This document shows, one piece after another, positions 1 to 64,000 of a DNA stretch of 64,000 nt. Under the pieces are notes generated by a model. It did no database searches, was not told the origin of the DNA, and saw nothing but the letters and a program-made list of their open reading frames with translations. The DNA lies in contig JABJNO010000018.1 in assembly GCA_018664825.1 (NCBI GenBank), positions 22,722 through 86,721 on the forward strand. Reading direction: 5' to 3'. Both the position numbers and the translations under genes were made by a program. Source of the stretch: Candidatus Parcubacteria bacterium. Its GTDB lineage: Bacteria; Patescibacteriota; Patescibacteriia; UBA1558; GWA2-36-10. Numbering within the stretch: position 1 is the stretch's first letter; each line of letters starts with the position of its first letter.

Positions 1-258
1 AATACCTCCACCCACCACCGCAACCAAAACAACTATCAGAAGAACCGAAATACCAACTACCTTTTGCTTTCCACCAACTGCTTTTTTGGGAGCGGCTGGC
101 AAAAATTTTTGCGGCATTATATGAACCTCTGAGTCATCAAGTTTGTTGGTGGCTGTAGCCACGCCTGCTTTGACACCCTTGCCATTTGCTTGGTCTTGAT
201 CAACAAATCCTTGCCCTACTTCTAAAATGTCTTTTTTCAATTCACTATTATCAAACAT
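1..258 (-). CDS. Partial (N-terminal) type-II membrane protein, paralog of the 262..1503 product; runs off the window edge
   Basis: The reverse-complement of 1..258 translates with no stops as MFDNSELKKDILEVGQGFVDQDQANGKGVKAGVATATNKLDDSEVHIMPQKFLPAAPKKAVGGKQKVVGISVLLIVVLVAVVGGGI. The ATG is at 256-258. The same MFD start and a following hydrophobic TM helix are seen in the upstream neighbor. This ORF is not in the supplied track. Confidence 0.45.
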   Translation of the reverse strand, partial: MFDNSELKKDILEVGQGFVDQDQANGKGVKAGVATATNKLDDSEVHIMPQKFLPAAPKKAVGGKQKVVGISVLLIVVLVAVVGGGI

Positions 259-261
259 ATA

Positions 262-1503
262 TTATTGTTCGTTTAAAAATGTAAAACTACTTAGCATTTC
301 TTGAAAAATTATCATGTACTCTGCGTTGGGCTCACCCGCCAAACTATAATCATAAATCAGTACAAAGAAATCCACTGTTCCTTCTTCTGCGGTTGGCCTG
401 AACAAAAGGACTCTATATCTATCTAAAGACATGTAAGCTGGCAAACCACCTATTGTATAATCTTCCCAAGAATCTTCTATCGCCAGATACTCTTGTTTTT
501 GTTCTTCTGTAAAATCTTGCATTCTGGCAGAGGTCACCCTTATGTGGTGTGATCCAATCCCAAAGACTCCTGGCCAAAATTGTACTTCTGACATATTATA
601 CCCTTCATCGGTAGAATCACTTTCGTAGATTGTCCAAGTTCCAGGTCTGTTGATAGAAAATCCAAAGTCTACATTTTGATGAGGAATATAAACCATATCA
701 TCACCACTAATTGTATCTATATCACCACCCCCTAACATACCCTCACCAAGTGGATTGTAGCCATTACCTACTTCTACTCCATCTTGATAGCCATCACCAT
801 CTGTATCGGCCTTATTTGGATCGGTGGCATATGTTTCTACCTCTTCATAATCTGTCAAACCATCCAGATCAGTGTCACTAATCAAAGGATTAGTGTTGTA
901 CTCGTTTACTTCCTGAGCATCAAATAGACCATCATTGTCTGTATCAGCATTGTTTATGTCTGTACCAAGACTTTTTTCTTCGGCATTGCTCAGCCCATCA
1001 AAATCATCATCAAAATCATTGTCATTTGTATTGTCATTTGTATTGGAATTATCTTCCGGAATATCATTGGTAACATTTATATTTTCTCCGCCAGTATCTT
1101 CGGTATTTTTATTCATAAAATAATACACTGCCCCGCCGGCCAAACCAAGGATAAAAATAACAATAATAATAGCTATTATTTTTTTGAGAGGACCTCCTCC
1201 ACCTCCATCAGCTACAATCATATCAGAAGCAGATGGTCCTGCGGGTGGTTGCCCCGGAGCTGGTGGTGGATTATTTTGAGAAATTGGAGTTATCTTGCCT
1301 GACTGAATAGCACTAGGTTTTTCTACTGCGCTTGCAGGAGCAGGATCAACATCAGCAAACATATCATCAATACCTCCTCCAACTGGTGCAGCCGGCGCTG
1401 CTGGCTGAGGAGTAGTTGGTTGAGGCGATACTGGTACTACTGGTTGAGGAGTAGTTGGTTGAGGAGTTTGTGTATTCTCGTCTTTTTTTAAATCATCAAA
1501 CAT
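262..1503 (-). CDS. Membrane-anchored protein with three thrombospondin type-3-like Ca-binding repeats (DTDxDGxxDxxE), a Pro/Thr/Gln-rich N-terminal tail and a C-terminal domain of unknown function
   Basis: The N-terminus carries PQPTTPQP repeats. There is one TM helix (IIAIIIVIFILGLAGGAVYYF). The repeats read DTDNDGLFDAQE, DTDLDGLTDYEE and DTDGDGYQDGVE. Confidence 0.6.
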   Translation of the reverse strand: MFDDLKKDENTQTPQPTTPQPVVPVSPQPTTPQPAAPAAPVGGGIDDMFADVDPAPASAVEKPSAIQSGKITPISQNNPPPAPGQPPAGPSASDMIVADGGGGGPLKKIIAIIIVIFILGLAGGAVYYFMNKNTEDTGGENINVTNDIPEDNSNTNDNTNDNDFDDDFDGLSNAEEKSLGTDINNADTDNDGLFDAQEVNEYNTNPLISDTDLDGLTDYEEVETYATDPNKADTDGDGYQDGVEVGNGYNPLGEGMLGGGDIDTISGDDMVYIPHQNVDFGFSINRPGTWTIYESDSTDEGYNMSEVQFWPGVFGIGSHHIRVTSARMQDFTEEQKQEYLAIEDSWEDYTIGGLPAYMSLDRYRVLLFRPTAEEGTVDFFVLIYDYSLAGEPNAEYMIIFQEMLSSFTFLNEQ

Positions 1504-1527
1504 AAATCTATTTATATAAATTATCTA

Positions 1528-4500
1528 TTAAATACCTGTGATTATATGGCGACAATATATAGTATTATTACCAAGACTACCTTCCCAAATAGGCATAGCT
1601 CCTGGCACCATGTGTCCCCAAGCTGGCGTACCATTTCCCCAGTAAGAATCTGTATCAGAATTCCACCAACCATCAGCCCAACCGAGTGTTATTGGAAGGT
1701 CCGGAGAATTCCAAGTAGGAGTATCGGCACCTGGATTATAAGTTACCTCACGCCAATCATTGGCAACGGTTTCTGATGGTGCGGTAGTTGTACAGTCCCA
1801 ATAAGGACTGCCTACATTTGTAGTAATACCATAGGACTCTGGTATGCATAAACTAGGCTTGTGCTCCCAATCATCCGTATCACCTTCATCAAAGGTTAAT
1901 TCAGTACTAGTATAATCTTTACACTCATCGTTATTCATACAGATATTCCCCTCACCATTACCCCCCGGATGAATACAATATCCTGGATCATGCGCCATAT
2001 CAACTGTACAATCCGGGACACTACTCGTACAAGTTTCTCCAGCATGTGAGCCCATATAACAAACACTTTGACAACGCATTGCCTGGCAAGAAAAACTCCC
2101 AACTATCCCAGCCGCACTACCGCCATCAGTAGCCTCAAAGGCAACTACGTTACCATTTGGATTATAATAGTTGAATACACCCGGAAAAGTAGTGTCATCA
2201 ATAAGAAACTCACAAGCTCCATCACCCGTTGCCTCAGCAAGTGGTTGTCCATAATCATCACATTGTTCCCAGTTGGTTCCTGTACCTACTGTTGTACCAT
2301 TTACATAAAGGGTAAAGCTATTATCAGCCATAAACTTGGCGTATAGTCTATTTTCTGTACAACAAGCGCCTTCGTACAAATCCTGACAATCATTGATACA
2401 AGTTACGGTACCAGCTACATATTGAGATGGATCATGCAAACGACAAGCTATTTCACCGTCACAAGCTTCTCCATGATAAGCTTGCACAATAGTATCACCG
2501 CAATATGGCCCTGAAGACTGACAGTCTATACCACAATAACCTGGGGAAGTAATACTATATACACCATTGTTAGATCCAGAATCACATATTTCACCATAAT
2601 CAGTAGTCCCGCCTGAACCATCCTGGGTAATACCATCACCACACCATCCTCCAAGGCCGGTACACATACTTCCTCCGCTATCATCACAATCATATTGATA
2701 TATTCTACCCAATTGCCAAAATACACCTGATTCATATGGAGTTGGAGAAAGGAAGTTGTGATAATCACATCCTTCATAATCTTCTTGGAATGTACCATCT
2801 CCACAATATCCTCCAGTAGTACCCGCACAATCATAACGACATTCGTATTGACTATCTATATCTGAGCTAGACACCGGAGTTATAGGGTAAAGAGGACTTG
2901 GCTCTAATGGTAATGGTAAGAAGAAGGAATCTCCTATATCACATATTTCACCATAATCAGTAGTCAAGCCTGAACCATCTTGGATAATACCATCACCACA
3001 CCAACCACCGTCGGTGGCTGTACAACGACCGTAGTCATTGCCAGTGGCAAAATCCTGATGTATACCTGACATACGACATTGATATTGTTCAAACTGACCT
3101 GTATATTCTCTTGGCGGTGTCACATAATCCGTGTCGCATAATTCATCAAAGGCATAATCAAATACTCCGTCACCACAATAATCATCTGTAAATTGACACT
3201 CAGTAGTACAACCATAAGTATTGGTAGGACCTGAAACATCTGGAGATGGCACGGTATATCCTACATAATCGCACTGCTCTCCTACTGGCTCTACTATACC
3301 ATTACCACAACTACCCAGATACGGCGTACCAGGTGAACAGACCACTGTACAACTACTTGTACAAACTACTTCTCCATGAGCAGGGGCATCTGCCGTACAA
3401 TCCCAGCCGCTTAATCCATCTGGGGAAGCTGATCCATCGCATTGTTCTATACCTTCTGTCCAAATATTATCACCACAAGCAGCGGCCGGAGTCATGTCAT
3501 TACAAACTGGTACACAAGAACGTCCTATTCCAGAATCACAGGTTGCAGTACCATTGCCTGCTGCACAAATATATTGAACACCCTCACATACTCCAGATGC
3601 ACTACAACTTTCACAAACTTCATCAAATGGCTGAACAAAGGTATCTCCGCAATATCCTCCACATTCGGCAGGAGTAAACGGTGGAGTTGGCTCTGTCCAT
3701 TGACACTCTACCAAAACTCCTCCCTCAATAGTTCCTGAAGGATTACAACCAATAGCTTGTTCATCCCACCAAGTAGCTCCAACTGGATTGACGGGTGACA
3801 TTGGGGCAGGAGGATTTGAACAACCCATTGTCCGGACATCTCTATCACAAGCTTCGCCAGGATCTATAATACCATTTCCACAATACGCACTTGTTGGAGT
3901 ACCCGGTGAATATGTTGAGAACCCGTCGCACTGTGGTAGTAGTCGAGCTATAATATTTTCAGTAGACTCACCAGCTCTATCCATGCCAGTAGGATTTGCT
4001 GGACCATTGTATAAAACAAGATCATAACGATATGGCACACCTCCTACAAACACAAAGGAGCCTGGTGTTTCTGTTTCAAAATTTGCACCTATTTCAAAGT
4101 CGATGCCTCCAACAGTATTTTCATATAAATATATTTGTGAATACTCTGTACAACCAAAAGTCAAAGTAGACTCATCCCAACATGTGTCTGGGTCAGCATC
4201 AGCACTCACACATCCATTAAATAAATTTACTGGATCAACTGGCAAAGAGGTTCCTAGATCTGAGCTAAGCTCCCCTTGCCAAGAAAGGGGCCATTTACTC
4301 GTTGACATACCATCAACAAAAGATCCGGAGGTAAGCAAAGGATAATAAGGAACACAACTTCCACCACCAGGACAAACGCCAGTCTCGGCACAATTATCAA
4401 TACTAGGATCATTGCTACAAGCCATATTATCTTCCCCATATTCTAAAATCTTTTCTTTTACACTCATCAATTCACCTAAACGCCTTGCATCACGCCTCAT

Positions 4501-7500
4501 CTTCTTTCCCAAAGATTCACAATAATCTCCTACATCTGGGCAATCAAAATCACTAGAACAAGCAGCGCCTGTACCGTTGCAGATATTAGTTCCTAGATCT
4601 AATCCTGAATTTTGATTAAATTCAAAATTTTCTAAAAGCTGATTGTATATCTCTTTAGTATCATCGCTAGCTCCCACATTGTGAGCTACCAAATAAATAT
4701 TTGTATAAATTGCTCCACCATTATAGTTTGTAGCAGCAACATAAGTAGTGGCTCCCACCTCTAGAGCTTCATAACCATCCACTTCTTTTAGAGTACCCTG
4801 ATCAGCTGGATAATCAAATTTTTTGTTATACCAATCTCTAATTGATGAATGTCCAAAGTTGCTCAACATCCTAACACTAATCAAATCAACTGTATCTGGA
4901 GGAGCTCCAGGTGTGACCGCAACGGGTCCAGCAAAACCAACATAGGCATAATTTGGCGGTCCTACGCAAGGAAAGATGCAATTTCTAGCTGCATAAACTT
5001 GATAATTATATGTTTGACCAGCTGTCACTCCAGTGTCTACCCACGTTTCTGTGTTGGCTGGTAAATTTGCTCTAAAACTATAACTTGGAGCCCCGTCTGG
5101 CCTCCTGTATACCCAAAAGGCTTCTTCTCTGGGACCTGAATCATTCCAATTCAATGTCACATCCACTTCAGAAGGGGTTGCTGTCAATCCCGTTGGCGGA
5201 AGAGGACTAAAGCCAGGCATTATAGCAGGCGGGAATGCTTCGGGCATTGAGCCTGGATAATTAGTTGTCTGGGCAAAAACAAAATTTGGTGTAAGCCAAC
5301 TAGCTATTTTATCTGTCAAAGATTTTGTGTTTGTTTGCGTATTATCTTCAAAAGCTAAGCTACCAAATCTATCAGCACCGCTGTCTGCATATACATTTAT
5401 CAAAAATAAATATTCTCCTAGATATTCTGGTGGATTAAAGTTTATCATTGTAGGTGGGTACGCCAAATAAGGCAAAGGAGTATCACCGTCTACACCAGTA
5501 TCATAACAATAATATGTTGAAAAATTATGCGCACCCTGAGTCCATGGATAACCAGCTAAACTTGGCCATGGATTTTCACACATAAACAACTCAATAATCG
5601 CAGAATCTGAACCAGAACCAGCATCAGTACTAGTAACATTTAAAGCTAAAACAAGATTTCCGTTGATAGGATTGGCCGTCAAATAAGTCTGTTGAGCGTC
5701 TGGTCCTATACCAACCAATGAACTACCCCCAATATCCCAATCAAATGTTAAAAATGTACCACTAAGCATATCGCCCCTAGCATCATAGACCAAGGCGTCA
5801 TATACATGCTGATTTCCAGCAACTCCGGTAAGCTCATCATCTATACAATCAGATCCACTGCAGTTGAACACATCAGATGGTGGGTCAATCTCCACAAAGC
5901 TGATCTGACAAATATGATCCCCGGTATCAAACATCCATCCATCTGCACCAAAGAGGTTGGGGAAAGTTATGGGACTAGCTGATAAATCCAAAGGCCTACC
6001 ATGTACGCTTAATATATTTGGAGCAACCATACTGACCGAGACCGTTTGATTGAAACCAAAATAATCACTTGGATTAAATATAGCCTCTGTTTCAAATACT
6101 CCATTGTTATCAGAATCTATTTTCCTAAGAACCCATGACCCTGGAACTTCGCACCAATACGAAGCTCCGTCAAAAAAACAACTTGTATCGGTTGATGGTC
6201 CTTCATATATTTTTATATTATTATTTATACTTTCACCATCCATTATCTCACTAAAGTGAATTGTGATGGCTGTATTTGGACATATATCCGTACCAAACAT
6301 CAGGGGCTCATAACTGATAATATAGGGATCAGTAAGACTTGAGGCTGACATATCAACATCAAAGATAGCTGTTTCAGCATGATTCACCGGTACTCCTGTA
6401 GTATTGTCAGTAATTGTTCCAACTATCGGAGCTAGACCAGTACCTGTTAGTAGTTGATTTCTAATATCAACACTCATTTGATCTGCGGGACCAAAAACAT
6501 CTGCAACCGGAACCTGCAAAGAAGTCCAATTATAGGTACACATACCAACTGGACATTGTACTGGTACAAGACCACAAGCACTATTGCTCATTGGCATTAT
6601 GTCATACTCCTCTACTTGACCAATGGTATCTGCAGTATGACTATCTGGGGTGACGTCTGCTCCGGTAATAGGACAATCTATATCACTAGTGCCAAATGTC
6701 CAACTATGTCCAGCAAAGGTATTTCCAAAATTATCCTCAAAACCAGCTGGTACAGTCACCGTGTAAGTCTCATTGACTAACAATGGAATATGATTGAGCA
6801 TAAGTCCAAATCCAGCAGCAATCCCTGTAAGAGGATTTCCTACATCTATATATTCAGTACCACTACTATCCTCAATACTAAATGACCCAATAACTGCAGC
6901 CAAAGTTGTGGCATTGGGTTGATTATTAAATGTAATAGTCACTGCCGAAGTCAGGCAAGCTGCACCACAGTTTGGAGTAAAGTCGGTAAAAGTAAAAATA
7001 TCTGAACTACCAATTATACTTACATCCAAAACTCCAGTATCCGCAAACACTTCTGGTGCCCCTCCGCTATTGTCTGTCAGTTGGAGTCCAATATTTGTAA
7101 AATCATCACCAACAATCAAAGTGGTAACAGCGTTGGTGGTTTGATTATTTATATTATTTATCAAAGCAACACTTGCATCACTTTCTGACCATGCATAATC
7201 ACAAGTACCGGCTGGGCAAGATACAGGGTACCAACCGCAACTACTATTATTGGCCATTGGCAAAGCACTGTATGGCACTATATCTCCAGGGGCAGTAGCA
7301 ACAATCGTCTCGTTGTCTGGATTGATAGATACATCTTCTATTGAGCACTCTTCTTCACCAGTTGTGAATACCCAGACAAAATCTGCACCCAGGGATTCAC
7401 TATAAATATTTTGTAAAGCGCCTGGTACTGTCACGGTATAAGTGTCATTAAAATTAAATGGAACAATACCATGTTCAATCTCTATGCTATTTGGACTCAA

Positions 7501-10500
7501 TTGAGTCACATTTGTTCTCCACTCTGTTCCTCCGCTGTCCCTAATATGAAAATCAGGTTCATTGGTAGTAATGCTAGCAAGTGGTATTGGAGAATTAAAT
7601 TCTACTACAACCATTGGATTACTACAGGCCCCATTACAATTTGGATCATAATCTATTATTTCCAAATCTACCGCATTGATGATTGGATTTGTAGCCCCGG
7701 TGTATGTCACAGTATCTATCATGGTACTAGCCTCCAAAGTCACATGATTGGGAGTTTCATTTTCTGTAGCATTGAGACCAGTCAAACCCGTAAGGCCTCT
7801 ACTGGTCATCAAGTTTGTAGTCGGACTAATAGAAGCATAAGGAGGGGCTGTGGCTGGCTCTGCTGTAATAGCCCAATCCCAATTATAATTTTCTCCACAC
7901 ATATTACAATTATCAGCTTGTGGGGAAGCATAAAATGATCTAGTTTGACCTATGTTTGTATCACCAGAGGGTGATTGTGGTGATATGGTCACTCCGCTCA
8001 CTGGACACATATCTGCCGTTGGCCTTGTTTTGAAATGCCAATCAGGAGCAGGATTAGCAACAGTAGGCCAAGTATCTCCACCTACTTCCGTGTTGAATCC
8101 AGGACCAGCCCCCATAACTATCCTATACCATGTATCTGGATTTAAATTAGCAGCAGTTGGATCAAATACTATACCTTCTCTATTGCTACCACTATTTATA
8201 ATACTCGAGGCACCTGGCACAGCTGTAGTGCAGGTAGCTGCTGAAAAAGCCCCGCCCACATTACACTCTGTAACCATGAAATTGGCAGGAATCAACAAAT
8301 CCGCATCTACGACATCCCTAGTAAATAAGGCTACTATATTTGTGCTCAAATATGCGTCTTCAGAATCATATCCATCCATATCATCTGGCCATGGAGATGG
8401 AGATTGCAAATTGTTACTACAATCATGTGAATAGGCAAGCCCAAAAGGATCTGCCTCGGTATTTAGTGTCCAAGTATAAGTACAAGTATTTAGACTTGAA
8501 CAGCCTCCAGCGGGAGCGCAGGTATTATCAGAACAGCACTCATCACCAAGTCCGTAGGCCTGGCAGTATGCATTGCTACCACCACAACTACCTACATTGA
8601 ACATCATAGAGTTTGAAGGCGTAGGTGAGGAATCATTTACCACCATCACTGATCCTGACTCAGCAAGACCAGGTACCGCCACTCCTTCTATATCATTATT
8701 GGCCCAAGAGCTTCCTGTGCCCCATGAATTTAAATTGAAATCAAAAACATCACTTGCTGCACCCAGAGTTCCAAAATTGTCACCAGCCAAATCTACCACT
8801 ACTCCACCGGCCGGTCCGTTGTCTGGGTGAAGATAACAAAGTCCTGGACCTGGTAGCCCAGCTGTTATATCAATCAAATAATCATTACTATCAATACCAT
8901 CGCTGGTAGTCACCCTAGCCACACGATCAATGCCAATACTAACTCCAGTAGGCACCTTTACTATAATCTGTGTATCCTGCCAAAAAGAGCTACTACATAT
9001 AGGAGGGAAAGTAAAATCCCCATTTATACCATCAAGTAACAATTGTCCTTGGGTATTTCCAAAGTTGACTCCACGGACAGTGAGGTATTGCCCTTCTGGA
9101 CCACCATCGGGAGTGATCTCTGTGATCCTAGGCAAACCGCTATCCACTGGTAAAGCAGAAAATGGAAAAGCATTACTAATATCTGTACCATTTTGCATAA
9201 CTACTCCTACCTCACCAATTACATTTGGTACATCTGGATTAGCCGTTGAATCATTTACTACATTTGTATTAGGACTAGTAAAGCCTCCGAAAATAGCCTC
9301 GCTACCAAGAAAACGTATACCGCGAACATTTACAGAGTCTTCATAAGATCCGGTTGGCGGAGTCAGTTGACAGATACCCGGTCTATTAAGAGAGTTGTCT
9401 GAATTGAATAAAACTGAATTACTACTAGCCACTCCATCTGACCTCTCTAAAGTCAGTTGCCCCGTGCCCGCTCCTACGGGTACAACTACTATCACAGCTG
9501 TGTCAGTCCAAAGATTACTACACAAACCACCAGTAAGGACACTTGGCCATTCATTTGGCACTACACCACCTGAACCATCGTCAAAATATACCTGTCCCTG
9601 AGCACAGCCTGTGTCTTCACAAAAATTACTACCATAGACGGTAACAAAATTACCCTCTTCACTGGTATCTGGAGAAATAGAAGAAATAAATGGATCTCCA
9701 CTAGCACCAGAACTGCCAGAAGAACACTCGGAATAAGCTGAGCAAGAATTACTATCACAACAACCAGAAAGGCATTCACCGTTGCCGCCACAAGTGACAT
9801 TGAACCAGGCTGGATTTGATGTGTCTACTCCGACTTGGACAGTGACGTCACTAGATAGTGCATCTGTAGGCACCGTCAGGGTGATCAAGTCATTTGCCCA
9901 AGAATGAGCAATATCTGCATTGTTATAAATATTTCGAACAAGCTCTGTACCAGACACAGGAGAAGTATTTATCAAAACCTGATCATCCGGCGGACCAAAG
10001 TTGTCACCTTCTATATCAAAAGAAAATGTACCAGGATCAGAAGGCCCTTGGCTTGGGTTGAGGCAAAATATACTAGGCTGAGGCCCTGAAGAATTTATAT
10101 TGAAGAAACTGCCAAAAGTATGGAAATCACCTGTCTGACTCGTGACGGTAACTGGATAGTTTCCTGGAGTGACATTTGGAACTATCACTACTGTCTTCCA
10201 ATATCCACTACCAACGCTGAGCTCATCCCACACTGGAGCTCCTCCACAAGTTGCTAGATCAGCTACATTACCAGAACCAAATTCTACCTGACTAGTACCT
10301 GCTACATAATTGTCAAAATGCCAACCACGGATAGTAACCGCTGAACCAACACCGTTTGTAAGTGGTGTTATTTCACAGATACGGACTTCATTTGGATTGG
10401 TCGGTCTTGCACAGGTGCCTCCTGTGGGTGGTAAAGTAACACTATTAGTATTACCACTATTACCTGCGCCTGTTTCATCGTATAAAGATTGTAAAATAAA

Positions 10501-10824
10501 TCTAGAAATAGCATAAGCAGACACTATGATCACCAAGCCTATGACCGCACTAACTATGATCATCTTGGCTCGCTGAATCTTGTCTGTATTGCCAGCTGAG
10601 GTCATCCAAATAAATCCACCATACAGTATCAAAACCACAGCTAGTATTCCTAGAAATCCTAGGAAGATATTTATTATTCCGGCAATCGTATCCTGCAACG
10701 ATCTAGTGCCTAGATTGACATCCGTCAAATCATTGACACCAAAGACATCTTGAGCAAAGACTTTTTGCACAGCCAAAAAGCCTAGGATGAAAGTTGCGGT
10801 GATTGTGGCCAAAAATTTCTTCAT
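1528..10824 (-). CDS. Giant (3098 aa) cysteine-rich surface protein with an N-terminal signal peptide plus double hydrophobic-helix module, IPT/TIG-like and Fn3 domains, and multiple myxo-type cysteine-rich repeats (CGDG/CGNG...E.CD)
   Basis: It is a single uninterrupted ORF. The signal peptide MKKFLATITATFILGFLAVQKVFA is followed by a TrbC/VirB2-like two-helix module. IPT-like segments include ITEITPDGGPEGQYLTVRGVNFG. An Fn3 segment reads LTATPSEVDVTLNWND...YNYQVYA. Repeats such as WCGDGIIQDGSGLTTDYGEICD and CGNGIVEPVGEQCD recur. Confidence 0.8.
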   Translation of the reverse strand: MKKFLATITATFILGFLAVQKVFAQDVFGVNDLTDVNLGTRSLQDTIAGIINIFLGFLGILAVVLILYGGFIWMTSAGNTDKIQRAKMIIVSAVIGLVIIVSAYAISRFILQSLYDETGAGNSGNTNSVTLPPTGGTCARPTNPNEVRICEITPLTNGVGSAVTIRGWHFDNYVAGTSQVEFGSGNVADLATCGGAPVWDELSVGSGYWKTVVIVPNVTPGNYPVTVTSQTGDFHTFGSFFNINSSGPQPSIFCLNPSQGPSDPGTFSFDIEGDNFGPPDDQVLINTSPVSGTELVRNIYNNADIAHSWANDLITLTVPTDALSSDVTVQVGVDTSNPAWFNVTCGGNGECLSGCCDSNSCSAYSECSSGSSGASGDPFISSISPDTSEEGNFVTVYGSNFCEDTGCAQGQVYFDDGSGGVVPNEWPSVLTGGLCSNLWTDTAVIVVVPVGAGTGQLTLERSDGVASSNSVLFNSDNSLNRPGICQLTPPTGSYEDSVNVRGIRFLGSEAIFGGFTSPNTNVVNDSTANPDVPNVIGEVGVVMQNGTDISNAFPFSALPVDSGLPRITEITPDGGPEGQYLTVRGVNFGNTQGQLLLDGINGDFTFPPICSSSFWQDTQIIVKVPTGVSIGIDRVARVTTSDGIDSNDYLIDITAGLPGPGLCYLHPDNGPAGGVVVDLAGDNFGTLGAASDVFDFNLNSWGTGSSWANNDIEGVAVPGLAESGSVMVVNDSSPTPSNSMMFNVGSCGGSNAYCQAYGLGDECCSDNTCAPAGGCSSLNTCTYTWTLNTEADPFGLAYSHDCSNNLQSPSPWPDDMDGYDSEDAYLSTNIVALFTRDVVDADLLIPANFMVTECNVGGAFSAATCTTAVPGASSIINSGSNREGIVFDPTAANLNPDTWYRIVMGAGPGFNTEVGGDTWPTVANPAPDWHFKTRPTADMCPVSGVTISPQSPSGDTNIGQTRSFYASPQADNCNMCGENYNWDWAITAEPATAPPYASISPTTNLMTSRGLTGLTGLNATENETPNHVTLEASTMIDTVTYTGATNPIINAVDLEIIDYDPNCNGACSNPMVVVEFNSPIPLASITTNEPDFHIRDSGGTEWRTNVTQLSPNSIEIEHGIVPFNFNDTYTVTVPGALQNIYSESLGADFVWVFTTGEEECSIEDVSINPDNETIVATAPGDIVPYSALPMANNSSCGWYPVSCPAGTCDYAWSESDASVALINNINNQTTNAVTTLIVGDDFTNIGLQLTDNSGGAPEVFADTGVLDVSIIGSSDIFTFTDFTPNCGAACLTSAVTITFNNQPNATTLAAVIGSFSIEDSSGTEYIDVGNPLTGIAAGFGLMLNHIPLLVNETYTVTVPAGFEDNFGNTFAGHSWTFGTSDIDCPITGADVTPDSHTADTIGQVEEYDIMPMSNSACGLVPVQCPVGMCTYNWTSLQVPVADVFGPADQMSVDIRNQLLTGTGLAPIVGTITDNTTGVPVNHAETAIFDVDMSASSLTDPYIISYEPLMFGTDICPNTAITIHFSEIMDGESINNNIKIYEGPSTDTSCFFDGASYWCEVPGSWVLRKIDSDNNGVFETEAIFNPSDYFGFNQTVSVSMVAPNILSVHGRPLDLSASPITFPNLFGADGWMFDTGDHICQISFVEIDPPSDVFNCSGSDCIDDELTGVAGNQHVYDALVYDARGDMLSGTFLTFDWDIGGSSLVGIGPDAQQTYLTANPINGNLVLALNVTSTDAGSGSDSAIIELFMCENPWPSLAGYPWTQGAHNFSTYYCYDTGVDGDTPLPYLAYPPTMINFNPPEYLGEYLFLINVYADSGADRFGSLAFEDNTQTNTKSLTDKIASWLTPNFVFAQTTNYPGSMPEAFPPAIMPGFSPLPPTGLTATPSEVDVTLNWNDSGPREEAFWVYRRPDGAPSYSFRANLPANTETWVDTGVTAGQTYNYQVYAARNCIFPCVGPPNYAYVGFAGPVAVTPGAPPDTVDLISVRMLSNFGHSSIRDWYNKKFDYPADQGTLKEVDGYEALEVGATTYVAATNYNGGAIYTNIYLVAHNVGASDDTKEIYNQLLENFEFNQNSGLDLGTNICNGTGAACSSDFDCPDVGDYCESLGKKMRRDARRLGELMSVKEKILEYGEDNMACSNDPSIDNCAETGVCPGGGSCVPYYPLLTSGSFVDGMSTSKWPLSWQGELSSDLGTSLPVDPVNLFNGCVSADADPDTCWDESTLTFGCTEYSQIYLYENTVGGIDFEIGANFETETPGSFVFVGGVPYRYDLVLYNGPANPTGMDRAGESTENIIARLLPQCDGFSTYSPGTPTSAYCGNGIIDPGEACDRDVRTMGCSNPPAPMSPVNPVGATWWDEQAIGCNPSGTIEGGVLVECQWTEPTPPFTPAECGGYCGDTFVQPFDEVCESCSASGVCEGVQYICAAGNGTATCDSGIGRSCVPVCNDMTPAAACGDNIWTEGIEQCDGSASPDGLSGWDCTADAPAHGEVVCTSSCTVVCSPGTPYLGSCGNGIVEPVGEQCDYVGYTVPSPDVSGPTNTYGCTTECQFTDDYCGDGVFDYAFDELCDTDYVTPPREYTGQFEQYQCRMSGIHQDFATGNDYGRCTATDGGWCGDGIIQDGSGLTTDYGEICDIGDSFFLPLPLEPSPLYPITPVSSSDIDSQYECRYDCAGTTGGYCGDGTFQEDYEGCDYHNFLSPTPYESGVFWQLGRIYQYDCDDSGGSMCTGLGGWCGDGITQDGSGGTTDYGEICDSGSNNGVYSITSPGYCGIDCQSSGPYCGDTIVQAYHGEACDGEIACRLHDPSQYVAGTVTCINDCQDLYEGACCTENRLYAKFMADNSFTLYVNGTTVGTGTNWEQCDDYGQPLAEATGDGACEFLIDDTTFPGVFNYYNPNGNVVAFEATDGGSAAGIVGSFSCQAMRCQSVCYMGSHAGETCTSSVPDCTVDMAHDPGYCIHPGGNGEGNICMNNDECKDYTSTELTFDEGDTDDWEHKPSLCIPESYGITTNVGSPYWDCTTTAPSETVANDWREVTYNPGADTPTWNSPDLPITLGWADGWWNSDTDSYWGNGTPAWGHMVPGAMPIWEGSLGNNTIYCRHIITGI
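2581..2660. repeat. Intragenic direct repeat copy A (about 75-80 nt) that encodes one of the duplicated Cys-rich WCGDGI.QDGSG.TTDYGEICD units
   Basis: It is near-identical by eye to 2938..3010 (atcacatatttcaccataatcagtagtc...accatcaccacacca). Confidence 0.4.
2938..3010. repeat. Intragenic direct repeat copy B
   Basis: It is near-identical to 2581..2660. Confidence 0.4.
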
Positions 10825-10848
10825 TTTTGTATTTTTATTTTTTATAAA

Positions 10849-12471
10849 CTAATTACTTGTGCCGCAATTTGTACCAGAATTAGGCCAAGGACAGTCGGTA
10901 CCAACTGCTGCATTATTATTATCACAAAGACACGTGCCTGTAGGATCTGTACATTCACAGAAATACCAACAGTTTTGTCTCAAATCACTGATTCCAGAAG
11001 TAAGAGTCGGGGTATAGTCTGTAGATGGATCCAGTATATCGTGCCTTATCTCGACAATATGACTACTATTGAGTCCCAACCAAAAATTGACATCTCCAAG
11101 CGTGCTCTGATGAAATTGGATGTTTGTACTATTGATTGAGCTAGACAATAAATTTTCATCAAAAGTAACTCTGATTGGCTCAGATACAGAAGCATCGTCG
11201 TTGTCTTCCATATTGTTTATTTCTGGTGGATCAAGATCGATTGTATTATTGGTGCTAAATGTCCAGGTAAAATCTCCTCCTGCACCACCATCGCCATCAC
11301 CATCCAAAATATTTCCAGCCATGTCTGTAATCACATTTGGAAAAGCCCCGGTACCACTGACCGTGGATAGCATGGTAGCGCTAGCAGGCAAACAATATAC
11401 ATCTCCTCCACAAGAGTTTGAACCACACCAAACATCAGTAATAAATTCAACAGTTTGATATTGATTTGATATCCAATATTGTCCATCCAGAGTAACCCCA
11501 CCCTCGTCTACTGTAATATTTGTAAAAGGAGGATGTACACCAGCTGAAACTATAGGATTGACGGGTTCAGTAAAGTTTATTTGAACTACGCTATTTCGAG
11601 GATTATCAAGACCAACTGGCAAAACAGTATCTACTCTAGGTGGTGTGATATCTACTTCATTGTTTACTGTAAAGTCCCAGTCATAGTATCCGGTAAATGG
11701 GAAAGCAGTCGCCCCTGCTACAGTAGCCAGATCATCCAGGGTCATTTTGTAGGGAACGTCACCAACGTCATCACCCAAAAGAGGTGCTGGATCAAACTGG
11801 AAATTCAGCAACTCGGCTGTATCATAAGTGACTATCAGTTCTGAATTGATCAAACTAACACCGTCGTGAGGAGCCAAAATAATATGGCTTGTATCAGCCT
11901 GACACTCTACCAATGTACCAACTATAGTAGTACAGGTAGTCCCAACCACTATATCCGTAGCATCAATTGGTTCTTTGAAAGTTACAAAAATATTGGTATT
12001 TCTAGGAATCTCACGTGCATTACGAGAAGGATAATGACTTTCTATAACTCCACCTCCCAAACCAAGTCCTCCGGTATATCCGCCACCAGATCCACCACTA
12101 CCCCCTACCGTTCCGTCGTATCCTTCTTGAAGTAAGAAGCGGGCAATAGCATAAGAAGATAATATTATAGCTAGTCCAATAACACCGTTGATAATAATCT
12201 TTTTAGCACGATCAATTTTATCTGCATTGCCACCGGAAGTCATCCAAATATAACCACCATACAAAATAATAACGGTGGCTAAAATACCTAGGAAACCTAG
12301 GAATATATTAATAATACCAGCAACCATATCTCTAAGGTCTCTAGTACCCAAATTTGTATTGGACAAATCATTTACTCCATATACATCTTGAGCGCTGGCT
12401 ACTTCTGGCAACAAAAAAATAACTGCAAAAAAGAGAAATAATAATACAGTTATTTTTTTATTAGTTAGCAT
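10849..12471 (-). CDS. 540-aa secreted/anchored protein that shares the N-terminal signal plus double-helix module with the giant protein; its passenger region is different, Gly-rich and Cys-rich
   Basis: Its N-terminus reads AQDVYGVNDLSNTNLGTRDLRDMVAGIINIFLGFLGILATVIILYGGYIWMTSGGNADKIDRAKKII. The corresponding region of the 3098-aa protein reads AQDVFGVNDLTDVNLGTRSLQDTIAGIINIFLGFLGILAVVLILYGGFIWMTSAGNTDKIQRAKMII. Only 24 nt separate the two genes. Confidence 0.7.
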   Translation of the reverse strand: MLTNKKITVLLFLFFAVIFLLPEVASAQDVYGVNDLSNTNLGTRDLRDMVAGIINIFLGFLGILATVIILYGGYIWMTSGGNADKIDRAKKIIINGVIGLAIILSSYAIARFLLQEGYDGTVGGSGGSGGGYTGGLGLGGGVIESHYPSRNAREIPRNTNIFVTFKEPIDATDIVVGTTCTTIVGTLVECQADTSHIILAPHDGVSLINSELIVTYDTAELLNFQFDPAPLLGDDVGDVPYKMTLDDLATVAGATAFPFTGYYDWDFTVNNEVDITPPRVDTVLPVGLDNPRNSVVQINFTEPVNPIVSAGVHPPFTNITVDEGGVTLDGQYWISNQYQTVEFITDVWCGSNSCGGDVYCLPASATMLSTVSGTGAFPNVITDMAGNILDGDGDGGAGGDFTWTFSTNNTIDLDPPEINNMEDNDDASVSEPIRVTFDENLLSSSINSTNIQFHQSTLGDVNFWLGLNSSHIVEIRHDILDPSTDYTPTLTSGISDLRQNCWYFCECTDPTGTCLCDNNNAAVGTDCPWPNSGTNCGTSN

Positions 12472-12506
12472 GGGTATTTTATTTAATGTTTAAAATTTAT
12501 TCAAAT

Positions 12507-12944
12507 TCAAGATCCTAATTTTTCCTTTACTAGTCTTTGTACTGTCTGTCCATCGGCTTGCCCGTCAGTCTTTGACATGACTGCCTTCATAATCAGTCCA
12601 AAATTATTTTCATTTTCTTCTATGGCTTCGGCAACTATTTGTGCCAAATCTTCTTCACTCATCATCTCTGGAAGATAAGCATCTAGTACATTCATCTCTG
12701 CCTCTTCCCTCTGAGCCAAATCTTCTCGATTACCTTCTTTATATGCCTTGATAGAATCCTGTCTTTTTTTGACTTCTTTCTTTACAATAATACCTGCTTC
12801 TTTATCATCAAGTTCGTCTACTTTTAGCTCTATAGATTTGTTTTTGAAAGCACTTTTTAACATCCTTAAAGTAGTAAGTTTTATTTCATCTTTACTTCTC
12901 AGAGCTTCTTTTAGGTTTTTTTCTATAGTATTTACTACACTCAT
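12507..12944 (-). CDS. GatB/YqeY-domain protein
   Basis: MSVVNTIEKNLKEALRSKDEIKLTTLRMLKSAFKNK matches the YqeY N-terminal consensus. I placed the start at the internal Met (cat at 12942-12944) rather than the track start. Confidence 0.65.
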   Translation of the reverse strand: MSVVNTIEKNLKEALRSKDEIKLTTLRMLKSAFKNKSIELKVDELDDKEAGIIVKKEVKKRQDSIKAYKEGNREDLAQREEAEMNVLDAYLPEMMSEEDLAQIVAEAIEENENNFGLIMKAVMSKTDGQADGQTVQRLVKEKLGS

Positions 12945-13006
12945 GATAATCACTATTAGCTTGCCTATTATAAAAATAATAGGCAAATATTAATGACTAT
13001 ATGTCA

Positions 13007-13252
13007 CTATTTTCTTTTAAAACGTTTTAAAGCGATTTCGTCCATTTTACCGATTTTCTTTAAGTATTCAAAACGAGAGTTGATGGTATTTTTTCTTAAA
13101 GCACCGTCTTTTTGTTCTCTCTTGCTTTTTCCTTTGTTAAAAAATCTAATCTTCTTGGCTTGCAAAATTTTACCGCTTTGGATAGTTTTTTTAGTAAATC
13201 TACGAATTAAACTTTCAAAAGATTCACCGTCTTTACGTTTAACTTCCAACAC
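13007..13252 (-). CDS. rpsU: 30S ribosomal protein S21
   Basis: It is a small basic protein, MLEVKRKDGESFESLIRRFTKK...REQKDGALRK, typical of S21. Confidence 0.7.
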   Translation of the reverse strand: MLEVKRKDGESFESLIRRFTKKTIQSGKILQAKKIRFFNKGKSKREQKDGALRKNTINSRFEYLKKIGKMDEIALKRFKRK

Positions 13253-13403
13253 TTACAATACACCTCTCTTTCTATTTTAATAAATATTAAATATGGAAAG
13301 AATAATGCCTGTTTAGGAATTATTCTTACTATTATAATGACAAATTTTGAGACAAAAGTCAATGTTTCGCTCCCTGTGTATAATTACCAACTTTTGTTCA
13401 AGA

Positions 13404-14726
13404 TTATTTACCAGCTTTTAAGTTCTTTTCCTCTATCTTCTTGAGGCGCTTGACCAATTCTGATGCTATCTTATTGAAATTTACGACTTCCTGAACACCA
13501 CTGTCCATATCACGAAGTAATATAGTTTCGTCAGCAATTTCTTTTTGACCAAGAATCAAAGTAAATAGAGTGCCTTTTTTGTTGGCAATATCAAGCTGAT
13601 CTTTGAGACCTTTTTTGGACATACTCTCAACAACGTTGAATCCAGCTCCGCGTAAATCTTCAAAAAGTTTCAGAGCTTTTTTTCTAGCTTCTATCCCTAA
13701 CTGTGCAATAAAGATATCATAACCTTTACGCTTGGATACTTCTACCTTTTTTTCTTGCATCTTTATGATTACTCTCTCGATACCTATAGCAAATCCCACC
13801 GCTGGAGTAGGCCTGCCTCCCAAAGTATGTACTAATTCGTCATATCGTCCACCTCCGCCAAGAGCATGTAGCTTGCCCGACTCATCTGTTTCTATAATCT
13901 CCCAAGCTGTCTTTGAATAATAATCCAAGCCTCTGACAATTCTATGGTTCAAATTGTATTTTACATCCAACTCATCAAGATATTCCAAGACTGACATAAA
14001 ATGATTTTTGCAATCATCATCAAGATAATCTACCATCTGAGGAGCACTTTCTGCCAATTCATTACATCCTTTGACCTTACAATCCAAAAGACGTAAAGGA
14101 TTTTTTAATAGCCTTTTGCTACACTCTGAACATAAATCATTTTTATTGGTCTGATAATACTGTTTTATGGCCTTGATATATTGTGGTCTACACTCTGCGT
14201 CACCGATACTGTTTATCTGAATCTCTATATCCAATCCCAATTCTCTCAATATTTGATAAGAAATAATAATCAATTGAGCATCTATCACTGGATCGTCATC
14301 ACCAATAGACTCAAAACCAAATTGCCAAAACTGTCTATATCGCCCAGCCTGCGGTTTGTCATAACGAAAATTTGGCCCCATATAAAACAATTTTACAGGT
14401 TGAGGCATATTTAGCATGCCGTGTTCTATATAACTTCGCACTACCCCTGCTGTCCCCTCAGGCCTCAATGATACCTTGTCCTTGCCTGGGGTCTCAAAAG
14501 AAAACATCTCTTTGCTAACAATATCCGTGTCTTCTCCGACTGACCTTTTAAACAGGTTGGTAGACTCTACTATTGGAGTATCAATCCTAGAAAAACCATA
14601 ATTATGAGCAAAATTATCAACTTTATCTCTAATTAGGTCCCAATACTTTTGCTCGTCAGGCAAAATATCTTTCATTCCTTTTACCAATTGTAATTTGGAT
14701 TTCTTTGTTTTCTTTTTAGTTGCCAT
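13404..14726 (-). CDS. hisS: Histidyl-tRNA synthetase
   Basis: It shows class II aaRS motifs and HisRS-like sequence (GMKDILPDE, RPEGTAGVVR, GGGRYD). Confidence 0.85.
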   Translation of the reverse strand: MATKKKTKKSKLQLVKGMKDILPDEQKYWDLIRDKVDNFAHNYGFSRIDTPIVESTNLFKRSVGEDTDIVSKEMFSFETPGKDKVSLRPEGTAGVVRSYIEHGMLNMPQPVKLFYMGPNFRYDKPQAGRYRQFWQFGFESIGDDDPVIDAQLIIISYQILRELGLDIEIQINSIGDAECRPQYIKAIKQYYQTNKNDLCSECSKRLLKNPLRLLDCKVKGCNELAESAPQMVDYLDDDCKNHFMSVLEYLDELDVKYNLNHRIVRGLDYYSKTAWEIIETDESGKLHALGGGGRYDELVHTLGGRPTPAVGFAIGIERVIIKMQEKKVEVSKRKGYDIFIAQLGIEARKKALKLFEDLRGAGFNVVESMSKKGLKDQLDIANKKGTLFTLILGQKEIADETILLRDMDSGVQEVVNFNKIASELVKRLKKIEEKNLKAGK

Positions 14727-14731
14727 ATGTT

Positions 14732-15391
14732 TTATTTATAATCTGGTAAATTAAAAGTGTTTATCCTATCAAAAGGCCAACCCCTAAACCAAACTCTGCC
14801 AATAATATATTTTTTATTGACTGGCCCTATTACCCTAGAATCATAACTATTGGCCCTATTATCTCCCATGAGATAGTATTGATCATTGGCCAGGGCCACT
14901 GGCTCATGACTTTGTGATGAAGAAAATTTTATATACTCCTCTCCTATTTCTTTGTCATTTATTTTTATCTTGCCATCTATCACCTCTACCGTCTCTCCTG
15001 GCAAGCCAATAACTCTTTTTATAAAATATATTTTTGTATTTTTTGGATTTTTAAAAATAACCACTTCACCTCTTTGTGGTTCATTGAAACGATAAGATAT
15101 CTCATCTATAATCAAATATTCTTTGTCATAAAAATTTGGCTCCATTGATGCACCTTCTACATAAAAAGGTTGAACCAAAAATAATCTAATTGGCAAAATA
15201 ATAGCCAATGATATCAAAACAACTTTTACTACCTCAAAAACCAACAAACCAAACTTTTTGGCCCAAACTGCAATACCCGTTTCTTCATAGTCTTCAGAAA
15301 AATTACTCATATCCAAATCATCTTCCGAAGGAGTTTTGTTTTCATCTTCTGGAATCAAATTTTGTTCTTCCGAATTTTTGTTTTCGTCCAT
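14732..15391 (-). CDS. lepB: Signal peptidase I with an acidic N-terminal extension
   Basis: It carries GASMEPNF, the KRVIGLPGE box and GDNRANSYDSR. Confidence 0.8.
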   Translation of the reverse strand: MDENKNSEEQNLIPEDENKTPSEDDLDMSNFSEDYEETGIAVWAKKFGLLVFEVVKVVLISLAIILPIRLFLVQPFYVEGASMEPNFYDKEYLIIDEISYRFNEPQRGEVVIFKNPKNTKIYFIKRVIGLPGETVEVIDGKIKINDKEIGEEYIKFSSSQSHEPVALANDQYYLMGDNRANSYDSRVIGPVNKKYIIGRVWFRGWPFDRINTFNLPDYK

Positions 15392-15490
15392 AAAAATAGC
15401 TTAAAAATAAAATATTGTAGTCTCATTATACACAATGATTTGATTAAAATCAAATGCAAAATAGCCCAAATTTAGGCTATTTTCATAGGA

Positions 15491-15519
15491 TTGACTTCTT
15501 GGCTCTTAATTAGTATAAT
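15491..15519 (+). promoter_or_regulatory. Sigma70-like promoter TTGACT-17-TATAAT upstream of the LCP gene
   Basis: ttgact is at 15491-15496, a 17-nt spacer follows, and tataat is at 15514-15519. This was read by eye. Confidence 0.4.
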
Positions 15520-15557
15520 TCACCTACTTTATTCACATAATAATGACTAATTTATAG

Positions 15558-17126
15558 ATGGCCTCAGACTTTAGAAAACGAAAAATAAACCTTCTTCGAG
15601 AAGAAATGGACACAGTTGACATTCCTGTCAGCACTCCTACAAAAGAGCCCATTCACCGGCCAAAGATAAAAAAAGTTAAATCAAAAAAATCTTTAAAAAG
15701 GAGAATGAGCTCCTGCTTTTTTATTATATTGATTATATTTTTTACCGGTACTTGGCTAGTTTTGTCAGCCGATAACAATAGTTTTTTGGCTGGTGTGAAA
15801 AATAGCTACTTAGTCAGACAAATTACTCACATCATATCTAGTAAAGACAAACACCTAAAGGGTGAAAAAAATGATCGGATAAATTTTGTCCTGATGGGCA
15901 TGGGTGGTCCTGGGCACAATGGTCCCTATCTGACCGATACTATCATCATTGCAAGTTTCAAACCAAGTACAAAAGAAGCTGCCGTCTTCTCTCTGCCTCG
16001 TGATATGATTGTACCACTTTCCAAAAATGATTATCGAAAAATAAATTCTATCTATACCATCGGTCAAAATAAAGAAAAAGATGGCGGTGGTCCTTTAATG
16101 AAGAAAATTCTTTCTGAAACACTGGATATGCCTATACATTATTTTGCTGCCGTTGATTTCAATGGTTTTGTAGAAATGATAGATGCTATCGGTGGAGTAG
16201 AAGTAGATGTCCAAAATAGTTTTAAAGACCACCAATTTCCAACTGCTGACTACAAAATACAGACTGTTTCTTTTGAAGAAGGTAAACAAGATATGGATGG
16301 CCTAACTGCCTTGAGATTTGCTAGATCAAGACACGGCAACAATGGAGAAGGTTCTGACTTTGCCCGCATCAAAAGACAGCAAATGATTTTGATTTCTGCC
16401 AAAGAAAAAGTGACTTCTTTCAATACCCTGATCAACCCAAAAAAAATTACCGATCTATTTTCTTTGTTCAACAAATATACAACTACTGACCTCGAACCAT
16501 GGGAAGCCGTCAAACTTGTCCATATGAGCAAAGGTATGAATTCTGAAAGCATCGTTTCTCAGTCTATAGATGATAGGCCAGGCGGTTATCTCAAATCAGG
16601 CTATTCTATCAATGGTGCTTATATCCTCCAACCTGTAGCAGGAAACTATGACCAAATCAAATTATTGGTCCAAAATATTTTTGACTTATTGGAAGTAAAC
16701 AATGAAAACGCCAAGATAGTCATCCAAAATGGTACCGAAATACCAGGTCTAGCCCTAGAAGCACTCAATCATCTAGACCAGATGAATTACAATGTCCTCC
16801 GCTATAGCAATGCCGATACCCAGGACAAAATAAAAACTACCATATACCAATATACCAAAGATAAACCAAAAACTACTCACTCACTAGAAGTTGTTTTCCA
16901 GACAAAGACTACCACCAATATACCACTTGAATACTCAAATACAGTAGTTACTTCCGATTGGAATATCGTAGATGACAAAGGAGAATACGAACAATTGGAC
17001 TTTTTGATAATTCTAGGCGTAGACCAACAAATCAACTCTAATATAGAAATAATAACTACGATCGACCCATCTTTACTCAACACCTCCACAAATTCGACTA
17101 CAGATGGTATAATTGAAGAAGAATAA
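15558..17126 (+). CDS. LytR-CpsA-Psr (LCP) family cell-envelope phosphotransferase
   Basis: It has an N-terminal TM and an LCP core (FVLMGMGGPGHNGPYLTDTIIIASF...LPRDM). Confidence 0.75.
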   Translation: MASDFRKRKINLLREEMDTVDIPVSTPTKEPIHRPKIKKVKSKKSLKRRMSSCFFIILIIFFTGTWLVLSADNNSFLAGVKNSYLVRQITHIISSKDKHLKGEKNDRINFVLMGMGGPGHNGPYLTDTIIIASFKPSTKEAAVFSLPRDMIVPLSKNDYRKINSIYTIGQNKEKDGGGPLMKKILSETLDMPIHYFAAVDFNGFVEMIDAIGGVEVDVQNSFKDHQFPTADYKIQTVSFEEGKQDMDGLTALRFARSRHGNNGEGSDFARIKRQQMILISAKEKVTSFNTLINPKKITDLFSLFNKYTTTDLEPWEAVKLVHMSKGMNSESIVSQSIDDRPGGYLKSGYSINGAYILQPVAGNYDQIKLLVQNIFDLLEVNNENAKIVIQNGTEIPGLALEALNHLDQMNYNVLRYSNADTQDKIKTTIYQYTKDKPKTTHSLEVVFQTKTTTNIPLEYSNTVVTSDWNIVDDKGEYEQLDFLIILGVDQQINSNIEIITTIDPSLLNTSTNSTTDGIIEEE

Positions 17127-17129
17127 AAT

Positions 17130-18488
17130 ATGTCCAAAAACTACAAAGTGGCTATCACAGGAAGAGTAAATGTAGGTAAGTCCACACTCTTTAATAAGTT
17201 GATATCAAGTCGAAAGGCGATAATCTCTCCTGTAGCCGGTACAACTAGAGATAGAAACTATGCGGTCTGCACTTGGAAAGACCTTGATTTTTATCTTGTT
17301 GATACTGGTGGTCTAGAAAGACAATCAGACGATGATATCGACAAACAAATAAGCGAACAAGCAATATCTGCTATAGAAGAAGCTGACCTTCTTTTGTTTG
17401 TGGTAGATATCAAAACTGGCATTATGCCAACTGATACTGAGCTGAGTAAATATTTCAAAAAAATAAAAAAACCAGTCATCCTAGTAGCAAACAAAACTGA
17501 CCACAACCGACTTCGAAATAATATAGCTGAATTTTATAAACTAAACATGGACAAGCCTTGGCCAATCTCCGCCTCTAGTGGAATCGGCACAGGAGACCTA
17601 CTTGATGAAGTTGTAAAAACTTTGAAAGGTTTAGCTGGTAAAAAGAAGAAATCAAAAACTATAGAAATAGAAGAAGCTATCAAAGTAGCCATTGTTGGTA
17701 AACCAAATGTAGGAAAATCATCTATCATCAATGCTATCTTAGGAGAAGACCGGGCCATAGTGTCGGCCACTCCTCATACCACTCGTGATTCTCAAGATAT
17801 CGAAGTAACTTACGAAGGTAAAAAAATAATCTTTGTTGATACAGCTGGCCTTAGACGACATAGCAAAAAATCAGCCGACGCCTTTGAAAAGCTGAGCATT
17901 GAACAAAGCTTGCAAACTATCCGTCGTGTTGATATTGCAGTCTTGGTGACCGATGTTTCAAAAAAACTTACTTGGCAAGACAAAAAACTTATCGACGAAG
18001 CAAATGAGTCTGGAACCGGAATTATCATCCTGGCCAACAAATGGGATCTAATCCCCGACAAAGATACCGCCACTATCCAAGAATATGATAAATATTACAA
18101 AAGATTTTTTCCTTTCATCACTTGGGCGCCCATCCTTTATACTTCAGCTACCAAAAATATCCGAATCAAAAAGATGCTTTCTTTGGTACTGTCTGTATTT
18201 GAAGAAAAAAATAGAACCATCTCTGAAAATGCCCTTGATAAATTATTGAAAAAAGTAATAAAAAAACACAAACCATCTCGTGGCAAAGGTACTAACCACC
18301 CTTATATATACAGTCTAAAACAAACCCGCACCAATCCCCCAACATTTGCAGTCAAGATGAATTTTAAGGCTGACTTACATCTTTCATATTTAAGGTTTAT
18401 TGAAAATAATTTACGATATAAATTTGGTTTATTGGGAACTCCCATAAAAATATATCTCAAAAAGAGTCAAAACACTCAAGATAAGTAA
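17130..18488 (+). CDS. der: Ribosome-biogenesis GTPase Der/EngA (tandem GTPase domains plus KH-like C-terminus)
   Basis: Two G1 motifs are present (GRVNVGKSTLFN and GKPNVGKSSIIN), along with DTGG/DTAG and NKTD/NKWD. Confidence 0.85.
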   Translation: MSKNYKVAITGRVNVGKSTLFNKLISSRKAIISPVAGTTRDRNYAVCTWKDLDFYLVDTGGLERQSDDDIDKQISEQAISAIEEADLLLFVVDIKTGIMPTDTELSKYFKKIKKPVILVANKTDHNRLRNNIAEFYKLNMDKPWPISASSGIGTGDLLDEVVKTLKGLAGKKKKSKTIEIEEAIKVAIVGKPNVGKSSIINAILGEDRAIVSATPHTTRDSQDIEVTYEGKKIIFVDTAGLRRHSKKSADAFEKLSIEQSLQTIRRVDIAVLVTDVSKKLTWQDKKLIDEANESGTGIIILANKWDLIPDKDTATIQEYDKYYKRFFPFITWAPILYTSATKNIRIKKMLSLVLSVFEEKNRTISENALDKLLKKVIKKHKPSRGKGTNHPYIYSLKQTRTNPPTFAVKMNFKADLHLSYLRFIENNLRYKFGLLGTPIKIYLKKSQNTQDK

Positions 18489-18499
18489 AACATTTTTTT

Positions 18500-19060
18500 A
18501 TGCGTCTAATAATTGGACTAGGCAACCCAGATAAAGAGCACATGTTTACCAGACACAATTTTGGTCATCTTAGTATTGATTCTTTGGTTGCCAAAAAAGA
18601 ACTGCATTGGAAAAAACATAAAAATACCCATAGCCTCAGTACTGACTTCCAAAATGGTAGAGAAAAAATAGTCCTAGCCAAAAGCATGACTTATATGAAT
18701 GACTCTGGTAAGGCTGTGCGAGCTTTAAAGAAATTTTATAAATTACCAACAAATAAAATAATCGTTATTTACGATGATATTGATTTACCTTATGGTAAAA
18801 TAAGATTATCCAAAAAACGCGGTGCTGGTGGACACAGGGGCGTAGAAAGTATCATCAAACATCTCAAATCAAAAGACTTCAAGAGAATCCGCCTAGGCAT
18901 CGGCCCACAAAAAGGAAAAGCCGAGAGCTTTGTCCTCAAAAGGTTTAGTAGTGAAGAAAAAACAAAACTTCCCGAAGTGATAGACACTAGTCATCTAGTG
19001 ATAGAAACAATCCTCAAAAAAGACTTTGATTCGGCAACCAACAAATATAACGAAAAATAA
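18500..19060 (+). CDS. pth: Peptidyl-tRNA hydrolase
   Basis: It reads MRLIIGLGNP...TRHNFGH...GHRG. Confidence 0.85.
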   Translation: MRLIIGLGNPDKEHMFTRHNFGHLSIDSLVAKKELHWKKHKNTHSLSTDFQNGREKIVLAKSMTYMNDSGKAVRALKKFYKLPTNKIIVIYDDIDLPYGKIRLSKKRGAGGHRGVESIIKHLKSKDFKRIRLGIGPQKGKAESFVLKRFSSEEKTKLPEVIDTSHLVIETILKKDFDSATNKYNEK

Positions 19061-19088
19061 AAAACCTCCCCAATCGGGGAGGTTTTTA
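19061..19088. terminator. Bidirectional rho-independent terminator between the convergent pth and pepA genes
   Basis: It is a perfect hairpin (aaaacctcccc-aatc-ggggaggtttt) flanked by A/T runs. Confidence 0.6.
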
Positions 19089-19090
19089 GA

Positions 19091-20575
19091 TTATATACTT
19101 CTCAACCACTCAAGTAACGTCCGTACACCATAACCTACTCCACCAACACCTGTATAGCTGTTGATTGGCTTTTCAGCATAAGCTGGACCACCCAGGTCTA
19201 TATGAGCCCACTTTACATCGTCTTCTATAAACTCTTCTAGAAATAAAGCGGCTGTAATAGCTCCGCCATAACGAGTATTTGGAATATTGCGTATATCAGC
19301 AATAGCACTTTTGTTTAGTTTTTTGTATTCCGGTGGCAATGGCAATGACCATATTTTTTCACCAGTAGCATCAGCTGACTTTAACAATTGTTTATTTAGA
19401 CCATCATCATTGGCAAACAAGCCGGCATAGTCGGGTCCCAAGGCTACCACTACTGCCCCTGTCAGCGTTGCTAGATCTACTATTGTCTTGATACCTTGCT
19501 TTTGAGTATAGGCCAGAGAATCGGCCAAAGTCACTCTACCCTCGGCATCGGTATTACCTATTTCTATACTTTTGCCTTGCATATTTTTGATGACATCACC
19601 CGGCTTGAGAGCTCTGCCGGATGGCATATTTTCACAAGCAGCCACAATACCGTGTACCTCTACCTTTGGCCTGATGTCGGCTATCACAGAAAACAATCCA
19701 ATCACAGTAGCTGCTCCCGCCATATCCATCTTCATCTGAGTCATACTATCACCCGGCTTGATATTGAGTCCTCCACTATCAAAGGTAATACCTTTTCCTA
19801 CCAAGCCAATCTTATCTTTGGCCTTGCCACTTGGCTTGTAAACCAAATGAATAAACTTTAGTGCTTCGTTTGATCCTTGATCAACACCAAGATATGCTTC
19901 CATGCCCATTTTTTTGACTTGAGCTTTATCCAAAATCTTGACGCTGATATTTTTATTATCTTTGGCAATTTTTTCAGCTTGTCTGGCCAAATAAGTAGGC
20001 GTCATCACGCCAGCTGGTTCATTGACCAAGTCACGAGCTAGGTTCGTACCCTGAGTCAGCACCGTGCCAGTTTGCCAACCTTTTCTGAATTGAGCTGACT
20101 TATTTGATAATACAAAAATATTTTCTAAATCTACTTTGATTTTGTCTTTATCTTGTTTTTTGTATTTATCAAAATCATACTTAGCAAGCTCCAGTCCCTC
20201 AGCCACGGCTTGTCCTAAAGAAACAACATCGTTGTTGCCTTTTAGCCAGGCTGAAGTTTCAATGCCAAAAGACTTGGTTTGAAACTTTTTTAGATAAGCA
20301 ACGATCTCTCCTGCTGTCTGACGCCAATCTTCCATGGCCAATTTTTTGATTTGACCAGTACCTATCAAAACTACAATTTGTTCAACATCGGGCATGGTAA
20401 AAACCTGCCCCTTGTTTCCTGCAAATTTAGCCCTAGCCATTTTATCAAGCACTAGCTCCTCGTCTTCATAATCCAGTTGTTTGACTAGCTTGGCAATAGC
20501 TACCTTATCTTTGAGAACAGGATAAAATAATATCTCTGCTTCATCAATATCTTTGTTTCTAATTGTTAACTTCAT
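19091..20575 (-). CDS. pepA: Leucyl aminopeptidase (M17)
   Basis: It carries the NTDAEGR signature and other M17 core residues. Confidence 0.8.
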   Translation of the reverse strand: MKLTIRNKDIDEAEILFYPVLKDKVAIAKLVKQLDYEDEELVLDKMARAKFAGNKGQVFTMPDVEQIVVLIGTGQIKKLAMEDWRQTAGEIVAYLKKFQTKSFGIETSAWLKGNNDVVSLGQAVAEGLELAKYDFDKYKKQDKDKIKVDLENIFVLSNKSAQFRKGWQTGTVLTQGTNLARDLVNEPAGVMTPTYLARQAEKIAKDNKNISVKILDKAQVKKMGMEAYLGVDQGSNEALKFIHLVYKPSGKAKDKIGLVGKGITFDSGGLNIKPGDSMTQMKMDMAGAATVIGLFSVIADIRPKVEVHGIVAACENMPSGRALKPGDVIKNMQGKSIEIGNTDAEGRVTLADSLAYTQKQGIKTIVDLATLTGAVVVALGPDYAGLFANDDGLNKQLLKSADATGEKIWSLPLPPEYKKLNKSAIADIRNIPNTRYGGAITAALFLEEFIEDDVKWAHIDLGGPAYAEKPINSYTGVGGVGYGVRTLLEWLRSI

Positions 20576-20675
20576 ATGTTTTCTTTTTAATTATTAAGCT
20601 TAATTTAACATAGCTCAAAATATATATCAATGTCTTATTTTAATTGGTGTGGGTGACATAAATGCCACCCACAAG

Positions 20676-20870
20676 CTATCCATCGAACCAGGGACTACTG
20701 TTAGATTCATTTCCTGTCCAGGAAACTTCCGAATCCTCATAGTCATCTTGGCTATAAATAGCCTTTTGGTTACCTGATTTTGATTGACCGGTGACAGAAT
20801 CCACATCCACACCGTCAACCAAATCTTCTCGCTCTAGCTTGGTATCCTGTTCAGGAGTTTTTTGCGACAT
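20676..20870 (-). CDS. Small acidic low-complexity protein (64 aa) downstream of the G+C-rich ORF
   Basis: It is an ORF 12 nt downstream of 20883..21200. The product is D/E/S-rich, so coding status is uncertain. Confidence 0.3.
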   Translation of the reverse strand: MSQKTPEQDTKLEREDLVDGVDVDSVTGQSKSGNQKAIYSQDDYEDSEVSWTGNESNSSPWFDG

Positions 20871-20882
20871 AAGATCGACTCC

Positions 20883-21200
20883 TTAAACATTACGAACAAT
20901 GCAATCTGCATTCCACTTTATGCGAGCCAGCAACAACTTTGTTGCTTTGCCGCGCCACTCAGGTACCTTTTCTACGATCAAGCGCAGATGTGCATCCGAG
21001 GGATCCCGACTCAACAACTCTACTGTTACCTTGTCCCGCCAAAGCGACCCCTTGGATACTACCTCTGCCAACTGCTCGTTGCTGGGGTTGGTATCCAAAA
21101 AATCTTGGCAGGCTCGCTGTACCTGGGCGACTTCTGGTCCCCAGATTTTGTGACGATCTCTGTACATGGTATTACCTCCGGTTAAATGAAAGATGGTCAC
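20883..21200 (-). CDS. Hypothetical 105-aa protein encoded in a G+C-enriched segment; likely foreign
   Basis: It is a clean ORF whose codon composition is visibly G+C-rich against the AT-rich background. I recognise no family for it. Confidence 0.4.
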   Translation of the reverse strand: MTIFHLTGGNTMYRDRHKIWGPEVAQVQRACQDFLDTNPSNEQLAEVVSKGSLWRDKVTVELLSRDPSDAHLRLIVEKVPEWRGKATKLLLARIKWNADCIVRNV

Positions 21201-21447
21201 TCACTTTGAAAAGGACAAAAATTTATACAACAAAAAATTAGCTATGGTCAATAGCTAATTTGTAAAAAATTATAAATTTGTCGTTATATAAACAAAATCA
21301 AAATTATAATATAGCTATCAACACACCAAAAATACCTCTGCATAATATCTGCAGTGGAATCTAAAAGTGTGTGATTTACAAATTAAATTCTTCATAATAT
21401 TGTTTACGTAGCTTAAGTATATACAAATAAAAAAATCTGTCAAATAA

Positions 21448-21483
21448 TTGACAAATCAAAGAATAAAATTTACTATAAATATA
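21448..21483 (+). promoter_or_regulatory. Putative promoter (TTGACA-17-TACTAT/TATAAA) for the zinc-ribbon gene pair
   Basis: ttgaca at 21448 is followed after about 17 nt by tactataaat. The -10 match is imperfect. Confidence 0.3.
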
Positions 21484-21516
21484 TAGACGTTCTTACCATA
21501 AAAAAGGAGTGAAAAC

Positions 21517-21705
21517 ATGTTGAAAAATTTTCTCTGCACCGAGTGCAAAAAGTCCTTTGAAATTGATGGTTTTGGTCAAGAAGTAGAAATGACAAGCAAC
21601 GCCAAAAACACTGGTCATCATGGACTATGCGAGGCTTGCCAAAAGGCTACTGGAAAATACCCTGACCTATTGACAATAGGAGCACCGAAAGGAATGAAAA
21701 CATGA
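21517..21705 (+). CDS. Small zinc-ribbon protein (CxxC...CxxC)
   Basis: It reads LCTECKK...CEACQK and is preceded by the strongest SD in the window (aaaggagtgaaaacATG). Confidence 0.5.
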   Translation: MLKNFLCTECKKSFEIDGFGQEVEMTSNAKNTGHHGLCEACQKATGKYPDLLTIGAPKGMKT

Positions 21706-21896
21706 CACAAAAAGTAGAAATACTAAGTGGATTTTTCACTTGCTGTGAATGTCGAGAACTTTTTTATCGACAACCCAATGCCCAAGGTGGGCACGATGAA
21801 CGTAAGGTCAAAGAAGAAGAATGTGGAGGCAGTGATTGTCCAATGAATATTTGTAGCCCTTGTTACAAAAAAGTAACTAAAAAACCCTCGAAGTAA
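21702..21896 (+). CDS. Small Cys-rich zinc-ribbon protein, ATGA-coupled to the previous one
   Basis: It reads FFTCCECREL...CGGSDCPMNICSPCYKK and overlaps the upstream gene by ATGA. Confidence 0.5.
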   Translation: MTQKVEILSGFFTCCECRELFYRQPNAQGGHDERKVKEEECGGSDCPMNICSPCYKKVTKKPSK

Positions 21897-21912
21897 ATTT
21901 GAGGGTTTTTAT
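21880..21912 (+). terminator. Rho-independent terminator
   Basis: The hairpin aaaaccctcg-aagtaaattt-gagggttttt is followed by a T-run. The stop codon lies in the loop. Confidence 0.55.
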
Positions 21913-21955
21913 TATATCTCGAGCAAAGTCGAGAGGCTATTTGATATAAAATATT

Positions 21956-22639
21956 TTAGATAGCTACCTTGATACTTGGGCCCATTGAAGATGTCATATA
22001 AAGTGACTTGATAAAAGTCCCTTTTATACCTTGCGGTTTAGCTTTTTTCAATGAATCAATAAAAGTTTCAAAATTTTCCAATAGTTGTTTATCTTCAAAT
22101 GAAATTTTTCCGATAGACAAGTGGATATTGGAACTAGTATCATTTTTGTAAGATATCTTACCTTTTTTTAGTTCACCAACCATTTTCTTGACGTCAGGAC
22201 CGATAGTACCTGTCTTTGGATTTGGCATCAAGCCTTTTTGTCCAAGAACACGAGCAATCACAGCCAATTTTTTCATCATATCAGGAGTAGTAATTGCAAT
22301 ATCAAAATCTGTTTTACCAGTTTTTTTGATTTTAGCAATAAGCTCTTCATCGCCTATCACATCAGCACCAGCATCTTTGGCTTCTTTAACTTTATCATCT
22401 GAAACAAAAGCTGCTATTTTCAAAACTTTGCCTGTACCGTGTGGTAAGACCATAGATCCGCGGACAATTTGTTCACCTTTTTTTGGATCAATTCCCAGCC
22501 TACTATGCACTTCTACGCTAGCATCAAATTTTACCTTAGAGGTTTCTTTGACCAATGCAATAGCTTCTTCAGCAGTGTAAGTTTTGGTATTATCAATTTT
22601 GGCTCTAGCCTCTTTTAGCCTTTTACTTGTTTTTGCCAT
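21956..22639 (-). CDS. rplA: 50S ribosomal protein L1
   Basis: Its sequence and its position downstream of rplK support this. Confidence 0.85.
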   Translation of the reverse strand: MAKTSKRLKEARAKIDNTKTYTAEEAIALVKETSKVKFDASVEVHSRLGIDPKKGEQIVRGSMVLPHGTGKVLKIAAFVSDDKVKEAKDAGADVIGDEELIAKIKKTGKTDFDIAITTPDMMKKLAVIARVLGQKGLMPNPKTGTIGPDVKKMVGELKKGKISYKNDTSSNIHLSIGKISFEDKQLLENFETFIDSLKKAKPQGIKGTFIKSLYMTSSMGPSIKVAI

Positions 22640-22696
22640 ATTATTATTATTTATGAGGTAATAACGCTCTACCGACAGATAAAGCTCCCTACAAAT

Positions 22697-23122
22697 TTAT
22701 TCTTTAATTCTAACTCCCATTTGACGAGCAGTACCAGCTATAATCTTTTTGGCTGCATCAATGTCATTTGCATTTAAGTCTGGCATTTTTGCTTCTGCGA
22801 TCTCAGTCAATTGAGCATCAGTCAAACTACCAACTTTTTGTTGCAAAGGATTGCCTGAACCTTTTTTAAGGTTTGCCTTTTTCTTGATCATATCAGAAGC
22901 AGGAGCAGTCTTCAAAACTAGACTAAAACTTCTATCTTCATAAATAGTCAAATCCACTGGTACAACTTCTCCCATTCTATCTTTGGAAGCCTCGTTGAAC
23001 TGTACACAAAAAGCTTGGATATCCAAACCGTGCGGTCCTAGAGCTGTACCTACTGGAGGCGCTGGAGTAGCTTTACCAGCTTGAATTTGTAATTTTACAA
23101 CTTGCTTTACTTGTTTTGCCAT
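22697..23122 (-). CDS. rplK: 50S ribosomal protein L11
   Basis: It reads [31 protein letters not shown] placed the start at the internal Met. Confidence 0.85.
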
Positions 23123-23185
23123 ATAATTGTTGTTGTGAGGTAATAACACTCAAGTGACTACCCTCGAGCTCCCTCTGTTATAAAT

Positions 23186-23731
23186 TTAAACTTTTTTAAT
23201 TTGTAAAAAATCTAGTTCAACAGGTGTTTCACGACCAAACATTGAAACCAATACCTTGGCCTTACCACGAGCTTCATCAATATCAGAAACTTTACCTTCA
23301 TAATCCTTGAAAGGACCATCAACGATCTTGACCAACTCACCAATACTAACATCAACTTTGTATTCTGGTTCTTCATCACCCATTCTACCTACCAATGCCT
23401 TGATTTCACTTTCTGAAACAGGAGTTGGAGTAGTACCGGATCCTACAAAACCAGTAACATTTGGTGTATTACGGACAACATACCAAGACGCATCAGTAAC
23501 TATCATATTTACCAAAACATAACCGGGGAAGATTTTTTCTTTTACAGTCTTCCTTTTTCCGTTTTTAATCTTGATCTTTGTCTCAACAGGTATCAACACG
23601 TCAAAAATTTTGTCTTCCATGTCCATAGACTCGATTCTTTGTTTCAGGTTTCGAGATACATTTTCTTCATAACCAGAATATGTATGCAAGACATACCAAC
23701 GTCTACCTGCTTGAGGATTTTGCTTTGGCAT
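23186..23731 (-). CDS. nusG: Transcription antitermination factor NusG
   Basis: It has an NGN domain (RRWYVLHTYSGYE) and a KOW (GELVKIVDGPFKDYEGKV). Confidence 0.85.
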   Translation of the reverse strand: MPKQNPQAGRRWYVLHTYSGYEENVSRNLKQRIESMDMEDKIFDVLIPVETKIKIKNGKRKTVKEKIFPGYVLVNMIVTDASWYVVRNTPNVTGFVGSGTTPTPVSESEIKALVGRMGDEEPEYKVDVSIGELVKIVDGPFKDYEGKVSDIDEARGKAKVLVSMFGRETPVELDFLQIKKV

Positions 23732-23758
23732 ATTTTTATATCTTAAATATTACTTAAA

Positions 23759-23933
23759 TCAAAAATTGTAGAACTCTATTCAAAAGGAAATCAATACCGC
23801 CCAAGAATACAGCTACTACTACAGAAATCCCAATAACCACCAAAGTATGTTGAGTGGTAGTTTCTCTACTTGGCCAAACGACCTTGGCTAATTCTTCTCT
23901 AGCTCCTTTAAAATAATTTGCAATTTTACTCAT
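23759..23933 (-). CDS. secE: Preprotein translocase subunit SecE (58 aa; not in the ORF track)
   Basis: The reverse-complement translates to MSKIANYFKGAREELAKVVWPSRETTTQHTLVVIGISVVVAVFLGGIDFLLNRVLQFL. Its position just upstream of nusG is the canonical one. Confidence 0.6.
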
Positions 23934-24024
23934 ATTTTTGAATTTTCAGGTTTTTTAAAACAGCTCGTGTGGCTGTTTAACGCGATTACTATATCATAAA
24001 AAAACATCTTTGGCAAGGGTATAC

Positions 24025-24050
24025 GCAAAAAACCCCCGAATTGGGGGTTT
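24025..24050. terminator. Rho-independent terminator (works in either direction)
   Basis: The hairpin is aaaaaaccccc-gaat-tgggggtttt. Confidence 0.55.
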
Positions 24051-24074
24051 TGGCTTTATTTATATACTTTTTTA

Positions 24075-25238
24075 TTATAATCCTAGCTCAATAAACTCTA
24101 CTGTATTAGCTACTGCTGAAGGATAACTAATAATTGTATAGCTATCAATAATAACATTAGCTATTTCACCATCTTCATATGGCCCAAAAATTCTCTGAAC
24201 TTCTGAGCTATTTATAAAACAAAATGAAGTAGTCCGTGTATCCTCATCAATCTTTGGTAATTTAGCATCTGATATTTCATCAAGACTATAAACACAGTGA
24301 CTAGCAACAATATCGTTGTAATGGTACTCGCCAATTACATTTACTTGTCCACTAAATTTTACTTCTGCATTTTCATAACTAATTCCACTAAAAGATTCTT
24401 TGAATGGTGCAATAGAAACAATTTCCATATCTACAATTTCATCACCAACTTCGGCGGTCATTACATCAAAAATATTTGTTTGTTTTTCTAAAAATTTGAA
24501 ATTTTCTAATAACCAATCTGCCGAGTCAATCAAATCTTTATTATCTTCACCAATATAAACTATGATGTCTATTTTAGTGTCAGAAATAAAAGTTGTATAC
24601 TCACGTATATAACCTCCATCACCCACAACCCTTCTAGTGTAAGAAAAATACTTTGTGCCTGCATAATCATCTAACTTGTATTTTTCATAATCTTGACCAC
24701 CTGCAAAGGCTTGCCTTTGTCCTTGATAGCGTTCTGATGTTGGATAGTCCCCCATAAAGCATAAATTTTCTTCTGCTTTTGCCTCGCAAATTTTTATTGA
24801 GCCCTCTGAAAAAAATTGTATCTCCATTAAGTTTGGTAATCCACTATCAGCTCCTAAAAAATCATAAGAAGCAAAAGACCCTCTCCTGCCTTCTTCTAAA
24901 CTTTTACTAATAGTGTATTTATTAGGAAATTCTATACTTAAATTAGCTTCCGGTATATAAAATGCTTTTAGATCAACCTCTTCCACTTCTTTTTCTTTCA
25001 CCTCCACTTCTTTTTCTAAATCCTCCACTTCTTTTTCTAGTTCAGAAATCTTACCACCCGCTTCATTTTTAATTTCAGATAATTTACTATTGAGACTAGA
25101 GACAGAGGCTTGTTGCCAAGTATAAACAATACCACCCACCAATAAAGCGGTAATAATAACCAACAAGACCATCACACCACCTTTGTTGTGTTTTTTGTTT
25201 TTCTTTGGTGTCCCTGGGGCATTCAATTTTTTGTACAT
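24075..25238 (-). CDS. Hypothetical membrane-anchored protein with an N-terminal TM, a coiled coil (EKEVE repeats) and a C-terminal globular domain
   Basis: It has a long ORF, an N-terminal TM helix (VMVLLVIITALLVGGIVY) and KEVEDLEKEVEVKEKEVEE repeats. Confidence 0.5.
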   Translation of the reverse strand: MYKKLNAPGTPKKNKKHNKGGVMVLLVIITALLVGGIVYTWQQASVSSLNSKLSEIKNEAGGKISELEKEVEDLEKEVEVKEKEVEEVDLKAFYIPEANLSIEFPNKYTISKSLEEGRRGSFASYDFLGADSGLPNLMEIQFFSEGSIKICEAKAEENLCFMGDYPTSERYQGQRQAFAGGQDYEKYKLDDYAGTKYFSYTRRVVGDGGYIREYTTFISDTKIDIIVYIGEDNKDLIDSADWLLENFKFLEKQTNIFDVMTAEVGDEIVDMEIVSIAPFKESFSGISYENAEVKFSGQVNVIGEYHYNDIVASHCVYSLDEISDAKLPKIDEDTRTTSFCFINSSEVQRIFGPYEDGEIANVIIDSYTIISYPSAVANTVEFIELGL

Positions 25239-25274
25239 ATATTTTTTGTTTTAGTCCGCTCTAGGCGGATAATT

Positions 25275-27338
<2,064 letters not shown>

Positions 27339-27515
27339 TTATAGTATTTTTTAATTTAAATATACCTTTATTTTAGCATAAAATAGTCAAAAAAACAACC
27401 AAAATTGGCCGTTTTTTACTATGATTATTATGGCTAATATTAGACAAAAAGTATCGATTTTTACTTTCTCAAAATTGAACCAAATTTTTTGCCCAAAATA
27501 CCCTAAATTTTATCC

Positions 27516-27556
27516 AAAAAAAATAGCCCTGTTTCAATCAAATGACTGAAACAGAG
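27516..27556 (-). terminator. Rho-independent terminator downstream of the HPt gene
   Basis: The stem ctgtttca...tgaaacag (8 bp perfect) is followed on the minus strand by an 8-nt T-run. Confidence 0.55.
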
Positions 27557-27572
27557 CTGAGTGGATGTTGTA

Positions 27573-28079
27573 TTAAGAAGCGCTTATGTTATTAATTGCC
27601 TCTAATGCTTTTTTATATTCCAATGCAAAATTATCCTTGGCTGCATTGATATCATTCTGGTCACCATTTTTGGCGGCCGACTCAAGTGCCTTGCACGCAA
27701 TAGCTAAGCGCGGTGCACCATAAGTCAGGCAAGCTCCTCTGAGGGCGTGACTATCACGGACAATAATGGCGGTGTTCCGAGCAACAATCGCTTGAGCAAT
27801 AGAATCGAACAACAGCGGTGCGTGGTCTAAAAAAAGATCACGTAGTTCGGCCAGGATTTCCTGATCATCACCGAATTCGGCTATCAGACGAGATTCGTCA
27901 ATGACAGGTGTATCTCCGAGGTTCATATCCTCAAGCACTTTGACCAGGGTCCATTTTCCTGAATTTACCAATCTGACTGCCTCGCCTGGATCACTTTCTC
28001 CTGTCTGACTCATAATGTTCTTAACGAGAGCATTGAGCCTTCCGGGCAAGATGTTACGAATTGCAAATTGATCGTTCAT
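27573..28079 (-). CDS. Stand-alone histidine phosphotransfer (HPt) domain protein, encoded in a G+C-enriched segment
   Basis: The C-terminal half reads SHALRGACLTYGAPRLAIACKALE, the canonical HPt H-x-L-K/R-G-x-x-x-x-x-G-A motif. I placed the start at MNDQ (cat at 28077-28079), which sits behind AGGAGAAG with a 5-nt gap. The longer track ORF to 28223 is probably an over-extension. Confidence 0.6.
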   Translation of the reverse strand: MNDQFAIRNILPGRLNALVKNIMSQTGESDPGEAVRLVNSGKWTLVKVLEDMNLGDTPVIDESRLIAEFGDDQEILAELRDLFLDHAPLLFDSIAQAIVARNTAIIVRDSHALRGACLTYGAPRLAIACKALESAAKNGDQNDINAAKDNFALEYKKALEAINNISAS

Positions 28080-28273
28080 GATACTTCTCCTAATGCTTGT
28101 TTGCACTTTTTCATTTTCCTCTAATCCGAGGAAGGAGCTACAACAGTTGTAGTCATAGCCAGAAAATACCATCTTCAGATAGTAACTTTTGGCTATGCCT
28201 ACATATTTTAAAGAACATAGCATATTAATCTATAATATAAATTATGTCAAATTCCTCGTACCTAACAAATAAT

Positions 28274-28309
28274 ACAAAAATCCCCATTGCCTACAAAAAC
28301 AACGGGGAT
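28274..28309 (-). terminator. Rho-independent terminator downstream of pheST
   Basis: The hairpin tccccattg...caacgggga has one mismatch and is followed by a minus-strand T-run. Confidence 0.45.
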
Positions 28310-28334
28310 AAAATTTAAGTTTATATTATGCTTA

Positions 28335-30761
28335 CTAGCGTAAAACTGCCTTAAATTTTTTGCTCAAAATATCCTCTATCTTGCCCATCAATTTATCAAT
28401 ATCTTCGGCTAGCAAAGTCCTTTCGTCACTACGAAACTCTATGTGAAAGGCAATGGACTTTTGACCCTTATCTACATTTTTACCTGTATAGATATCAAAC
28501 AGCTCTACAAGTTTTATCAAAGAAGATGCTTTGTAGACTTCATTTTCAATATCTTGCCATTTGATAGACTGATCGACCACTAAGGCCATATCTCTTTCAA
28601 TGCTAGGAAATTTTGCTAAAGCCTGAAACTTTCTGGCTCTATTTATGTATTTGGTAGTAGCAGTAAAATCTAATTGCCAAAAACCTACGTTGACCTTGGT
28701 ATCTCCACTATCAAATAAATCTGAATTTAATATTCCAAAATTACCCAAGATGATTTGTTGCTGTTTGACTTGAAAGGCCAATTCGGCAAAAGGTAATTCT
28801 ACTTCTTCTATTTCCCAATCAATATTCCAATAATCTTTCATTGTTTCCAATAGTCCTTTGACTGACAAAAATGTATCTTGAGCGCTTTGTTTACTCACTT
28901 CTACGCCAACTAGGTATTTGTCTTGCTTTGGTAAAAACTTTTTCTTGGACGGATCAGTATGATAGGAGCCTTTGGAATTTTTATCAAAAGTCCTTTCCAG
29001 TTCAAAAATATTAAACTCTTCATACCAACGCAAATTCTCTTCTGCTTTTTTGAGTAAGTTTGGTAAAAGTGAAATATTTAAGTAAGCTTGCTCAGGACTA
29101 AATGGATTGGCTACCTTGATATGCTTGCCCAAATCAAATCCCAATCGCTTGGCCCAAATCTGATCTGTAAAAGGGTAAGTATATATCTCATGATAATTTT
29201 GAGAACAAGCCAAGAATTTTTTAATCTCTTTACTTTCTTGAAGTCTTATATCTATTTCTGGTTTTTTCAAAGATACTATTGGCAACTTTGATTCTAGATT
29301 GTCATAACGATAAATCCTAGCTACCTCCTCCACTATATCCTCTGGTATAGAAATATCTTTGGTTGCCCGGAAGCTTGGTACATTGATATCAAATGTTTTG
29401 GCTTTGTATTTTATATCAAATTGTAAACGTTTCAAAATATCTTTGATTTCGGCTGTTGGGATAATTTGTCCAAAACGCTCATTGATCAAAGCTTCTGGTA
29501 CTTTTATATTTATTTCTTTAAAAGGATTGTTATCTACATCCACCAACTCACTAGCTACATAGGCTTCTTTATTTAAAGCCAAGATCATCTCAGTAGCCTT
29601 TTTGATGGCCATCTCTGCTAATACTGGATCAAGAGATTTTTCAAAACGAGTAGAACTTTCGGATCGCAATCCCAAGGCTACAGATGTACGTCTGACACTA
29701 GCTGCTTTAAAATTAGCAGATTCCAAAATAATATTAGTAGTATCATTGCTAATTTCACTATTTTGTCCTCCCATAATACCAGCCAAGGCCACATTGCGCT
29801 GACTATCTGCAATCATCAAAGCTCCTTCTGGTAATTTTCTTTTTTCACCATCCAGAGTAACAAATTTATCTCCCTTTATGGCTTGTTTGACTACAATATG
29901 ATTATCCGCAATTTGTTTTGCATCAAAAGCATGCATTGGCTGACCCAATTCATACATTATATAATTTGTGACATCGACAATGTTGTTGATTGGACGGATG
30001 TCTACTGATTCCAACAAAACTTTGAGCCACCATGGAGATTCTTCTACTTTGACACCATGTATAGCTAGCCCCAAGTAGCGATAACAATTTTCCTTGTCTT
30101 CTACGTCTACCCTGAGCTTTATTTCTTTTTTAGATTCCAACTCAGCTACCTTGTATTCTTTTAGCTTGGTCTTGTAGATAGCTGCCAACTCTCTGGCCAT
30201 GCCATATTGGCCCCATAGATCAGGCCTATGGTTTATAGATTTATTATCAATATCAATGACTATATCATTTAGTTTCAGGGCTTCTGCCAAAGGCTGACCA
30301 ACTTTTGGACGCATACTAGATAAGTCCAGTATTTCATTTTCTGATTCAGCTGGAAATAAATTGCCCAAACCAATTTCTGAAGAAGCTGCAATCATACCAT
30401 TTGATTCTACTCCTCTGATTTTGGTCTTTTCCAAGGTCACCAATTCACCTTGACCATGCCATTTGACTTTGGAGCCTACTTTGGCCAGAGCCACTGTCAT
30501 ACCTTTTTTCAAATTGTTACCACCACAGACAATTTGTTCTTCTTTTTCTCCAATATCAACCTGACAAACATACAGACGGTCTGCATTTGGATGTTTGGTA
30601 AGTTCAGTAATTTTACCAGCTACGATATCTTTGAGGGATTCAGATTGATCCATTACTCCTTCAACCTCAACAGTAGACATAGTCAAATCAAGAGCCAATT
30701 GCTTGGCATCTATGTTTGGAAGTTTCAAATGTTTTTTTACCCAATTGAGTGATAGATACAT
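28335..30761 (-). CDS. pheT: Phenylalanyl-tRNA synthetase beta subunit
   Basis: It is 808 aa and sits immediately downstream of pheS, with a tRNA-binding N-terminus and B3/4-B5-like core. Confidence 0.8.
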   Translation of the reverse strand: MYLSLNWVKKHLKLPNIDAKQLALDLTMSTVEVEGVMDQSESLKDIVAGKITELTKHPNADRLYVCQVDIGEKEEQIVCGGNNLKKGMTVALAKVGSKVKWHGQGELVTLEKTKIRGVESNGMIAASSEIGLGNLFPAESENEILDLSSMRPKVGQPLAEALKLNDIVIDIDNKSINHRPDLWGQYGMARELAAIYKTKLKEYKVAELESKKEIKLRVDVEDKENCYRYLGLAIHGVKVEESPWWLKVLLESVDIRPINNIVDVTNYIMYELGQPMHAFDAKQIADNHIVVKQAIKGDKFVTLDGEKRKLPEGALMIADSQRNVALAGIMGGQNSEISNDTTNIILESANFKAASVRRTSVALGLRSESSTRFEKSLDPVLAEMAIKKATEMILALNKEAYVASELVDVDNNPFKEINIKVPEALINERFGQIIPTAEIKDILKRLQFDIKYKAKTFDINVPSFRATKDISIPEDIVEEVARIYRYDNLESKLPIVSLKKPEIDIRLQESKEIKKFLACSQNYHEIYTYPFTDQIWAKRLGFDLGKHIKVANPFSPEQAYLNISLLPNLLKKAEENLRWYEEFNIFELERTFDKNSKGSYHTDPSKKKFLPKQDKYLVGVEVSKQSAQDTFLSVKGLLETMKDYWNIDWEIEEVELPFAELAFQVKQQQIILGNFGILNSDLFDSGDTKVNVGFWQLDFTATTKYINRARKFQALAKFPSIERDMALVVDQSIKWQDIENEVYKASSLIKLVELFDIYTGKNVDKGQKSIAFHIEFRSDERTLLAEDIDKLMGKIEDILSKKFKAVLR

Positions 30762-30762
30762 A

Positions 30763-31770
30763 TTAAAATTGTCTTAAAAATCTTAGGTCACCAGATTGTA
30801 ATAATCGAATATCATCAATCTTGTATTTCATCATGATTAGTCTAGAAAATCCCAGACCAAAAGCAAAGCCTGAATATTCATTTGGATCGAGTCCACCTGC
30901 TTTGAGCACTTCTGGATGAACCATGCCACAAGGCATGAGCTCTACCCAGCCAGACTGACTGCACACACTGCAACCCTTGCCGTCACAAATCAGGCATTTT
31001 ATATCTAACTCAAAACCCGGCTCTACAAAAGGAAAAAATCCAGGACGAAGTCTAACATCAACATCTGTTTGAAACATTGCAGATAAAGTAGACTTCATAA
31101 CTGAAATCAAATTACCAATATTTATACCCTTGTCCACCATCAAGCCTTCTAGTTGATAAAAAGTATGATCATGTGAAGCATCGGTAGCTTCGTTTCTAAA
31201 AACTCTACCAGGGAAAATACCTCTAAATGGCGCTCCATATTTTTCTAGCATCCTCACTTGGAGGTTTGATGTCTGACTACGCATAAGCAGCCCACCCTCA
31301 AGCCAAAAGGTGTCTTGTGAGTCACGAGCCGGGTGATCTTCAGGAGTATTGAGGGCTGTAAAATTGTAATAATCAGATTCTACTTGTGGCCCATCATAAA
31401 CACCAAATCCCATCTGTACAAAAATATCTTCAATTTCATTTTGAATAATAGTAGCTGGGTGCAAATGTCCTATTTTGTTGCGAGCACCTGGCACGGTAGC
31501 ATCAAAGCCTGTCCCGCCTTCTTTTTTATCTTTTATGATTCTCTCAGTCTTCTGGAAAACATCTGTAAATTCTTTTTTAAATTCATTGGCTAGTTTACCC
31601 ATACGTGGTTTTTCCTCAATTGCCAAATCTTTTACTTCTTTCAAGACTTGAGTAAGCTTACCTTTACGTCCAAGGTATTTTGTCTTCAAATCAGCCAAAA
31701 ACTCACTGTCTTTAACACTATCCAGTTCGTCCAACATTTGTTGTTTGATTTCTTGAAGTTTCTTTTCCAT
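30763..31770 (-). CDS. pheS: Phenylalanyl-tRNA synthetase alpha subunit
   Basis: It has a class II core (FPFVEPGFELDIKC...GCGMVHPEVL). Confidence 0.85.
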   Translation of the reverse strand: MEKKLQEIKQQMLDELDSVKDSEFLADLKTKYLGRKGKLTQVLKEVKDLAIEEKPRMGKLANEFKKEFTDVFQKTERIIKDKKEGGTGFDATVPGARNKIGHLHPATIIQNEIEDIFVQMGFGVYDGPQVESDYYNFTALNTPEDHPARDSQDTFWLEGGLLMRSQTSNLQVRMLEKYGAPFRGIFPGRVFRNEATDASHDHTFYQLEGLMVDKGINIGNLISVMKSTLSAMFQTDVDVRLRPGFFPFVEPGFELDIKCLICDGKGCSVCSQSGWVELMPCGMVHPEVLKAGGLDPNEYSGFAFGLGFSRLIMMKYKIDDIRLLQSGDLRFLRQF

Positions 31771-31774
31771 ATAT

Positions 31775-32212
31775 TTATGTATCTAATTTATTTTCACTAC
31801 TTTGGCGAAAAACCAAAACTACGAATTCCACTACTGTGGCCAGTACAACCAAAAGTAGTATATTCCACCAAGTCAGCACTTGTGCGGCTTGTAGCCACAA
31901 AGCAATCATCAAGGCACCTGAAAAAATAATCCCCTGACGAAAAGATTCGGTGACCATCAGTCTAGGAATACCTCGTTTGCGATTCCAAGCTACGCGAAGT
32001 CCAAATCCCACTAAAGACAAAGTACCCAATGTACTAAGGAACAATACTGAGTAAAACATTATAAAAATTATCAAATTGGCCTGAAAAGGGTCAAAATTGT
32101 TGATAATTATAAAAAAACCCAGCCACGCAATAATTGTGGCCACTAGCATGCTTATATTGTAACTCTTGATATTCATCAGTATAAATATACTAAAAATAAG
32201 GCGAAAAATCAA
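31775..32212 (-). CDS. Hypothetical polytopic membrane protein
   Basis: It has four hydrophobic segments and lies 4 nt downstream of pheS. Confidence 0.45.
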   Translation of the reverse strand: MIFRLIFSIFILMNIKSYNISMLVATIIAWLGFFIIINNFDPFQANLIIFIMFYSVLFLSTLGTLSLVGFGLRVAWNRKRGIPRLMVTESFRQGIIFSGALMIALWLQAAQVLTWWNILLLVVLATVVEFVVLVFRQSSENKLDT

Positions 32213-32217
32213 TCCCC

Positions 32218-33165
32218 CTAACTTTGAGAATCTAAGCTCAAATTAACCTTCTCCAAATGCTCGTCTATTGTTTTCTTTATCACTTGATATTGATCGTCGG
32301 GCAACTGACTTTTGAAATAGCCCAAAATATTTTCAATAGCCCCCACTTTAACAACTTGTTCCAATGATACCTTTAAATTAAAATCAAATGTCCATGCCAA
32401 ATATTGCAACATGAACGATTCATATGATTTACATTTTGATCTATCAATCATTTCTCCCTTAGCAAAACTTTCTAATAATTCTGGAGGATCAATAATGCCC
32501 TTTTCTCCTTCAAGTCCATTGACCTCTATTTGTTTTTCTTTTTCTTCTTGATTATGAAGATATATATCGGTTTTAGCTCTAAAGATAGATAGCTTGTCTA
32601 TATCTCTCAAAATACTAGTAAAAAAATATTTCAATTTGTCCAAAGAATCTGGATCTTCACCAATATCTGGAGTTTTTATATCTGCATGATGTTCGACTGC
32701 GTATTCTATGATAGCTCTTACATCTTCTGGGTATTTATCCAAGACTCCCCAGTCTCTCAACAAATTTACTGATTCCTCACCATGGTGCTTGAATGGCCTA
32801 TAACCATCTTCCAATATAGCTAGTTTTCTTTTGGCCTCAACCGCCCTACCCAAATCATGCACGCTAGCCAAAAACTCTAACACACCATAATTTTCTTCTG
32901 GAATGCTTTCACGAAAATTATCATAAATAGTCCTCTCACATTCTACCATGGATGATATTCTGTGGATCAACTTTGCCTCTCTCCATGGATGATTTTCCGG
33001 CAAATCCTTGGTCAGGTCATAAATATTTCTCTCAACCAAAATACTAGCCTCTACTATATTTTCTGCTTCACAAAGAGGCTGATTATCAATTTCTACAGCT
33101 CCATTGATAAATTCGATATTCAGAGTATTTTTTTCTTTTTCTGCGTCGTGTATTTCTCTAAACAT
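32218..33165 (-). CDS. HD-domain phosphohydrolase
   Basis: It carries the H...HD motif (ASVHDLGR) and downstream His/Asp residues. Confidence 0.6.
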   Translation of the reverse strand: MFREIHDAEKEKNTLNIEFINGAVEIDNQPLCEAENIVEASILVERNIYDLTKDLPENHPWREAKLIHRISSMVECERTIYDNFRESIPEENYGVLEFLASVHDLGRAVEAKRKLAILEDGYRPFKHHGEESVNLLRDWGVLDKYPEDVRAIIEYAVEHHADIKTPDIGEDPDSLDKLKYFFTSILRDIDKLSIFRAKTDIYLHNQEEKEKQIEVNGLEGEKGIIDPPELLESFAKGEMIDRSKCKSYESFMLQYLAWTFDFNLKVSLEQVVKVGAIENILGYFKSQLPDDQYQVIKKTIDEHLEKVNLSLDSQS

Positions 33166-33170
33166 ATTTT

Positions 33171-33467
33171 TTAAATCAAATACTTAATCTTATTGACCAC
33201 TTTCCCATCAAACCTACTATTCAAAATCTTGATAAATTGCTCTTCTTGGCTACTAATTTCTTGATACAAACTATCTGACAATACAGCGATAGTCAATTTG
33301 CTGTCGCTCCAATATATTGCTCGGGCAATGTTTTCTGCTTCTTTGGTAAACAGATCTATTATCAGCCGATTGGCCTTTTCGATAATCAAAGACTCGTGCA
33401 CTTTATTGGAAATGCCTTTTTTGTATAAATTTTTTTTTGCAACACTTTCGATTGATGACCAGGACAT
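33171..33467 (-). CDS. DUF721/DciA-like small protein (tentative)
   Basis: The pattern A.AIYW.D.KLTIAV.S.SL.QEIS..EEQ.I..LN......V..IKY fits the DUF721 consensus as I remember it. Confidence 0.4.
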   Translation of the reverse strand: MSWSSIESVAKKNLYKKGISNKVHESLIIEKANRLIIDLFTKEAENIARAIYWSDSKLTIAVLSDSLYQEISSQEEQFIKILNSRFDGKVVNKIKYLI

Positions 33468-33470
33468 AAT

Positions 33471-33737
33471 TTATTTTTTATAAAATCGTTTTTGCCAAAT
33501 ATTTCTAAAAAACGGCAATGATAATGTAGATAGCAAAAATCCTACGGTTGGCACTATAGAATTTAGCCATGGTCTAGAGATATCAATTGCCATCATATAT
33601 AAACTCAATATCAAATAAGTAAAAATCATCAATAAAATTCTTCGCATATGACTAGTCTCCCAAGCCTTATCGCTCTCTACTTGTTCATTTCTATTTTTTA
33701 TCTCTTCTAAATCTTTTTCTAATTTTTCAAAATCCAT
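33471..33737 (-). CDS. Small membrane protein
   Basis: It has two hydrophobic helices and lies 3 nt from its neighbours. Confidence 0.4.
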   Translation of the reverse strand: MDFEKLEKDLEEIKNRNEQVESDKAWETSHMRRILLMIFTYLILSLYMMAIDISRPWLNSIVPTVGFLLSTLSLPFFRNIWQKRFYKK

Positions 33738-33740
33738 AAT

Positions 33741-36677
33741 TTATTTATTTACTTTTGCAAAAGGACAAATCTTGTTGTAGTCACAAGTATTACAGATAAA
33801 GCCTGGAGTAGCTGTAAAATCATGAGACAAGATATTGTCAATTGTAGTTGATATCCAATCTTTTGTCTTAGCAATTTCTTTGTCTGTACCCACAAAAGAT
33901 ACTGGTGTATTTTTTGTTAGATAAAAGAAAGTAAGATTTTTTATTTTTGTATTAAAAACTTCGGCAGCCGCAATCTGATAAATCAACAGTTGTTTTTTAT
34001 CATCAAAAGCAAGCTTCTCTTTTACTTTACCTGTTTTGTAATCAATAATGTCCCAGCCAGTTTCATCGGCATCTACTCTATCAAACACACCTCGTACACT
34101 ATAATCATTTACCTTGATAGTAAACCCTTTTTCCAAAAATAGCGGCACAGTCCAACTGTCTTTGTATTTGGTATAATAATCTTTCAAAATACGAATACCT
34201 TCTTTGTGATATCTTTGTTGTTCGGCTTCTGATGGATACCAATCATCTATCCAGCTTGTTTCATAAAAGTTGAGCAAATCTTGTTGACTTGGATATTTTA
34301 CTTTTTTATCTTTAGCAAACAAATCTCCCTGTCCCGCATTGTTGCGTTCTATGATCAATTGATAAAATTTTTGTAGCGCGGAGTGCATAGTTTTACCAAA
34401 ACTAAAATATGGGTTTCCTGGAGTTGGAATCTTGGCAATAAAACTATAAAAATATTGTTGAGGGCAAGACTCATAAGCCTTGAGCTGAGAAAAAGAAAAG
34501 GTCTTTGGTAAGGGATACTTTGGTTTGTCAGTTTTTTTGCTGACCTCAACCGGCTCAGCTTCTTTGGAAGCGATAGCCTTGGAAGCGATATTTAGCTCTT
34601 CGATAAAACGAGATGGTTTTTTCTCCCGAGTACCTCCATAGTCTTTGGCCAAAGTCAGATAAACTCCTCTTTTGGCTCTAGTCAAGGCCACATAAAACAA
34701 TCTTCTTTCTTCTTGTAGATGGGCGTCACCAGTTGGCAAATCTTCTTTGATAAATTCTTCTGGTATTTCAATCGGATCTTTACGAGAAGTACTAGGAAAA
34801 CGAAGATGCACCATATTTGTCACAAAAATATATTTGAACTCCAGACCTTTGGAGCCATGCACGGTCATCACCTTTACTACGTCTGGTCCAGCTTCGGCAT
34901 CATACTGTAGAGAGCCCATTTCGCCTGATTCTAGCTCCATTTCTATTGATTGGAGGAAATCATGCACCCTAGCCCCTTGGACAGCCTCTTCTTCCCAGTT
35001 TCTGATTTTTCTATAAAATTGATTGAGGTAATTTTGTTGTTCTTGGTTGTACTGATTTTCTTCTATAGTAATCATCTGTAAATAGCCACTATCTTCTAAC
35101 CATTGATAAACGACCTGTGACACTGACTTGTGCTTGGCTAGTTCTGTGTGAGCTTCTATGTTTTTTATTATTTTTTGCAAAATTCTTTTTTCACCTTCTA
35201 GGATGTTGATGTGTAAATGATGGTTACGAACAGCATAATACAAGCTCCAAGATTTTTTGCGAGCTAGATGATTGAGGTTGATAATTGTTTCTATCCTCAA
35301 ACCAGTAGAAGGCAAACTCAAAATCCTATACAAAGAAGCTGACTCATGATAATTGTCGAGTAATTTCAAATAAGCCACAATATCCAAAACAACATTTTGA
35401 GTATAAAGACCACGTGATGCCATAAACTGATTTGGCATACCAACGGCGCGCATCATAGAAACAAAACCTTGGGCCTGATCATTTGCTCTGACCAAAATAG
35501 CAAAATCTGACCACTGGAGATCTTTGTTTTTTTTCTTTATGTTTTGTATCTGCCTTAGCACTCCATCTATCTCCGAGGCTTTATCTGCAAAAGACAAGAC
35601 TTCTACCCTACCCTCGTCTTCCGCGTGACTGATAAGTTTTTTGTTCAAAGATTTTTTCTTTTTCTTGAGTTGGAATTCTAGTCTATCTGGATTGTTGAGT
35701 TGAATAAAATTGTAAGCACTATCCAAAATATGCTGACCAGAACGATAATTGTCTACCAAAAATATTTCAGCCAATTTTTTGGTCTTTGTACTTTTATAAT
35801 CTTTTTGGAAATTCAAAATATTTGATATAGCTGCTCCTCGAAATTTATAAATTGCCTGATCATCATCACCTACTACCATCAAATTATTTTTTGGAGCGGC
35901 CAATAATTTTATCAATTCATATTGAGCCCAGTTGGTATCCTGAAACTCATCAACCATAATATATTTGAACTGCTCACGAAATTTTTTGAGTACTGGTTTT
36001 CTCTTTTGAAAAAGTCTCAAAGTATAATTTATCAAATCACCAAAATCCAAAGCATTGTTGTCTAGTAACAACTGCTGATAGACATGGTAAGCATTAGCGA
36101 CCTCTCTCACTCTACTGATTTCTTGTTCGGCTTCTTCTCTGTCTCCTGCTTGATCAGAATCAAGATGTAAGCTCTCGGCGTACTTGAGATAATCTTCTGG
36201 ATAGATTACTTCGTCTTTGCACCTGGAAAAATGTCCAAGTAAAGCATGTATAAATCTAGTCGGACTTCCCAAGGGACTATAATAATCCAAATCAAATTTT
36301 TCCAAATTTTCTCTGACTAACATCCAAGCTGCGGTTGTATCCAAAAGTTTAAAATCATTTGATAATCCGACATCTATAGCATAGTCTTTGAGAATTCTTT
36401 CACAAAGCCCATGAAAAGTATGAATCCATAAATCGGCATATCCCAATGGCAATAGCTGATCAACTCTTTCTTCCATCTCTCCAGATGCTTTGTCAGTAAA
36501 AGTGACCGCCAATATCTCATCTGGCTTGGCCAACTCCTGCTCTATCAAATAGGCTATTCGCTGAGTAATAACCGTGGTTTTTCCAGTACCAGCTCCGGCA
36601 ATCAAAATAGCCGGCCCATCTTTGTGGGTTACGGCCTGTTTTTGGGCTTTATTCAAATATGATAAATCAATTGGCAT
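33741..36677 (-). CDS. UvrD/PcrA-family helicase fused to a C-terminal RecB/Cas4-like PD-(D/E)xK nuclease with a 4-Cys Fe-S cluster (AddA-like helicase-nuclease)
   Basis: Walker A reads AGAGTGKTT. UvrD motifs are present. The C-terminal part reads SCPQQYF...FDRVDAD...IIDYKTGK...CNTCDYNKICPF. Confidence 0.8.
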   Translation of the reverse strand: MPIDLSYLNKAQKQAVTHKDGPAILIAGAGTGKTTVITQRIAYLIEQELAKPDEILAVTFTDKASGEMEERVDQLLPLGYADLWIHTFHGLCERILKDYAIDVGLSNDFKLLDTTAAWMLVRENLEKFDLDYYSPLGSPTRFIHALLGHFSRCKDEVIYPEDYLKYAESLHLDSDQAGDREEAEQEISRVREVANAYHVYQQLLLDNNALDFGDLINYTLRLFQKRKPVLKKFREQFKYIMVDEFQDTNWAQYELIKLLAAPKNNLMVVGDDDQAIYKFRGAAISNILNFQKDYKSTKTKKLAEIFLVDNYRSGQHILDSAYNFIQLNNPDRLEFQLKKKKKSLNKKLISHAEDEGRVEVLSFADKASEIDGVLRQIQNIKKKNKDLQWSDFAILVRANDQAQGFVSMMRAVGMPNQFMASRGLYTQNVVLDIVAYLKLLDNYHESASLYRILSLPSTGLRIETIINLNHLARKKSWSLYYAVRNHHLHINILEGEKRILQKIIKNIEAHTELAKHKSVSQVVYQWLEDSGYLQMITIEENQYNQEQQNYLNQFYRKIRNWEEEAVQGARVHDFLQSIEMELESGEMGSLQYDAEAGPDVVKVMTVHGSKGLEFKYIFVTNMVHLRFPSTSRKDPIEIPEEFIKEDLPTGDAHLQEERRLFYVALTRAKRGVYLTLAKDYGGTREKKPSRFIEELNIASKAIASKEAEPVEVSKKTDKPKYPLPKTFSFSQLKAYESCPQQYFYSFIAKIPTPGNPYFSFGKTMHSALQKFYQLIIERNNAGQGDLFAKDKKVKYPSQQDLLNFYETSWIDDWYPSEAEQQRYHKEGIRILKDYYTKYKDSWTVPLFLEKGFTIKVNDYSVRGVFDRVDADETGWDIIDYKTGKVKEKLAFDDKKQLLIYQIAAAEVFNTKIKNLTFFYLTKNTPVSFVGTDKEIAKTKDWISTTIDNILSHDFTATPGFICNTCDYNKICPFAKVNK

Positions 36678-36707
36678 GGCTATATTTTACCGCATAACAC
36701 CATAAAA

Positions 36708-36742
36708 ATCAAAATATAAAAACCCCGCTTTGGCGAGGTTAA
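36708..36742 (-). terminator. Rho-independent terminator ending the atp operon / carbonic-anhydrase-like transcript
   Basis: The minus-strand hairpin is cctcgcc-aaa-gcgggg with a G-U pair, followed by a T-run. Confidence 0.45.
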
Positions 36743-36748
36743 TTTTAT

Positions 36749-37195
36749 CTATTCTACTATGGTATATTCTAGGCCTTGTGGTACTTTTTTACTATAAGCC
36801 ATAATAATTTCTTGATCTTCAGGAAGTTCTTTGGCTAGCATATCTTTGACTGTTTGAATATCTCTTCTATATGTTTTTTCTTCTTCGTCAGCTGTAGTAA
36901 AAGCCTTACTACCACCATAACCACCACAATCCCAGTGCCACAAAAGTAAAAGTTTTTTTGCATTATGTAAATTACGAGACACTGACATAATTTTTTCTAT
37001 AAAAGATGTTTTGAAACCATTGTTTTTCAAAACTTCTTTGGCAGCTCCTGGCCATGAAAACAAATCAAAATCAGCAAAGCCTAATACTTTTTCTACAAAC
37101 TCTTGATCAGAATTACGAAAACGCCAATCAATACATCGGATAACTGCCAATGGACATTCGTGTTTGTCTAATTTGTCATTAGGTATAATACTCAT
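36749..37195 (-). CDS. Beta-carbonic-anhydrase-like protein (degenerate CxDxR...HxxCGG motifs)
   Basis: It carries CIDWRF and HWDCGGYGG and lies 4 nt downstream of atpC. Confidence 0.4.
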   Translation of the reverse strand: MSIIPNDKLDKHECPLAVIRCIDWRFRNSDQEFVEKVLGFADFDLFSWPGAAKEVLKNNGFKTSFIEKIMSVSRNLHNAKKLLLLWHWDCGGYGGSKAFTTADEEEKTYRRDIQTVKDMLAKELPEDQEIIMAYSKKVPQGLEYTIVE

Positions 37196-37198
37196 ATT

Positions 37199-37645
37199 CT
37201 ATTGATTAGTTGGTCTACCAGTACGTACGCCTCTCTTTTTATATTTTCTAGCTACACGCAAACGAGCCATTTCTTTTTCCATCAAAGCTGTAAACATGGC
37301 AAACTGTTCTGCGTCTGTAGTTTTTGTCTTAAGCACTTCTTCGGCCTTCTTTCTTGCTTCTTCAGCACGAGCTTCATCAATATCCTCAGCTCTTTCTGCT
37401 GTGTCTGCCAAAATTACCATCTGATCAGGCAAAATTTCTACTATCCCACCAGAAACAGCCATCAATGATTCATCTGTACCATTGAAACGTACCAATACTT
37501 CACCTGGCGCCAATTGGCTGACCAAAGGAATGTGATTTGGTAAAACGGTAATCTGCCCCATAGTAGTAGAAATAGAAGCCTGCAAAACCTCGTCTTCAAA
37601 CAAGACTTTTTCTGGAGTTACAATTTTTAATTTAAAATTTTTCAT
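37199..37645 (-). CDS. atpC: F1 ATP synthase epsilon subunit
   Basis: Sequence and operon position support this. Confidence 0.85.
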   Translation of the reverse strand: MKNFKLKIVTPEKVLFEDEVLQASISTTMGQITVLPNHIPLVSQLAPGEVLVRFNGTDESLMAVSGGIVEILPDQMVILADTAERAEDIDEARAEEARKKAEEVLKTKTTDAEQFAMFTALMEKEMARLRVARKYKKRGVRTGRPTNQ

Positions 37646-37665
37646 AAAATCGTATCAAACGAAAT

Positions 37666-39042
<1,377 letters not shown>

Positions 39043-39063
39043 TTAAAATTTTCACTTAATATA

Positions 39064-39978
39064 TTATTCTAAAGCGGCGCTACCTGCTGCAATCTCGGCA
39101 ATTTCACCGGTAATGCCAGCTTGACGAGCCTGATTATATGCTAATGTCAAATCATCTATCATATCACCAGCAGCATCAGTTGCGTTTCTCATGGCAAACA
39201 TACGAGCACTGTGTTCGGAAGCTTCTGACTCCAAAACTGATTGATAAATTTGTACTTCTACTAATCTTGGTAAAAAGGCATCCAATACTTGTCTTGTATC
39301 TGGTTCAAAAATAAACTCTGCAAAACTATCAACGCTTATTTTTTCAACCTTATCTTTTCCGTGTTTGATATGTCCTAATCTTTCATCTATCTCTGGCACT
39401 ATTGGTAACAATTGTTTTACGTGGGGCACTTGTTTTATAGATGACATAAAGTCAGTATAAGCTACAAAAACTTTATCATATTTCTTGGCCAAAAAATCTT
39501 TGGTAATCATATGAGAAATTGGCCTAATATCTTCTGAAGAAGCTGTAATGTCTTCTTTGTGAAAATCAGCTACTAGGCTTATATTGTGGCGACGAGCTTC
39601 GTCGCGTCCTTTTGTACCACAAGTAATAACACTTGTCTCTACTCTCTCTGGGTGATGAATCTCAATAGATTTAATTACCTTGTTTACCAAGGTAGCATTA
39701 AAACTACCACAAAGACCACGATTGGTACTAATCAGTACTACGGCCACTTTTTTTACTTTCTTTGGTTCGATAAAAAATGGATGTTTGTTGGTATCTATTT
39801 TCTTTACCAAGTGTAGCACTGTATCCCAAACTAAATCAGAATAAGAACGTGAAGATAGTACGCGTGATACTGCTTTACGCATTTTGGCGGCTGACACCAA
39901 TTCCATAGCCTTGGTAATTTTTTTGGTGTTTTTTACCGATTTTATTCTTCTTTGTATGTCTCTACTTGCCTGGGGCAT
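39064..39978 (-). CDS. atpG: F1 ATP synthase gamma subunit
   Basis: Sequence and position support this. Confidence 0.8.
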   Translation of the reverse strand: MPQASRDIQRRIKSVKNTKKITKAMELVSAAKMRKAVSRVLSSRSYSDLVWDTVLHLVKKIDTNKHPFFIEPKKVKKVAVVLISTNRGLCGSFNATLVNKVIKSIEIHHPERVETSVITCGTKGRDEARRHNISLVADFHKEDITASSEDIRPISHMITKDFLAKKYDKVFVAYTDFMSSIKQVPHVKQLLPIVPEIDERLGHIKHGKDKVEKISVDSFAEFIFEPDTRQVLDAFLPRLVEVQIYQSVLESEASEHSARMFAMRNATDAAGDMIDDLTLAYNQARQAGITGEIAEIAAGSAALE

Positions 39979-39999
39979 ATATTTAATCGACTAATTAAA

Positions 40000-41547
40000 T
40001 TATTTATCTTCTTTCTTTTCTTCTGCACCTTCTACTTTTTCTTCTAGCTCTACCAAGTCAGTGATGACATTTTTTAGCTTTTCTTCATCACCTTCTGATA
40101 GTTCACTAGTTTTTTCAATATTATCCATTGCATCTTTGGCTTCAGCATCAAGCTTGCTAAATAACTTTTCTTCAAAAGCATGCAAATTTTCTACTGGCAC
40201 CTTGTCCAAATAACCATTGGCAGCTGCATAGATAATACCAATTTGTTTTGATTGGGGTAGTGGATTGTATTGACCTTGTTTTAATACTTCGGTTATACGA
40301 GCACCACGATCAAGTAATTGCTTGGTAGAATCATCAAGATCTGATCCAAATTGAGCAAAGGCTTCCATTTCTCTATATTGAGCTAAATCAATCTTAAGTT
40401 TACCGGCTACTTTTTTCATAGCCTTCTTTTGAGCAGCAGAACCTACACGAGACACTGAAAGTCCAGTTGATAGAGCTGGCCTGATTCCTTTATAGAACAA
40501 ATCTGTTTCCAAGAAAATCTGACCATCAGTAATAGAAATTACGTTGGTTGGAATATAAGCTGAAATATCACCGGCTTGAGTTTCGATAATTGGAAGAGCT
40601 GTTAGTGATCCTCCGCCTTCAGCATCACTCATCTTAGCAGCACGTTCTAACAATCTTGAGTGAACATAAAAAACATCACCAGGATAAGCCTCACGTCCAG
40701 GAGGTCTCTTTAGAAGTAAAGAAATCTGACGATAAGCTACAGCATGTTTTGATAAATCATCATATATAACTAATACATCTTTACCTTGATCCATAAAATA
40801 TTCTCCCATAGAACACCCTGCATAAGGAGCAATATAGGATAAAGCTGCTGACTCAGATGCACCAGCTACAACTACGGTTGTATAATCCATAGCACCAGTT
40901 TCTTCAAGCTTGGCAACTATTCTAGCTACCTTTGATTCTTTTTGACCGATGGCGACATAAATACAAATCACATCTTTACCTTTTTGGTTGATAATAGCAT
41001 CGATGGCCAAAGCAGTTTTACCAATTTGACGATCACCAATGATCAACTCACGTTGTCCTTTGCCAATAGGAATAATAGAATCAATTACTTTGATCCCAGT
41101 TTCTAGTGGCTCAAATACTGATTGACGAGTGATAACACCAGGAGCAATCTTTTCTACTGGATAATGGTCTTTTGATTTGATTTCACCTTTACCATCAATA
41201 GCGGCCCCCAGTGGATTTACCACGCGGCCAACTACTGCTTCACCAACTGGTACTTCAAGAATACGTTTTGTTCTTTTTACTTTATCACCCTCTTTTAGAG
41301 CGCCGTATTCACCAAGAATAATAACACCAATAGAGTGTTCTTCTAAGTTCAAAACCACACCGTAGATTTTATCTCCAGCTTTGGTTTCAAATTCAAGCAT
41401 CTCAGAAGACATAGCGTCTGATAGTCCAGAAACTTTGGCAATACCGTCACCCACTTCGATAACTTCGCCAACTGTTTCTTCTTTGACATCTGACTGCCAA
41501 TCCTCTAGTTGCTTTTGTAAACTTTTTACTAAATGATCGTAAGACAT
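40000..41547 (-). CDS. atpA: F1 ATP synthase alpha subunit
   Basis: It carries GDRQIGKT. Confidence 0.9.
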
Positions 41548-41551
41548 ATTA

Positions 41552-41992
41552 TTAATTGCTTAATTGTTTTGCTAAATTATTTAATTGATGTCTGATAGAC
41601 ATATCTATGATTTTATCGTTATATTTTATTACTGCGCCGCCGATCAAATCTTTTTCTGTTTCAGTCTTTACCACCACCTCTTTACTGGTCTTTTGGCCCA
41701 GGCTACCCTCTCTGGCTTCGCCATTCACCTTGCCTTTTACTAAATCAGCGATTTGTTTGATCTCTGCGCTTGGCAATTCTTCTGAGCTAGTCACCTCAGC
41801 AGATACAATCCCTTCTTTTGAAAAATGAACAACTTCAAGTTCAGCCAAAATATTTGGAATCATATACACCAAATGATGCTCTGCTAAATAGTTGGAAAAA
41901 TTGGCAACAATAACATCTAATTCTTTAGCCTCTTTTCCAACGCTAGCTTGATACAAGGCTGCGGTTAAAATTTTGACTTGATCTTTTTTCAT
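41552..41992 (-). CDS. atpH: F1 ATP synthase delta subunit (OSCP)
   Basis: Position and size support this. Confidence 0.7.
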
Positions 41993-41993
41993 C

Positions 41994-42488
41994 TTATTTC
42001 AAATCTTTTAATACTTTATCAATATATTTTTTATCAATATCTTTGGAAATTCCAGCAGACAAAATCTTTTCAAGAGCTACCACCACCATTTTAGATACCT
42101 CTCCCCTTACTTCATTGATCATGGTTGATTTTTCATTATCAATTTGTTGTTTGGCTTTTTCAATAAGCTTGGCCACTTCCTCTTTTGTTTTACCCAAATT
42201 TTCCTGCTTATTCTTTTCGGATAGTTTTTTTGCTTCTTCCAAAATACCAAGAGCCTCGCCTTTGGTTTCAATCAATTTATCTTTTATATCTTTTTCAGTA
42301 CTTTCTAGTTTATCAGCAGCTGCCTTGGCGTCTGACAGGCCCTGTTCAATTTCATTGTTACGAGCTTCCATAGTATTCATCAAAGGCTTGATAGCAAATT
42401 TCCACAATACAAACACTACGATGGCAAAGTTTACCAACTGTGCGGCCATTAATTTCCAATCAACTCCAAACAATTCTAAAATTTCCAT
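41994..42488 (-). CDS. atpF: Fo ATP synthase b subunit
   Basis: It has an N-terminal TM plus a long charged helix. Confidence 0.7.
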   Translation of the reverse strand: MEILELFGVDWKLMAAQLVNFAIVVFVLWKFAIKPLMNTMEARNNEIEQGLSDAKAAADKLESTEKDIKDKLIETKGEALGILEEAKKLSEKNKQENLGKTKEEVAKLIEKAKQQIDNEKSTMINEVRGEVSKMVVVALEKILSAGISKDIDKKYIDKVLKDLK

Positions 42489-42551
42489 ATTATTTACTAA
42501 ATTAATTGCTTAGTCGTACCTCTATACTAAGAGGTACTCAAAATAATCAAT

Positions 42552-42800
<249 letters not shown>

Positions 42801-42851
42801 TTATTTTTTGTTTTACGTCGCTTGAAGTATCTATTTATTAATAATGACTTA

Positions 42852-42898
42852 TGTCATTTCGATCAGAGTAAAATGTTTTTACTGCGTTCGAAATGACA
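42852..42898 (-). promoter_or_regulatory. Perfect 11-bp inverted repeat (tgtcatttcga ... tcgaaatgaca) in the atpB-atpE intergenic region; a candidate mRNA stem-loop or processing/translation-control element
   Basis: It was read directly from the sequence. The two arms are separated by 25 nt. Confidence 0.4.
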
Positions 42899-42903
42899 CA
42901 ATT

Positions 42904-43812
42904 TTAATGTTCGTGTGAAGTTGAGGCAATTGTAAAATATACCAAAGTAAGTACAGCAAATATCAATGCTTGTATTATACCTACTATAATTTCTAAAAAC
43001 ATAAACGGCAAAGGTACGCCATAGGCTACCATAGCTGAGATAGAAGCCAATAATACTTCACCAGCAAATACGTTTCCAAAAAGCCTAAAAGAAAGTGAGG
43101 CAATCTTGGCAAATTCACTAATAATCTCGATAAGTCCTACAAAAAAATGAATAGGATTGACCAAAACTATAGTTGGTTCTTTGATTATCTTTTTTGGAAT
43201 TTCCAAAATAGCCTTGATATTTACAAACTTATTGAAATAGTTCCAACCACCAACTACCATCACACCAAATACATTGGCAGCTACTACAGAAAACAATCCT
43301 AGGGCCAATGTGGTATTCAGGTCGGCTGTTGCTCCCCTAAATAGCAAAGTACCATCATAAGTGATAGACCCAACCCCCGGAAACATACCTAGCCAATTGT
43401 TTATTAATACAAATATAAATATAGCAAAGATAATCGGAAATACTTTTTTACTCTTATCTCTATCATTGGTCACCAAATCCATCATGCCCAAAGCACCGTC
43501 GATTATGGTTTCCACCATACCCTGAAAGGCACCTGGAATAAGCTTGGTCTTTTTCCTGATAGCCACAGAAAGTAAAATAATCAAAAAAACTGCTACCCAA
43601 GAAGTAAGCAGTGAATTGGTCACCGTAAAACCACCTATATCAAACAATGGCTCTGAATATAATGTATGTTCGTGTTCGTCATGAACTTCACCGGTATGAG
43701 TATCCTCACCAGCTCCTTGATGCAAGATGTCTTCGGCATTTATTTTGTGCCCATCTTCCTCATTTATATATGTATCTTGGTTATTACTATGATCTGTCGA
43801 TTCCGTGGTCAT
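42904..43812 (-). CDS. atpB: Fo ATP synthase a subunit with a His/acidic-rich N-terminal extension
   Basis: It carries SLSFRLFGNVFAGE (the conserved Arg). The N-terminal ~55 aa read HTGEVHDEHEH. Confidence 0.85.
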   Translation of the reverse strand: MTTESTDHSNNQDTYINEEDGHKINAEDILHQGAGEDTHTGEVHDEHEHTLYSEPLFDIGGFTVTNSLLTSWVAVFLIILLSVAIRKKTKLIPGAFQGMVETIIDGALGMMDLVTNDRDKSKKVFPIIFAIFIFVLINNWLGMFPGVGSITYDGTLLFRGATADLNTTLALGLFSVVAANVFGVMVVGGWNYFNKFVNIKAILEIPKKIIKEPTIVLVNPIHFFVGLIEIISEFAKIASLSFRLFGNVFAGEVLLASISAMVAYGVPLPFMFLEIIVGIIQALIFAVLTLVYFTIASTSHEH

Positions 43813-43813
43813 T

Positions 43814-44107
43814 TTATTTGTTCTTTTCTTTATTCTCTAATTTTTTCTTATCTTCTTGTTCTATCTGCTTCATGTATTTGACGCCAGTGATTCCGATGCC
43901 TACAGAAGAGATGATAAAGGCCAAGGCTGTTATTGATAAAAAATATAACGGCTCTGTACCTTGCTTTTGGTCCAACCAACGCCCCAAATATAGAGCGCTA
44001 ATTACAGGAAAAGCTATCCAACCAGTACTTTCAGCAAATACCAGTAAACCTCTTCTTAACCAGAGATCTTTTGGTTGATTTTGTTTGTCCTTTGGTTGAT
44101 TTTCCAT
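43814..44107 (-). CDS. AtpI/AtpZ-like small membrane protein leading the atp operon
   Basis: It has two TM helices and sits directly upstream of atpB. Confidence 0.45.
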   Translation of the reverse strand: MENQPKDKQNQPKDLWLRRGLLVFAESTGWIAFPVISALYLGRWLDQKQGTEPLYFLSITALAFIISSVGIGITGVKYMKQIEQEDKKKLENKEKNK

Positions 44108-44188
44108 AATTTATAATTAACAAAAACCGGCTACATTATATACCTTTACTATCTAAAAGTCAATAGTTTTCTGAATTATTTAATATTT

Positions 44189-44848
44189 TTAAGAAGACGT
44201 ATTTGTAAACTCTACCTTTCCCCAAATTTGGTGTTTTTTGGCTAATTTTTTAGCTTTTTTTAATAAATGTTTATTTTTTACTATAGTCAAATTTCCTTCT
44301 ATTTGTATATCATCTGGAAGATCTTCTATCTCGGTCATGGACAATTTTAAGTCACCGACTATTCTCAACCTTTTTGGCAATTTTTTCATTTCAGTAAAAT
44401 GTATATAAGCATCTCCCAATATAGTCATATTGTCTGGTAAATCAAAATCCTCAAAACCCTCTATTTCAAAATGTTCATTTTTGTATATTACCTCTCTGGT
44501 TTCTGGTTTAAGAATAATATTCTCCTCAAACCACTCATCTGCATCTGACTGGGGAATTCCAGCGTCTTTATTTTTTGTTTCTCTACTGAGAAAAACCGCC
44601 CGTATAAGCTGGTCTTTTATTTTTTCTGGATCAAAAAAGAATTTTTTAATTCCATCCATAATAGCTATAAAAGAACTCCGTAATTCCTTTAAACGACGAG
44701 TGTCTTTGTTGGTAATACTGGAATAAAAAATTTCTCCACATTCTTCCATGAGTTTTTTTAAAAACTCCAGATCCCCTCTTAAATCTTTACAATTTTCTAT
44801 TGGCATAATATTTATTCTACTATAATTTTGCAATTTTAAAAACAGCAA
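44189..44848 (-). CDS. Long member (A) of the window-expanded Cys-motif family, with C-terminal LRR-like LPxxLxIxGxL repeats and a basic KKAKKLAKK tail
   Basis: The N-terminal motif is IENCKDLRGDLEFL. The FYV-equivalent is KKFFFDPEKI. The repeats are LPDNMTILGDAY, LPKRLRIVGDLKL and LPDDIQIEGNLTI. Confidence 0.5.
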   Translation of the reverse strand: MLFLKLQNYSRINIMPIENCKDLRGDLEFLKKLMEECGEIFYSSITNKDTRRLKELRSSFIAIMDGIKKFFFDPEKIKDQLIRAVFLSRETKNKDAGIPQSDADEWFEENIILKPETREVIYKNEHFEIEGFEDFDLPDNMTILGDAYIHFTEMKKLPKRLRIVGDLKLSMTEIEDLPDDIQIEGNLTIVKNKHLLKKAKKLAKKHQIWGKVEFTNTSS

Positions 44849-44876
44849 ACTAAATTGCTGTTTTTAAGTATAAGTT

Positions 44877-45089
44877 TTATTTCTTATCATCACCTTGAGC
44901 TTCTTCTTCGGCGCAAAATTCTTCGATTTGCGCTTCTAGCTCAGCGATGTCTTTTTCGGCTTGTTCTTTGAACTCTGTTAGTTCTTGGACCTCTTTGTCA
45001 AATTCCATTTTATCTAGTGTCTCTACAGTGTCTTTGGCCTCTTCTCCCATTTCTTGCCGAAAGCCTTGTCCCATTTTTTGTTCTGGCAT
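44877..45089 (-). CDS. Small acidic coiled-coil protein (70 aa) between family member A and the AAA+ gene
   Basis: It is an ORF with E/K-rich heptads. Confidence 0.35.
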   Translation of the reverse strand: MPEQKMGQGFRQEMGEEAKDTVETLDKMEFDKEVQELTEFKEQAEKDIAELEAQIEEFCAEEEAQGDDKK

Positions 45090-45134
45090 ATTTTTTCAAT
45101 TAAATTAATATTCTTATTAAATTACCTAATTTTA

Positions 45135-48032
45135 TTACGTTTTACCCTTAAGTGCACTTTTGATAAGCTCTCCTTTTGCATCCAAGTCCATACCATCAGC
45201 AGCACTCCTTGTCTCTTCATTTATTATACCTTTTTTCTGAAGTAAATCAAGTAGCATGTCATAAAAATCAGAACTTTCCTGAACAAACTCTTCGTCTGAT
45301 GTATTGTCTCTAAAGTCTTCATTAACGACTATCTCGCCATCTTTTCTCTCTACTAGCTTGGTTTTTTCTATATGTTCTCTATATTCTCTAATTTCAGATG
45401 CATTGTCAAATAAATCAGCCTGCAAAACCGCTACTTTGATTTCTCTAACATCTGTAATTAATCTTTGTACTTTTTCAGCCATTTCATCAATTCCAGCCAT
45501 TTCTTTGTAGACTCCTTGCATTTTTTCATACTCAGCTTTCTTTCTTGGTGGTAGATAACCAAATAACAATTGTAAAGTCTCCAGTGAGGAGAAATATTGT
45601 ATATTGTATTTACCATCGGTATTGAGTAATCCAGCTGCATCACCATTTTGATTGATTGATTTGTATTTGTCTATAGATTTATGAGGATTAAATGAAGTTA
45701 GAGTCTTTTGCCAATTTTTTAAATTTTCCTCCTGATCTCCTCCGGTTGTTGTGGTATAATCTGGCCATTTTTCACTACTCTGAAAAAAGCCTGCTTTTTC
45801 TAAAATAGAATAAATAATTACTTGCTCTTCTGGAAATTGATCATACTTTCTAATATACTTATATAGATAATATTCAATATCCATATTGGTACCTTCATCC
45901 ATGTATCCGCCAATTACATTATCAATCAACTCACGCATAGTAAGATTTGATTTTTTTAATTTATCACTATAATTGGTGGTAGTACCAGCCCCAATGAGTT
46001 GATCAAGATTTCTAAACTCAGGCAAATTTTCCGCACTACCTTCAAACATATCCATAATAATGCGAGCACCCATACTCAAGCGATATATATCCTTGAATAC
46101 AGAAAACCTATCTTCCTGCTTGACCAAAAGCTCTGCACCCATCCTGTCATTAAGAAGTTTGACCAACAACACTTGGAAAATTTGATCGTGCTTGGCTCTT
46201 TCTTTTGATTTTTTAACAACTTCCATAGCTTCTGGAAAATCCGCAAAAGCAGTATCGGCTAATTTTTCTAAATCAAGCCTACCCAAAAGTTCATCAATAT
46301 TTGACACCTCTCTTGATTGAGGAAGGTATCCCATCTTGATTGGGTGGATTCTACTATATGAAGCTGGATCCATATCGTTGTATCTAGCCTGCTTGTATCT
46401 TTCACCGGTATTACCAGTCCAGATCACACAATAACCATCTTTGACTTGAATATCTCCGGAGTCAGTCCTAGTCTGGATGATGTCACCGGGTTTTTTGGTA
46501 AGTAGATCATTGAAGGCAATCAATACCTCTGGAGTAATAGCATTGGCCTCATCAATAATCAAGGGTTTACCTTCGGTCATGGCTTTGTACATAGCACCTA
46601 GAACATAACGCCCCTGTACCTGATTGCCAAATAAACCTTCTAATTGCTGTTCTATGTCTGCAGAAAATTCTTCTGGTAATTTTTCTTTATTATCTTCTAC
46701 ATATTGATCAAATTTTTCTTTATCAAAATCTTCACCAGGATTGGCGTGATCAAAATCTTCTTTCAATCTATTCAAGACAATTGTATCTCTAAAATCACCT
46801 TTACGCTTTGCAAGCTCTGCCATTAATACATCGTCTGGAACACTATCGTCAAAAATCTCACCAGTACCTGAGTCTTTGTTTAAAATATTTAAAACTTCAG
46901 AAAGTGATAATTTTTGAATTTTAAATTCTTCGGTAAATCTATCAGGATCCAAAAATTTACTACCCGAAACTATGATAGGCTCATTCTTGAATCTAGTACG
47001 AGATAGATGCACAGCTAAAGCGGTTTTCCCGGTACCAAAGTCTCCATGAAGATACACGATGGTCGGGGGTCTTTTTGTCAAAGAAGGCATAGCCTCTTCT
47101 ATAATCTTTTTTACATAGTCTGTTTCTACTATTTTACCTGTATTTAATAATTCATGTAGATATTTCATTTCCTTGCTATAATTTACATAAGCAGGAATAA
47201 AATCTTTTTCTACTATATTGCCCTGTTCATCATATGTTGCCTCTGTGCCCAGTTTGTATTCAGTATTATATTTTTTGGCAGCCAACCTCTCTACTCTACT
47301 CGTAGACTTCTGCATCTTTTCTTCATCTACTCCGTGAATCCTAGCTTTTTCACCCTGAGTACGCAAAGAATCTTCATTACGACTAACATTGGCCATATGG
47401 ATTCCCCTTTTGACAGTTTCAATCTGACGTAAAGAGTCCCTCACTTCTGGCAATGAACTTCTAGAATATGCTTTTATTTTTTGAATATCTTCTTCTTCAT
47501 AAGCATCCATCTCTTCACTCAAGGTACTATAATGTGCCTCCATTAAGACATCAAATCTAGCCAGTTTACCCAAAGTACGGACTTCTACCTCTGCTTCCAT
47601 CTCTCTTTCTTTTTTGGCGTCTCTTGCATGAACCCCGTTGACGTCCAAAATCTTTTTTCTTTCTGTCTTATCTATAGAGTCCATGAGCATTTCCATAAAA
47701 ACATCCCTATCAACTCCCCACACAGCATCAAAATCAGCGAGTCTTATAGGATGAGCAAATTTATTTTTTGGATCAGCTTCTTGAGCATTTTTCAAATGCT
47801 CTTGAACAACAGCCTTTAAATCATCTGGCAAAGTATCAAATACCTCTGAGGTCACCAAATTTTCATAAGTCATGTACTTTTTGATCTCATCAAAAATAGA
47901 CAACATCTGCTCTCGCTTGATTTTGTACTCATAAGCCAATCTCTCTGCCTCCAAAGCCTCTGCTACTTCCGCTCTCTGCTCTTCATCATTTAGCTCTGGT
48001 GAAGGTATGGTTGGCATTCTTGATTCTTTCAT
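45135..48032 (-). CDS. Very large (965 aa) AAA+ ATPase of the MoxR/AAA_5-like type, with about 320-aa N-terminal and about 350-aa C-terminal extensions
   Basis: Walker A reads VYLHGDFGTGKTALAV. Walker B reads KPLIIDEANAI. Sensor-1 is WTGNTGERY. An insertion sits between Walker A and B. Confidence 0.7.
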   Translation of the reverse strand: MKESRMPTIPSPELNDEEQRAEVAEALEAERLAYEYKIKREQMLSIFDEIKKYMTYENLVTSEVFDTLPDDLKAVVQEHLKNAQEADPKNKFAHPIRLADFDAVWGVDRDVFMEMLMDSIDKTERKKILDVNGVHARDAKKEREMEAEVEVRTLGKLARFDVLMEAHYSTLSEEMDAYEEEDIQKIKAYSRSSLPEVRDSLRQIETVKRGIHMANVSRNEDSLRTQGEKARIHGVDEEKMQKSTSRVERLAAKKYNTEYKLGTEATYDEQGNIVEKDFIPAYVNYSKEMKYLHELLNTGKIVETDYVKKIIEEAMPSLTKRPPTIVYLHGDFGTGKTALAVHLSRTRFKNEPIIVSGSKFLDPDRFTEEFKIQKLSLSEVLNILNKDSGTGEIFDDSVPDDVLMAELAKRKGDFRDTIVLNRLKEDFDHANPGEDFDKEKFDQYVEDNKEKLPEEFSADIEQQLEGLFGNQVQGRYVLGAMYKAMTEGKPLIIDEANAITPEVLIAFNDLLTKKPGDIIQTRTDSGDIQVKDGYCVIWTGNTGERYKQARYNDMDPASYSRIHPIKMGYLPQSREVSNIDELLGRLDLEKLADTAFADFPEAMEVVKKSKERAKHDQIFQVLLVKLLNDRMGAELLVKQEDRFSVFKDIYRLSMGARIIMDMFEGSAENLPEFRNLDQLIGAGTTTNYSDKLKKSNLTMRELIDNVIGGYMDEGTNMDIEYYLYKYIRKYDQFPEEQVIIYSILEKAGFFQSSEKWPDYTTTTGGDQEENLKNWQKTLTSFNPHKSIDKYKSINQNGDAAGLLNTDGKYNIQYFSSLETLQLLFGYLPPRKKAEYEKMQGVYKEMAGIDEMAEKVQRLITDVREIKVAVLQADLFDNASEIREYREHIEKTKLVERKDGEIVVNEDFRDNTSDEEFVQESSDFYDMLLDLLQKKGIINEETRSAADGMDLDAKGELIKSALKGKT

Positions 48033-48065
48033 ATTTTTTTGAAAAATAATCTTTATCTCTTATAT

Positions 48066-48094
48066 ATAATAAAATTTATATCACTTTAAGTCAA
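48066..48094 (-). promoter_or_regulatory. Putative promoter (TTGACT-17-TATTAT) upstream of the AAA+ gene
   Basis: The minus strand reads ttgact-17-tattat, about 30 nt upstream of the ATG. Confidence 0.3.
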
Positions 48095-48095
48095 T

Positions 48096-51000
48096 CTATT
48101 TTTCTATTCCATCTAGAATTTCATTCATACTTTTCTCAACTTTTTCGGCAATAATTTTTTTGAGCAGCCTGCTAAAAGATTCAACAATTTGCTCGGGAGT
48201 ATTGGCGCGGATTACATTTTCCTTGCCATGTCTTTCGCTAAGACCCTCAAGGGCTGCCTCATCTCCTTCGTGATCACCAATTGCAAACCCACCAACTCCA
48301 ATACCCGTCTCTCCTTTGAAAGCAGCTAAATTTTCATTGGCTTCTTCATTTTTGCCCAAAAATCCACCGTCACAAATTTGGATTACTACTTCAGTCAATT
48401 TGTTATCAGCAATCATTTGTTTGAGCTCTGGATCATTACGATCTCTGAGCATCTTGATCCATAGATCTGCATCAAAGGTGACTTCGCTAGCATTTATTTT
48501 TTTAAATGCCCTCAGGGTACTGATAGTCTCTGCGTCAATGTCTATTTGTGGTTTTTCAGATTCTTCGTCATCCAAAAATGATAGATCCTGCACATCAAAT
48601 TCTTTTATTTTTCTGGCCTCACCATCGTTTCCAAAAAGCCATAATTGAGTGTCACAAATTATATCCAAATTTTCTGGAGCACTATCACCCAAAATCTCTC
48701 TCATTTTGTCTCTAAACAATATCCTAAAAGATCTTAAAGAAGAGTTGAGTAACATTATAGACATGCGCATTTGATCAATCTTACCGCTCATACTACCAGA
48801 ATTATCAATTGCCAAAGTCATGCGCAACATTTTTGGTCTGAGTTCTGAAATAACTCTTTCTACAAGTTGTTCGTAAATAAGTCTATCATCAACCTCAATT
48901 CCCATTTCTATTTCTGGAAAATGTTTTTGCAATCTTTTGACGTCCAATTTTCCACTACGATAATATTTGTCTTTAAAGACTTCGATACGACTAGCAATAT
49001 TGTTTACTACCTCTAGCCAATTTTTGGCCATCTTGTCAGCATAGGGCCTTATCTTTTTTTCTAGTTCTATAAAATCTTTGACAACCCCCTCATTGCTAAG
49101 GTCTTTTCCAGACCAACCACTGTCCGCATCATCGCCCGCTTCAGCCTCTGCTTTGTCCAGGGCTTCCAATAATTTTTTTATCCTAGCTTTGTCGTATTTA
49201 GCTTCTTTATACTCTTCTGATTTTTTGGCTTCTTCTAATTCTCTTAGATTGGCCTCCCTTTGATCTTGCTCTATCATTTGTTCTAGAGCTTCTTTGAGAG
49301 GATTTACAATATCTTTTAGGTCAGTATCATCACCATCTTGATCTTCGGGATTTGTCTCTTGTGGATCACCTTCTCCATCTTCATTATCGTCATCGTCGTC
49401 TCCATCTTCATTGTCGTCGTCTTTATCATCAAAATAATTTTTACGTTTATCAGGTGAAGATTTTGAAGATTTTCCCTTTTGTTTTTTTTGATCTTTATTA
49501 TATAAATTTAAATTAACATACGGATCAAACACTTCTTGTATATCATAAGTGTAATCTGTACTACCTGCCATAGCCTGTACTTCTCTCTCTTCAGAATATT
49601 CTACGGTTACAGAAATTACCTCTCCATCTTTTCCTTCTGTCACTTGGGTAATTATACCTATCTTTCCTCTGTTTGGATCATTTTTATCCACATTGATAAT
49701 TTTGTCACCCTGAGACCAAACTTTCTCTTCCATGTCTGGATCACCACCATCACCGCCATCACCACCTTCTCCTTCGCCTTTTTCTTCTGGCATTGTGACA
49801 TCAAAGCTATCATCCAAAATACAAAGCATAGTAAATATCGGCTCCAAAGTAGTCCTCATTATTTTACTTCTTTCGCTTTGATTATGTTTTAGGGGAAATG
49901 TCCAAGAATATTTTTTTGATTTTGTTTTAGTCTTAAATTCTTCAAAAATATCCAAAAAACTCACGTCTTTTTTTCTCTCTATACCTAATTGAGCTATTAC
50001 TTTTCTCAACCCTGCCTTGTACTGCATCTTGGCTCTTTTGGTATTTACTTGATCAGTAGTCAGGTTGTCAAAAAAATCATTCATCCTGCGGATAAACTCT
50101 GGTTGATTGTTTTTATGTTTTTTATATATTGTATGTAATCCTGGGACAGCAGATAGATTCATAACATTTGACTGAAAATCTGGGTCAACTTCTTCGACCT
50201 TGCCATTTCTTTCTTCAAAATTGGCTACCTTGACAGTAGTAGTCATAAATTCAATATATCTTTTGAGTTGAGCTGGGTCGTCTTTGTATTTTTCCAAAAC
50301 CTTGTTGAGTAATTCTTCATACACTTCGTCTATTGGGCCATTGAGAGCCCTTTCCACATCTTCGTGTACCACAAATTTTCCATTTGGATTTTCTGGACTC
50401 TGGATATCATCTTCATCAAGATCCAACATTTGATTTTTTATAAAAAAAGTCATAAATTGACCAGATCTCATCATGTCTGGTTTTACTTTGGTAAAATCAA
50501 TACCTTGTTCATGGTCTTCGGCTGTAAGTTTGACCAAATTTCCTTTGCCTTTACCAACTTTTTTTATTTCTTTCTTGTCTGGGTTTTTAGGATCTTCTAC
50601 TTCTGCGTATTCCCCGTTACCCTCTCCTACTTCGTTGTACATTACAAAAAGAAGATCGGTATAAGCATCTTTTATTTCTTGGGCTCTTTTTGGAGATACA
50701 TTTTCTCCAAAGTGAGCTGTTTGTTTGACCAGATGATTGACAATCCCATCTTCTAAAACATTATAAAAATGTCTATAAGTATTAAAAAGAGAAAGTGTTT
50801 TTTGTGAATTATCCTTATCACGCATTCTTTTTCTTTCTTCGTATTTGAATTGAGCTATCTGACCATGTTTACCAGCTGGATCAAGCTCTTCCATGGTTTT
50901 ACGATGAGCAAACTCATGAAGCATACCAAACATAATTTGTTCTATATTCATGCCTGTGCCTTCTTTTGAGTTTTTGAATTCTGGCACACTCAAACAAATA

Positions 51001-51257
51001 GTATCAATGCTAGCTGCATAAGAAAAACCCATTCCAAAAACCATGTTGAAACGGGCATTTTTACCTTCCAAAAATGTTCCTATTGTGTCGAGATGTTGCT
51101 GGGCCCACTCACTCATTTCGTCCCTATATGGCCACAGCTCTTTGGGTACACCATTTTGATCCTTGTTTGGATCTTGTTCTGGCTCTTTCTTACCCTTTTT
51201 ATCACCTCCGTCAGCTTGTACTGACATTTCAATTTTAGATCTTCCTTCAAATGACAT
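48096..51257 (-). CDS. 1053-aa protein with an N-terminal HExxH metallopeptidase-like domain (DUF2201_N-like), a poly-acidic linker and a C-terminal von Willebrand A domain with a MIDAS motif
   Basis: It carries MFGMLHEFAHRK (HExxH), DDKDDDNEDGDDDDDNEDGEGD and TLAIDNSGSMSG (DxSxS MIDAS). It lies immediately upstream of the AAA+ gene. Confidence 0.7.
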   Translation of the reverse strand: MSFEGRSKIEMSVQADGGDKKGKKEPEQDPNKDQNGVPKELWPYRDEMSEWAQQHLDTIGTFLEGKNARFNMVFGMGFSYAASIDTICLSVPEFKNSKEGTGMNIEQIMFGMLHEFAHRKTMEELDPAGKHGQIAQFKYEERKRMRDKDNSQKTLSLFNTYRHFYNVLEDGIVNHLVKQTAHFGENVSPKRAQEIKDAYTDLLFVMYNEVGEGNGEYAEVEDPKNPDKKEIKKVGKGKGNLVKLTAEDHEQGIDFTKVKPDMMRSGQFMTFFIKNQMLDLDEDDIQSPENPNGKFVVHEDVERALNGPIDEVYEELLNKVLEKYKDDPAQLKRYIEFMTTTVKVANFEERNGKVEEVDPDFQSNVMNLSAVPGLHTIYKKHKNNQPEFIRRMNDFFDNLTTDQVNTKRAKMQYKAGLRKVIAQLGIERKKDVSFLDIFEEFKTKTKSKKYSWTFPLKHNQSERSKIMRTTLEPIFTMLCILDDSFDVTMPEEKGEGEGGDGGDGGDPDMEEKVWSQGDKIINVDKNDPNRGKIGIITQVTEGKDGEVISVTVEYSEEREVQAMAGSTDYTYDIQEVFDPYVNLNLYNKDQKKQKGKSSKSSPDKRKNYFDDKDDDNEDGDDDDDNEDGEGDPQETNPEDQDGDDTDLKDIVNPLKEALEQMIEQDQREANLRELEEAKKSEEYKEAKYDKARIKKLLEALDKAEAEAGDDADSGWSGKDLSNEGVVKDFIELEKKIRPYADKMAKNWLEVVNNIASRIEVFKDKYYRSGKLDVKRLQKHFPEIEMGIEVDDRLIYEQLVERVISELRPKMLRMTLAIDNSGSMSGKIDQMRMSIMLLNSSLRSFRILFRDKMREILGDSAPENLDIICDTQLWLFGNDGEARKIKEFDVQDLSFLDDEESEKPQIDIDAETISTLRAFKKINASEVTFDADLWIKMLRDRNDPELKQMIADNKLTEVVIQICDGGFLGKNEEANENLAAFKGETGIGVGGFAIGDHEGDEAALEGLSERHGKENVIRANTPEQIVESFSRLLKKIIAEKVEKSMNEILDGIEK

Positions 51258-51266
51258 AGGCTAAAA

Positions 51267-51295
51267 TTACATACTTTATTATAATACATTTTTAC
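51267..51295 (-). promoter_or_regulatory. Consensus sigma70-type promoter TTGACA-17-TATAAT driving the vWA/AAA+ pair
   Basis: The minus strand reads ttgaca (51290-51295 RC), a 17-nt spacer, then tataat (51267-51272 RC), about 20 nt upstream of the ATG at 51257. Confidence 0.45.
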
Positions 51296-51335
51296 TAAAA
51301 TGTCAAAAAATACCCCGTTTCTACCCCTTTTTTAC

Positions 51336-51962
51336 TTAATTAATGACTGTTATTTGTCCTTTTTCCTTTAATTCTTTGGCTCTATCCAGTAAATCAGCAT
51401 CAACATGTATAATAACCGCCCTCAAATCATCTGGTAAATCAGTCAGCCCAGTACGCCTTATAAACAATTCGTTGACTGTCATCCCCGATGGTAACTCATC
51501 TAGCTTGGTACCAGTCAAACGTAAATCTTCTTTGATCTGTAAATTTTTTGGCAATCTGACAACATCACAATTTTTTAGCTGCAAATTTCCTCCGATTATC
51601 AAATTGTCCGGTAAGGTAGTAAATTTTTTATCATTAAAATGCCTAGGAGCATGAAGCTGTGTTTCCATCTCATCTCTATAGATCATAACTCTAGAACCAA
51701 TCAGCTCTCTTGCCTCTACCTCGTCTTGTGCTTCACCTACTTCTACAAAAAACTGTGCCCAAGAATTTTCTGTTTTGATAACAAAAATATCTTTTTTTAT
51801 TTCTCCTATCTCTACCAATATTGCGTCTTTTAATTTAAACAAACCATCCCTATCTTCTCTTTTGGCAGAAGCTAGGGCAGTCTCCAATTTTTTTATTGTA
51901 ACTCTGGCAATAACAACCCTATCAAATAGTTGCTGACAATTTTTAGGTTTTGTATCTGGCAT
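51336..51962 (-). CDS. Long member (B) of the Cys-motif family with four LRR-like LP repeats and a basic tail; directly abuts the rmuC stop
   Basis: It carries KPKNCQQLFDRVVIARV...AQFFVEVGEA. The repeats are LPDNLIIGGNLQL, LPKNLQIKEDLRL, LPSGMTVNELFI and LPDDLRAVIIHV, ending KELKEKGQITVIN. Confidence 0.5.
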   Translation of the reverse strand: MPDTKPKNCQQLFDRVVIARVTIKKLETALASAKREDRDGLFKLKDAILVEIGEIKKDIFVIKTENSWAQFFVEVGEAQDEVEARELIGSRVMIYRDEMETQLHAPRHFNDKKFTTLPDNLIIGGNLQLKNCDVVRLPKNLQIKEDLRLTGTKLDELPSGMTVNELFIRRTGLTDLPDDLRAVIIHVDADLLDRAKELKEKGQITVIN

Positions 51963-53009
51963 TTATTCTAATCTTGGTTTTTCAACATCCTCCAATTCTA
52001 ACTCTCCGCCCTTGCCACTAATCTTTAAGATATCTTTATCTATTTTCTTAAACTCCTTACTAGAAAAATTATAGGCATTGGCAACTGTACCTAGGTGAGT
52101 ACCTAGTTTTTTATGATACTCAGCATAGGCTAACATGTGTTTTTGTAATTTCTCTACATTTTTACGTATTTCTTTGGCGGATTCTTCTATCTGCAAAGCC
52201 TTGAGCCCTTGTAAGACAGTCTGCAGGTAGGCCGCAAAAGTAGTCGGTGATACAATGATTACTTTTTTCTCATTGAAAGCATAGTCAATCAAAGATCTTG
52301 TGTTTACCTTGACTGCTCCTACTTCGTTTATAAGTAAATCATAATATATCCCCTCAGCCGGAATAAACATAAAAGCAAAATCCAAGGTACCTTCATTTGG
52401 TCTGATATATTTTGCAGTTTCGTCAATACGTTTCTTCAAATCATTTTTAAATTCTTTTTCCAAAACCATTTTTTTGGCTTTATCTTTTTCATCTATAATA
52501 CGACGATAATTTTCTAAAGAAAATTTGGCATCAACTGGTAAAATCTTATCTTTTATTTTAACAATAGCATCAACAGCTTCACCATTTTTGAAATGGTACT
52601 GCATTTCATAATTTTGCGGTGGCAAAATATTTGATAAAATCATTTCTAAGCCTGCCTCACCAAGGTTGCCCCTAGTCTTGGCGTTGGTGAGTACTTTTTC
52701 TAAATTTTGTAGTTGATCTGTAAATCCTACTACCTGCTTGTTTGTTTCCTCCAATTTCAAAAGCTTCTCGGTCATTTCTTTGGAAATACGAGAAGTCTCC
52801 ATAAATTGATCTTGTAGCATCTTGGAAGAGTGTTGGTTGGTTTTGTCTATCTTTTCACCTAGTTGTTGAGTAAGATTATTTATCTGTTGTTGCAACATCA
52901 ACATTGCCTTGTCATCTTTTTTTTCTTCGACAGGAGCCCGTTTTTTCATCAAAAACCAGATTATCGCCCCGACGCCGACTACTATTAAGATTGTATTTAG
53001 ATATTCCAT
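51963..53009 (-). CDS. rmuC: DNA recombination protein RmuC
   Basis: It has an N-terminal TM, a coiled coil, and a C-terminal RmuC nuclease-like domain (FMFIP...VIIVSPTT). Confidence 0.8.
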   Translation of the reverse strand: MEYLNTILIVVGVGAIIWFLMKKRAPVEEKKDDKAMLMLQQQINNLTQQLGEKIDKTNQHSSKMLQDQFMETSRISKEMTEKLLKLEETNKQVVGFTDQLQNLEKVLTNAKTRGNLGEAGLEMILSNILPPQNYEMQYHFKNGEAVDAIVKIKDKILPVDAKFSLENYRRIIDEKDKAKKMVLEKEFKNDLKKRIDETAKYIRPNEGTLDFAFMFIPAEGIYYDLLINEVGAVKVNTRSLIDYAFNEKKVIIVSPTTFAAYLQTVLQGLKALQIEESAKEIRKNVEKLQKHMLAYAEYHKKLGTHLGTVANAYNFSSKEFKKIDKDILKISGKGGELELEDVEKPRLE

Positions 53010-53088
53010 ATATTTATATTATTTGTTCTACTTCTTTAGCTTTATCTTGCAACAAAACACCGGCAATAGTCAAGTTTGTTTTTATAAC

Positions 53089-53571
53089 TTATTTCTTTTT
53101 TGGATTGCTCCCAAACATCCATAAAGGAGTCTGATCAAAAACTTTTTTTGCCTCATCTTCCATGATGCCCTCTATTACTTTTGGTGGTGGAGCAAAATAA
53201 TCTTTAAATTGAGTAATCTCGTCATCCTGGAGAATCGGCCATCTAGAATGCCCTCCCATAAATGGTGACTTGAGAGCATAGACCACTTTGCTTATCCTAT
53301 ACTCACGCATCATAAAGGAACACATAGGACACGGCTCACAGATTGTATACAATACACAACCTGACAAATCTGGACTTTTTAAAAACTTATGCGCCTTATC
53401 AAGGACGAGTATCTCTGCGTGATCCGAAATTTTGTCTCTTGAGCCATTGGCTGACTCAGCTATAATCTGACCGTCTTTGGTGATTATACTAGAAAAAGGA
53501 GCTTGGCCCTGAGCCAGGCCTTGTTTGGCCAGCTCTATACACTTTGCAATATATTTTGTATCTTCTTCCAT
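53089..53571 (-). CDS. CDA-fold zinc deaminase (TadA/GuaD-like)
   Basis: It carries HAEILVL and CEPCPMC zinc-binding motifs. Confidence 0.65.
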   Translation of the reverse strand: MEEDTKYIAKCIELAKQGLAQGQAPFSSIITKDGQIIAESANGSRDKISDHAEILVLDKAHKFLKSPDLSGCVLYTICEPCPMCSFMMREYRISKVVYALKSPFMGGHSRWPILQDDEITQFKDYFAPPPKVIEGIMEDEAKKVFDQTPLWMFGSNPKKK

Positions 53572-53577
53572 ATATTT

Positions 53578-53901
53578 TTATATTTTATCTATCAACTTAC
53601 TAATATCTTCAAAATCTACGTCCATTGATTGTTTGGCTACCTGCTTGGCCAAAAAATTGTCTCCCGACTCAATGATTGTCTCGGCAATTTGCTGGACATT
53701 TATGTCACGAAATTTATCCATATTGTCAGACAACAATTTTGCCTGACCTGTTTTGATGAGCTCTAGGGCTACTTGCTGATGAATAGCTGATTTGACTTCA
53801 TCCAATATCCCAAAATCACCCGTCTGCATGTCCATAATATAATTGAGTACTATACTCTCGGGTGTTAGTTTTGAAAAATGTGTATTTTTATCCTCTTGCA
53901 T
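53578..53901 (-). CDS. Hypothetical protein (107 aa)
   Basis: It is an ORF that overlaps the tatD stop by 1 nt. Confidence 0.35.
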   Translation of the reverse strand: MQEDKNTHFSKLTPESIVLNYIMDMQTGDFGILDEVKSAIHQQVALELIKTGQAKLLSDNMDKFRDINVQQIAETIIESGDNFLAKQVAKQSMDVDFEDISKLIDKI

Positions 53902-54704
53902 TATTTTAGATTAAAAAGCTTGTTTGCATTTTTGGCTGTGATATCTACAATCTCATCCTCTGTCTCGGCTCTCAAGCTTGCGATTTGCTTGGCTACATAT
54001 TGTACATAGCTAGGCTCATTGCGCTTGCCACGAAATGGTACAGGCGCCAAATATGGTGCGTCAGTTTCTATAAGCATTTTATCAAGCGGTATCCATTTGG
54101 CTATTTCTCGCAAAGTTTCTGTCTTGTCAAAAGTAATGATGCCAGTAAAGCCAAGATGAAATCCTAAATCTACAAACTGCTTGGCTTCTTCTAGATTTCC
54201 TCCATAACAATGAATCACTCCTCTATTTACTTTTTCATCTTTGAGGACATTGTATATATCTCTATAGGCATTTGGATCGTCCTTGCCGTTTCGTCCATGG
54301 ACTATCAGGGGTAGATCATTGTCCTTGGCTAGCTTGATGTGATCACGAAATAATTTTTCTTGTTTTTGTTTTACTTCTTCTACTGACTTGTTGTGCTTTT
54401 CTAGAGCTTGCCAGAGATGAAAATAATCAAAGCCGGTTTCACCGACGGCAACTACTTTTTCATTTATCAAGTCTTGAAATTTCTTTGCATCAAATTCTTC
54501 ATCATAGACATGGATAGGGTGCAGACCTATTGAAGCATAAAAATTTTCTTGCTCACTTGCCAAGACGACCGCTCTTTGACTGGTGTCAAAAGCGGCCCCT
54601 ATGTTTATCACTTTCATACCTATCTCGTCGCAACGCTTGATCACGTCCGCCAAATCATCTTTGAAAGCTTTGAAATTTAGATGTGCGTGGGAGTCTATCA
54701 ACAT
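53901..54704 (-). CDS. tatD: TatD-family metal-dependent DNase/hydrolase
   Basis: It reads MLIDSHAHLNF and carries the His/Glu/Asp ladder. Confidence 0.8.
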   Translation of the reverse strand: MLIDSHAHLNFKAFKDDLADVIKRCDEIGMKVINIGAAFDTSQRAVVLASEQENFYASIGLHPIHVYDEEFDAKKFQDLINEKVVAVGETGFDYFHLWQALEKHNKSVEEVKQKQEKLFRDHIKLAKDNDLPLIVHGRNGKDDPNAYRDIYNVLKDEKVNRGVIHCYGGNLEEAKQFVDLGFHLGFTGIITFDKTETLREIAKWIPLDKMLIETDAPYLAPVPFRGKRNEPSYVQYVAKQIASLRAETEDEIVDITAKNANKLFNLK

Positions 54705-54705
54705 A

Positions 54706-55212
54706 CTACAATATAGATCTCAATTCTCTGATTGCCTCAGGAATAAACGGCCTGATAATTACTGACATACTTTCTGCCCAGTTGGCTATCTGGGATTCAA
54801 TCAACATCTCGTTGATCGCTTCACTAATTGGGAACAACGACATCAAATACACAAGTGCAGATACTGCCAAGATACCACCAACTAGTCCAACTATGGATCC
54901 CATTAATTTATTTATCAAATTGATAAATGGGATAATATGGAATACTCGATTTACAACTGAGACGATAATACCAACCGCTATATTGACGGCAACAAATATC
55001 AAGATAAAACCAGCAATGTTGGCCAAGGCCATATTGTCAAAGCCAAGGACAGTCATCAGCCAACCACCAATCTGTTCCATATAATGAGAACCTGCCCAAA
55101 TAGACAGCAAGATTCCAAACAATCCACCAATAGCTCCAACTAGTCCAGAACGGAATCCCTTCCATATAAAGACCAATAAAATTACTAATAACCCAATGTC
55201 AAATAAACTCAT
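54706..55212 (-). CDS. cvpA: CvpA-family membrane protein
   Basis: It has four TM helices, and its size and pattern match CvpA. Confidence 0.5.
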   Translation of the reverse strand: MSLFDIGLLVILLVFIWKGFRSGLVGAIGGLFGILLSIWAGSHYMEQIGGWLMTVLGFDNMALANIAGFILIFVAVNIAVGIIVSVVNRVFHIIPFINLINKLMGSIVGLVGGILAVSALVYLMSLFPISEAINEMLIESQIANWAESMSVIIRPFIPEAIRELRSIL

Positions 55213-55226
55213 TTTTTTATATTATT

Positions 55227-55484
55227 TTATTTAATATTATCTTCCCTGAAGGATATTCGAGAACCATCTCCTATCGTATCCTTAACATGTGCAAATTCAT
55301 CCTTCAATATTTTGAATCTTCTACTAAACTCATCTCTTGCCGCAACAATCAAGTGTAAGTCTCTTGACTCCCCCAGCACGTCAATTTGTTTTGAAATATC
55401 CTCACTTAATCCTCTTGAAATTTCAATATCTATTCTAAGGGTTTTACATATATTCGATTTATAAACTCTCAATTTCATAAGCAA
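55227..55484 (-). CDS. Cys-motif family member (85 aa)
   Basis: It carries SNICKTLRIDIEISRG and IVAARDEF. Confidence 0.45.
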   Translation of the reverse strand: MLMKLRVYKSNICKTLRIDIEISRGLSEDISKQIDVLGESRDLHLIVAARDEFSRRFKILKDEFAHVKDTIGDGSRISFREDNIK

Positions 55485-55513
55485 TAATCAAGTAAACTAA
55501 TTTTTTATACTAT

Positions 55514-55729
55514 TTATTCAAATAAATTATTCGCTTCCATTTCTATAGACTGTGGCAAAATCCCCCTTAGGGTTCTATACTTTATAATCAACTTATCTCT
55601 AGCATCAATAGCCGGTTCAATGTTTCCTGTTTTTTTTGTTTTTTCAACCTCTATTAAAACATCTTCATTCCATTCGCGCAATTTTTCAATCCCCCCTCTC
55701 ATTTCTTTACATATGTGTGATTTAGTCAT
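55514..55729 (-). CDS. Cys-motif family member (71 aa), ATGA-coupled to the metG stop
   Basis: It reads MTKSHICKEMRGGIEKLREW. Its start overlaps the metG stop. Confidence 0.45.
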   Translation of the reverse strand: MTKSHICKEMRGGIEKLREWNEDVLIEVEKTKKTGNIEPAIDARDKLIIKYRTLRGILPQSIEMEANNLFE

Positions 55730-57177
55730 AATCTTGGAAATAATGGTTTTTCTGGTTTGGTTATTTTATCAGCTGACAAAATATTTATTATCTGTTCACT
55801 GGTCTTTGGCATAAAAGATTTCAATGAAATAGCCACCGAATAAAGATCATTTGTTAATTCCTCTAAAATTTCTTTTAACTTATCTTTATTACTTTCATCT
55901 TTGGCTAGTACCCATGGCTTGGTTTCATCAATTAGGCCATTGCCCTTTTTGATAATCTGCCAGATAGTAAGCAGAGCTTCTCTAAAACGTAATTGCTTTA
56001 TTTCTTCGCCACCCAGATCCGCATCTTTGATATTAATATCAACCTTGCCATCCAAATATTTTTCTACCATGTTGGTAACACGATTTACTAGATTACCTAG
56101 ACCATTTACCAAATCTGCATTGTACTTGGTAGCAAACTCCTCTACTTTGATATCAGATTCACTTCCAAAAGAAAACTGAGAAAGAATTAGATATTTAGTC
56201 ACTTCGGCTCCGTATTTTTCTACCAATTCATTTGGACTGATTACGTTGCCCAAAGTCTTTGACATCTTTTGTCCGTCAATAGTAAAAAATCCATGCACGT
56301 ACATACTCTTTGGCAATTCTACATCCATAGCCATCAACATAGCTGGCCATAATAATGTATGAAATTTCAAAATCTCCAAAGCCATCAAGTGTACATCGGC
56401 TGGCCAAAACTTTTTGAAGTTTTCACCATCTGGATAGCCCAAGGCTGTAATATAGTTTGATAGTGCATCCACCCAGACATAAGTCTTTTGATCATCATCC
56501 CAAGGTATATCAATGCCCCAAGATACAGACTTACTGCTACGAGAAATAGAAATATCTGGCATTCCTTGTTTTATCAATCCCAAAACTTCTTTTTTTCTAC
56601 CTTCTGGATATATGATTAGCTCGCCTGATTCTATTTTTTGTTTGATAGCTGGTAAAAAATCACCAAGTTTGAAAAACCAGTTTTTTTCTGAAAGTTTTTC
56701 TGGTTCTTTGTTGTGATCTGGGCATTTACCATCGACCAAGTCATTTTCGGTCATAAACTTTTCACAGCCCACACAATACAAACCTTCATATTCCCCTTCA
56801 TACAACACATCGTTGCCTTGGGGAGTTTTTGCTTCTTTCAAACTCTTTAAAATATCAACAACAGTTTTTTTGTGATCATCATCGGTGGTACGAATAAAAT
56901 AATCATTTTCAATTTCTAGATTTTTCCAAGCCTCTTTAAACAATGTACTTATTTGATCTGTAAACTCCTGAGGGGAAACATTGTTTTTCTCAGCTGCTTC
57001 TGCAATCTTGGCACCATGCTCGTCTGTACCAGTCAAGAAAAATACATTTTCTTTGCCAATTTTGCCACGATAATATCTAGCCAAAACATCAGCTATAATA
57101 GTTGTATAAGCGTGCCCTATATGGGGCTTGTCATTTACATAGTATATTGGTGTTGTTACGTAAAACTTTTCTTTCAT
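55726..57177 (-). CDS. metG: Methionyl-tRNA synthetase (short form)
   Basis: HIGH reads HIGHAYT and KMSKS reads KMSKT. Zn-knuckle cysteines are present. Confidence 0.9.
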   Translation of the reverse strand: MKEKFYVTTPIYYVNDKPHIGHAYTTIIADVLARYYRGKIGKENVFFLTGTDEHGAKIAEAAEKNNVSPQEFTDQISTLFKEAWKNLEIENDYFIRTTDDDHKKTVVDILKSLKEAKTPQGNDVLYEGEYEGLYCVGCEKFMTENDLVDGKCPDHNKEPEKLSEKNWFFKLGDFLPAIKQKIESGELIIYPEGRKKEVLGLIKQGMPDISISRSSKSVSWGIDIPWDDDQKTYVWVDALSNYITALGYPDGENFKKFWPADVHLMALEILKFHTLLWPAMLMAMDVELPKSMYVHGFFTIDGQKMSKTLGNVISPNELVEKYGAEVTKYLILSQFSFGSESDIKVEEFATKYNADLVNGLGNLVNRVTNMVEKYLDGKVDINIKDADLGGEEIKQLRFREALLTIWQIIKKGNGLIDETKPWVLAKDESNKDKLKEILEELTNDLYSVAISLKSFMPKTSEQIINILSADKITKPEKPLFPRL

Positions 57178-57179
57178 AT

Positions 57180-57686
57180 TTATCCTAATTCTTTAAATCT
57201 TTCTTTTAATACTTCCTTTACTCTATCCACGTCTTCATTGTTTACTTCAATCCTTAGTGGAGTTGTTGAACCTTCTTTACCTAGATACAAAAGCTTTTCT
57301 TCTTTTAATCTAGAGTCAGGTTGCTGAGGATTATAAACTCTAATGTTTTCACTAAAGCTCTGATATCCACCAATATTATGTTTCTTTGTTTTATTGTTTT
57401 TCATATCTTTGATTTCAATATCATCACCCATCAAAGAATATCTTTTTTCTTTTACCATCAAAGTCTTGTTTAGAATCAACCAAAAAGCTAATATACCACC
57501 TATATAAGCCATTGCTAAACTAATACCAAATACTTGTTTATTTGTATCTGGATTATCATTGTTTAAATAAACAATATAGTAAACTAATCCACTAAGGTGA
57601 AAAACGGTACCCATTATAACTCTGAGCATTTTACTTCCTTTTTTCCTTTGTTCTGATGGTCTATAAAACCATTGTACTGAACTCAT
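57180..57686 (-). CDS. Membrane protein with two TM helices and a C-terminal bPH-like soluble domain (tentative)
   Basis: This rests on hydrophobic helices and a C-terminal region of about 90 aa. Confidence 0.35.
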   Translation of the reverse strand: MSSVQWFYRPSEQRKKGSKMLRVIMGTVFHLSGLVYYIVYLNNDNPDTNKQVFGISLAMAYIGGILAFWLILNKTLMVKEKRYSLMGDDIEIKDMKNNKTKKHNIGGYQSFSENIRVYNPQQPDSRLKEEKLLYLGKEGSTTPLRIEVNNEDVDRVKEVLKERFKELG

Positions 57687-57690
57687 ATTT

Positions 57691-57903
57691 TTATACTAAA
57701 ATTAATGCATAAATAGCCAAGGCAAATGAAAGTGTAAAAAATACCGCTCCTGTAAAACACTTTGATTTGAAAGGATTCTCGTGCAAACCCACAGAACAAG
57801 TATCACACTTGTTGGCTACTACTTTATAAAATTGATACCAGGCATAGATAGTACCCAAACCTAAAACTACGTTTAATACATACAGTGTATTTTGTAAATC
57901 CAT
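57691..57903 (-). CDS. Small two-helix membrane protein with a CDTC motif
   Basis: It is an ORF with hydrophobic helices. Confidence 0.35.
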   Translation of the reverse strand: MDLQNTLYVLNVVLGLGTIYAWYQFYKVVANKCDTCSVGLHENPFKSKCFTGAVFFTLSFALAIYALILV

Positions 57904-57921
57904 TTTTTTGTTTTTAAATTA

Positions 57922-58191
57922 TTATTCTTCTGTCATTATTTGTGTCTTGGCGACAATGCCATAAAAATCATCGAGTTGTTTGGTGAGCATCTTTATATCT
58001 TTGGCGGTGGCCTCCACTATCAGAGTGACAATACCCGTACAATGCTCTACACAACTACGACTAGGATTGATCCCCATCCGCCCCAAAATGATGTTGCCAT
58101 TTTCAGTCAAAATTTTCTGTACATCTGTGGCGTGAGCGTGTCTATCTTTTATCAAGATAGTAATTGTTGCTAATTGTTTTTTTCCTGTCAT
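57922..58191 (-). CDS. TM1266-like small ACT-fold regulator (putative iron-only-hydrogenase-system-regulator family)
   Basis: The pattern ITILIKDR...V.KILTENGNIILGRMGI......IVTLIVEA...I..LT.QL....GI.AK matches that family as I recall it. Confidence 0.45.
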   Translation of the reverse strand: MTGKKQLATITILIKDRHAHATDVQKILTENGNIILGRMGINPSRSCVEHCTGIVTLIVEATAKDIKMLTKQLDDFYGIVAKTQIMTEE

Positions 58192-58195
58192 ATGT

Positions 58196-58864
58196 TTATT
58201 TATTTACTACTACTACAAATTCTCCTTTTTGTTGATCTTTATTTTGCTCTAGTGTTTCCAATATCTCTTTGGCAGTACCACGATATATTGTTTCAAACTT
58301 TTTGGTGAGCTCTCTACCTACTATCAAATGCTTGTCACAATCAGATAGTTGATTCAAAGTTTTCATAATCCTATGAACTGATTCAAAAAATATTATTGGC
58401 ACCTTGGATTCTTTTATCTGACCTATGATGGTCTGTCTACCTTTTTTGTGTGGTAAAAATCCCAAAAAAGAAAACTTATCAAGTGGAATGCCAGCTACAG
58501 AAAGTATCGCAGCTACTGTACTAGTCCCTGGGATTGGGATGATTTCAATATCTGGGAAGTCCGCCAAAGCCAACTCAATCAATTTGCCACCAGGATCAGA
58601 AAATCCAGGTGTACCAGCATCAGTAATCAGGGCAATATTTTTGTCCTCTTTTATAAATTTGGCGACCTTGTTCCAATCAGAATCTTTGCTGTGTTGATGC
58701 CAGGCAACCATCTTGGTCTTTATTTCATAATGACTCAAAAGTTTTACGCTGACTCTTTTGTCCTCTGCCAAAACAATGTCTACATTTTTCAAAGTATCCA
58801 AAGCTCGGAAGGTCATGTCTTCCAAATTTCCAATCGGCGTTGCAACTATAAAAATTTTTGACAT
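58196..58864 (-). CDS. rsmI: 16S rRNA (cytidine1402-2'-O)-methyltransferase RsmI
   Basis: It reads IVATPIGNLEDMTFRA...LAEDKR and has the tetrapyrrole-methylase fold signature. Confidence 0.8.
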   Translation of the reverse strand: MSKIFIVATPIGNLEDMTFRALDTLKNVDIVLAEDKRVSVKLLSHYEIKTKMVAWHQHSKDSDWNKVAKFIKEDKNIALITDAGTPGFSDPGGKLIELALADFPDIEIIPIPGTSTVAAILSVAGIPLDKFSFLGFLPHKKGRQTIIGQIKESKVPIIFFESVHRIMKTLNQLSDCDKHLIVGRELTKKFETIYRGTAKEILETLEQNKDQQKGEFVVVVNK

Positions 58865-59904
58865 TAGTCTTCTAATCTATTATCTCTTTTAGCTTTTGAA
58901 CCTAGTACACTTTCAAAATATACCGCAATGGCGATAGCCACTGGCACGGCCAGTAATGCTCCTACAATACCACCAATACGAGCACCCATCAAAATAGCGA
59001 GGATGACTACTAGTGGATTGAGGCCCGTGGTTTTACCCATGACCTTTGGTACAATCAGATTATTTTCTATCTGCTGAACTACAAAATACAGTATTGCCAC
59101 CCAAATAGCTAGGGCTGGACTTTGAGAAAAGGCAAAGAAAACACCAGGGATAGCAGAAATCCAAGGACCAAGAAAAGGCACAATCTCAAATATACCCGCC
59201 ACCAGTGCCAAAATCAAAGCATATTCTACTCCCAGAGCCGACAAGCCAATATACACCATCAAAAATACAATCACCGACAATATCAACTGACCGCGTAGCC
59301 AATAGCCCATCCTGTGTTGGATATCACTAATAAGCTTGGCGGTATAAGGTCTATGTTTACTCGGCACTATACTTTGGATAAATTTTTTCATACCCTCTTC
59401 TTCGACGGTCAAATAAAAAGTAATCACCAATACCATAAAGAAACTAATCACTCCACCAAATATAGAAGTAAGTAGATTGAATATACTGCTACCGGCTTGA
59501 GAAAGCCCCTTGGTGATATCACCAATATTTGTACTGACAGTCTCTGGTACAGCAGAGGTATCGATACTCTGCAGTCTCTGCATACCTTCTGTTATTTTTA
59601 CATAATACTCAGGGAAAGCCCTAGACATATCTTTGACCTGATCCCCAATTGGATCAATGAGCAAAAATATTGCTCCACCAATGATAGCCAAAAATACAAC
59701 ATAGACTCCAACAATACTCAAGGCTCGTGGAATCTTTCTGAGTTGTAGCCAATCAATAAGCGGATCAAAGGCAGATGACAAGATGATAGCTACAAAAAAT
59801 AAAGCTAGTACATCTTTTATTAGATATAAGAATCCCAAAACTAGTAGGATTAATATTACTCTGACAATTGTGTCAGTAGAAATTGAAACTGATCTAGATG
59901 ACAT
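58864..59904 (-). CDS. AI-2E family (PerM/YhhT-like) transporter
   Basis: It has eight TM helices and the AI-2E pattern. Confidence 0.75.
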   Translation of the reverse strand: MSSRSVSISTDTIVRVILILLVLGFLYLIKDVLALFFVAIILSSAFDPLIDWLQLRKIPRALSIVGVYVVFLAIIGGAIFLLIDPIGDQVKDMSRAFPEYYVKITEGMQRLQSIDTSAVPETVSTNIGDITKGLSQAGSSIFNLLTSIFGGVISFFMVLVITFYLTVEEEGMKKFIQSIVPSKHRPYTAKLISDIQHRMGYWLRGQLILSVIVFLMVYIGLSALGVEYALILALVAGIFEIVPFLGPWISAIPGVFFAFSQSPALAIWVAILYFVVQQIENNLIVPKVMGKTTGLNPLVVILAILMGARIGGIVGALLAVPVAIAIAVYFESVLGSKAKRDNRLED

Positions 59905-59915
59905 AATTTTTTATT

Positions 59916-61184
59916 TTATTTTTTTAATATATTTAAAAATTTATTTTTATTTTCAAATGTCCCAATGATTGCCAAATTTGATTGTTTCCAATCTACGATA
60001 TCTTTGGCAGCTTTATTGACCTGGAGTAGTGTGATTTTGTCTAGCTCGGCTAGTTTTTTCTCAAGATCTTTGATTTCTTTTTGTAAAAACTCTTGTGATA
60101 TCAAAAAGTTGAGATGAGCACCTGCATTTTCCATTTTCAAAATTGTGCGACCACGGATATTATCCTTGGCTTTCTGAAGCTCTTCTTTTGTTATTCCTTT
60201 ATATTTTACATCATTTAGCTCTTTTTTGATAGCTTCCAAAGCTTCATAGATTTTCTCTTTATTTAGGCCCGCGTGTACCAAAAATCCACTAGTATCTGTA
60301 TAACCACTCAAAGATGCTTTGATAAAATAACAAAGTCCTTTTCTTTCGCGGATATTGAGAAACAAACGAGAACTCATAGTGCCCCCTAGGATATTGGCTA
60401 GTAGCTGATTGTGCAAAAACTCTTTTTTGACACTAGCTATACTACGAAATCCAAGCATAAGCTGAACTTGTTCTACATCTCTTTTAAAAATTTTTACTCT
60501 GGGCGATGCTTGTTTGAAAGTTGCTAATTTTTTGCTTTTTACTCTGGCCTGTTTTTTGCCTACTGGAAAAAGTTTATCTATAAGTTTCAAGGCTTGTTTT
60601 TCATCAAATTTTCCAGCTACACCTATAACAGCATTACCATTGTAATAATATTTTTTGTAATAATTGTACAAAGTATTTCGAGACATTGTCTGGATATTTA
60701 CCCTAGGTCCTGCAATAGACATACCCAAATCACTTTTATCAAAAAGCAACATCTCAAATACATCTTCTATGTGCATCAAAGGATTGTCTTCGTACATATT
60801 TATTTCTTCGACGATCACTCCTCTTTCCCTGTCTACTTCTTTGGGATCAAATTTTGAATTGTGAATCATGTCAGAAATCATATCAGCAGCCAAAGGCAAA
60901 TGTTTGCTATCAGCTGTGATGTAGTAGCCCGTGTATTCTTTGCCTGTAAAAGCATTGTAATCAGCCCCAATACCATCTAGCTCTCGAGAAATATCGACAG
61001 TGTGTGGTCTTCGCTCGGTGCCTTTGAACATCAGGTGTTCCACAAAATGAGAAGCGCCGTTGTTTTTTTTATTTTCTTGACGTGAGCCTACTTTAAACAA
61101 AATCTCAAAAGTAGCTGCCTTGGTGTCTTTTTTGGGTGCCAAGATTATGACACTACCGTCTTTTCTTTCTATTCTTTTAAACAT
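59916..61184 (-). CDS. M16-family (pitrilysin-like) zinc peptidase
   Basis: It carries the inverted HxxEH motif (HFVEH). Confidence 0.75.
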   Translation of the reverse strand: MFKRIERKDGSVIILAPKKDTKAATFEILFKVGSRQENKKNNGASHFVEHLMFKGTERRPHTVDISRELDGIGADYNAFTGKEYTGYYITADSKHLPLAADMISDMIHNSKFDPKEVDRERGVIVEEINMYEDNPLMHIEDVFEMLLFDKSDLGMSIAGPRVNIQTMSRNTLYNYYKKYYYNGNAVIGVAGKFDEKQALKLIDKLFPVGKKQARVKSKKLATFKQASPRVKIFKRDVEQVQLMLGFRSIASVKKEFLHNQLLANILGGTMSSRLFLNIRERKGLCYFIKASLSGYTDTSGFLVHAGLNKEKIYEALEAIKKELNDVKYKGITKEELQKAKDNIRGRTILKMENAGAHLNFLISQEFLQKEIKDLEKKLAELDKITLLQVNKAAKDIVDWKQSNLAIIGTFENKNKFLNILKK

Positions 61185-61204
61185 ATATGTTAAATTTTTA
61201 TTTG

Positions 61205-61549
61205 TTAAATTCTTTTAAAATAATATTCTTTTTGTTCTATTTGTTTTTTTATTTCGTTGTTATCAAGCTGAGCCATGGCGGCCATATCTTTGGAGGCGAT
61301 AACATTTTGAGTTTTATTTAATTCAATAATTCTCTCTGAGTACATTTCTCTTAATTTCAATAATTCTCTATCCACATAAAAATTATCCAAAACATACCTC
61401 AGGTCTGTAGCGGCCCGTTGGATGGCAAATTTGATATGCCCCTTTCCCCGATCAATAATCCCTTGGAAAATTTCATCATGCTCTGCCTTGAATTCCTCGA
61501 CTTGCTTGAATTCGTTTTTTAATTGTTCACAAACTTCTGTTTTAATCAT
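61205..61549 (-). CDS. Tandem-array Cys-motif family member 5 of 5 (114 aa)
   Basis: It carries MIKTEVCEQLK...DNFYVDRELL...VIASKD. Confidence 0.5.
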   Translation of the reverse strand: MIKTEVCEQLKNEFKQVEEFKAEHDEIFQGIIDRGKGHIKFAIQRAATDLRYVLDNFYVDRELLKLREMYSERIIELNKTQNVIASKDMAAMAQLDNNEIKKQIEQKEYYFKRI

Positions 61550-61833
61550 CTAAAAAATTTATCCTTTAAAAAATAAGGTACCCTGTCTTTTATCAATTTA
61601 TCTTTCATTGATTCTAATTCTGTAGGAGTCCAGAACCCTGTATAATTATCATCATTTTTATAACTACCTATACTACGTAAAATATGAGGATCAACATAAA
61701 AGGCATTTATAGCATCCCTAATGCTAGTAAGTTTGACTCCAAAATCTTTATCACCCGCAGCAATGCTCGTCAACTGAAGTCCCGTGATAGTAATTTCGTT
61801 TCTTAACTCTTCACAAAGCTCTACTTTATTCAT
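61546..61833 (-). CDS. Tandem-array Cys-motif family member 4 of 5 (95 aa)
   Basis: It carries MNKVELCEELR...NAFYVDPHIL...VPYFL, with ATGA overlaps on both sides. Confidence 0.5.
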   Translation of the reverse strand: MNKVELCEELRNEITITGLQLTSIAAGDKDFGVKLTSIRDAINAFYVDPHILRSIGSYKNDDNYTGFWTPTELESMKDKLIKDRVPYFLKDKFFR

Positions 61834-62164
61834 AAGGCTCTTGTAAAAAATAAGGTATACCCTTGGCTCTTTCTTCTTTTATCTGCTTCTTCATGCTTGT
61901 TTTAATTTTTTCTAACTTTTCAGCTTTTTCTGCACCAACAAATTTTAGGTATATCAAATCTATCCCTTGCCGATAAATATCTAGAGCTGTTTGATTCATA
62001 TAAAACTCATCAATTTTGTCTTGAATAAATTCACTCTGCTCTATTGTGGCCTTTCTTACTTCTTCCAAGCCTAAATTTTTTATATCAAAATCAAACTTAT
62101 CCAAATATCCTCTGACAGTTATTATATCGGCTCTAAGTTTTTCACAGACTTCTGTTTTAGTCAT
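61826..62164 (-). CDS. Tandem-array Cys-motif family member 3 of 5 (112 aa)
   Basis: It carries MTKTEVCEKLRADI...DEFYMNQTAL...IPYFL. Confidence 0.5.
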   Translation of the reverse strand: MTKTEVCEKLRADIITVRGYLDKFDFDIKNLGLEEVRKATIEQSEFIQDKIDEFYMNQTALDIYRQGIDLIYLKFVGAEKAEKLEKIKTSMKKQIKEERAKGIPYFLQEPYE

Positions 62165-62507
62165 CTAGTTTCATCGTCTTAAAATATGGAATTTTTCTTA
62201 TCTTTTGCTCGAACACCATGTCTTCAAATTTTCTAACATCACTTGAAAGAATTTTGAATAATACATGGAACTCTTCTTGATTGGTTTTAAGGTTTGAAAG
62301 TTTCTTCTCTGCTTTTTCTAATAAACTTAATGTAGCAGGGCGTACATAAAAATTGTCTATGTTGTTCCTAGCCTGCTTTAAAGCTTCTACTAGGTCATCC
62401 AGAATAGCCATATCCCGACTAGCTATCATATTATGAATAGCCTGCATTTCATCTTTCAGTACACCAAAATCTATTCTTATTTTTTCGCAAACTTCTACTT
62501 TAGTCAT
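62157..62507 (-). CDS. Tandem-array Cys-motif family member 2 of 5 (116 aa)
   Basis: It carries MTKVEVCEKIR...MIASRD...DNFYVRPATL...IPYF. Confidence 0.5.
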   Translation of the reverse strand: MTKVEVCEKIRIDFGVLKDEMQAIHNMIASRDMAILDDLVEALKQARNNIDNFYVRPATLSLLEKAEKKLSNLKTNQEEFHVLFKILSSDVRKFEDMVFEQKIRKIPYFKTMKLDD

Positions 62508-62841
62508 TTATCTTTTCTCTTAAAAAATATGGAATTTTTTCTTTTCTCATCCTCTCTACTTTGGGTGCCAAGTGTTTGTATAGTCTAATATCAAAATTAG
62601 GACTTCCTTGAGGCATTTTCTCAAAATGTAAATAATGCTTTAAAATTCTTGACTCTACATAAAATTCATCCATCCTATCCTTGATAAAATCAATCATCTC
62701 ATCAATAACCAAATCTTCTTCAAGTTGTTTCAATAATTTTAAATCACGGCTAGCTATAACTTTATTGATTCCACCTTGCAGTGATCCTTTTAATATAGCA
62801 ATGTCTGCCTTGAGTTTTTTACATTCTTGTAGTTTAGTCAT
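62500..62841 (-). CDS. Tandem-array Cys-motif family member 1 of 5 (113 aa)
   Basis: It carries MTKLQECKKLKADI...VIASRD...DEFYVESRIL...IPYFL. Confidence 0.5.
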   Translation of the reverse strand: MTKLQECKKLKADIAILKGSLQGGINKVIASRDLKLLKQLEEDLVIDEMIDFIKDRMDEFYVESRILKHYLHFEKMPQGSPNFDIRLYKHLAPKVERMRKEKIPYFLREKIND

Positions 62842-63389
62842 TATCTTATTTCAAATTTTTCTATCTTTCCCTCTTTTTTCAATCTCTCGGCATCTTTTTT
62901 GTGCTTTTTGTTTATAATCAGTTTACCCGTGACATAAAGATTGAGTGGTAGCTCAAAAAGATTTGTCCAATCTGAGACATCTAGATCTCCTTCAAATTCC
63001 AAATCTTCTGCCAAAACTGATAATTTAGCATTTTTTAAAACAAAGGAACGCGGAATAACAACTTTTTTTCTATCATGATCAATATGCACATATTTTTTTA
63101 TAAAAGAATAAATCCTATGACGATCCTCTCCCATGCCCTTGGTTGCTTTTATATAATGTACAAGTGCGTTTCTTATAAACTCCTCCAAATCCGCCCCCTC
63201 AGGCCTGTCACGAAGTACGGGATAATTTCTTTTATTCCCATATTTATAAATCCTTCTCTTCAAAAATTTTAATTCTTCAAGCCCACCCTTATCTTCTAGC
63301 ATACTTAGATTAATAGAAAAATCTCTTAGCCTTTCTTTGGCTATAGCAATAGAATCTCTAAAATGCTGACAATCTGGAAATAAAATCAT
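62841..63389 (-). CDS. Long member (C) of the Cys-motif family with an LRR-like C-terminal part and a basic tail; TAATG-coupled to glyS
   Basis: It carries FPDCQHFRDSIAIAKERLRDF, then LEFEGDLDV and LPLNLYVTGKLII, ending KKDAERLKKEGKIEKFEIR. Confidence 0.5.
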   Translation of the reverse strand: MILFPDCQHFRDSIAIAKERLRDFSINLSMLEDKGGLEELKFLKRRIYKYGNKRNYPVLRDRPEGADLEEFIRNALVHYIKATKGMGEDRHRIYSFIKKYVHIDHDRKKVVIPRSFVLKNAKLSVLAEDLEFEGDLDVSDWTNLFELPLNLYVTGKLIINKKHKKDAERLKKEGKIEKFEIR

Positions 63390-64000
63390 TAGCCTAATTT
63401 ATTTTCAAAATATTTATCAAGCTCATCTATAGCTATACGATCTTGCTCCATGGTATCTCTGTCTCTGATAGTCACTTGCTTGTCTTCCAGGCTATCAAAA
63501 TCTATAGTCACACAATACGGAGTACCGATTTCGTCTTGACGACGATAACGTTTACCAATGGCCTGCGTCTCATCATAGACACATACAAAATTTTGTTTGA
63601 GCTTCATCAATATATCTCGAGATAGATTGGCTAGTGGTTCTTTTTTGGATAAAGGTAAAACCGCAATCTTGATAGGAGCCAAGGCATAAGGAAGTTTCAA
63701 AACAACTTCTTTGTCCTTGATGGCCTTGGTGGTAGTACTACGACCACCCTCTATCTCTGTATAAGCAGCCAACATGACAGCCAAAAATGATCTATCTACT
63801 CCCAAGCTAGGTTCGATGACGTGAGGTAAATATTTTTCATTGGTAATTGGATCTCTATAAGTCAAATCTTGTTTTGAGTGTTTTTGGTGTTGACTAAGGT
63901 CATAATCAGTACGATAAGCCAATCCCCAAAGCTCTTTTTGTCCAAATGGAAATTTGTATTCAAAATCAATGGTTCGCTTTGAATAAAAAGCCCTGTCTTT
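63389..64000 (-). CDS. glyS: Glycyl-tRNA synthetase (dimeric alpha2 class II type), C-terminal part; the gene continues beyond the window
   Basis: The reading frame stays open to position 64000 (KDRAFYSKRTIDFEYKFPFGQKELWGLAYRTDYDL...). The anticodon-binding domain tail reads VTIRDRDTMEQDRIAIDELDKYF. The apparent Met in the track at 63922 is a TTG codon. Confidence 0.75.
   Translation of the reverse strand, partial: KDRAFYSKRTIDFEYKFPFGQKELWGLAYRTDYDLSQHQKHSKQDLTYRDPITNEKYLPHVIEPSLGVDRSFLAVMLAAYTEIEGGRSTTTKAIKDKEVVLKLPYALAPIKIAVLPLSKKEPLANLSRDILMKLKQNFVCVYDETQAIGKRYRRQDEIGTPYCVTIDFDSLEDKQVTIRDRDTMEQDRIAIDELDKYFENKLG

Follow-up and report, generated by a model that had tools for sequence, protein, structure and literature searches.

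For most MoxR systems, to our knowledge, substrates have yet to be identified. The DUF2201_N/DUF2201 proteins, which we take to be encoded beside a MoxR-class ATPase and to carry an HExxH motif N-terminal to a vWA-like domain, have a layout like that of the partner protein described below. Among paired ATPase and vWA proteins, structures of NorQD provide a precedent for an ATP-driven pull or twist on the linker of the vWA subunit (PMC13036017), and the MIDAS domain of midasin binds UBL substrates, in which the UBL forms an N-terminal handle on a beta-propeller protein (PMC8837202). Kaur et al. (2020, PMC7159879) set out a general MoxR-vWA model and describe ternary conflict systems of VMAP, iSTAND, FtsH and beta-propeller types; bacteria of the candidate phyla radiation (CPR) are excluded from that study's statistics on multicellularity. 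We found no description of the gene family reported here in the literature, the available portion of Kaur et al. (PMC7159879) included.

We analyzed a 64,000-nt window of a Candidatus Parcubacteria bacterium MAG (GCA_018664825.1 JABJNO010000018.1:22722-86721), and all coordinates below are those of this window. Five ORFs, all on the minus strand, lie between 44189 and 51962; the ORFs and the motifs that a first-pass annotation had quoted from them (GDFGTGKT, LIIDEANA, the ATPase sensor, HExxH and DNSGSM) are present where it placed them, and the motifs are conserved. Three of the genes span about 6.3 kb and encode a 1053-aa HExxH/vWA partner protein (48096..51257, minus strand), a 965-aa AAA+ ATPase (45135..48032, minus strand) and a 70-aa small acidic protein (44877..45089, minus strand). 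GenBank labels both the ATPase and the vWA partner as hypothetical. This trio is bracketed by two LRR-like ORFs that share an N-terminal tag, one of 205 aa (44189..44806, minus strand; ATG at 44806, starting MPIENC) and one of 208 aa (51336..51962, minus strand). The former can alternatively be read as 219 aa from a TTG at 44848 (44189-44848), with the ATG at 44806 the likelier start. Next to the latter lies a gene for RmuC (51963-53009; Pfam 7.7e-54). The consensus promoter attributed to the pair is recovered as a predicted sigma-70-type site, TTGACA-17-TATAAT, 5' of the vWA gene (51278..51306, minus strand); it agrees with the consensus at 12/12 positions and is the top-scoring site of the region.

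The ATPase comprises an all-helical N-terminal extension (residues 1-300), a single AAA+ module (~305-626) and a C-terminal extension (627-965). It matches Pfam AAA_5 (PF07728) with 33.0 bits, above the gathering cut-off of 22 (E 6.9e-8). PF07728 is also present in 53/53 ATPase homologs, and AAA_3 (PF07726, MoxR proper/MRP subfamily) is absent among the Pfam matches of the ATPase at E up to 1. Across 41 aligned sequences, we found invariant G330, G333, G335, K336 and T337 in Walker A (GDFGTGKT, residues 330-337; 47022..47045, minus strand), D494 and E495 in Walker B (LIIDEANA, residues 491-497; 46542..46562, minus strand), the sensor-1 residue N541, and the arginine finger R561 within DPAxYSR. 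The conservation map and an AF2 model place a variable, mostly helical insertion of ~110 aa (residues 375-487; 46572..46910, minus strand) between strand beta2 and Walker B. This insertion occupies the helix-2 insert position of MoxR-clade ATPases, and in the model it is helical (helices 377-487, with reduced pLDDT) and lacks a hairpin; a pre-sensor-1 beta-hairpin is predicted at 518-529 (strands 518-520 and 527-529), ahead of the sensor-1 strand. The fold is nearest to dynein, midasin, CbbQ, NorQ and McrB modules, with dynein and midasin best. Family-profile scans of the five proteins against Pfam, NCBIfam, PADLOC and PHROGs returned a match of the ATPase to phrog_249 (CobS-like; 8.5e-11) and a weak GvpN match, and nothing significant for the partner or the flanking proteins, and sequence and profile searches of the PDB gave no significant match to a solved structure for the ATPase or the partner. 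The profile match and the invariant motifs show a single-module enzyme of the AAA_5 class (MoxR/CbbQ/NorQ/CobS, dynein/midasin) that is predicted to be catalytically intact.

From its N-terminus, the partner protein consists of a zincin-like domain, a small beta-barrel, a D/E linker and a helical stalk, and it ends in a vWA domain bearing a MIDAS. Its N-terminal domain (residues ~30-490; 49788..51170, minus strand) carries HEFAH at residues 114-118 (nt 50904-50918), nearly invariant among 19 relatives of the partner, followed by a downstream helix with the sequence YNVLEDGIVN, which includes N166, D170, V173 and N174. H114, E115, H118, N166 and D170 are invariant in 28 diverse sequences drawn from this family (family 1) and a sister family (family 2) described below, and E169 is conserved in family 1 only; these residues of the downstream helix are candidates for the third zinc ligand of a zincin. 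The AF2 model predicts a topology of three strands (71-90), the HExxH helix (105-123) and the N166/D170 helix (158-178). A profile of the domain searched against the PDB returned 13 matches, all sub-threshold (E 0.18-2.2), 12 of which are zincins with the HExxH motif aligned, and Peptidase_M78 and Aminopep match weakly in 3/48 sister-family relatives. Four Pfam scans yielded no family match for the domain, and a BFVD structure search returned only vWA- and CobT-like matches, with none for this region. The HExxH motif, the invariant N166 and D170 and the sub-threshold zincin matches point to a zincin-like domain.

In the AF2 model, the next segment forms a small five-stranded beta domain (residues ~515-590, strands 519-587; 49488..49715, minus strand) with conserved W514, G517, G534 and Y554; it is SH3/KOW-like by appearance only, with a weak KOW match at E 0.14. 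A disordered Asp/Glu-rich linker follows (residues ~596-650; 49308..49472, minus strand), evident in both sequence and model, with pLDDT <50 across 589-651 and a length that varies among relatives. The C-terminal domain (residues ~808-1020; 48198..48836, minus strand) has a Rossmann-like vWA fold. Its MIDAS motif D818-x-S820-x-S822 (nt 48789-48806) lies in DNSGSM (818-823), and among the 19 relatives D818, S820, S822 and D963 are invariant and T927 is conserved in at least 90%; the complete motif recurs in the sister family. In structure searches with this domain, the MIDAS domains of MDN1 and Rea1 rank top, at 11-13% identity and by a small margin over generic vWA domains. The top structural match in BFVD is a phage CobT, and among viral proteins those closest to the pair are the CobS and CobT of phages. 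Pfam VWA-family profiles do not match the partner itself; they give matches below or near threshold in 4/19 relatives (best 3e-4) and 15/48 sister-family members (best 1.3e-6), and CobT_C matches weakly in 3/48 of the latter.

With AAA_5 above threshold, the MIDAS complete and HExxH conserved, the pair is what the first-pass annotation took it to be, a MoxR-class ATPase with a vWA partner whose MIDAS is intact. Both proteins are also, as it remarked, far larger than typical members, with extensions that fall outside known families. Of the Pfam families it named, AAA_5 is found in the ATPase, and DUF2201_N, DUF2201 and VWA are not found in these proteins. Its comparison with DUF2201 metallopeptidase-vWA proteins does not hold as family membership: four Pfam scans (at E up to 1, 0.1, 0.01 and 10) gave no profile match to PF13203 or PF09967, with none in the partner at E up to 1 and none in the 19 + 48 relatives at E up to 0.1-10.

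All relatives of the trio come from CPR bacteria. The three genes are syntenic in Parcubacteria, Saccharibacteria, Gracilibacteria, Peribacteria, Berkelbacteria and Buchananbacteria, and a pattern scan recovered 13 species representatives with a patchy distribution within the CPR. Co-occurrence of the ATPase and vWA genes, on which the original pairing depended, is seen in every related locus examined, where the two are adjacent or in the same operon, and the small ORF accompanies them in every locus with enough sequence. The 70-aa protein is acidic and ends in a Cys motif (…IEEFCAEEE). Its gene lies directly 3' of the ATPase gene in 16/16 family-1 loci that cover this position, its product ranges from 58 to 144 aa among family-1 loci, and 15 of the 16 ORFs align at a Cys with acidic residues after it. 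Judging by this conserved position and motif, the small acidic ORF is part of the module with the ATPase and vWA genes, a linkage that the first-pass annotation had suggested. Together, the relatives show a CPR-specific three-gene module, as far as homology searches define it, of a giant ATPase, a zincin-like/vWA partner and a small Cys protein. In the sister family, vWA proteins of 660-940 aa have the same architecture and are usually encoded beside an AAA_5 gene; in one (L026) of the four family-2 loci examined, no adjacent AAA_5 gene was seen.

The locus shows no sign of recent insertion. GC composition at the cassette is not anomalous and leaves no compositional trace of insertion, the window contains no tRNA or Rfam features, and the nearest relative (L006, 71% identity) has the same context; together these speak against a recently inserted or mobile cassette. 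The partner protein has no match among viral contigs, and the ATPase has a single match in IMG/VR, identical to a MAG contig that adjoins a prophage-like region. In other lineages the trio sits among different housekeeping genes. The original proposal, in which five genes form a self-contained cassette inserted beside rmuC, is thus unsupported, given the unremarkable GC, the context shared at 71% identity and further tagged genes 4-12 kb away, and the differing contexts in other lineages also speak against it.

Paralogous arrays of tagged repeat proteins adjoin the trio in 14/17 family-1 lineages. Their shared N-terminal tag is a short capped helix of the form [N/D]-C-x-[E/Q]-hydrophobic… (for example MPDTKPKNCQQLFDRVVIARV), and their repeat domains are LRR-like in the window and consist of WG repeats, WD40 propellers or a beta-helix elsewhere, with WG_beta_rep (up to 103 bits), WD40 and GXGXG matches in the C-terminal domains. 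The paralogs diverge fast. A tag HMM gave 54 matches at E<0.01, all at ORF N-termini, and 0 in reversed sequences; in a leave-one-locus-out version it gave 12 matches only, and cross-lineage similarity of the tag is weak. A Cys at residues 2-11 occurs in 70/217 neighbor genes, compared with ~10% in later 10-residue windows (p 2e-18). Near versus far from the trio, N-terminal Cys is not significantly enriched (p 0.16, with a small far set), and two Peribacteria trio loci have no tagged neighbors inside 10 kb. In two other loci (L004 and L015), tagged genes are interleaved inside the operon. Presence of the small Cys subunit goes together with tags of the Cys type; in the sister family neither occurs, and its loci have arrays with other, Cys-free shared N-terminal tags.

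In the window, the 208-aa candidate client at 51336..51962 joins an N-terminal helix, MPDTKPKNCQQLF…, to C-terminal LRR-like repeats (LPDNLIIGGNLQL); it is a paralog of the 44189-44806 protein, has an ortholog of 53% identity in the nearest relative, matches the tag HMM at E 3e-3 and is positive for the repeat regex. The 205-aa candidate at 44189..44806 begins MPIENCKDLRGDL…, carries LRR-like repeats that also satisfy the regex, and matches the tag HMM at E 2e-4. A third paralog of 182 aa (62841..63389, minus strand) has the tag MILFPDCQHFRDSI… and an LRR-like C-terminus. Five small tagged paralogs of 95-116 aa (61205..62841, minus strand) start M[TNI]K[TVL][EQ][VLE]C[EK]…, their neighboring genes overlap or abut directly, and 4/5 end in a C-terminal [KRG][IV]PYF, the one without it being the 114-aa protein at 61205-61549. 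Two further small tagged ORFs, at 55227-55478 (…NICKTLRIDI…) and 55514-55729 (MTKSHICKEMRGGI…), both on the minus strand, have counterparts in the nearest relative. The window's tagged genes thus extend 4-12 kb from the trio, with one array at 10-12 kb.

The LRR-like family is not itself a general neighbor of the trio: by BLAST and by a strict repeat regex, its occurrence is confined to the window, with three copies, and to L006. LPxx…GxLxL repeats in two family-2 loci (L025 and L026) resemble it in appearance, with different spacing. Of the earlier idea that LRR-like paralogs belong to the system, the functional link is supported in a broader form: by comparison across loci, the LRR-like flanks represent, in this genome, a wider pattern of tagged repeat arrays beside the trio, and this pattern is what is new here. 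From their tags and placement, the tagged repeat proteins are probably clients of the trio.

We consider it somewhat better than an even bet that the trio is an ATP-driven, MIDAS-mediated machine that handles or processes N-terminally tagged repeat proteins. In the mechanism that NorQ/NorD, CbbQ/CbbO, CobS/CobT and midasin suggest, the ATPase would form a hexamer, on which the vWA subunit would dock and, by way of its acidic linker and stalk, undergo a pull or twist. The tag of a repeat protein, through its conserved acidic residue and/or its Cys, could be captured by the MIDAS metal and perhaps also by the zincin zinc, and ATP hydrolysis would then remodel the client, release it or present it to the HExxH domain for cleavage; the small Cys protein may serve as a regulator or pseudo-substrate. 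We infer this mechanism, from hexamer and vWA docking to tag capture and client handling, by analogy with the known machines. Since the candidate clients look like a diversifying set of binding modules, we favor recognition, whether in conflict or in host interaction, as the role of the system rather than cofactor insertion.

A more specific version, which we put forward tentatively and as more doubtful than probable, is a tag-directed AAA+ machine unique to the CPR, in which the capped helix would be the handle of diversifying repeat-domain "receptors". The tag Cys thiolate would bind the zincin zinc in a cysteine-switch-like manner, the acidic residue would bind the MIDAS metal, the Cys motif of the small subunit would act as a pseudo-substrate gate, and the giant ATPase would serve to load the receptors, to extract them or to activate them by proteolysis, in an immune-like or host-recognition system. 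Co-variation of Cys in the tags and the small subunit, together with a sister family that lacks both and keeps tagged arrays, is compatible with this version, and its mechanistic parallel is midasin acting on UBL-propeller substrates.

If the tagged genes were unrelated neighbors, members of an expanded CPR family that happens to cluster in variable regions, the trio would have some other target; the tagged genes at 4-12 kb in the window, the non-significant near-versus-far enrichment and the Peribacteria loci without nearby tags fit that account. We judge it unlikely, given adjacency in 14/17 lineages with differing genomic contexts, tagged genes within the operon in L004 and L015, a sister family that repeats the arrangement with different tags, and Cys tags that co-vary with the Cys subunit. 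A conflict function is a possibility that we rate higher, if still below an even chance: an anti-phage system of the "MoxR-vWA ternary" type, with the tagged proteins as a diversifying set of sensors that detect invader proteins inside the cell, an activation threshold set by the AAA+/vWA pair, and the HExxH peptidase as effector. This account concerns biological role and overlaps partly with tagged-client handling. Quickly diverging paralog arrays with propeller, LRR-like or WG domains are typical of such systems, the short, adaptor-like stretches that they have in common at the N-terminus are reminiscent of the effector-associated domains described by Kaur et al. (PMC7159879), and one trio locus has prophage-like genes ~6 kb away and an entry in IMG/VR. 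The statistics on multicellularity in that study omit the CPR, and the trio family is undescribed in the literature we found. Against it, PADLOC-DB 2.0 gave no above-threshold match for any of the five proteins; below threshold, a TRIP13 P-loop match covers ATPase residues 313-344 only (E 0.002), the candidate defense family PDC-S20 matches the 70-aa ORF (E 0.013, 12.9 bits), and nothing matches the vWA protein or the two flanking ORFs. VMAP, iSTAND, FtsH and propeller-fused vWA components are all absent, no locus encodes a nuclease, TIR, pore or other toxic domain, the vWA domain is C-terminal with no effector domain beyond it, and housekeeping genes surround the trio in a context that the nearest relative keeps.

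Two narrower analogies appear improbable to us, and to about the same degree. A maturation chaperone for a metalloenzyme or cofactor, as CobS/CobT with CobN, NorQ/NorD, CbbQ/CbbO or CoxD/CoxE, would account for the ATPase class, the acidic linker with C-terminal vWA, the phrog_249 match (8.5e-11), the phage CobT at the top of BFVD and the weak CobT_C matches in 3/48 of the sister family. However, ~20 loci contain no CobN, NOR, Rubisco, CO dehydrogenase or other target enzyme (CobN and corrin genes do not appear in the neighborhood tables and ORF maps of the fetched loci, with partial Pfam annotation), the metabolism encoded by CPR genomes is minimal, and HExxH domains, small Cys subunits and tagged arrays are all foreign to the chaperones just named. 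The other analogy is a split, hexameric prokaryotic counterpart of midasin/Rea1, which would pull propeller assembly factors out of a large complex, for instance the ribosome, by a MIDAS-bound N-terminal handle. MDN1 and Rea1 as top structural matches, a D/E-rich region before the MIDAS, an ATPase that best matches dynein and midasin, and candidate clients that join an N-terminal handle to a beta-propeller, like Rsa4 and Ytm1, all suit it. It is weakened by the small margin over generic vWA domains, by a handle that is a short helix instead of a UBL, by one AAA module in place of six, by hypervariable, multi-copy clients unlike conserved assembly factors, and by the patchy CPR distribution (13 species representatives).

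CPR bacteria (Patescibacteria) have tiny genomes, in which most lineage-specific genes are uncharacterized, and we know of few defense systems found in them so far. That such genomes devote about 6.3 kb to the trio, and further kilobases to tagged paralogs, implies that its function is important. If the tagged proteins are its clients, the genome sequence would directly reveal the substrates of a bacterial MoxR-vWA system, which would make the trio a tractable model for the selection and handling of clients by MIDAS domains and AAA_5 motors, and an additional candidate recognition or conflict system in the CPR. The likeness to midasin, in the MIDAS and the D/E region, is relevant to the prokaryotic origin of this eukaryotic protein.

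By Pfam and by fold, the ATPase is of the same class as those of NorQ/NorD, CbbQ/CbbO and CobS/CobT. It differs from them in being ~3x larger, with N- and C-terminal extensions of ~300 and 340 aa and a helical insertion in its core; the trio partner carries a beta-barrel and an HExxH domain in addition, a small Cys subunit is conserved beside the pair, and the loci hold tagged repeat-protein arrays in place of a target enzyme gene. Compared with DUF2201_N/DUF2201 proteins, the partner is ~2.5x longer, with extra domains and no Pfam match. Midasin (Rea1/MDN1) shares with the trio a D/E-rich segment directly before the MIDAS and an AAA_5-type motor, but joins six tandem AAA modules, linker, D/E region and MIDAS in one polypeptide, whereas the trio has one module and divides these parts between two proteins; the candidate clients bear helical tags instead of a UBL, and the HExxH domain of the partner is a further difference. 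With the MoxR-vWA ternary systems of Kaur et al. (PMC7159879), the trio shares a MoxR-vWA core plus a third component, as well as variable repeat or propeller proteins with short common adaptor-like modules. In contrast to the systems described there, its third component is a 58-144-aa acidic Cys protein and not VMAP, iSTAND or FtsH, its vWA domain is C-terminal with nothing effector-like after it, and its propellers, unfused to the vWA domain, are encoded by separate tagged genes.

The 44.2-52.0 kb block of the window holds five consecutive ORFs, all on the minus strand: a 219-aa LRR-like ORF with a TTG start (44189-44848), a 70-aa ORF (44877-45089), the 965-aa ATPase ORF (45135-48032), the 1053-aa partner ORF (48096-51257) and a 208-aa LRR-like ORF (51336-51962), followed by the RmuC gene (51963-53009; Pfam 7.7e-54). 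The ATP-synthase operon lies below 44.1 kb. We found all of the motifs quoted in the first-pass annotation, as well as the consensus promoter that it gave the pair, a perfect TTGACA-17-TATAAT at 51306..51278, upstream of the 1053-aa gene. Both large proteins (MBT4850040.1 and MBT4850041.1) are entered as 'hypothetical protein' at NCBI, and JGI names MBT4850040.1 a 'MoxR-like ATPase'. The remaining window is ordinary CPR chromosome (gyrB, pheT, metG, a UvrD/PD-(D/E)XK helicase, TatD), with no tRNA or Rfam features across the 64 kb, and also encodes giant surface proteins with a T4SS-pilin N-terminus. Proteins of 3098 aa (1528-10824) and 540 aa (10849-12471) each combine an N-terminal T4SS_pilin/TrbC-like segment with Big_5 Ig-like domains and are adjoined by a 413-aa protein with bacterial TSP3 repeats (262-1503); all three are on the minus strand and are probably surface or pilus-associated proteins of an epibiont. 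Every 2-kb bin of window 1-64000 shows a negative GC skew, and nearly all genes are on the minus strand. AT skew is lowest (-0.19 to -0.21) over 44-54 kb, probably reflecting Lys/Glu/Asp-rich coding.

The 965-aa protein passes the Pfam AAA_5 profile (33 bits versus a cut-off of 22), and PF07728 is present in all 53 of its homologs, which come only from CPR or unnamed metagenomic bacteria. A 41-sequence alignment shows invariant Walker A (GDFGTGKT, 330-337), Walker B (D494/E495), sensor-1 (N541), arginine finger (R561 in DPAxYSR) and R657 residues, from which the ATPase should be catalytically active. Its AlphaFold model (pLDDT 84) contains an all-helical N-terminal extension (1-300), a single AAA+ module that includes a pre-sensor-1 hairpin (518-529), ~110 aa of variable, helical sequence (375-487) inserted at the helix-2-insert position of MoxR-clade enzymes, and a mixed C-terminal extension (627-965). 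The Pfam scan gave no match to AAA_3 (MoxR proper), and no solved structure matched by sequence search, profile search included. By sequence, then, the protein first described as a MoxR-type ATPase is MoxR-class in the broad AAA_5 sense and strongly divergent.

The 1053-aa partner has no family of its own in the Pfam scan, and a word-index search returned only 19 homologs. Its alignment bears out the intact MIDAS reported earlier, with D818, S820, S822 and D963 invariant and T927 near-invariant. H114, E115 and H118 are near-invariant, and N166, E169, D170, V173 and N174 are conserved on a helix ~50 residues downstream of the HExxH. The AlphaFold model (pLDDT 75) comprises an alpha/beta N-domain (30-490) in which three strands lead to the HExxH helix (105-123) and then helix 158-178, a five-stranded beta unit (515-590), a disordered D/E-rich linker (~596-650), long helices (653-805) and an alpha/beta/alpha domain (808-1020). 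Structure matches to the partner were dominated by vWA domains, and those from a viral library were CobT- or vWA-like. The sole residues invariant in all 28 N-domains compared, a diverse set drawn from two families, are H, E, H, N166 and D170, and 12 of 13 sub-threshold matches to PDB profiles are zinc peptidases with the HExxH aligned, among them myroilysin, proabylysin, ADAMTS and IrrE. These indirect lines of evidence agree and are consistent with a zinc-peptidase-like domain. For the third zinc ligand expected of the metallopeptidase originally suggested, the leading candidate is the invariant D170. Repeated Pfam scans never matched the partner or its relatives to DUF2201_N or DUF2201, so we rejected DUF2201 membership, and the partner should not be filed under that family.

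We searched 1.8 billion representatives exhaustively with a profile (E up to 1e-3) and identified 231 partner-related proteins, comprising the full-length family (family 1) and a sister family that is larger and whose members, of 660-940 aa, share the layout HExxH, NxxxDxxVN, DxSGSM, T, TDG and are also CPR (Falkowbacteria). A pattern scan covering a single genome for each species turned up 13 loci, in Saccharibacteria, Buchananbacteria, Peribacteria, Gracilibacteria, Berkelbacteria and unnamed Patescibacteria, with one record carrying a Gammaproteobacteria label. The vWA and ATPase genes clearly co-occur, being together in every locus with enough sequence; in the sister family, three of four loci read have a long AAA_5 gene after the vWA gene, and none was seen at the fourth (L026). 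The small acidic ORF also goes with the pair, as had been proposed: it encodes 58-144 aa directly 3' of the ATPase gene, and its products can be aligned with one another, those of 15/16 loci having a Cys and then acidic residues close to the C-terminal end. Gene order is usually vWA, AAA, small ORF, and is AAA, small ORF, vWA at three loci (L007, L012, L019). The conserved core is this trio. Its context varies between lineages: rmuC in the window, ClpB or transketolase in Peribacteria, and tRNA synthetases in others. At 71% identity, the nearest relative has the same context as the window, which argues for a resident module and not a freshly inserted cassette, and GC of the five-ORF block (0.32-0.375) falls inside the range of the window. 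The self-contained five-gene cassette inserted next to rmuC that the first-pass annotation envisaged is thus not supported.

That annotation also had LRR-like paralogs bracketing the pair. The 208- and 219-aa ORFs are indeed paralogs (3e-9) with LPxxLxIxGxLxL repeats that flank the trio, but a third, 182-aa paralog (62841-63389, minus strand; tag MILFPDCQHFRDSI, C-terminal LPLNLYVTGKLII repeat) lies 11 kb away, so the family extends beyond the two flanks of the pair. BLAST confines the family to the window and the nearest relative, and by itself the bracketing would be a local curiosity. In other lineages, too, the neighbours of the trio are paralog arrays, and nearly all of these paralogs, including the LRR-like ones of the window, begin with Met, 0-9 residues and [N/D]-C-x-[E/Q/D]-hydrophobic, then an amphipathic helix (MDCGEITTKI, MNCKELTTFL, MPQLCPELTTKL, M..NCPQLKKQL, MNENCQKWHEQ and MPLNCPQAVSQL; in window proteins, MPIENCKDLRGDL and MPDTKPKNCQQLF). 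Since [N/D]-x-x-E is a helix-capping box, the Cys of this tag would sit at the first helix turn.

An HMM of the tag matched 54 ORFs at E<0.01, every one at the N-terminus, and no reversed sequences. In 70 of the 217 neighbour genes located up to 8 kb from the trio, a Cys falls within residues 2-11, versus ~10% for any subsequent 10-residue window (p 2e-18). Similarity of this short tag between lineages is weak; a leave-one-locus-out HMM gave 12 matches, 11 of them N-terminal, versus 0 in reversed sequences, and N-terminal Cys showed no significant difference between genes near and far from the trio (p 0.16) within only ±10 kb per locus. Tagged neighbours occur in 14/17 family-1 lineages and are absent from the neighbour genes at two Peribacteria loci. 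At one locus (L004) the vWA and ATPase genes are separated by three tagged genes, and at another (L015) a single tagged gene separates the small ORF from the vWA gene. The genetic coupling of the trio to tagged repeat proteins recurs. The C-terminal parts of these proteins consist of repeats of binding type, namely WG_beta_rep (scoring up to 103 bits), WD40 propellers, a GXGXG beta-helix and, in the window, LRR-like repeats.

The window has seven further tagged genes beside the three LRR-like ones: two small genes at 55.2-55.7 kb, and a tandem of five small ORFs (114, 95, 112, 116 and 113 aa; 61205-62841, minus strand) just below the third LRR-like copy. Within the tandem each ORF overlaps or directly adjoins the next. 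The start M[TNI]K[TVL][EQ][VLE]C[EK].L[KR] is common to all, and four of the five, excluding the 114-aa one, carry a C-terminal [KRG][IV]PYF[LK] motif; the products resemble the client tag domain on its own. In the 219-aa ORF, an alternative ATG at 44806 (window 44806-44848) gives a 205-aa protein starting MPIENC…, which fits the paralogs' tag pattern, and a 14-bp-stem palindrome at 44835-44868 overlaps the extended TTG start.

The 'uncultured Gammaproteobacteria' record (L018, CAZYUN010000001.1) carries a typical family-1 trio with three tagged genes (M[SP]LNC[SP][KQ]AVS…), and its label is probably a binning or taxonomy error. At the Gracilibacteria loci L017 and L019, the trio and tagged genes give uninterrupted reading frames only with code 25 (UGA = Gly), and appear fragmented with table 11. 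L015 (= L027, IMGVR_UViG_3300021600_000632; 126-6121), on a contig listed as viral in IMG/VR, has the trio and ~10 tagged genes ~6 kb downstream of phage-family ORFs, including an endolysin-type amidase (phrog_822, 5e-15); these phage genes probably belong to a neighbouring prophage and the trio is probably not phage-borne.

Two sister-family loci (L023, 15084-22313; L025, 15167-22014) encode a vWA protein of 770 or 938 aa and an AAA_5 protein of 861 or 732 aa, followed by 6-7 paralogs that share other, Cys-free tags (M.NPEQQL.E.SL..NF.E.Q…FDKLMSELE at L023 and M[TP]TPFN[RN][YR] at L025). Among these paralogs, one bears a WD40 propeller and another LPxx..G.L.L repeats. We did not find a small Cys protein at sister-family loci, and Cys in the tags co-varies with Cys in the small subunit across families. 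This co-variation suggests, speculatively, that the two share a binding site, perhaps the zinc, in a cysteine-switch manner.

The MIDAS is complete, and the HExxH/Asp site and third subunit are conserved. NorQ/NorD offers a precedent, with the vWA docked on the hexamer and the partner's linker twisted or stretched by the ATPase (PMC13036017); the midasin MIDAS captures an acidic residue on the N-terminal domain of propeller proteins (PMC8837202); and a general peptide-capture model exists for MoxR-vWA systems (PMC7159879). From these established systems we infer a plausible model in which the ATPase, as a hexamer, would work on the zincin-vWA subunit by way of the acidic linker and stalk, the zincin-vWA subunit would hold clients by their N-terminal tag, and ATP hydrolysis would cause clients to be remodelled, released or exposed to the HExxH site. 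Because the clients are hypervariable, multi-copy and of binding-domain type, we favour a role in recognition, in conflict or host interaction; no toxic effector was found at the loci examined, and PADLOC gave no match for the system. Cofactor insertion is unlikely, as no candidate target enzyme turned up near the trio at any of the ~20 loci covered.

The feature is real, and its MoxR-class/vWA classification is solid: the system works like, and belongs to, the broad kind of MoxR-class ATPase/vWA pairs. Our literature search found no published description of an AAA+/vWA/small-Cys system. Its protein sizes, the HExxH N-domain outside Pfam, the beta-barrel of the partner, the helical insertion in the ATPase, the conserved small Cys subunit and the genomic coupling to tagged repeat-protein arrays distinguish it from NorQD, CbbQO, CobST, RavA-ViaA, DUF2201 proteins, the Kaur-Aravind ternary systems and midasin.

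Follow-up and report, generated by a model that had tools for sequence, protein, structure and literature searches.

Short genes of a divergent, lineage-restricted family at the stop codons of metG, glyQS and rmuC in a marine Parcubacteria genome

We analysed a 64,000 nt stretch of a Parcubacteria contig (the window), in which ten short open-reading frames (ORFs) that appear to form one very divergent protein family lie amongst housekeeping genes, and in which members of this family begin on, or directly after, the stop codons of metG, glyQS and rmuC. On balance we think it probable that these genes are a lineage-restricted, fast-diversifying orphan family whose copies were inserted where expressed genes have their native stops, and are passively co-expressed with them, the upstream genes not being functional partners. 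The window has a GC content of 37%, nearly every gene is on the minus strand and separated from the next by a very short spacer, and its proteins correspond to the NCBI locus tags HON36_*. The family members and the genes that they adjoin are as follows.

63389..64000, minus strand: glyQS, 3′ part (class II GlyRS; ORF end 63389; HGTP_anticodon, 1e-21)
62841..63389, minus strand: 182-aa long-form member, head of the array (helical N-domain and short LRR)
61205..62841, minus strand: five tandem helical members of ~95-116 aa behind the 182-aa head (62500-62841, 62157-62507, 61826-62164, 61546-61833 and 61205-61549)
55726..57177, minus strand: metG (MetRS, 483 aa; Pfam tRNA-synt_1g, 2e-97)
55514..55729, minus strand: 71-aa short-form member, N-domain only, with its ATG overlapping the metG TGA (ATGA)
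55227..55478, minus strand: 83-aa short-form member, 35 nt 3′ of the 71-aa ORF
51963..53009, minus strand: rmuC (Pfam RmuC, 8e-54)
51336..51962, minus strand: 208-aa long-form member (helical hairpin and LRR), starting on the base after the rmuC stop
44189..44806, minus strand: 205-aa long-form member, paralog of the 208-aa form (BLAST 5e-9)

The three stop/start junctions had been pointed out in an earlier sequence-only reading, and all three were found in place. At metG, the plus-strand letters 'tcat' at 55726-55729 are ATGA on the minus strand, the metG TGA lying inside the ATG of the 71-aa ORF. The 182-aa ORF shares one base with the stop of the GlyRS gene, read ...GGC TAATG ATT, although this gene is glyQS and not glyS as had been proposed; the full-length GlyRS consists of tRNA-synt_2b and HGTP_anticodon (Pfam), an architecture which identifies the dimeric glyQS type. 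Between rmuC and the 208-aa ORF there are 0 bases. All three upstream genes had been described as essential, rmuC is not usually an essential gene. Within the array the junctions, from the 182-aa head on, are -1, -8, -8, -8 and -4 nt, and 3′ of the last member the M16 peptidase gene still has its native spacer of 20 nt. Similarly, the 83-aa ORF is followed by a native 14-nt spacer and then cvpA. The 205-aa member is uncoupled, with a 70-nt gap separating it from a 70-aa ORF upstream.

The ten ORFs share a helical N-domain of ~60 aa starting M-[TNI]-K-x-E-x-C, in which the Cys (position 7-9) is invariant, and they fall into four sub-groups: the five tandem members of 95-116 aa, the 182-aa head, the 71- and 83-aa pair, and the 208- and 205-aa pair. 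BLAST connects members inside sub-groups only (for example, 2e-5 between the 83-aa and 71-aa ORFs), whilst the group A HMM reaches the 83-aa ORF at 7e-5. When N-terminal HMMs were built with one group left out, the left-out members ranked right after the training sequences and above ~8,400 background ORFs, at E-values of 1e-4 to 0.06, the 182-aa group being the weakest (0.045-0.058). An hhalign comparison of long and short forms gave an E-value of 1.7e-4 over the first 50 residues, and the 182-aa form aligns over its full length with the 205- and 208-aa forms, C-terminal repeats included. We take the family to be real, though very divergent, its unity resting on a weak N-terminal similarity (E 1e-4 to 0.06).

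Three protein forms can be distinguished: the N-domain alone (71 and 83 aa), the N-domain with a helical tail ending PYF (95-116 aa), and the N-domain with a short LRR solenoid (182-208 aa). Neither FYV nor PYF is found in the 71-aa form, and of the C-terminal motif the 83-aa form retains only a degenerate version. The AF2 model of a 113-aa member is an all-helical bundle (pLDDT 81), for which Foldseek against the PDB returned no match with E < 1. For the 208-aa member an N-terminal helical hairpin and a C-terminal beta-solenoid are predicted (pLDDT 70-82), joined by a low-confidence linker, so that the long forms would carry tandem LRR units forming a beta-solenoid, and the long-form sequence profile independently matches PDB 8z5u (Vibrio FlrP) at E 1e-18. 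No Pfam LRR model matched any family member at E ≤ 1, and none of the ten gave a significant match in Pfam, NCBIfam, PHROGs or PADLOC, libraries which likewise showed no defence or phage signal.

FlrP is an LRR protein that is secreted and binds the rod of the polar flagellar motor in Vibrio (bioRxiv 10.64898/2025.12.04.692373). The likeness of the window proteins to it, and to other short bacterial LRR proteins (Leptospira LRR proteins, the LRR domains of IpaH/SspH/XopL effectors), is one of repeat type only, and nothing points to a flagellar role. FlrP has a Sec signal peptide, whereas the N-termini of the long forms (MPDTKPKNCQQLFD..., MILFPDCQHFRD...) read as polar, with no hydrophobic h-region and hence no Sec signal peptide, and no flagellar genes occur within the window. 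Unlike FlrP-type proteins, the long forms have only 3-4 repeats, which are fused to the family-specific helical N-domain.

The sequence-only reading had compared the coupled ORFs to addiction modules, and toxin-antitoxin pairs maintained behind essential genes would account for small adjacent ORFs (71 and 83 aa) that are tightly packed and lineage-specific; as in type II toxin-antitoxin modules the distribution is patchy, and one HigB-like Pfam match was seen on the 116-aa member, at an E-value of 0.05 which is below threshold. We regard this explanation as hardly credible. The 71-aa and the 83-aa ORF are two paralogs rather than a toxin and its antitoxin, the arrays hold four to six paralogs instead of pairs, the searches of Pfam, NCBIfam and PADLOC returned no significant toxin or antitoxin domain in any member, and structure prediction gives simple helical bundles or LRR folds.

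Whether the family belongs to the loci on which it sits can be judged from eight related species (L011 to L017 and L090), whose loci were fetched with MetRS. These closest GTDB species representatives (MetRS 66-80% identical) are MAGs labelled Komeilibacteria, Parcubacteria or Patescibacteria, and share a common backbone of glyQS, M16 peptidase, AI-2E transporter, methylase, TM1266-like gene, 70-aa ORF and metG, continuing through cvpA, tatD, a 107-aa ORF, (a deaminase), rmuC and an atpZ-like gene into the ATP synthase operon. Five family HMMs found no match in these loci at E ≤ 0.1, among 8,444 ORFs. Behind metG comes cvpA in each of the eight, with an unrelated 72-aa membrane ORF between the two in L015; glyQS is followed by M16 after 14-38 nt in L011, L013, L015 and L090, and no member lies behind glyQS in any of the six loci that include this gene (L011, L013, L014, L015, L017 and L090). 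3′ of rmuC, the relatives carry the atp operon (L012) or unrelated, variable small genes. As the backbone is free of the family in all eight relatives, the three family sites would represent insertions into a conserved backbone.

These insertions are precise, each placed at the native upstream stop with the native downstream spacer intact. The C-terminus of MetRS (...PLFPRL*) is native, ending in the same way in L013 and L015, those of GlyRS and RmuC (...PRLE*) end where the relatives' do, and the native spacers before M16 and cvpA are kept, now 3′ of the inserted genes. No flanking direct or inverted repeats were found at the insertion sites, the sole repeat (D1) being the conserved gene start within the array; no integrase, transposase or recombinase lies beside the insertions, and the viral contigs of IMG/VR held no relative of the 208-aa form.

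Several MAG records (L014, L021, L022, L023 and L030), with MetRS 45-70% identical to that of the window, show a Patescibacteria-like gene order around metG where their flanks suffice; their titles read 'uncultured Gammaproteobacteria bacterium' or 'Saccharibacteria' and look unreliable as taxonomy. On the other side of metG in the window, a 168-aa predicted membrane ORF (57180-57686, minus strand; GC 0.29, weak DUF6064 match) separates metG from the conserved 70-aa ORF, leaving only 4 and 2 nt on its two sides. In relatives such as L011 metG directly follows the 70-aa ORF, and in L013 and L015 a different gene of 150-162 aa lies near that spot. Near metG, tight packing is thus seen for unrelated lineage-specific genes as well.

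The rmuC site belongs to a larger difference. From rmuC to the atpZ-like gene (44189-51962, minus strand) the window holds an island of 7.8 kb which the relatives lack (L012 passes from rmuC to atpZ), bracketed by two LRR long forms, the 208-aa member at rmuC and the 205-aa member at the far end. Between them lie a 70-aa ORF and the genes of two large proteins, one acidic, of 1053 aa and without a known domain, the other of 965 aa and carrying an AAA_5 (MoxR/dynein-like) ATPase domain. A VWA domain in the acidic protein, considered on account of a DxSxS-like motif, was unsupported by Pfam or PDB sequence search. The rmuC-atp junction seems to be a variable spot in the clade; small Cys-rich ORF clusters lie on the opposite strand downstream of rmuC in L014 and L016 (14219-15419 and 8069-8832, respectively; reverse strand). 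Elsewhere in the window, an ORF of 3098 aa and its neighbour of 540 aa (1528-12471, minus strand) share an N-terminal stretch of ~130 residues that is 60% identical and has a signal-peptide-like start; both are probably giant surface proteins.

Outside the window the family is found in very few places. The 71-aa protein had itself as its sole match among 5.8 billion protein clusters, and when 1.84 billion (1.84e9) representative proteins were searched with a profile built from the array members, 11 hits were obtained, of which about nine are true, all of them from three glyQS arrays: those of the window, L001 and L091. Two hits were rejected. P0004 (E 3e-43) is an 851-aa protein of ~15 near-perfect 55-residue repeats which matches only through a repeated 'INGFYVG', and illustrates how repeats inflate profile scores; P0011 proved, on reading its sequence, to be a 1385-aa coiled-coil protein, tape-measure-like. 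Metagenome scans with the long-form alignment and with the single 208-aa protein yielded no confirmed relative, in a search that did not recover the source contig itself.

L001 (GCA_003358065.1) is a short contig with the array directly behind glyQS, in the order glyQS, -1, 182 aa, -1, 105 aa, -4, 110 aa, -8, 115 aa, -8 and at least 102 aa at the contig end (gaps in nt). In L091 (Logan ERR15087771) the order is glyQS, 0, 111 aa, -8, 131 aa, +14, 124 aa, -8, 116 aa, +17, M16. Directly behind glyQS, the window and L001 have the 182-aa LRR form as head of the array, and L091 has a helical form of 111 aa. GlyRS is 97% identical to that of the window in L001 and 87.5% in L091, and the array sits between glyQS and M16, where gene order is conserved anyway. 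The glyQS association therefore reads as one inherited insertion in a small clade and not as a repeated association, and the metG site as a second insertion event, seen in one population. Samples from Saanich Inlet and the Hawaii Ocean Time-series carry this population; identical copies occur on ~30 marine metagenome contigs, the population contigs being 99.4-100% identical, and no presence/absence polymorphism was seen, the same arrangement recurring on the ~30 contigs with an identical CvpA, RmuC or 71-aa protein.

The metG pair could also be read as decaying, non-functional remnants of a longer family gene, in which case the overlap with metG would be neutral. The 71- and 83-aa ORFs are the shortest members, with the C-terminal motif missing or degenerate, they have no ortholog outside one population that would show constraint, and the near-identity of the population contigs makes them uninformative on selection. 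Both frames are nevertheless intact in all contigs, the N-domain motif with its invariant Cys is kept and the ATGA junction is preserved, and we consider decay an unlikely account of the pair, though one to be weighed.

The arrays evolve far faster than the gene they follow. Between the window and L001, the C-terminal 177 residues of GlyRS are 97.2% identical (dN 0.029, dS 0.57, omega 0.05), whereas the array orthologs share 59-72% identity (dN 0.18-0.29, omega (dN/dS) 0.15-0.36), the 182-aa member being 72% identical to its L001 ortholog, and one L001 array member is without an ortholog in the window. Between the window and L091, GlyRS is 87.5% and M16 92% identical, yet the L091 array members share ≤35% identity with any window member. 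Overall the array members change 6-10 times faster than glyQS, with gene turnover, and family genes have a GC content of 0.30-0.35 against 0.35-0.40 in their neighbours. The omega values of 0.15-0.36 indicate that the array members are genuine coding genes under some purifying selection, and persistence of the glyQS array over dS > 0.5-1 is compatible with some selected benefit of its position.

These comparisons bear on the proposal that the repeated association with aminoacyl-tRNA synthetase (aaRS) genes is functional, each member serving the enzyme encoded upstream as a dedicated partner or regulator that binds the aaRS or tRNA, with coupling setting their stoichiometry to MetRS and GlyRS. 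Of the three genes to whose stops a member is coupled, two do encode an aaRS, short overlaps are enriched among the subunits of heteromeric complexes (PMC10666635), and the glyQS junction is kept in three lineages. However, metG stands without a member in eight relatives of the same synteny, the 71-aa ORF is unique to one population, the third coupled gene is rmuC and the fourth member is uncoupled. Behind glyQS the head gene itself differs between lineages, divergence at 6-10 times the rate of GlyRS is unlike that of a fixed subunit, and in none of the ten members was a tRNA-binding or aaRS-interaction Pfam domain detected at E ≤ 1. We therefore consider such a partnership very improbable. 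The sequence-only reading had itself held that absence of the association from all related genomes would mean chance insertion; at metG and rmuC the family is absent in all eight related species, and at glyQS the array is kept in L001 and L091 but absent in the next-closest species, so the proposed association is lost at the first two sites and largely so at the third. The link to aaRS genes seems to be a side effect of genes having been inserted where packing is dense throughout.

Eight of the ten family members have a gap of ≤0 nt to the gene upstream, against 23 of 162 background pairs (14%; Fisher p = 2e-5, a value calculated over intra-array junctions that are not independent, because they descended from one another). 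The background consisted of the co-directional non-family pairs in the window and the eight related loci (n = 162), in which ~36% of pairs have a gap of ≤5 nt. Amongst array heads, whose upstream neighbour is a non-family gene, three of four have a gap of ≤0 (p = 0.012, with the threshold chosen post hoc). Upstream of two of the four independent members is an aaRS gene, which somewhat exceeds the naive expectation from 5 aaRS genes in ~65 window ORFs (p roughly 0.03-0.04, as a rough estimate). Coupling exceeds chance, but only moderately. In prokaryotes at large, neighbouring genes are most commonly spaced at -4 or -1 nt (PMC10666635), so the pattern is of an ordinary kind, and what is raised in the family is its frequency alone. 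One of the rare non-family overlaps in the window joins two Cys-rich ORFs of 62 and 64 aa with CxxC motifs (21517-21896, plus strand; 4 nt, ATGA).

Part of the pattern follows from the start of the genes themselves. The conserved start ATGA(C/A/T)TAAA holds a TGA in frame +1 and a TAA in frame +2. With stops in both other frames, an upstream ORF reading in ends within 8 nt, and the -4 and -8 overlaps result mechanically. Both out-of-frame stops are present in six of ten family starts against 2 of 55 other genes, a count inflated by shared descent. The unusual 8-nt overlaps (ATGACTAA / ATGAATAA) join array members in the window (61546-62841), L001 (2245-2592) and L091 (1346 and 2123); in them, codons 2-3 of the downstream gene (Thr/Asn-Lys) give the upstream TAA stop and fix the last upstream residues (…D-D*, …N-D*, …Y-E*). 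At the glyQS junction the gap is -1 in L001 and 0 in L091, despite the different head gene of L091.

It is tempting to see in this start (ATGAnTAAA) a device that allows a copy to settle behind whichever ORF is expressed, at its 3′ end, and captures terminating ribosomes, the family being a selfish 'plug-in' cassette and coupling an evolved property. The exact native-stop position at three sites with the downstream spacer kept, the excess of out-of-frame stops, coupling above background and the slightly higher AT content of the family relative to its neighbours would all fit. But the members inherited the start motif from a common ancestor, so that counting it gives no independent observations; out-of-frame stops occur commonly wherever DNA is AT-rich, a single locus accounts for all A-type members, and the 205-aa member is uncoupled. 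Flanking or terminal repeats, an integrase or transposase, phage or plasmid signals (including PHROG hits and an IMG/VR relative) and presence/absence polymorphism in the ~30 population contigs, as expected of a mobile element or phage cassette, were all absent here, and we judge the cassette quite unlikely. A related conjecture, that the family evolved as a translational hitch-hiker whose start, with its out-of-frame stops, docks copies on the 3′ end of any well-expressed ORF, we hold to be decidedly unlikely. If it were true, copies would need no promoter or ribosome-binding site of their own, being translated by reinitiating ribosomes, and a fast-diversifying group of helical/LRR binding proteins, possibly acting in host interaction of an episymbiotic CPR bacterium, could spread in this way through a promoter-poor genome.

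Under the reading that we favour, of an orphan family co-expressed passively, family genes would have been inserted at three sites in the housekeeping backbone of a marine Parcubacteria/Komeilibacteria-like bacterium, and behind glyQS the inserted genes would then have been amplified in tandem. metG, glyQS and rmuC would be convenient hosts, expressed genes that happened to lie upstream. Zero or negative spacing leaves no room for a promoter or ribosome-binding site, so co-transcription with the upstream gene and translation by termination-reinitiation are to be expected, and a sequence scan found no strong promoter-like or terminator-like site between the coupled genes; a perfect sigma-70 consensus, TTGACA-17-TATAAT, does occur in front of the 1053-aa gene next to them (51306-51278). 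Experiments have demonstrated this type of coupling for -4 and -1 overlaps, and spacers of ~20 nt almost abolish it (PMC6728339, PMC10666635). The suggestion that the family hitch-hikes on the expression of its upstream genes is thus plausible from the spacing, whilst the specific tie to aaRS genes that went with it finds no support.

The arrangement resembles the overlapping gene pairs with termination-reinitiation described by Huber et al. (2019, 2023) in its -4, -1 and 0 spacing, co-directional genes and compact, operon-like array. It differs in that coupling here is deduced from spacing, that the -8 overlaps (ATGACTAA) are unusual, and that the partners are unrelated in function and their pairing is not conserved, whereas in the classical cases the two genes tend to encode subunits of the same complex. 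Another close comparison is with the lineage-specific (ORFan) expansions of CPR/Patescibacteria, a descriptive category and not a mechanism, with which the family shares its absence from Pfam, NCBIfam and PHROG families, its restriction to a few close genomes, tandem arrangement, AT-richness and fast evolution; compared with these it is unusual in sitting exactly on the stops of conserved genes, at several sites.

As speculation, the LRR tail together with the rapid turnover suggests modules that bind proteins and evolve under diversifying or relaxed selection, and the family may be a candidate for a role in how an uncultured episymbiont interacts with a partner or host. Coupling to an essential gene, as seen at these loci, need not mean functional linkage, and caution is due on this point. 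If the plain reading holds, the family would provide an example of how new, lineage-specific genes, placed right on the stop of a gene already expressed, gain expression in a streamlined CPR genome.

Follow-up and report, generated by a model that had tools for sequence, protein, structure and literature searches.

A lineage-specific tandem array of small helical paralogs, inserted between the GlyRS and M16 peptidase genes of a Parcubacterium

The 64,000-nucleotide stretch of Candidatus Parcubacteria DNA analyzed here (contig JABJNO010000018.1, positions 22,722 to 86,721; hereafter the window) contains five small, overlapping genes that resemble each other and are placed between the genes for glycyl-tRNA synthetase (GlyRS) and an M16 peptidase. 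This arrangement raises the question of what kind of proteins the five genes encode, where they came from, and what such proteins may do in the middle of a housekeeping gene string.

Array architecture and insertion site

Five minus-strand open reading frames for proteins of 95-116 aa had been predicted at 61205-62841, and were found exactly at these positions. In the direction of transcription, the first is paralog 1 (62500..62841, 113 aa, HON36_04370, cluster P0001), which starts with MTKLQECKKLK and contains the motifs DEFYV and IPYFL. It is followed on the same strand by paralog 2 (62157..62507, 116 aa, HON36_04365), paralog 3 (61826..62164, 112 aa, HON36_04360), paralog 4 (61546..61833), which is the shortest of the five with 95 aa, and paralog 5 (61205..61549, 114 aa, HON36_04350), which has the C-terminus YYFKRI. 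The genes had been thought to overlap by ATGA at every junction. This was true for paralogs 4 and 5 (4 nt), whereas the other three junctions have 8-nt overlaps, ATGACTAA between paralogs 1 and 2 as well as between paralogs 2 and 3, and ATGAATAA between paralogs 3 and 4.

Upstream of paralog 1, the inserted block begins with a gene for a 182-aa leucine-rich-repeat (LRR) protein (62841..63389, minus strand), and 1-nt TAATG overlaps couple this gene both to paralog 1 and to the stop codon of GlyRS. The upstream flank is the 3' part of the GlyRS gene (63389..63922, minus strand; the full gene matches Pfam tRNA-synt_2b/HGTP_anticodon), and the downstream flank is the gene for the M16 (insulinase-type) peptidase (59916..61184, minus strand; Pfam Peptidase_M16 and M16_C, 5e-38 and 5e-39). 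The successive overlaps from GlyRS to paralog 5 are 1, 1, 8, 8, 8 and 4 nt, and a gap of 17 nt separates the stop of paralog 5 from the start of the M16 gene. Promoter- or terminator-like sites were not in excess across the array region. The wider neighborhood codes for ClpB, an HTH protein, GlyRS, the M16 peptidase, an AI-2E transporter, RsmI, and MetRS.

The array was located between the GlyRS and M16 genes in all three genomes that have members of the family. In four more distant relatives (L002, L003, L005 and L007), the GlyRS gene directly adjoins the M16 gene, which shows that the LRR gene and the five paralogs are a lineage-specific insertion, stitched stop-to-start into a conserved housekeeping string. 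Two other genomes (L004 and L008) carry different cargo at this junction, and the M16 gene was found in 80 relatives, with or without the array. Seeded with the C-terminus of GlyRS, a scan of metagenomes identified distant relatives (68% identity or less), and no arrays were present among the matches listed.

A diverged paralog family and its LRR-bearing relatives

The five array proteins are significant paralogs. Pairwise BLASTP and phmmer comparisons (E 1e-9 to 1e-3) linked them into a connected network, and self-matches to the family HMM ranged from 1e-30 to 1e-47. The N-terminal pattern M-(T/I/N)-K-x-(E/Q)-x-C-x-x-(L/I)-(R/K) is present in all of them, and none of the proteins has a cysteine other than the one in this pattern, Cys7. 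These 11 residues are the best-conserved stretch in otherwise diverged sequences. Gene conversion, an RNA signal or another cause at the nucleotide level does not fit this conservation and was excluded because the copies use different synonymous codons. In the family alignment, conservation is spread across the N-terminus, the middle and the C-terminus. The shared internal motifs of the original prediction held up in part. FYV is found in four proteins and reads FYM in the fifth (W_112). IAS(R/K)D is present in only three and is not a motif common to all; in the 114-aa protein, a motif of this type is found at a non-homologous position (aa 83-88, vs 28-33). The expected IPYF-type end was confirmed in the form of PYF or YYF near the C-terminus of all five proteins.

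Ten copies of the family had been counted in the window. A local jackhmmer search united eight of these by their N-terminal module, the five array proteins and the products of 44189-44848, 55514-55729 and 55227-55484, but the N-terminal homology of the other two was not significant. Two of the additional members are mini-paralogs on the minus strand. The gene for the first (55514..55729, 71 aa, HON36_04310) has a start that overlaps the MetRS stop codon by ATGA and encodes a protein beginning with MTKSHICKEMR; it is missing from the same junction in L002, L003 and L004. The second (55227..55484, 83-85 aa) contains YKSNICKTLRIDI and has its likely true start at the ATG at 55478. The third additional member is a long paralog of 205-219 aa (44189..44848, minus strand, cluster P0014), included by jackhmmer and matched by the family HMM with E = 4e-5. 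Here, the N-terminal module (MPIENCKDLR ... FFFDP) is fused to LRR repeats with a KK..GKV tail. In the AlphaFold model of this protein, the LRR part has a pLDDT of 79-92, and the N-terminal part is of low confidence. LRR was the sole fusion partner found for the confirmed module.

The long paralog is encoded by the last gene of an inserted island at 44-52 kb, 10 kb from the array. The first gene of the island (51336..51962, minus strand) starts immediately past the RmuC stop codon and encodes a protein of 208 aa that has a Cys close to the N-terminus (MPDTKPKNCQQLF) and carries LRR repeats in its C-terminal part. The 182-aa protein at the head of the array is built similarly, with an N-proximal Cys7, a helical N-terminal part, C-terminal LRR-type beta-solenoid repeats, and a KKEGKIEKFEI tail. 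All three long proteins contain the tandem repeats of about 20-24 residues (LxxLxLxxN/G) that are the mark of an LRR beta-solenoid. The 182-aa and 208-aa proteins thus resemble the long paralog in their N-proximal Cys pattern and LRR C-terminus. However, jackhmmer and hhalign did not detect significant homology of their N-termini to the five paralogs, and the profile-profile comparison of the small family with these two proteins gave an hhalign probability of 4%.

A long-form profile that included the 182-aa protein matched Vibrio FlrP (PDB 8Z5U chain 0) with E = 2e-18 over three repeat stretches, and all three long proteins of the window have the same type of repeat as FlrP, with about 20 residues of the form LPxxLxVxGxLxL. 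FlrP, however, is a Sec-exported flagellar-rod spacer, whereas the LRR proteins of the window lack a signal peptide and have an N-proximal Cys in a helical N-terminal module. The proteins share the repeat fold only, not function.

Between its two LRR genes, the island contains a gene for a 965-aa MoxR-like AAA+ ATPase with a Pfam AAA_5 domain (45135-48032) and a giant gene for a 1053-aa protein with a DNSGS MIDAS-like motif (48096-51257). A vWA domain in the latter was not confirmed by Pfam or a PDB sequence search, only the DNSGS motif being present. An HMM search did not detect the N-terminal module on either protein (E > 3). Outside the window, N-terminal modules of Buchananbacteria proteins were a candidate link (hhalign probability 23%), and a WD40 domain was seen only in one of these weakly linked proteins (P0017). 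Database matches that seemed to make P0017 and P0018 relatives of the module arose from their own relatives included in the query.

Distribution, evolution and predicted fold

When 1.84 billion cluster representatives were scanned in full with the family HMM, nine true members were identified, all from three contigs, and word-indexed searches of 5.8 billion proteins agreed with this distribution. The top match of the scan, an 851-aa repeat protein (P0008), was treated as a false positive because its score comes from 15 repeats of a short "INGFYV" stretch. The family is thus known from only three closely related uncultured Parcubacteria, which form a narrow clade related to Komeilibacteria.

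Gene content of the array varies among the three genomes, that of the window, L001 and L082. The window and L001 arrays have three ortholog pairs; two genes are specific for the window (paralogs 2 and 4, which have orthologs in neither L001 nor L082) and one for L001. The L082 array consists of four other members, two of which are a local duplicate pair, and its genes for proteins of 124 and 116 aa belong to the same clade as paralog 5. This pattern shows that the family grew by tandem duplication, followed by birth-and-death within one narrow Parcubacteria clade.

The orthologs on L001 allowed an estimate of selection. Paralog 1 and its ortholog are 57% identical (dN/dS 0.25), paralog 3 and its ortholog 71% (dN/dS 0.15), and paralog 5 and its partial ortholog 60% (dN/dS 0.38). 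The 182-aa LRR protein and its ortholog are 72% identical (dN/dS 0.27). For comparison, GlyRS is 97% identical to the L001 copy, with a dN/dS of 0.05 and a dN of 0.03, against a dN of 0.18-0.30 in the four pairs. At the amino-acid level, the array has diverged about 6-10 times as much as the neighboring GlyRS. With dN/dS values of 0.15-0.38, the array genes are coding, constrained and fast-evolving, and they are under relaxed purifying selection, rather than under positive selection averaged over the whole gene. The original prediction would have failed if the reading frames were not conserved as coding in relatives, but they are preserved in all three genomes. The array is 99.97% identical on five further contigs, each from a different sample or run accession, so it is neither hypervariable at present nor an actively switching cassette. 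Samples that contain the organism are JGI 3300072015, 3300037805 and 3300028195, ENA ERZ4231634, and SRR12939122.

All ten candidate proteins were compared with Pfam, NCBIfam, PADLOC and PHROGs, with chance-level matches only. In Pfam and NCBIfam, nothing passed the threshold (best E at least 0.0015), and the small-family HMM, run against PDB sequences, gave no match with E below 0.07. A tblastn search of phage GenBank sequences and a scan of IMG/VR identified no relatives, and no relevant account of small tandem paralogs in Patescibacteria came up in a literature search. The prediction that the family can be assigned to no described one was thus borne out, and no characterized family, housekeeping or other, was matched. 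Signal peptides and transmembrane segments are absent from the array proteins. As suggested originally, the structure of one member was predicted. The AlphaFold model of paralog 1, obtained from only 11 sequences, is confident (pLDDT 83.5) and all-helical, with five main helices and a short C-terminal helix. Foldseek did not find a specific structural match for the model. The products of the array are therefore small (about 100 aa), cytoplasmic, all-helical proteins with one invariant cysteine.

A possible adaptor role and its alternatives

The analysis supports the view that the five genes belong to one diverged paralog family and form a dense tandem array with translational coupling. The observations taken together are best explained, if only tentatively, by an orphan helical family in a coupled insertion that acts as a set of non-enzymatic binding or adaptor subunits. 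That the five proteins have this role is our best guess, made with low confidence from their architecture alone. The array genes are probably co-transcribed and translationally coupled with the surrounding housekeeping genes, and the products would therefore be made together in roughly fixed proportions. The conserved residues of the family are Cys7 and Leu10 at the start of helix 1, the Phe-Tyr pair F60/Y61 in the turn between helices 3 and 4, and the Tyr-Phe pair Y105/F106 after helix 5 (numbered as in the model). From the predicted order of the helices, rather than from coordinates, these residues would come together at one end of the bundle. This end could be a constant docking or oligomerization surface, with the variable, indel-rich helices at the opposite end supplying diversified specificity. 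The presence of the same module on an LRR protein that flanks the AAA+ gene and the giant gene with the MIDAS-like motif suggests that the small paralogs pair with module-bearing partners. Redox, metal or covalent chemistry would be an equally good reading of the single conserved Cys.

Such pairing would resemble the effector-associated adaptor domains (EADs) of NTPase-centered bacterial conflict systems, for which the adaptor concept was developed (Kaur, Burroughs, Iyer & Aravind 2020, PMC7159879). Like the array module, EADs are small, non-enzymatic and mostly all-helical, and occur in several copies per genome; according to the AlphaFold model and the jackhmmer search, the window has such a helical domain in eight proteins. 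Both are found either standalone or fused N-terminally, including to repeat domains that form larger structures. In both, adjacent copies are mutual closest relatives, and the distribution is strongly lineage-specific. As in EAD systems, one module-bearing protein of the window is encoded next to a MoxR-like AAA+ gene. There are also differences. No Pfam family was matched beyond chance (E ≤ 1), and therefore none of the EAD families held by Pfam. Unlike in EAD systems, no core NTPase, vWA or VMAP protein with a copy of the module was detected, and no enzymatic effector partner was found. Fusions both to a core (VMAP, iSTAND, GAP1, Ubl) and to an effector, which characterize EADs, were thus not seen. 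In contrast to EADs, the copies in the array are mostly standalone and part of a housekeeping operon, and the host is a Parcubacterium with a tiny genome, whereas EAD hosts are multicellular bacteria.

A bolder version of the adaptor reading would make the module an undescribed homotypic adaptor of Patescibacteria that couples the small paralogs, the LRR proteins and possibly a WD40 protein (Buchananbacteria P0017) to a MoxR-like AAA+/vWA-like core (45135-51257). We consider this version unlikely. If true, it would define a system for conflict, immunity or host interaction that is particular to these ultra-small episymbionts and translationally coupled into housekeeping operons.

It is similarly unlikely that the proteins are secreted or host-directed effectors of an episymbiont, comparable to WXG100/Esx proteins, with the conserved N-terminus as an export signal. 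Patescibacteria are largely epibionts, as stated in one account (PMC12102498), LRR-bearing relatives are typical of host-binding proteins, and it is the N-terminal 11 residues that stand out in these diverged sequences. WXG100/Esx proteins are likewise all-helical, with about 100 aa, and are also encoded by adjacent, co-translated genes, so that by analogy heteromers might be expected. However, none of 13 members has a W.G motif and Pfam WXG100 was not matched, the five main helices and short C-terminal helix contrast with a two-helix hairpin, and the EsxB match in Foldseek was one among more than 1000 equivalent helical matches. The proteins have no signal peptide, and neither a secretion ATPase (FtsK/SpoIIIE-type EssC/EccC) nor a secretion apparatus was found among the called genes within about 10 kb on each side.

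The original prediction had favored an analogy with diversifying cassettes, including immunity-protein arrays, anti-defense repertoires and orphan effectors. In the first case, each paralog would neutralize its own variant of a polymorphic toxin that comes from the cell itself or from competitors. Polymorphic-toxin immunity arrays do resemble the present one as tandem sets of fast-diverging, small cytoplasmic proteins with gene content that differs between close relatives, and the lack of a match to known families would fit such divergence. Against this reading, which we regard as rather improbable, no toxin domains or genes were reported among the called genes within about 10 kb on each side, and the same was true for toxin-like neighbors among called genes with Pfam matches, although several genes in this region are unannotated. 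The upstream gene encodes an LRR protein without a toxin module, and no recognized immunity family (Imm, SUKH, SMI1 and similar) was matched in Pfam or NCBIfam. Rather than lying among toxin cassettes in a mobile or variable island, the genes are embedded in a housekeeping operon and coupled to GlyRS, and the array is identical (99.97%) in contigs from five other samples. With no toxin, mobile-element or secretion partner found, the three analogies remained unsupported.

A role as thiol sensors or regulators, in which small helical oligomers would, like CsoR, RcnR or FrmR, sense metals, redox state or aldehydes through Cys7, has in its favor the presence of exactly one invariant Cys per protein and the appearance of FrmR and CsoR among the top Foldseek PDB matches (target-normalized TM-scores 0.4-0.5). 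However, these matches had E > 2 and a probability of at most 0.33, and Pfam Trns_repr_metal was not matched. The Cys is located in helix 1, without a conserved His or second Cys, whereas CsoR-type ligands are on helices 2 and 3, and five tandem, rapidly diverging copies would be unexpected for a sensor-regulator. We therefore consider this role quite improbable.

RiPP precursor peptides, with the conserved N-terminus as leader and the M16 peptidase as processing enzyme, would agree with tandem, coupled small genes next to a peptidase gene. This alternative is highly improbable. The M16 gene is also found beside GlyRS in relatives without the array and thus is not array-specific, no modifying enzymes were found among the called genes within about 10 kb on each side, conservation at both termini and in the middle does not follow a leader/core pattern, and a globular helical fold was predicted with confidence.

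The remaining alternative, that decaying duplicates or chance open reading frames in AT-rich DNA were mistaken for genes, would be in line with the AT-rich genome and the confinement of homologs to one clade, but the probability is close to negligible, since a confident fold was obtained from just 11 sequences, frames, start-stop overlaps and motifs are kept in three diverged genomes, and dN/dS values well under 1 in four ortholog pairs already refute it, unless the orthology assignments are wrong.

About half of the genes of Patescibacteria have no assigned function, and mediators of a symbiotic or conflict lifestyle are most likely to be found among the lineage-specific expansions of these tiny genomes. 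The locus adds a new family of proteins whose fold is predicted with confidence, with an invariant cysteine, a datable insertion followed by birth-and-death across three close genomes, and a genomic link to LRR proteins and an AAA+ ATPase island. As such orphan families are common in these genomes, interest in this one is only moderate. If the adaptor reading is wrong, the small size and probable solubility of the proteins would still make the family tractable for structural and interaction studies. If it is true, the adaptor-domain logic of bacterial immunity would extend to this lineage of the candidate phyla radiation.

The array and its gene chain

The five minus-strand ORFs lie exactly where the original prediction placed them, at 61205-61549 (114 aa), 61546-61833 (95 aa), 61826-62164 (112 aa), 62157-62507 (116 aa) and 62500-62841 (113 aa). 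Their paralogy was borne out by pairwise BLASTP and phmmer E-values of 1e-9 to 1e-3, which join them in a connected network. An HMM built from the five sequences found its own members at 1e-30 to 1e-47 among the 164 window ORFs of at least 60 aa. M1, K3, C7, F60, Y61, L67, Y105 and F106 were invariant in the alignment, and Cys7 is the sole cysteine in all five proteins. The shared motifs described earlier were essentially right, except that one FYV reads FYM and that only three of the five paralogs have IAS(R/K)D, the 114-aa protein at a position not homologous to that in the others. The longer form (V/M)IAS(R/K)DMA lies close to the N-terminus in the 116-aa and 113-aa paralogs, whereas the 114-aa paralog and its ortholog on the related contig L001 have it in their C-terminal halves (sites compared in the window, 61289-61306 and 62417-62434). 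Its differing position may point to an internal repeat or to a helix-capping motif that recurs.

An ATGA overlap had been claimed for every junction. It was found at one (4 nt), the other three being 8-nt overlaps (ATGACTAA at two junctions, ATGAATAA at one). The coupled chain begins one gene before the first paralog, with a 182-aa leucine-rich repeat (LRR) ORF (62841-63389). This ORF overlaps by a single base both the stop codon of the glycyl-tRNA synthetase (GlyRS) gene (TAATG) and, at its other end, the first paralog's start. A 17-nt gap separates the last paralog from the start of the M16 peptidase gene. Promoter-like and terminator-like sites were not enriched in the array region, consistent with one long transcript of the array and its neighbours. 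The GC content of the paralog genes (0.30-0.33) was slightly below the housekeeping value (0.37), GC3 was similar, and nothing in these values marks a recent acquisition.

Evolution and genomic setting

Two other contigs carry the small family. On L001 (NCBI PJEL010052469), GlyRS is followed by genes for proteins of 182, 105, 110 and 115 aa and by a gene truncated by the end of the contig; on L082 (Logan ERR15087771), it is followed by genes for 111, 131, 124 and 116 aa and then by M16. Between the window and L001, GlyRS was 97% identical (dN 0.03, dN/dS 0.05), whereas the array orthologs were 57-71% identical (59-71% over gap-free aligned positions), with dN of 0.19-0.30 and dN/dS of 0.15-0.38, and the 182-aa gene was 72% identical (dN 0.18, dN/dS 0.27). 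The array ORFs are therefore coding and under purifying selection, yet fast-changing, with amino acid change 6-10 times faster than in the adjoining GlyRS.

The related genomes, in which a look for copy-number variation had been proposed earlier as a check, also differ in the gene content of the array. The window and L001 arrays share three ortholog pairs; two genes (116 aa and 95 aa) are present only in the window and one (105 aa) only in L001. The four members on L082 are only loosely related to the rest, and two of them, of the 114-aa type, are local duplicates of each other. These differences in array content amount to birth-and-death evolution. Array contigs from five other sample/run accessions were one base off the window per 3-4 kb, indicating no ongoing hypervariation within the population.

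The setting was compared across 80 related Patescibacteria loci retrieved with the M16 peptidase. In the closest loci, one of them a Komeilibacteria MAG, M16 was 59-71% identical and the window's gene order was kept over more than 20 kb. GlyRS abuts M16 directly in L002, L003, L005 and L007, so the six-gene block is an insertion of the window's narrow lineage only. Two further loci carry different cargo at this junction: an ORF that is GIY-YIG-like by sequence motif and two large proteins rich in cysteine, of which the first has a hydrophobic N-terminus (L004, 5848-9982), and an ORF resembling an IS200-type transposase by eye with small ORFs (L008, 8541-9930). The GlyRS-M16 junction is therefore a recurrent variable spot.

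The same comparison identified two more window-specific insertions with family members. Directly after the methionyl-tRNA synthetase gene (MetRS) are two mini-genes (55514-55729 and 55227-55484), the former overlapping the MetRS stop codon by ATGA, and after RmuC is a 7.8-kb island (44189-51962) whose first gene starts directly behind the RmuC stop codon. All three blocks start exactly at the stop codon of a conserved housekeeping gene (63389, 55726-55729 and 51962-51965, with TAATG at GlyRS, ATGA at MetRS and TAAATG at RmuC), and two of the three upstream genes encode aminoacyl-tRNA synthetases. This could reflect permissive operon ends or a functional tie.

Distribution of the family and associated LRR proteins

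The small family is new and extremely narrow in distribution. Pfam, NCBIfam, PADLOC and PHROG models did not match it, in agreement with the earlier view that it could be assigned to no described family. A profile search that read every one of 1.84 billion cluster representatives (E <= 0.001) returned ten proteins, nine of them true members from the window, L001 and L082 contigs; the tenth was rejected as a repeat-protein artefact. Word-indexed searches of 5.8 billion proteins agreed with this result, and relatives were found in neither IMG/VR nor GenBank phages. NCBI labels the window copies 'hypothetical protein HON36_04350-04370, Candidatus Parcubacteria bacterium'. Patescibacteria genomes of this type frequently contain orphan families and small expansions confined to one lineage.

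A local jackhmmer search from one paralog converged on the 12 complete small members from the same three contigs and on three further window proteins (44189-44848, 55514-55729 and 55227-55484). The first of these, of 219 aa, carries the family's N-terminal module, with FFFDP as the counterpart of FYVDP, followed by repeats common to 51336-51962 and 62841-63389. These repeats match FlrP, an LRR beta-solenoid of the Vibrio flagellar motor (PDB 8Z5U chain 0, E = 2e-18), and AlphaFold predicted a solenoid for the repeats of the long forms (pLDDT 79-92). The N-termini of 62841-63389 and 51336-51962 have the N-proximal Cys pattern of the small family; their homology to it was not significant (hhalign probability 4%, neither picked up by jackhmmer). 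In a related Patescibacteria genome with the database label Gammaproteobacteria (L014, M16 47% identical), a 501-aa protein (4467-5972) has the LRR repeat type and C-terminal KLKKQGKIKGEIKV tail of the window long forms, indicating that the LRR-plus-tail domain is more widespread than the small family.

The island at 44189-51962 is lineage-specific and lies between RmuC and the genes preceding the ATP synthase operon. In transcription order, it encodes a 208-aa LRR protein (51336-51962), a 1053-aa acidic protein with HEFAH and LAIDNSGSM (MIDAS-like) motifs, a 965-aa ATPase with an AAA_5 (MoxR/dynein-type) domain, a 70-aa acidic protein, and the 219-aa protein with module and LRR repeats (44189-44848). 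Pfam did not identify a vWA domain in the 1053-aa protein; in its layout, the island resembles a MoxR/vWA-type pair with LRR proteins on either side. Elsewhere in the window (1528-12471), two very large ORFs of 3098 and 540 aa with similar hydrophobic N-termini (MKKF...AQDVFGVNDL and ...AQDVYGVNDL) probably encode paralogous surface proteins.

A small family of its own, with an N-proximal-Cys helical module (MPQLCPELTTKL...EDL..VRE...EFYV), occurs in one Buchananbacteria MAG (JBAYJR01). The module (L013, 16705-18527; L163, 10001-10434; L164, 10001-10246) is fused to WD40 repeats or to unknown domains of 350 or 252 aa, or makes up a whole protein by itself (81 aa), and its genes are dispersed among housekeeping genes. 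A relationship to the window family may be considered a weak lead (hhalign probability 23%).

Predicted structure and possible function

Structure prediction, suggested earlier for one member, gave a confident helical AlphaFold2 model of the 113-aa paralog (11-sequence alignment, mean pLDDT 83.5, pTM 0.56), with helices at 3-31, 34-41, 44-61, 64-75, 85-101 and 105-108. Judging from the helix order, the start of helix 1 (Cys7, Leu10), the turn between helices 3 and 4 (Phe60-Tyr61) and the C-terminal Tyr-Phe should meet at one end of the bundle, and the indel-rich segments (about 20-50 and 70-95) would lie towards the opposite end. Foldseek searches of PDB and BFVD returned no match below E = 1 and thus no specific structural relative. 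Neither a hydrophobic segment fit for a signal peptide or membrane helix nor a WxG motif was present in the paralogs.

The paralogs are presumably non-enzymatic, since they are small helical bundles in which one Cys is the only conserved residue of polar/catalytic type. They may act through binding, with a constant end that would dock or oligomerise and variable helices that would give specificity, and they might pair with module-bearing LRR partners. The effector-associated adaptor domains known from NTPase-centred conflict systems (PMC7159879) would offer a parallel to such pairing. We put forward non-enzymatic binding proteins with constant and variable ends, and possible module-bearing LRR partners, as a tentative reading. 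A distinctly more doubtful proposal is a Patescibacteria-specific adaptor module through which the small paralogs and proteins with repeat domains would be tied to a MoxR-like core.

Alternatively, the array might encode immunity, anti-defence or effector proteins, as the original prediction proposed from its tight, diverging tandem arrangement. However, these readings lack the partner that would define them, be it a toxin, a mobile element or a secretion system. The genes beyond the window, upstream of GlyRS, are ordinary ones that include an HTH gene and ClpB, and the called-gene tables list neither a toxin nor a secretion family among them. Readings of the paralogs as thiol sensors, RiPP precursors or junk ORFs each conflict with specific results.

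Tandem amplification, coupling to housekeeping genes, relaxed purifying selection and a turnover of genes among close genomes characterise the family. Its N-terminal module has additional copies in the genome, and one such copy is joined to LRRs next to an AAA+ ATPase gene. The array is genuine and represents a new orphan family, with an interesting evolutionary pattern and a usable predicted fold.
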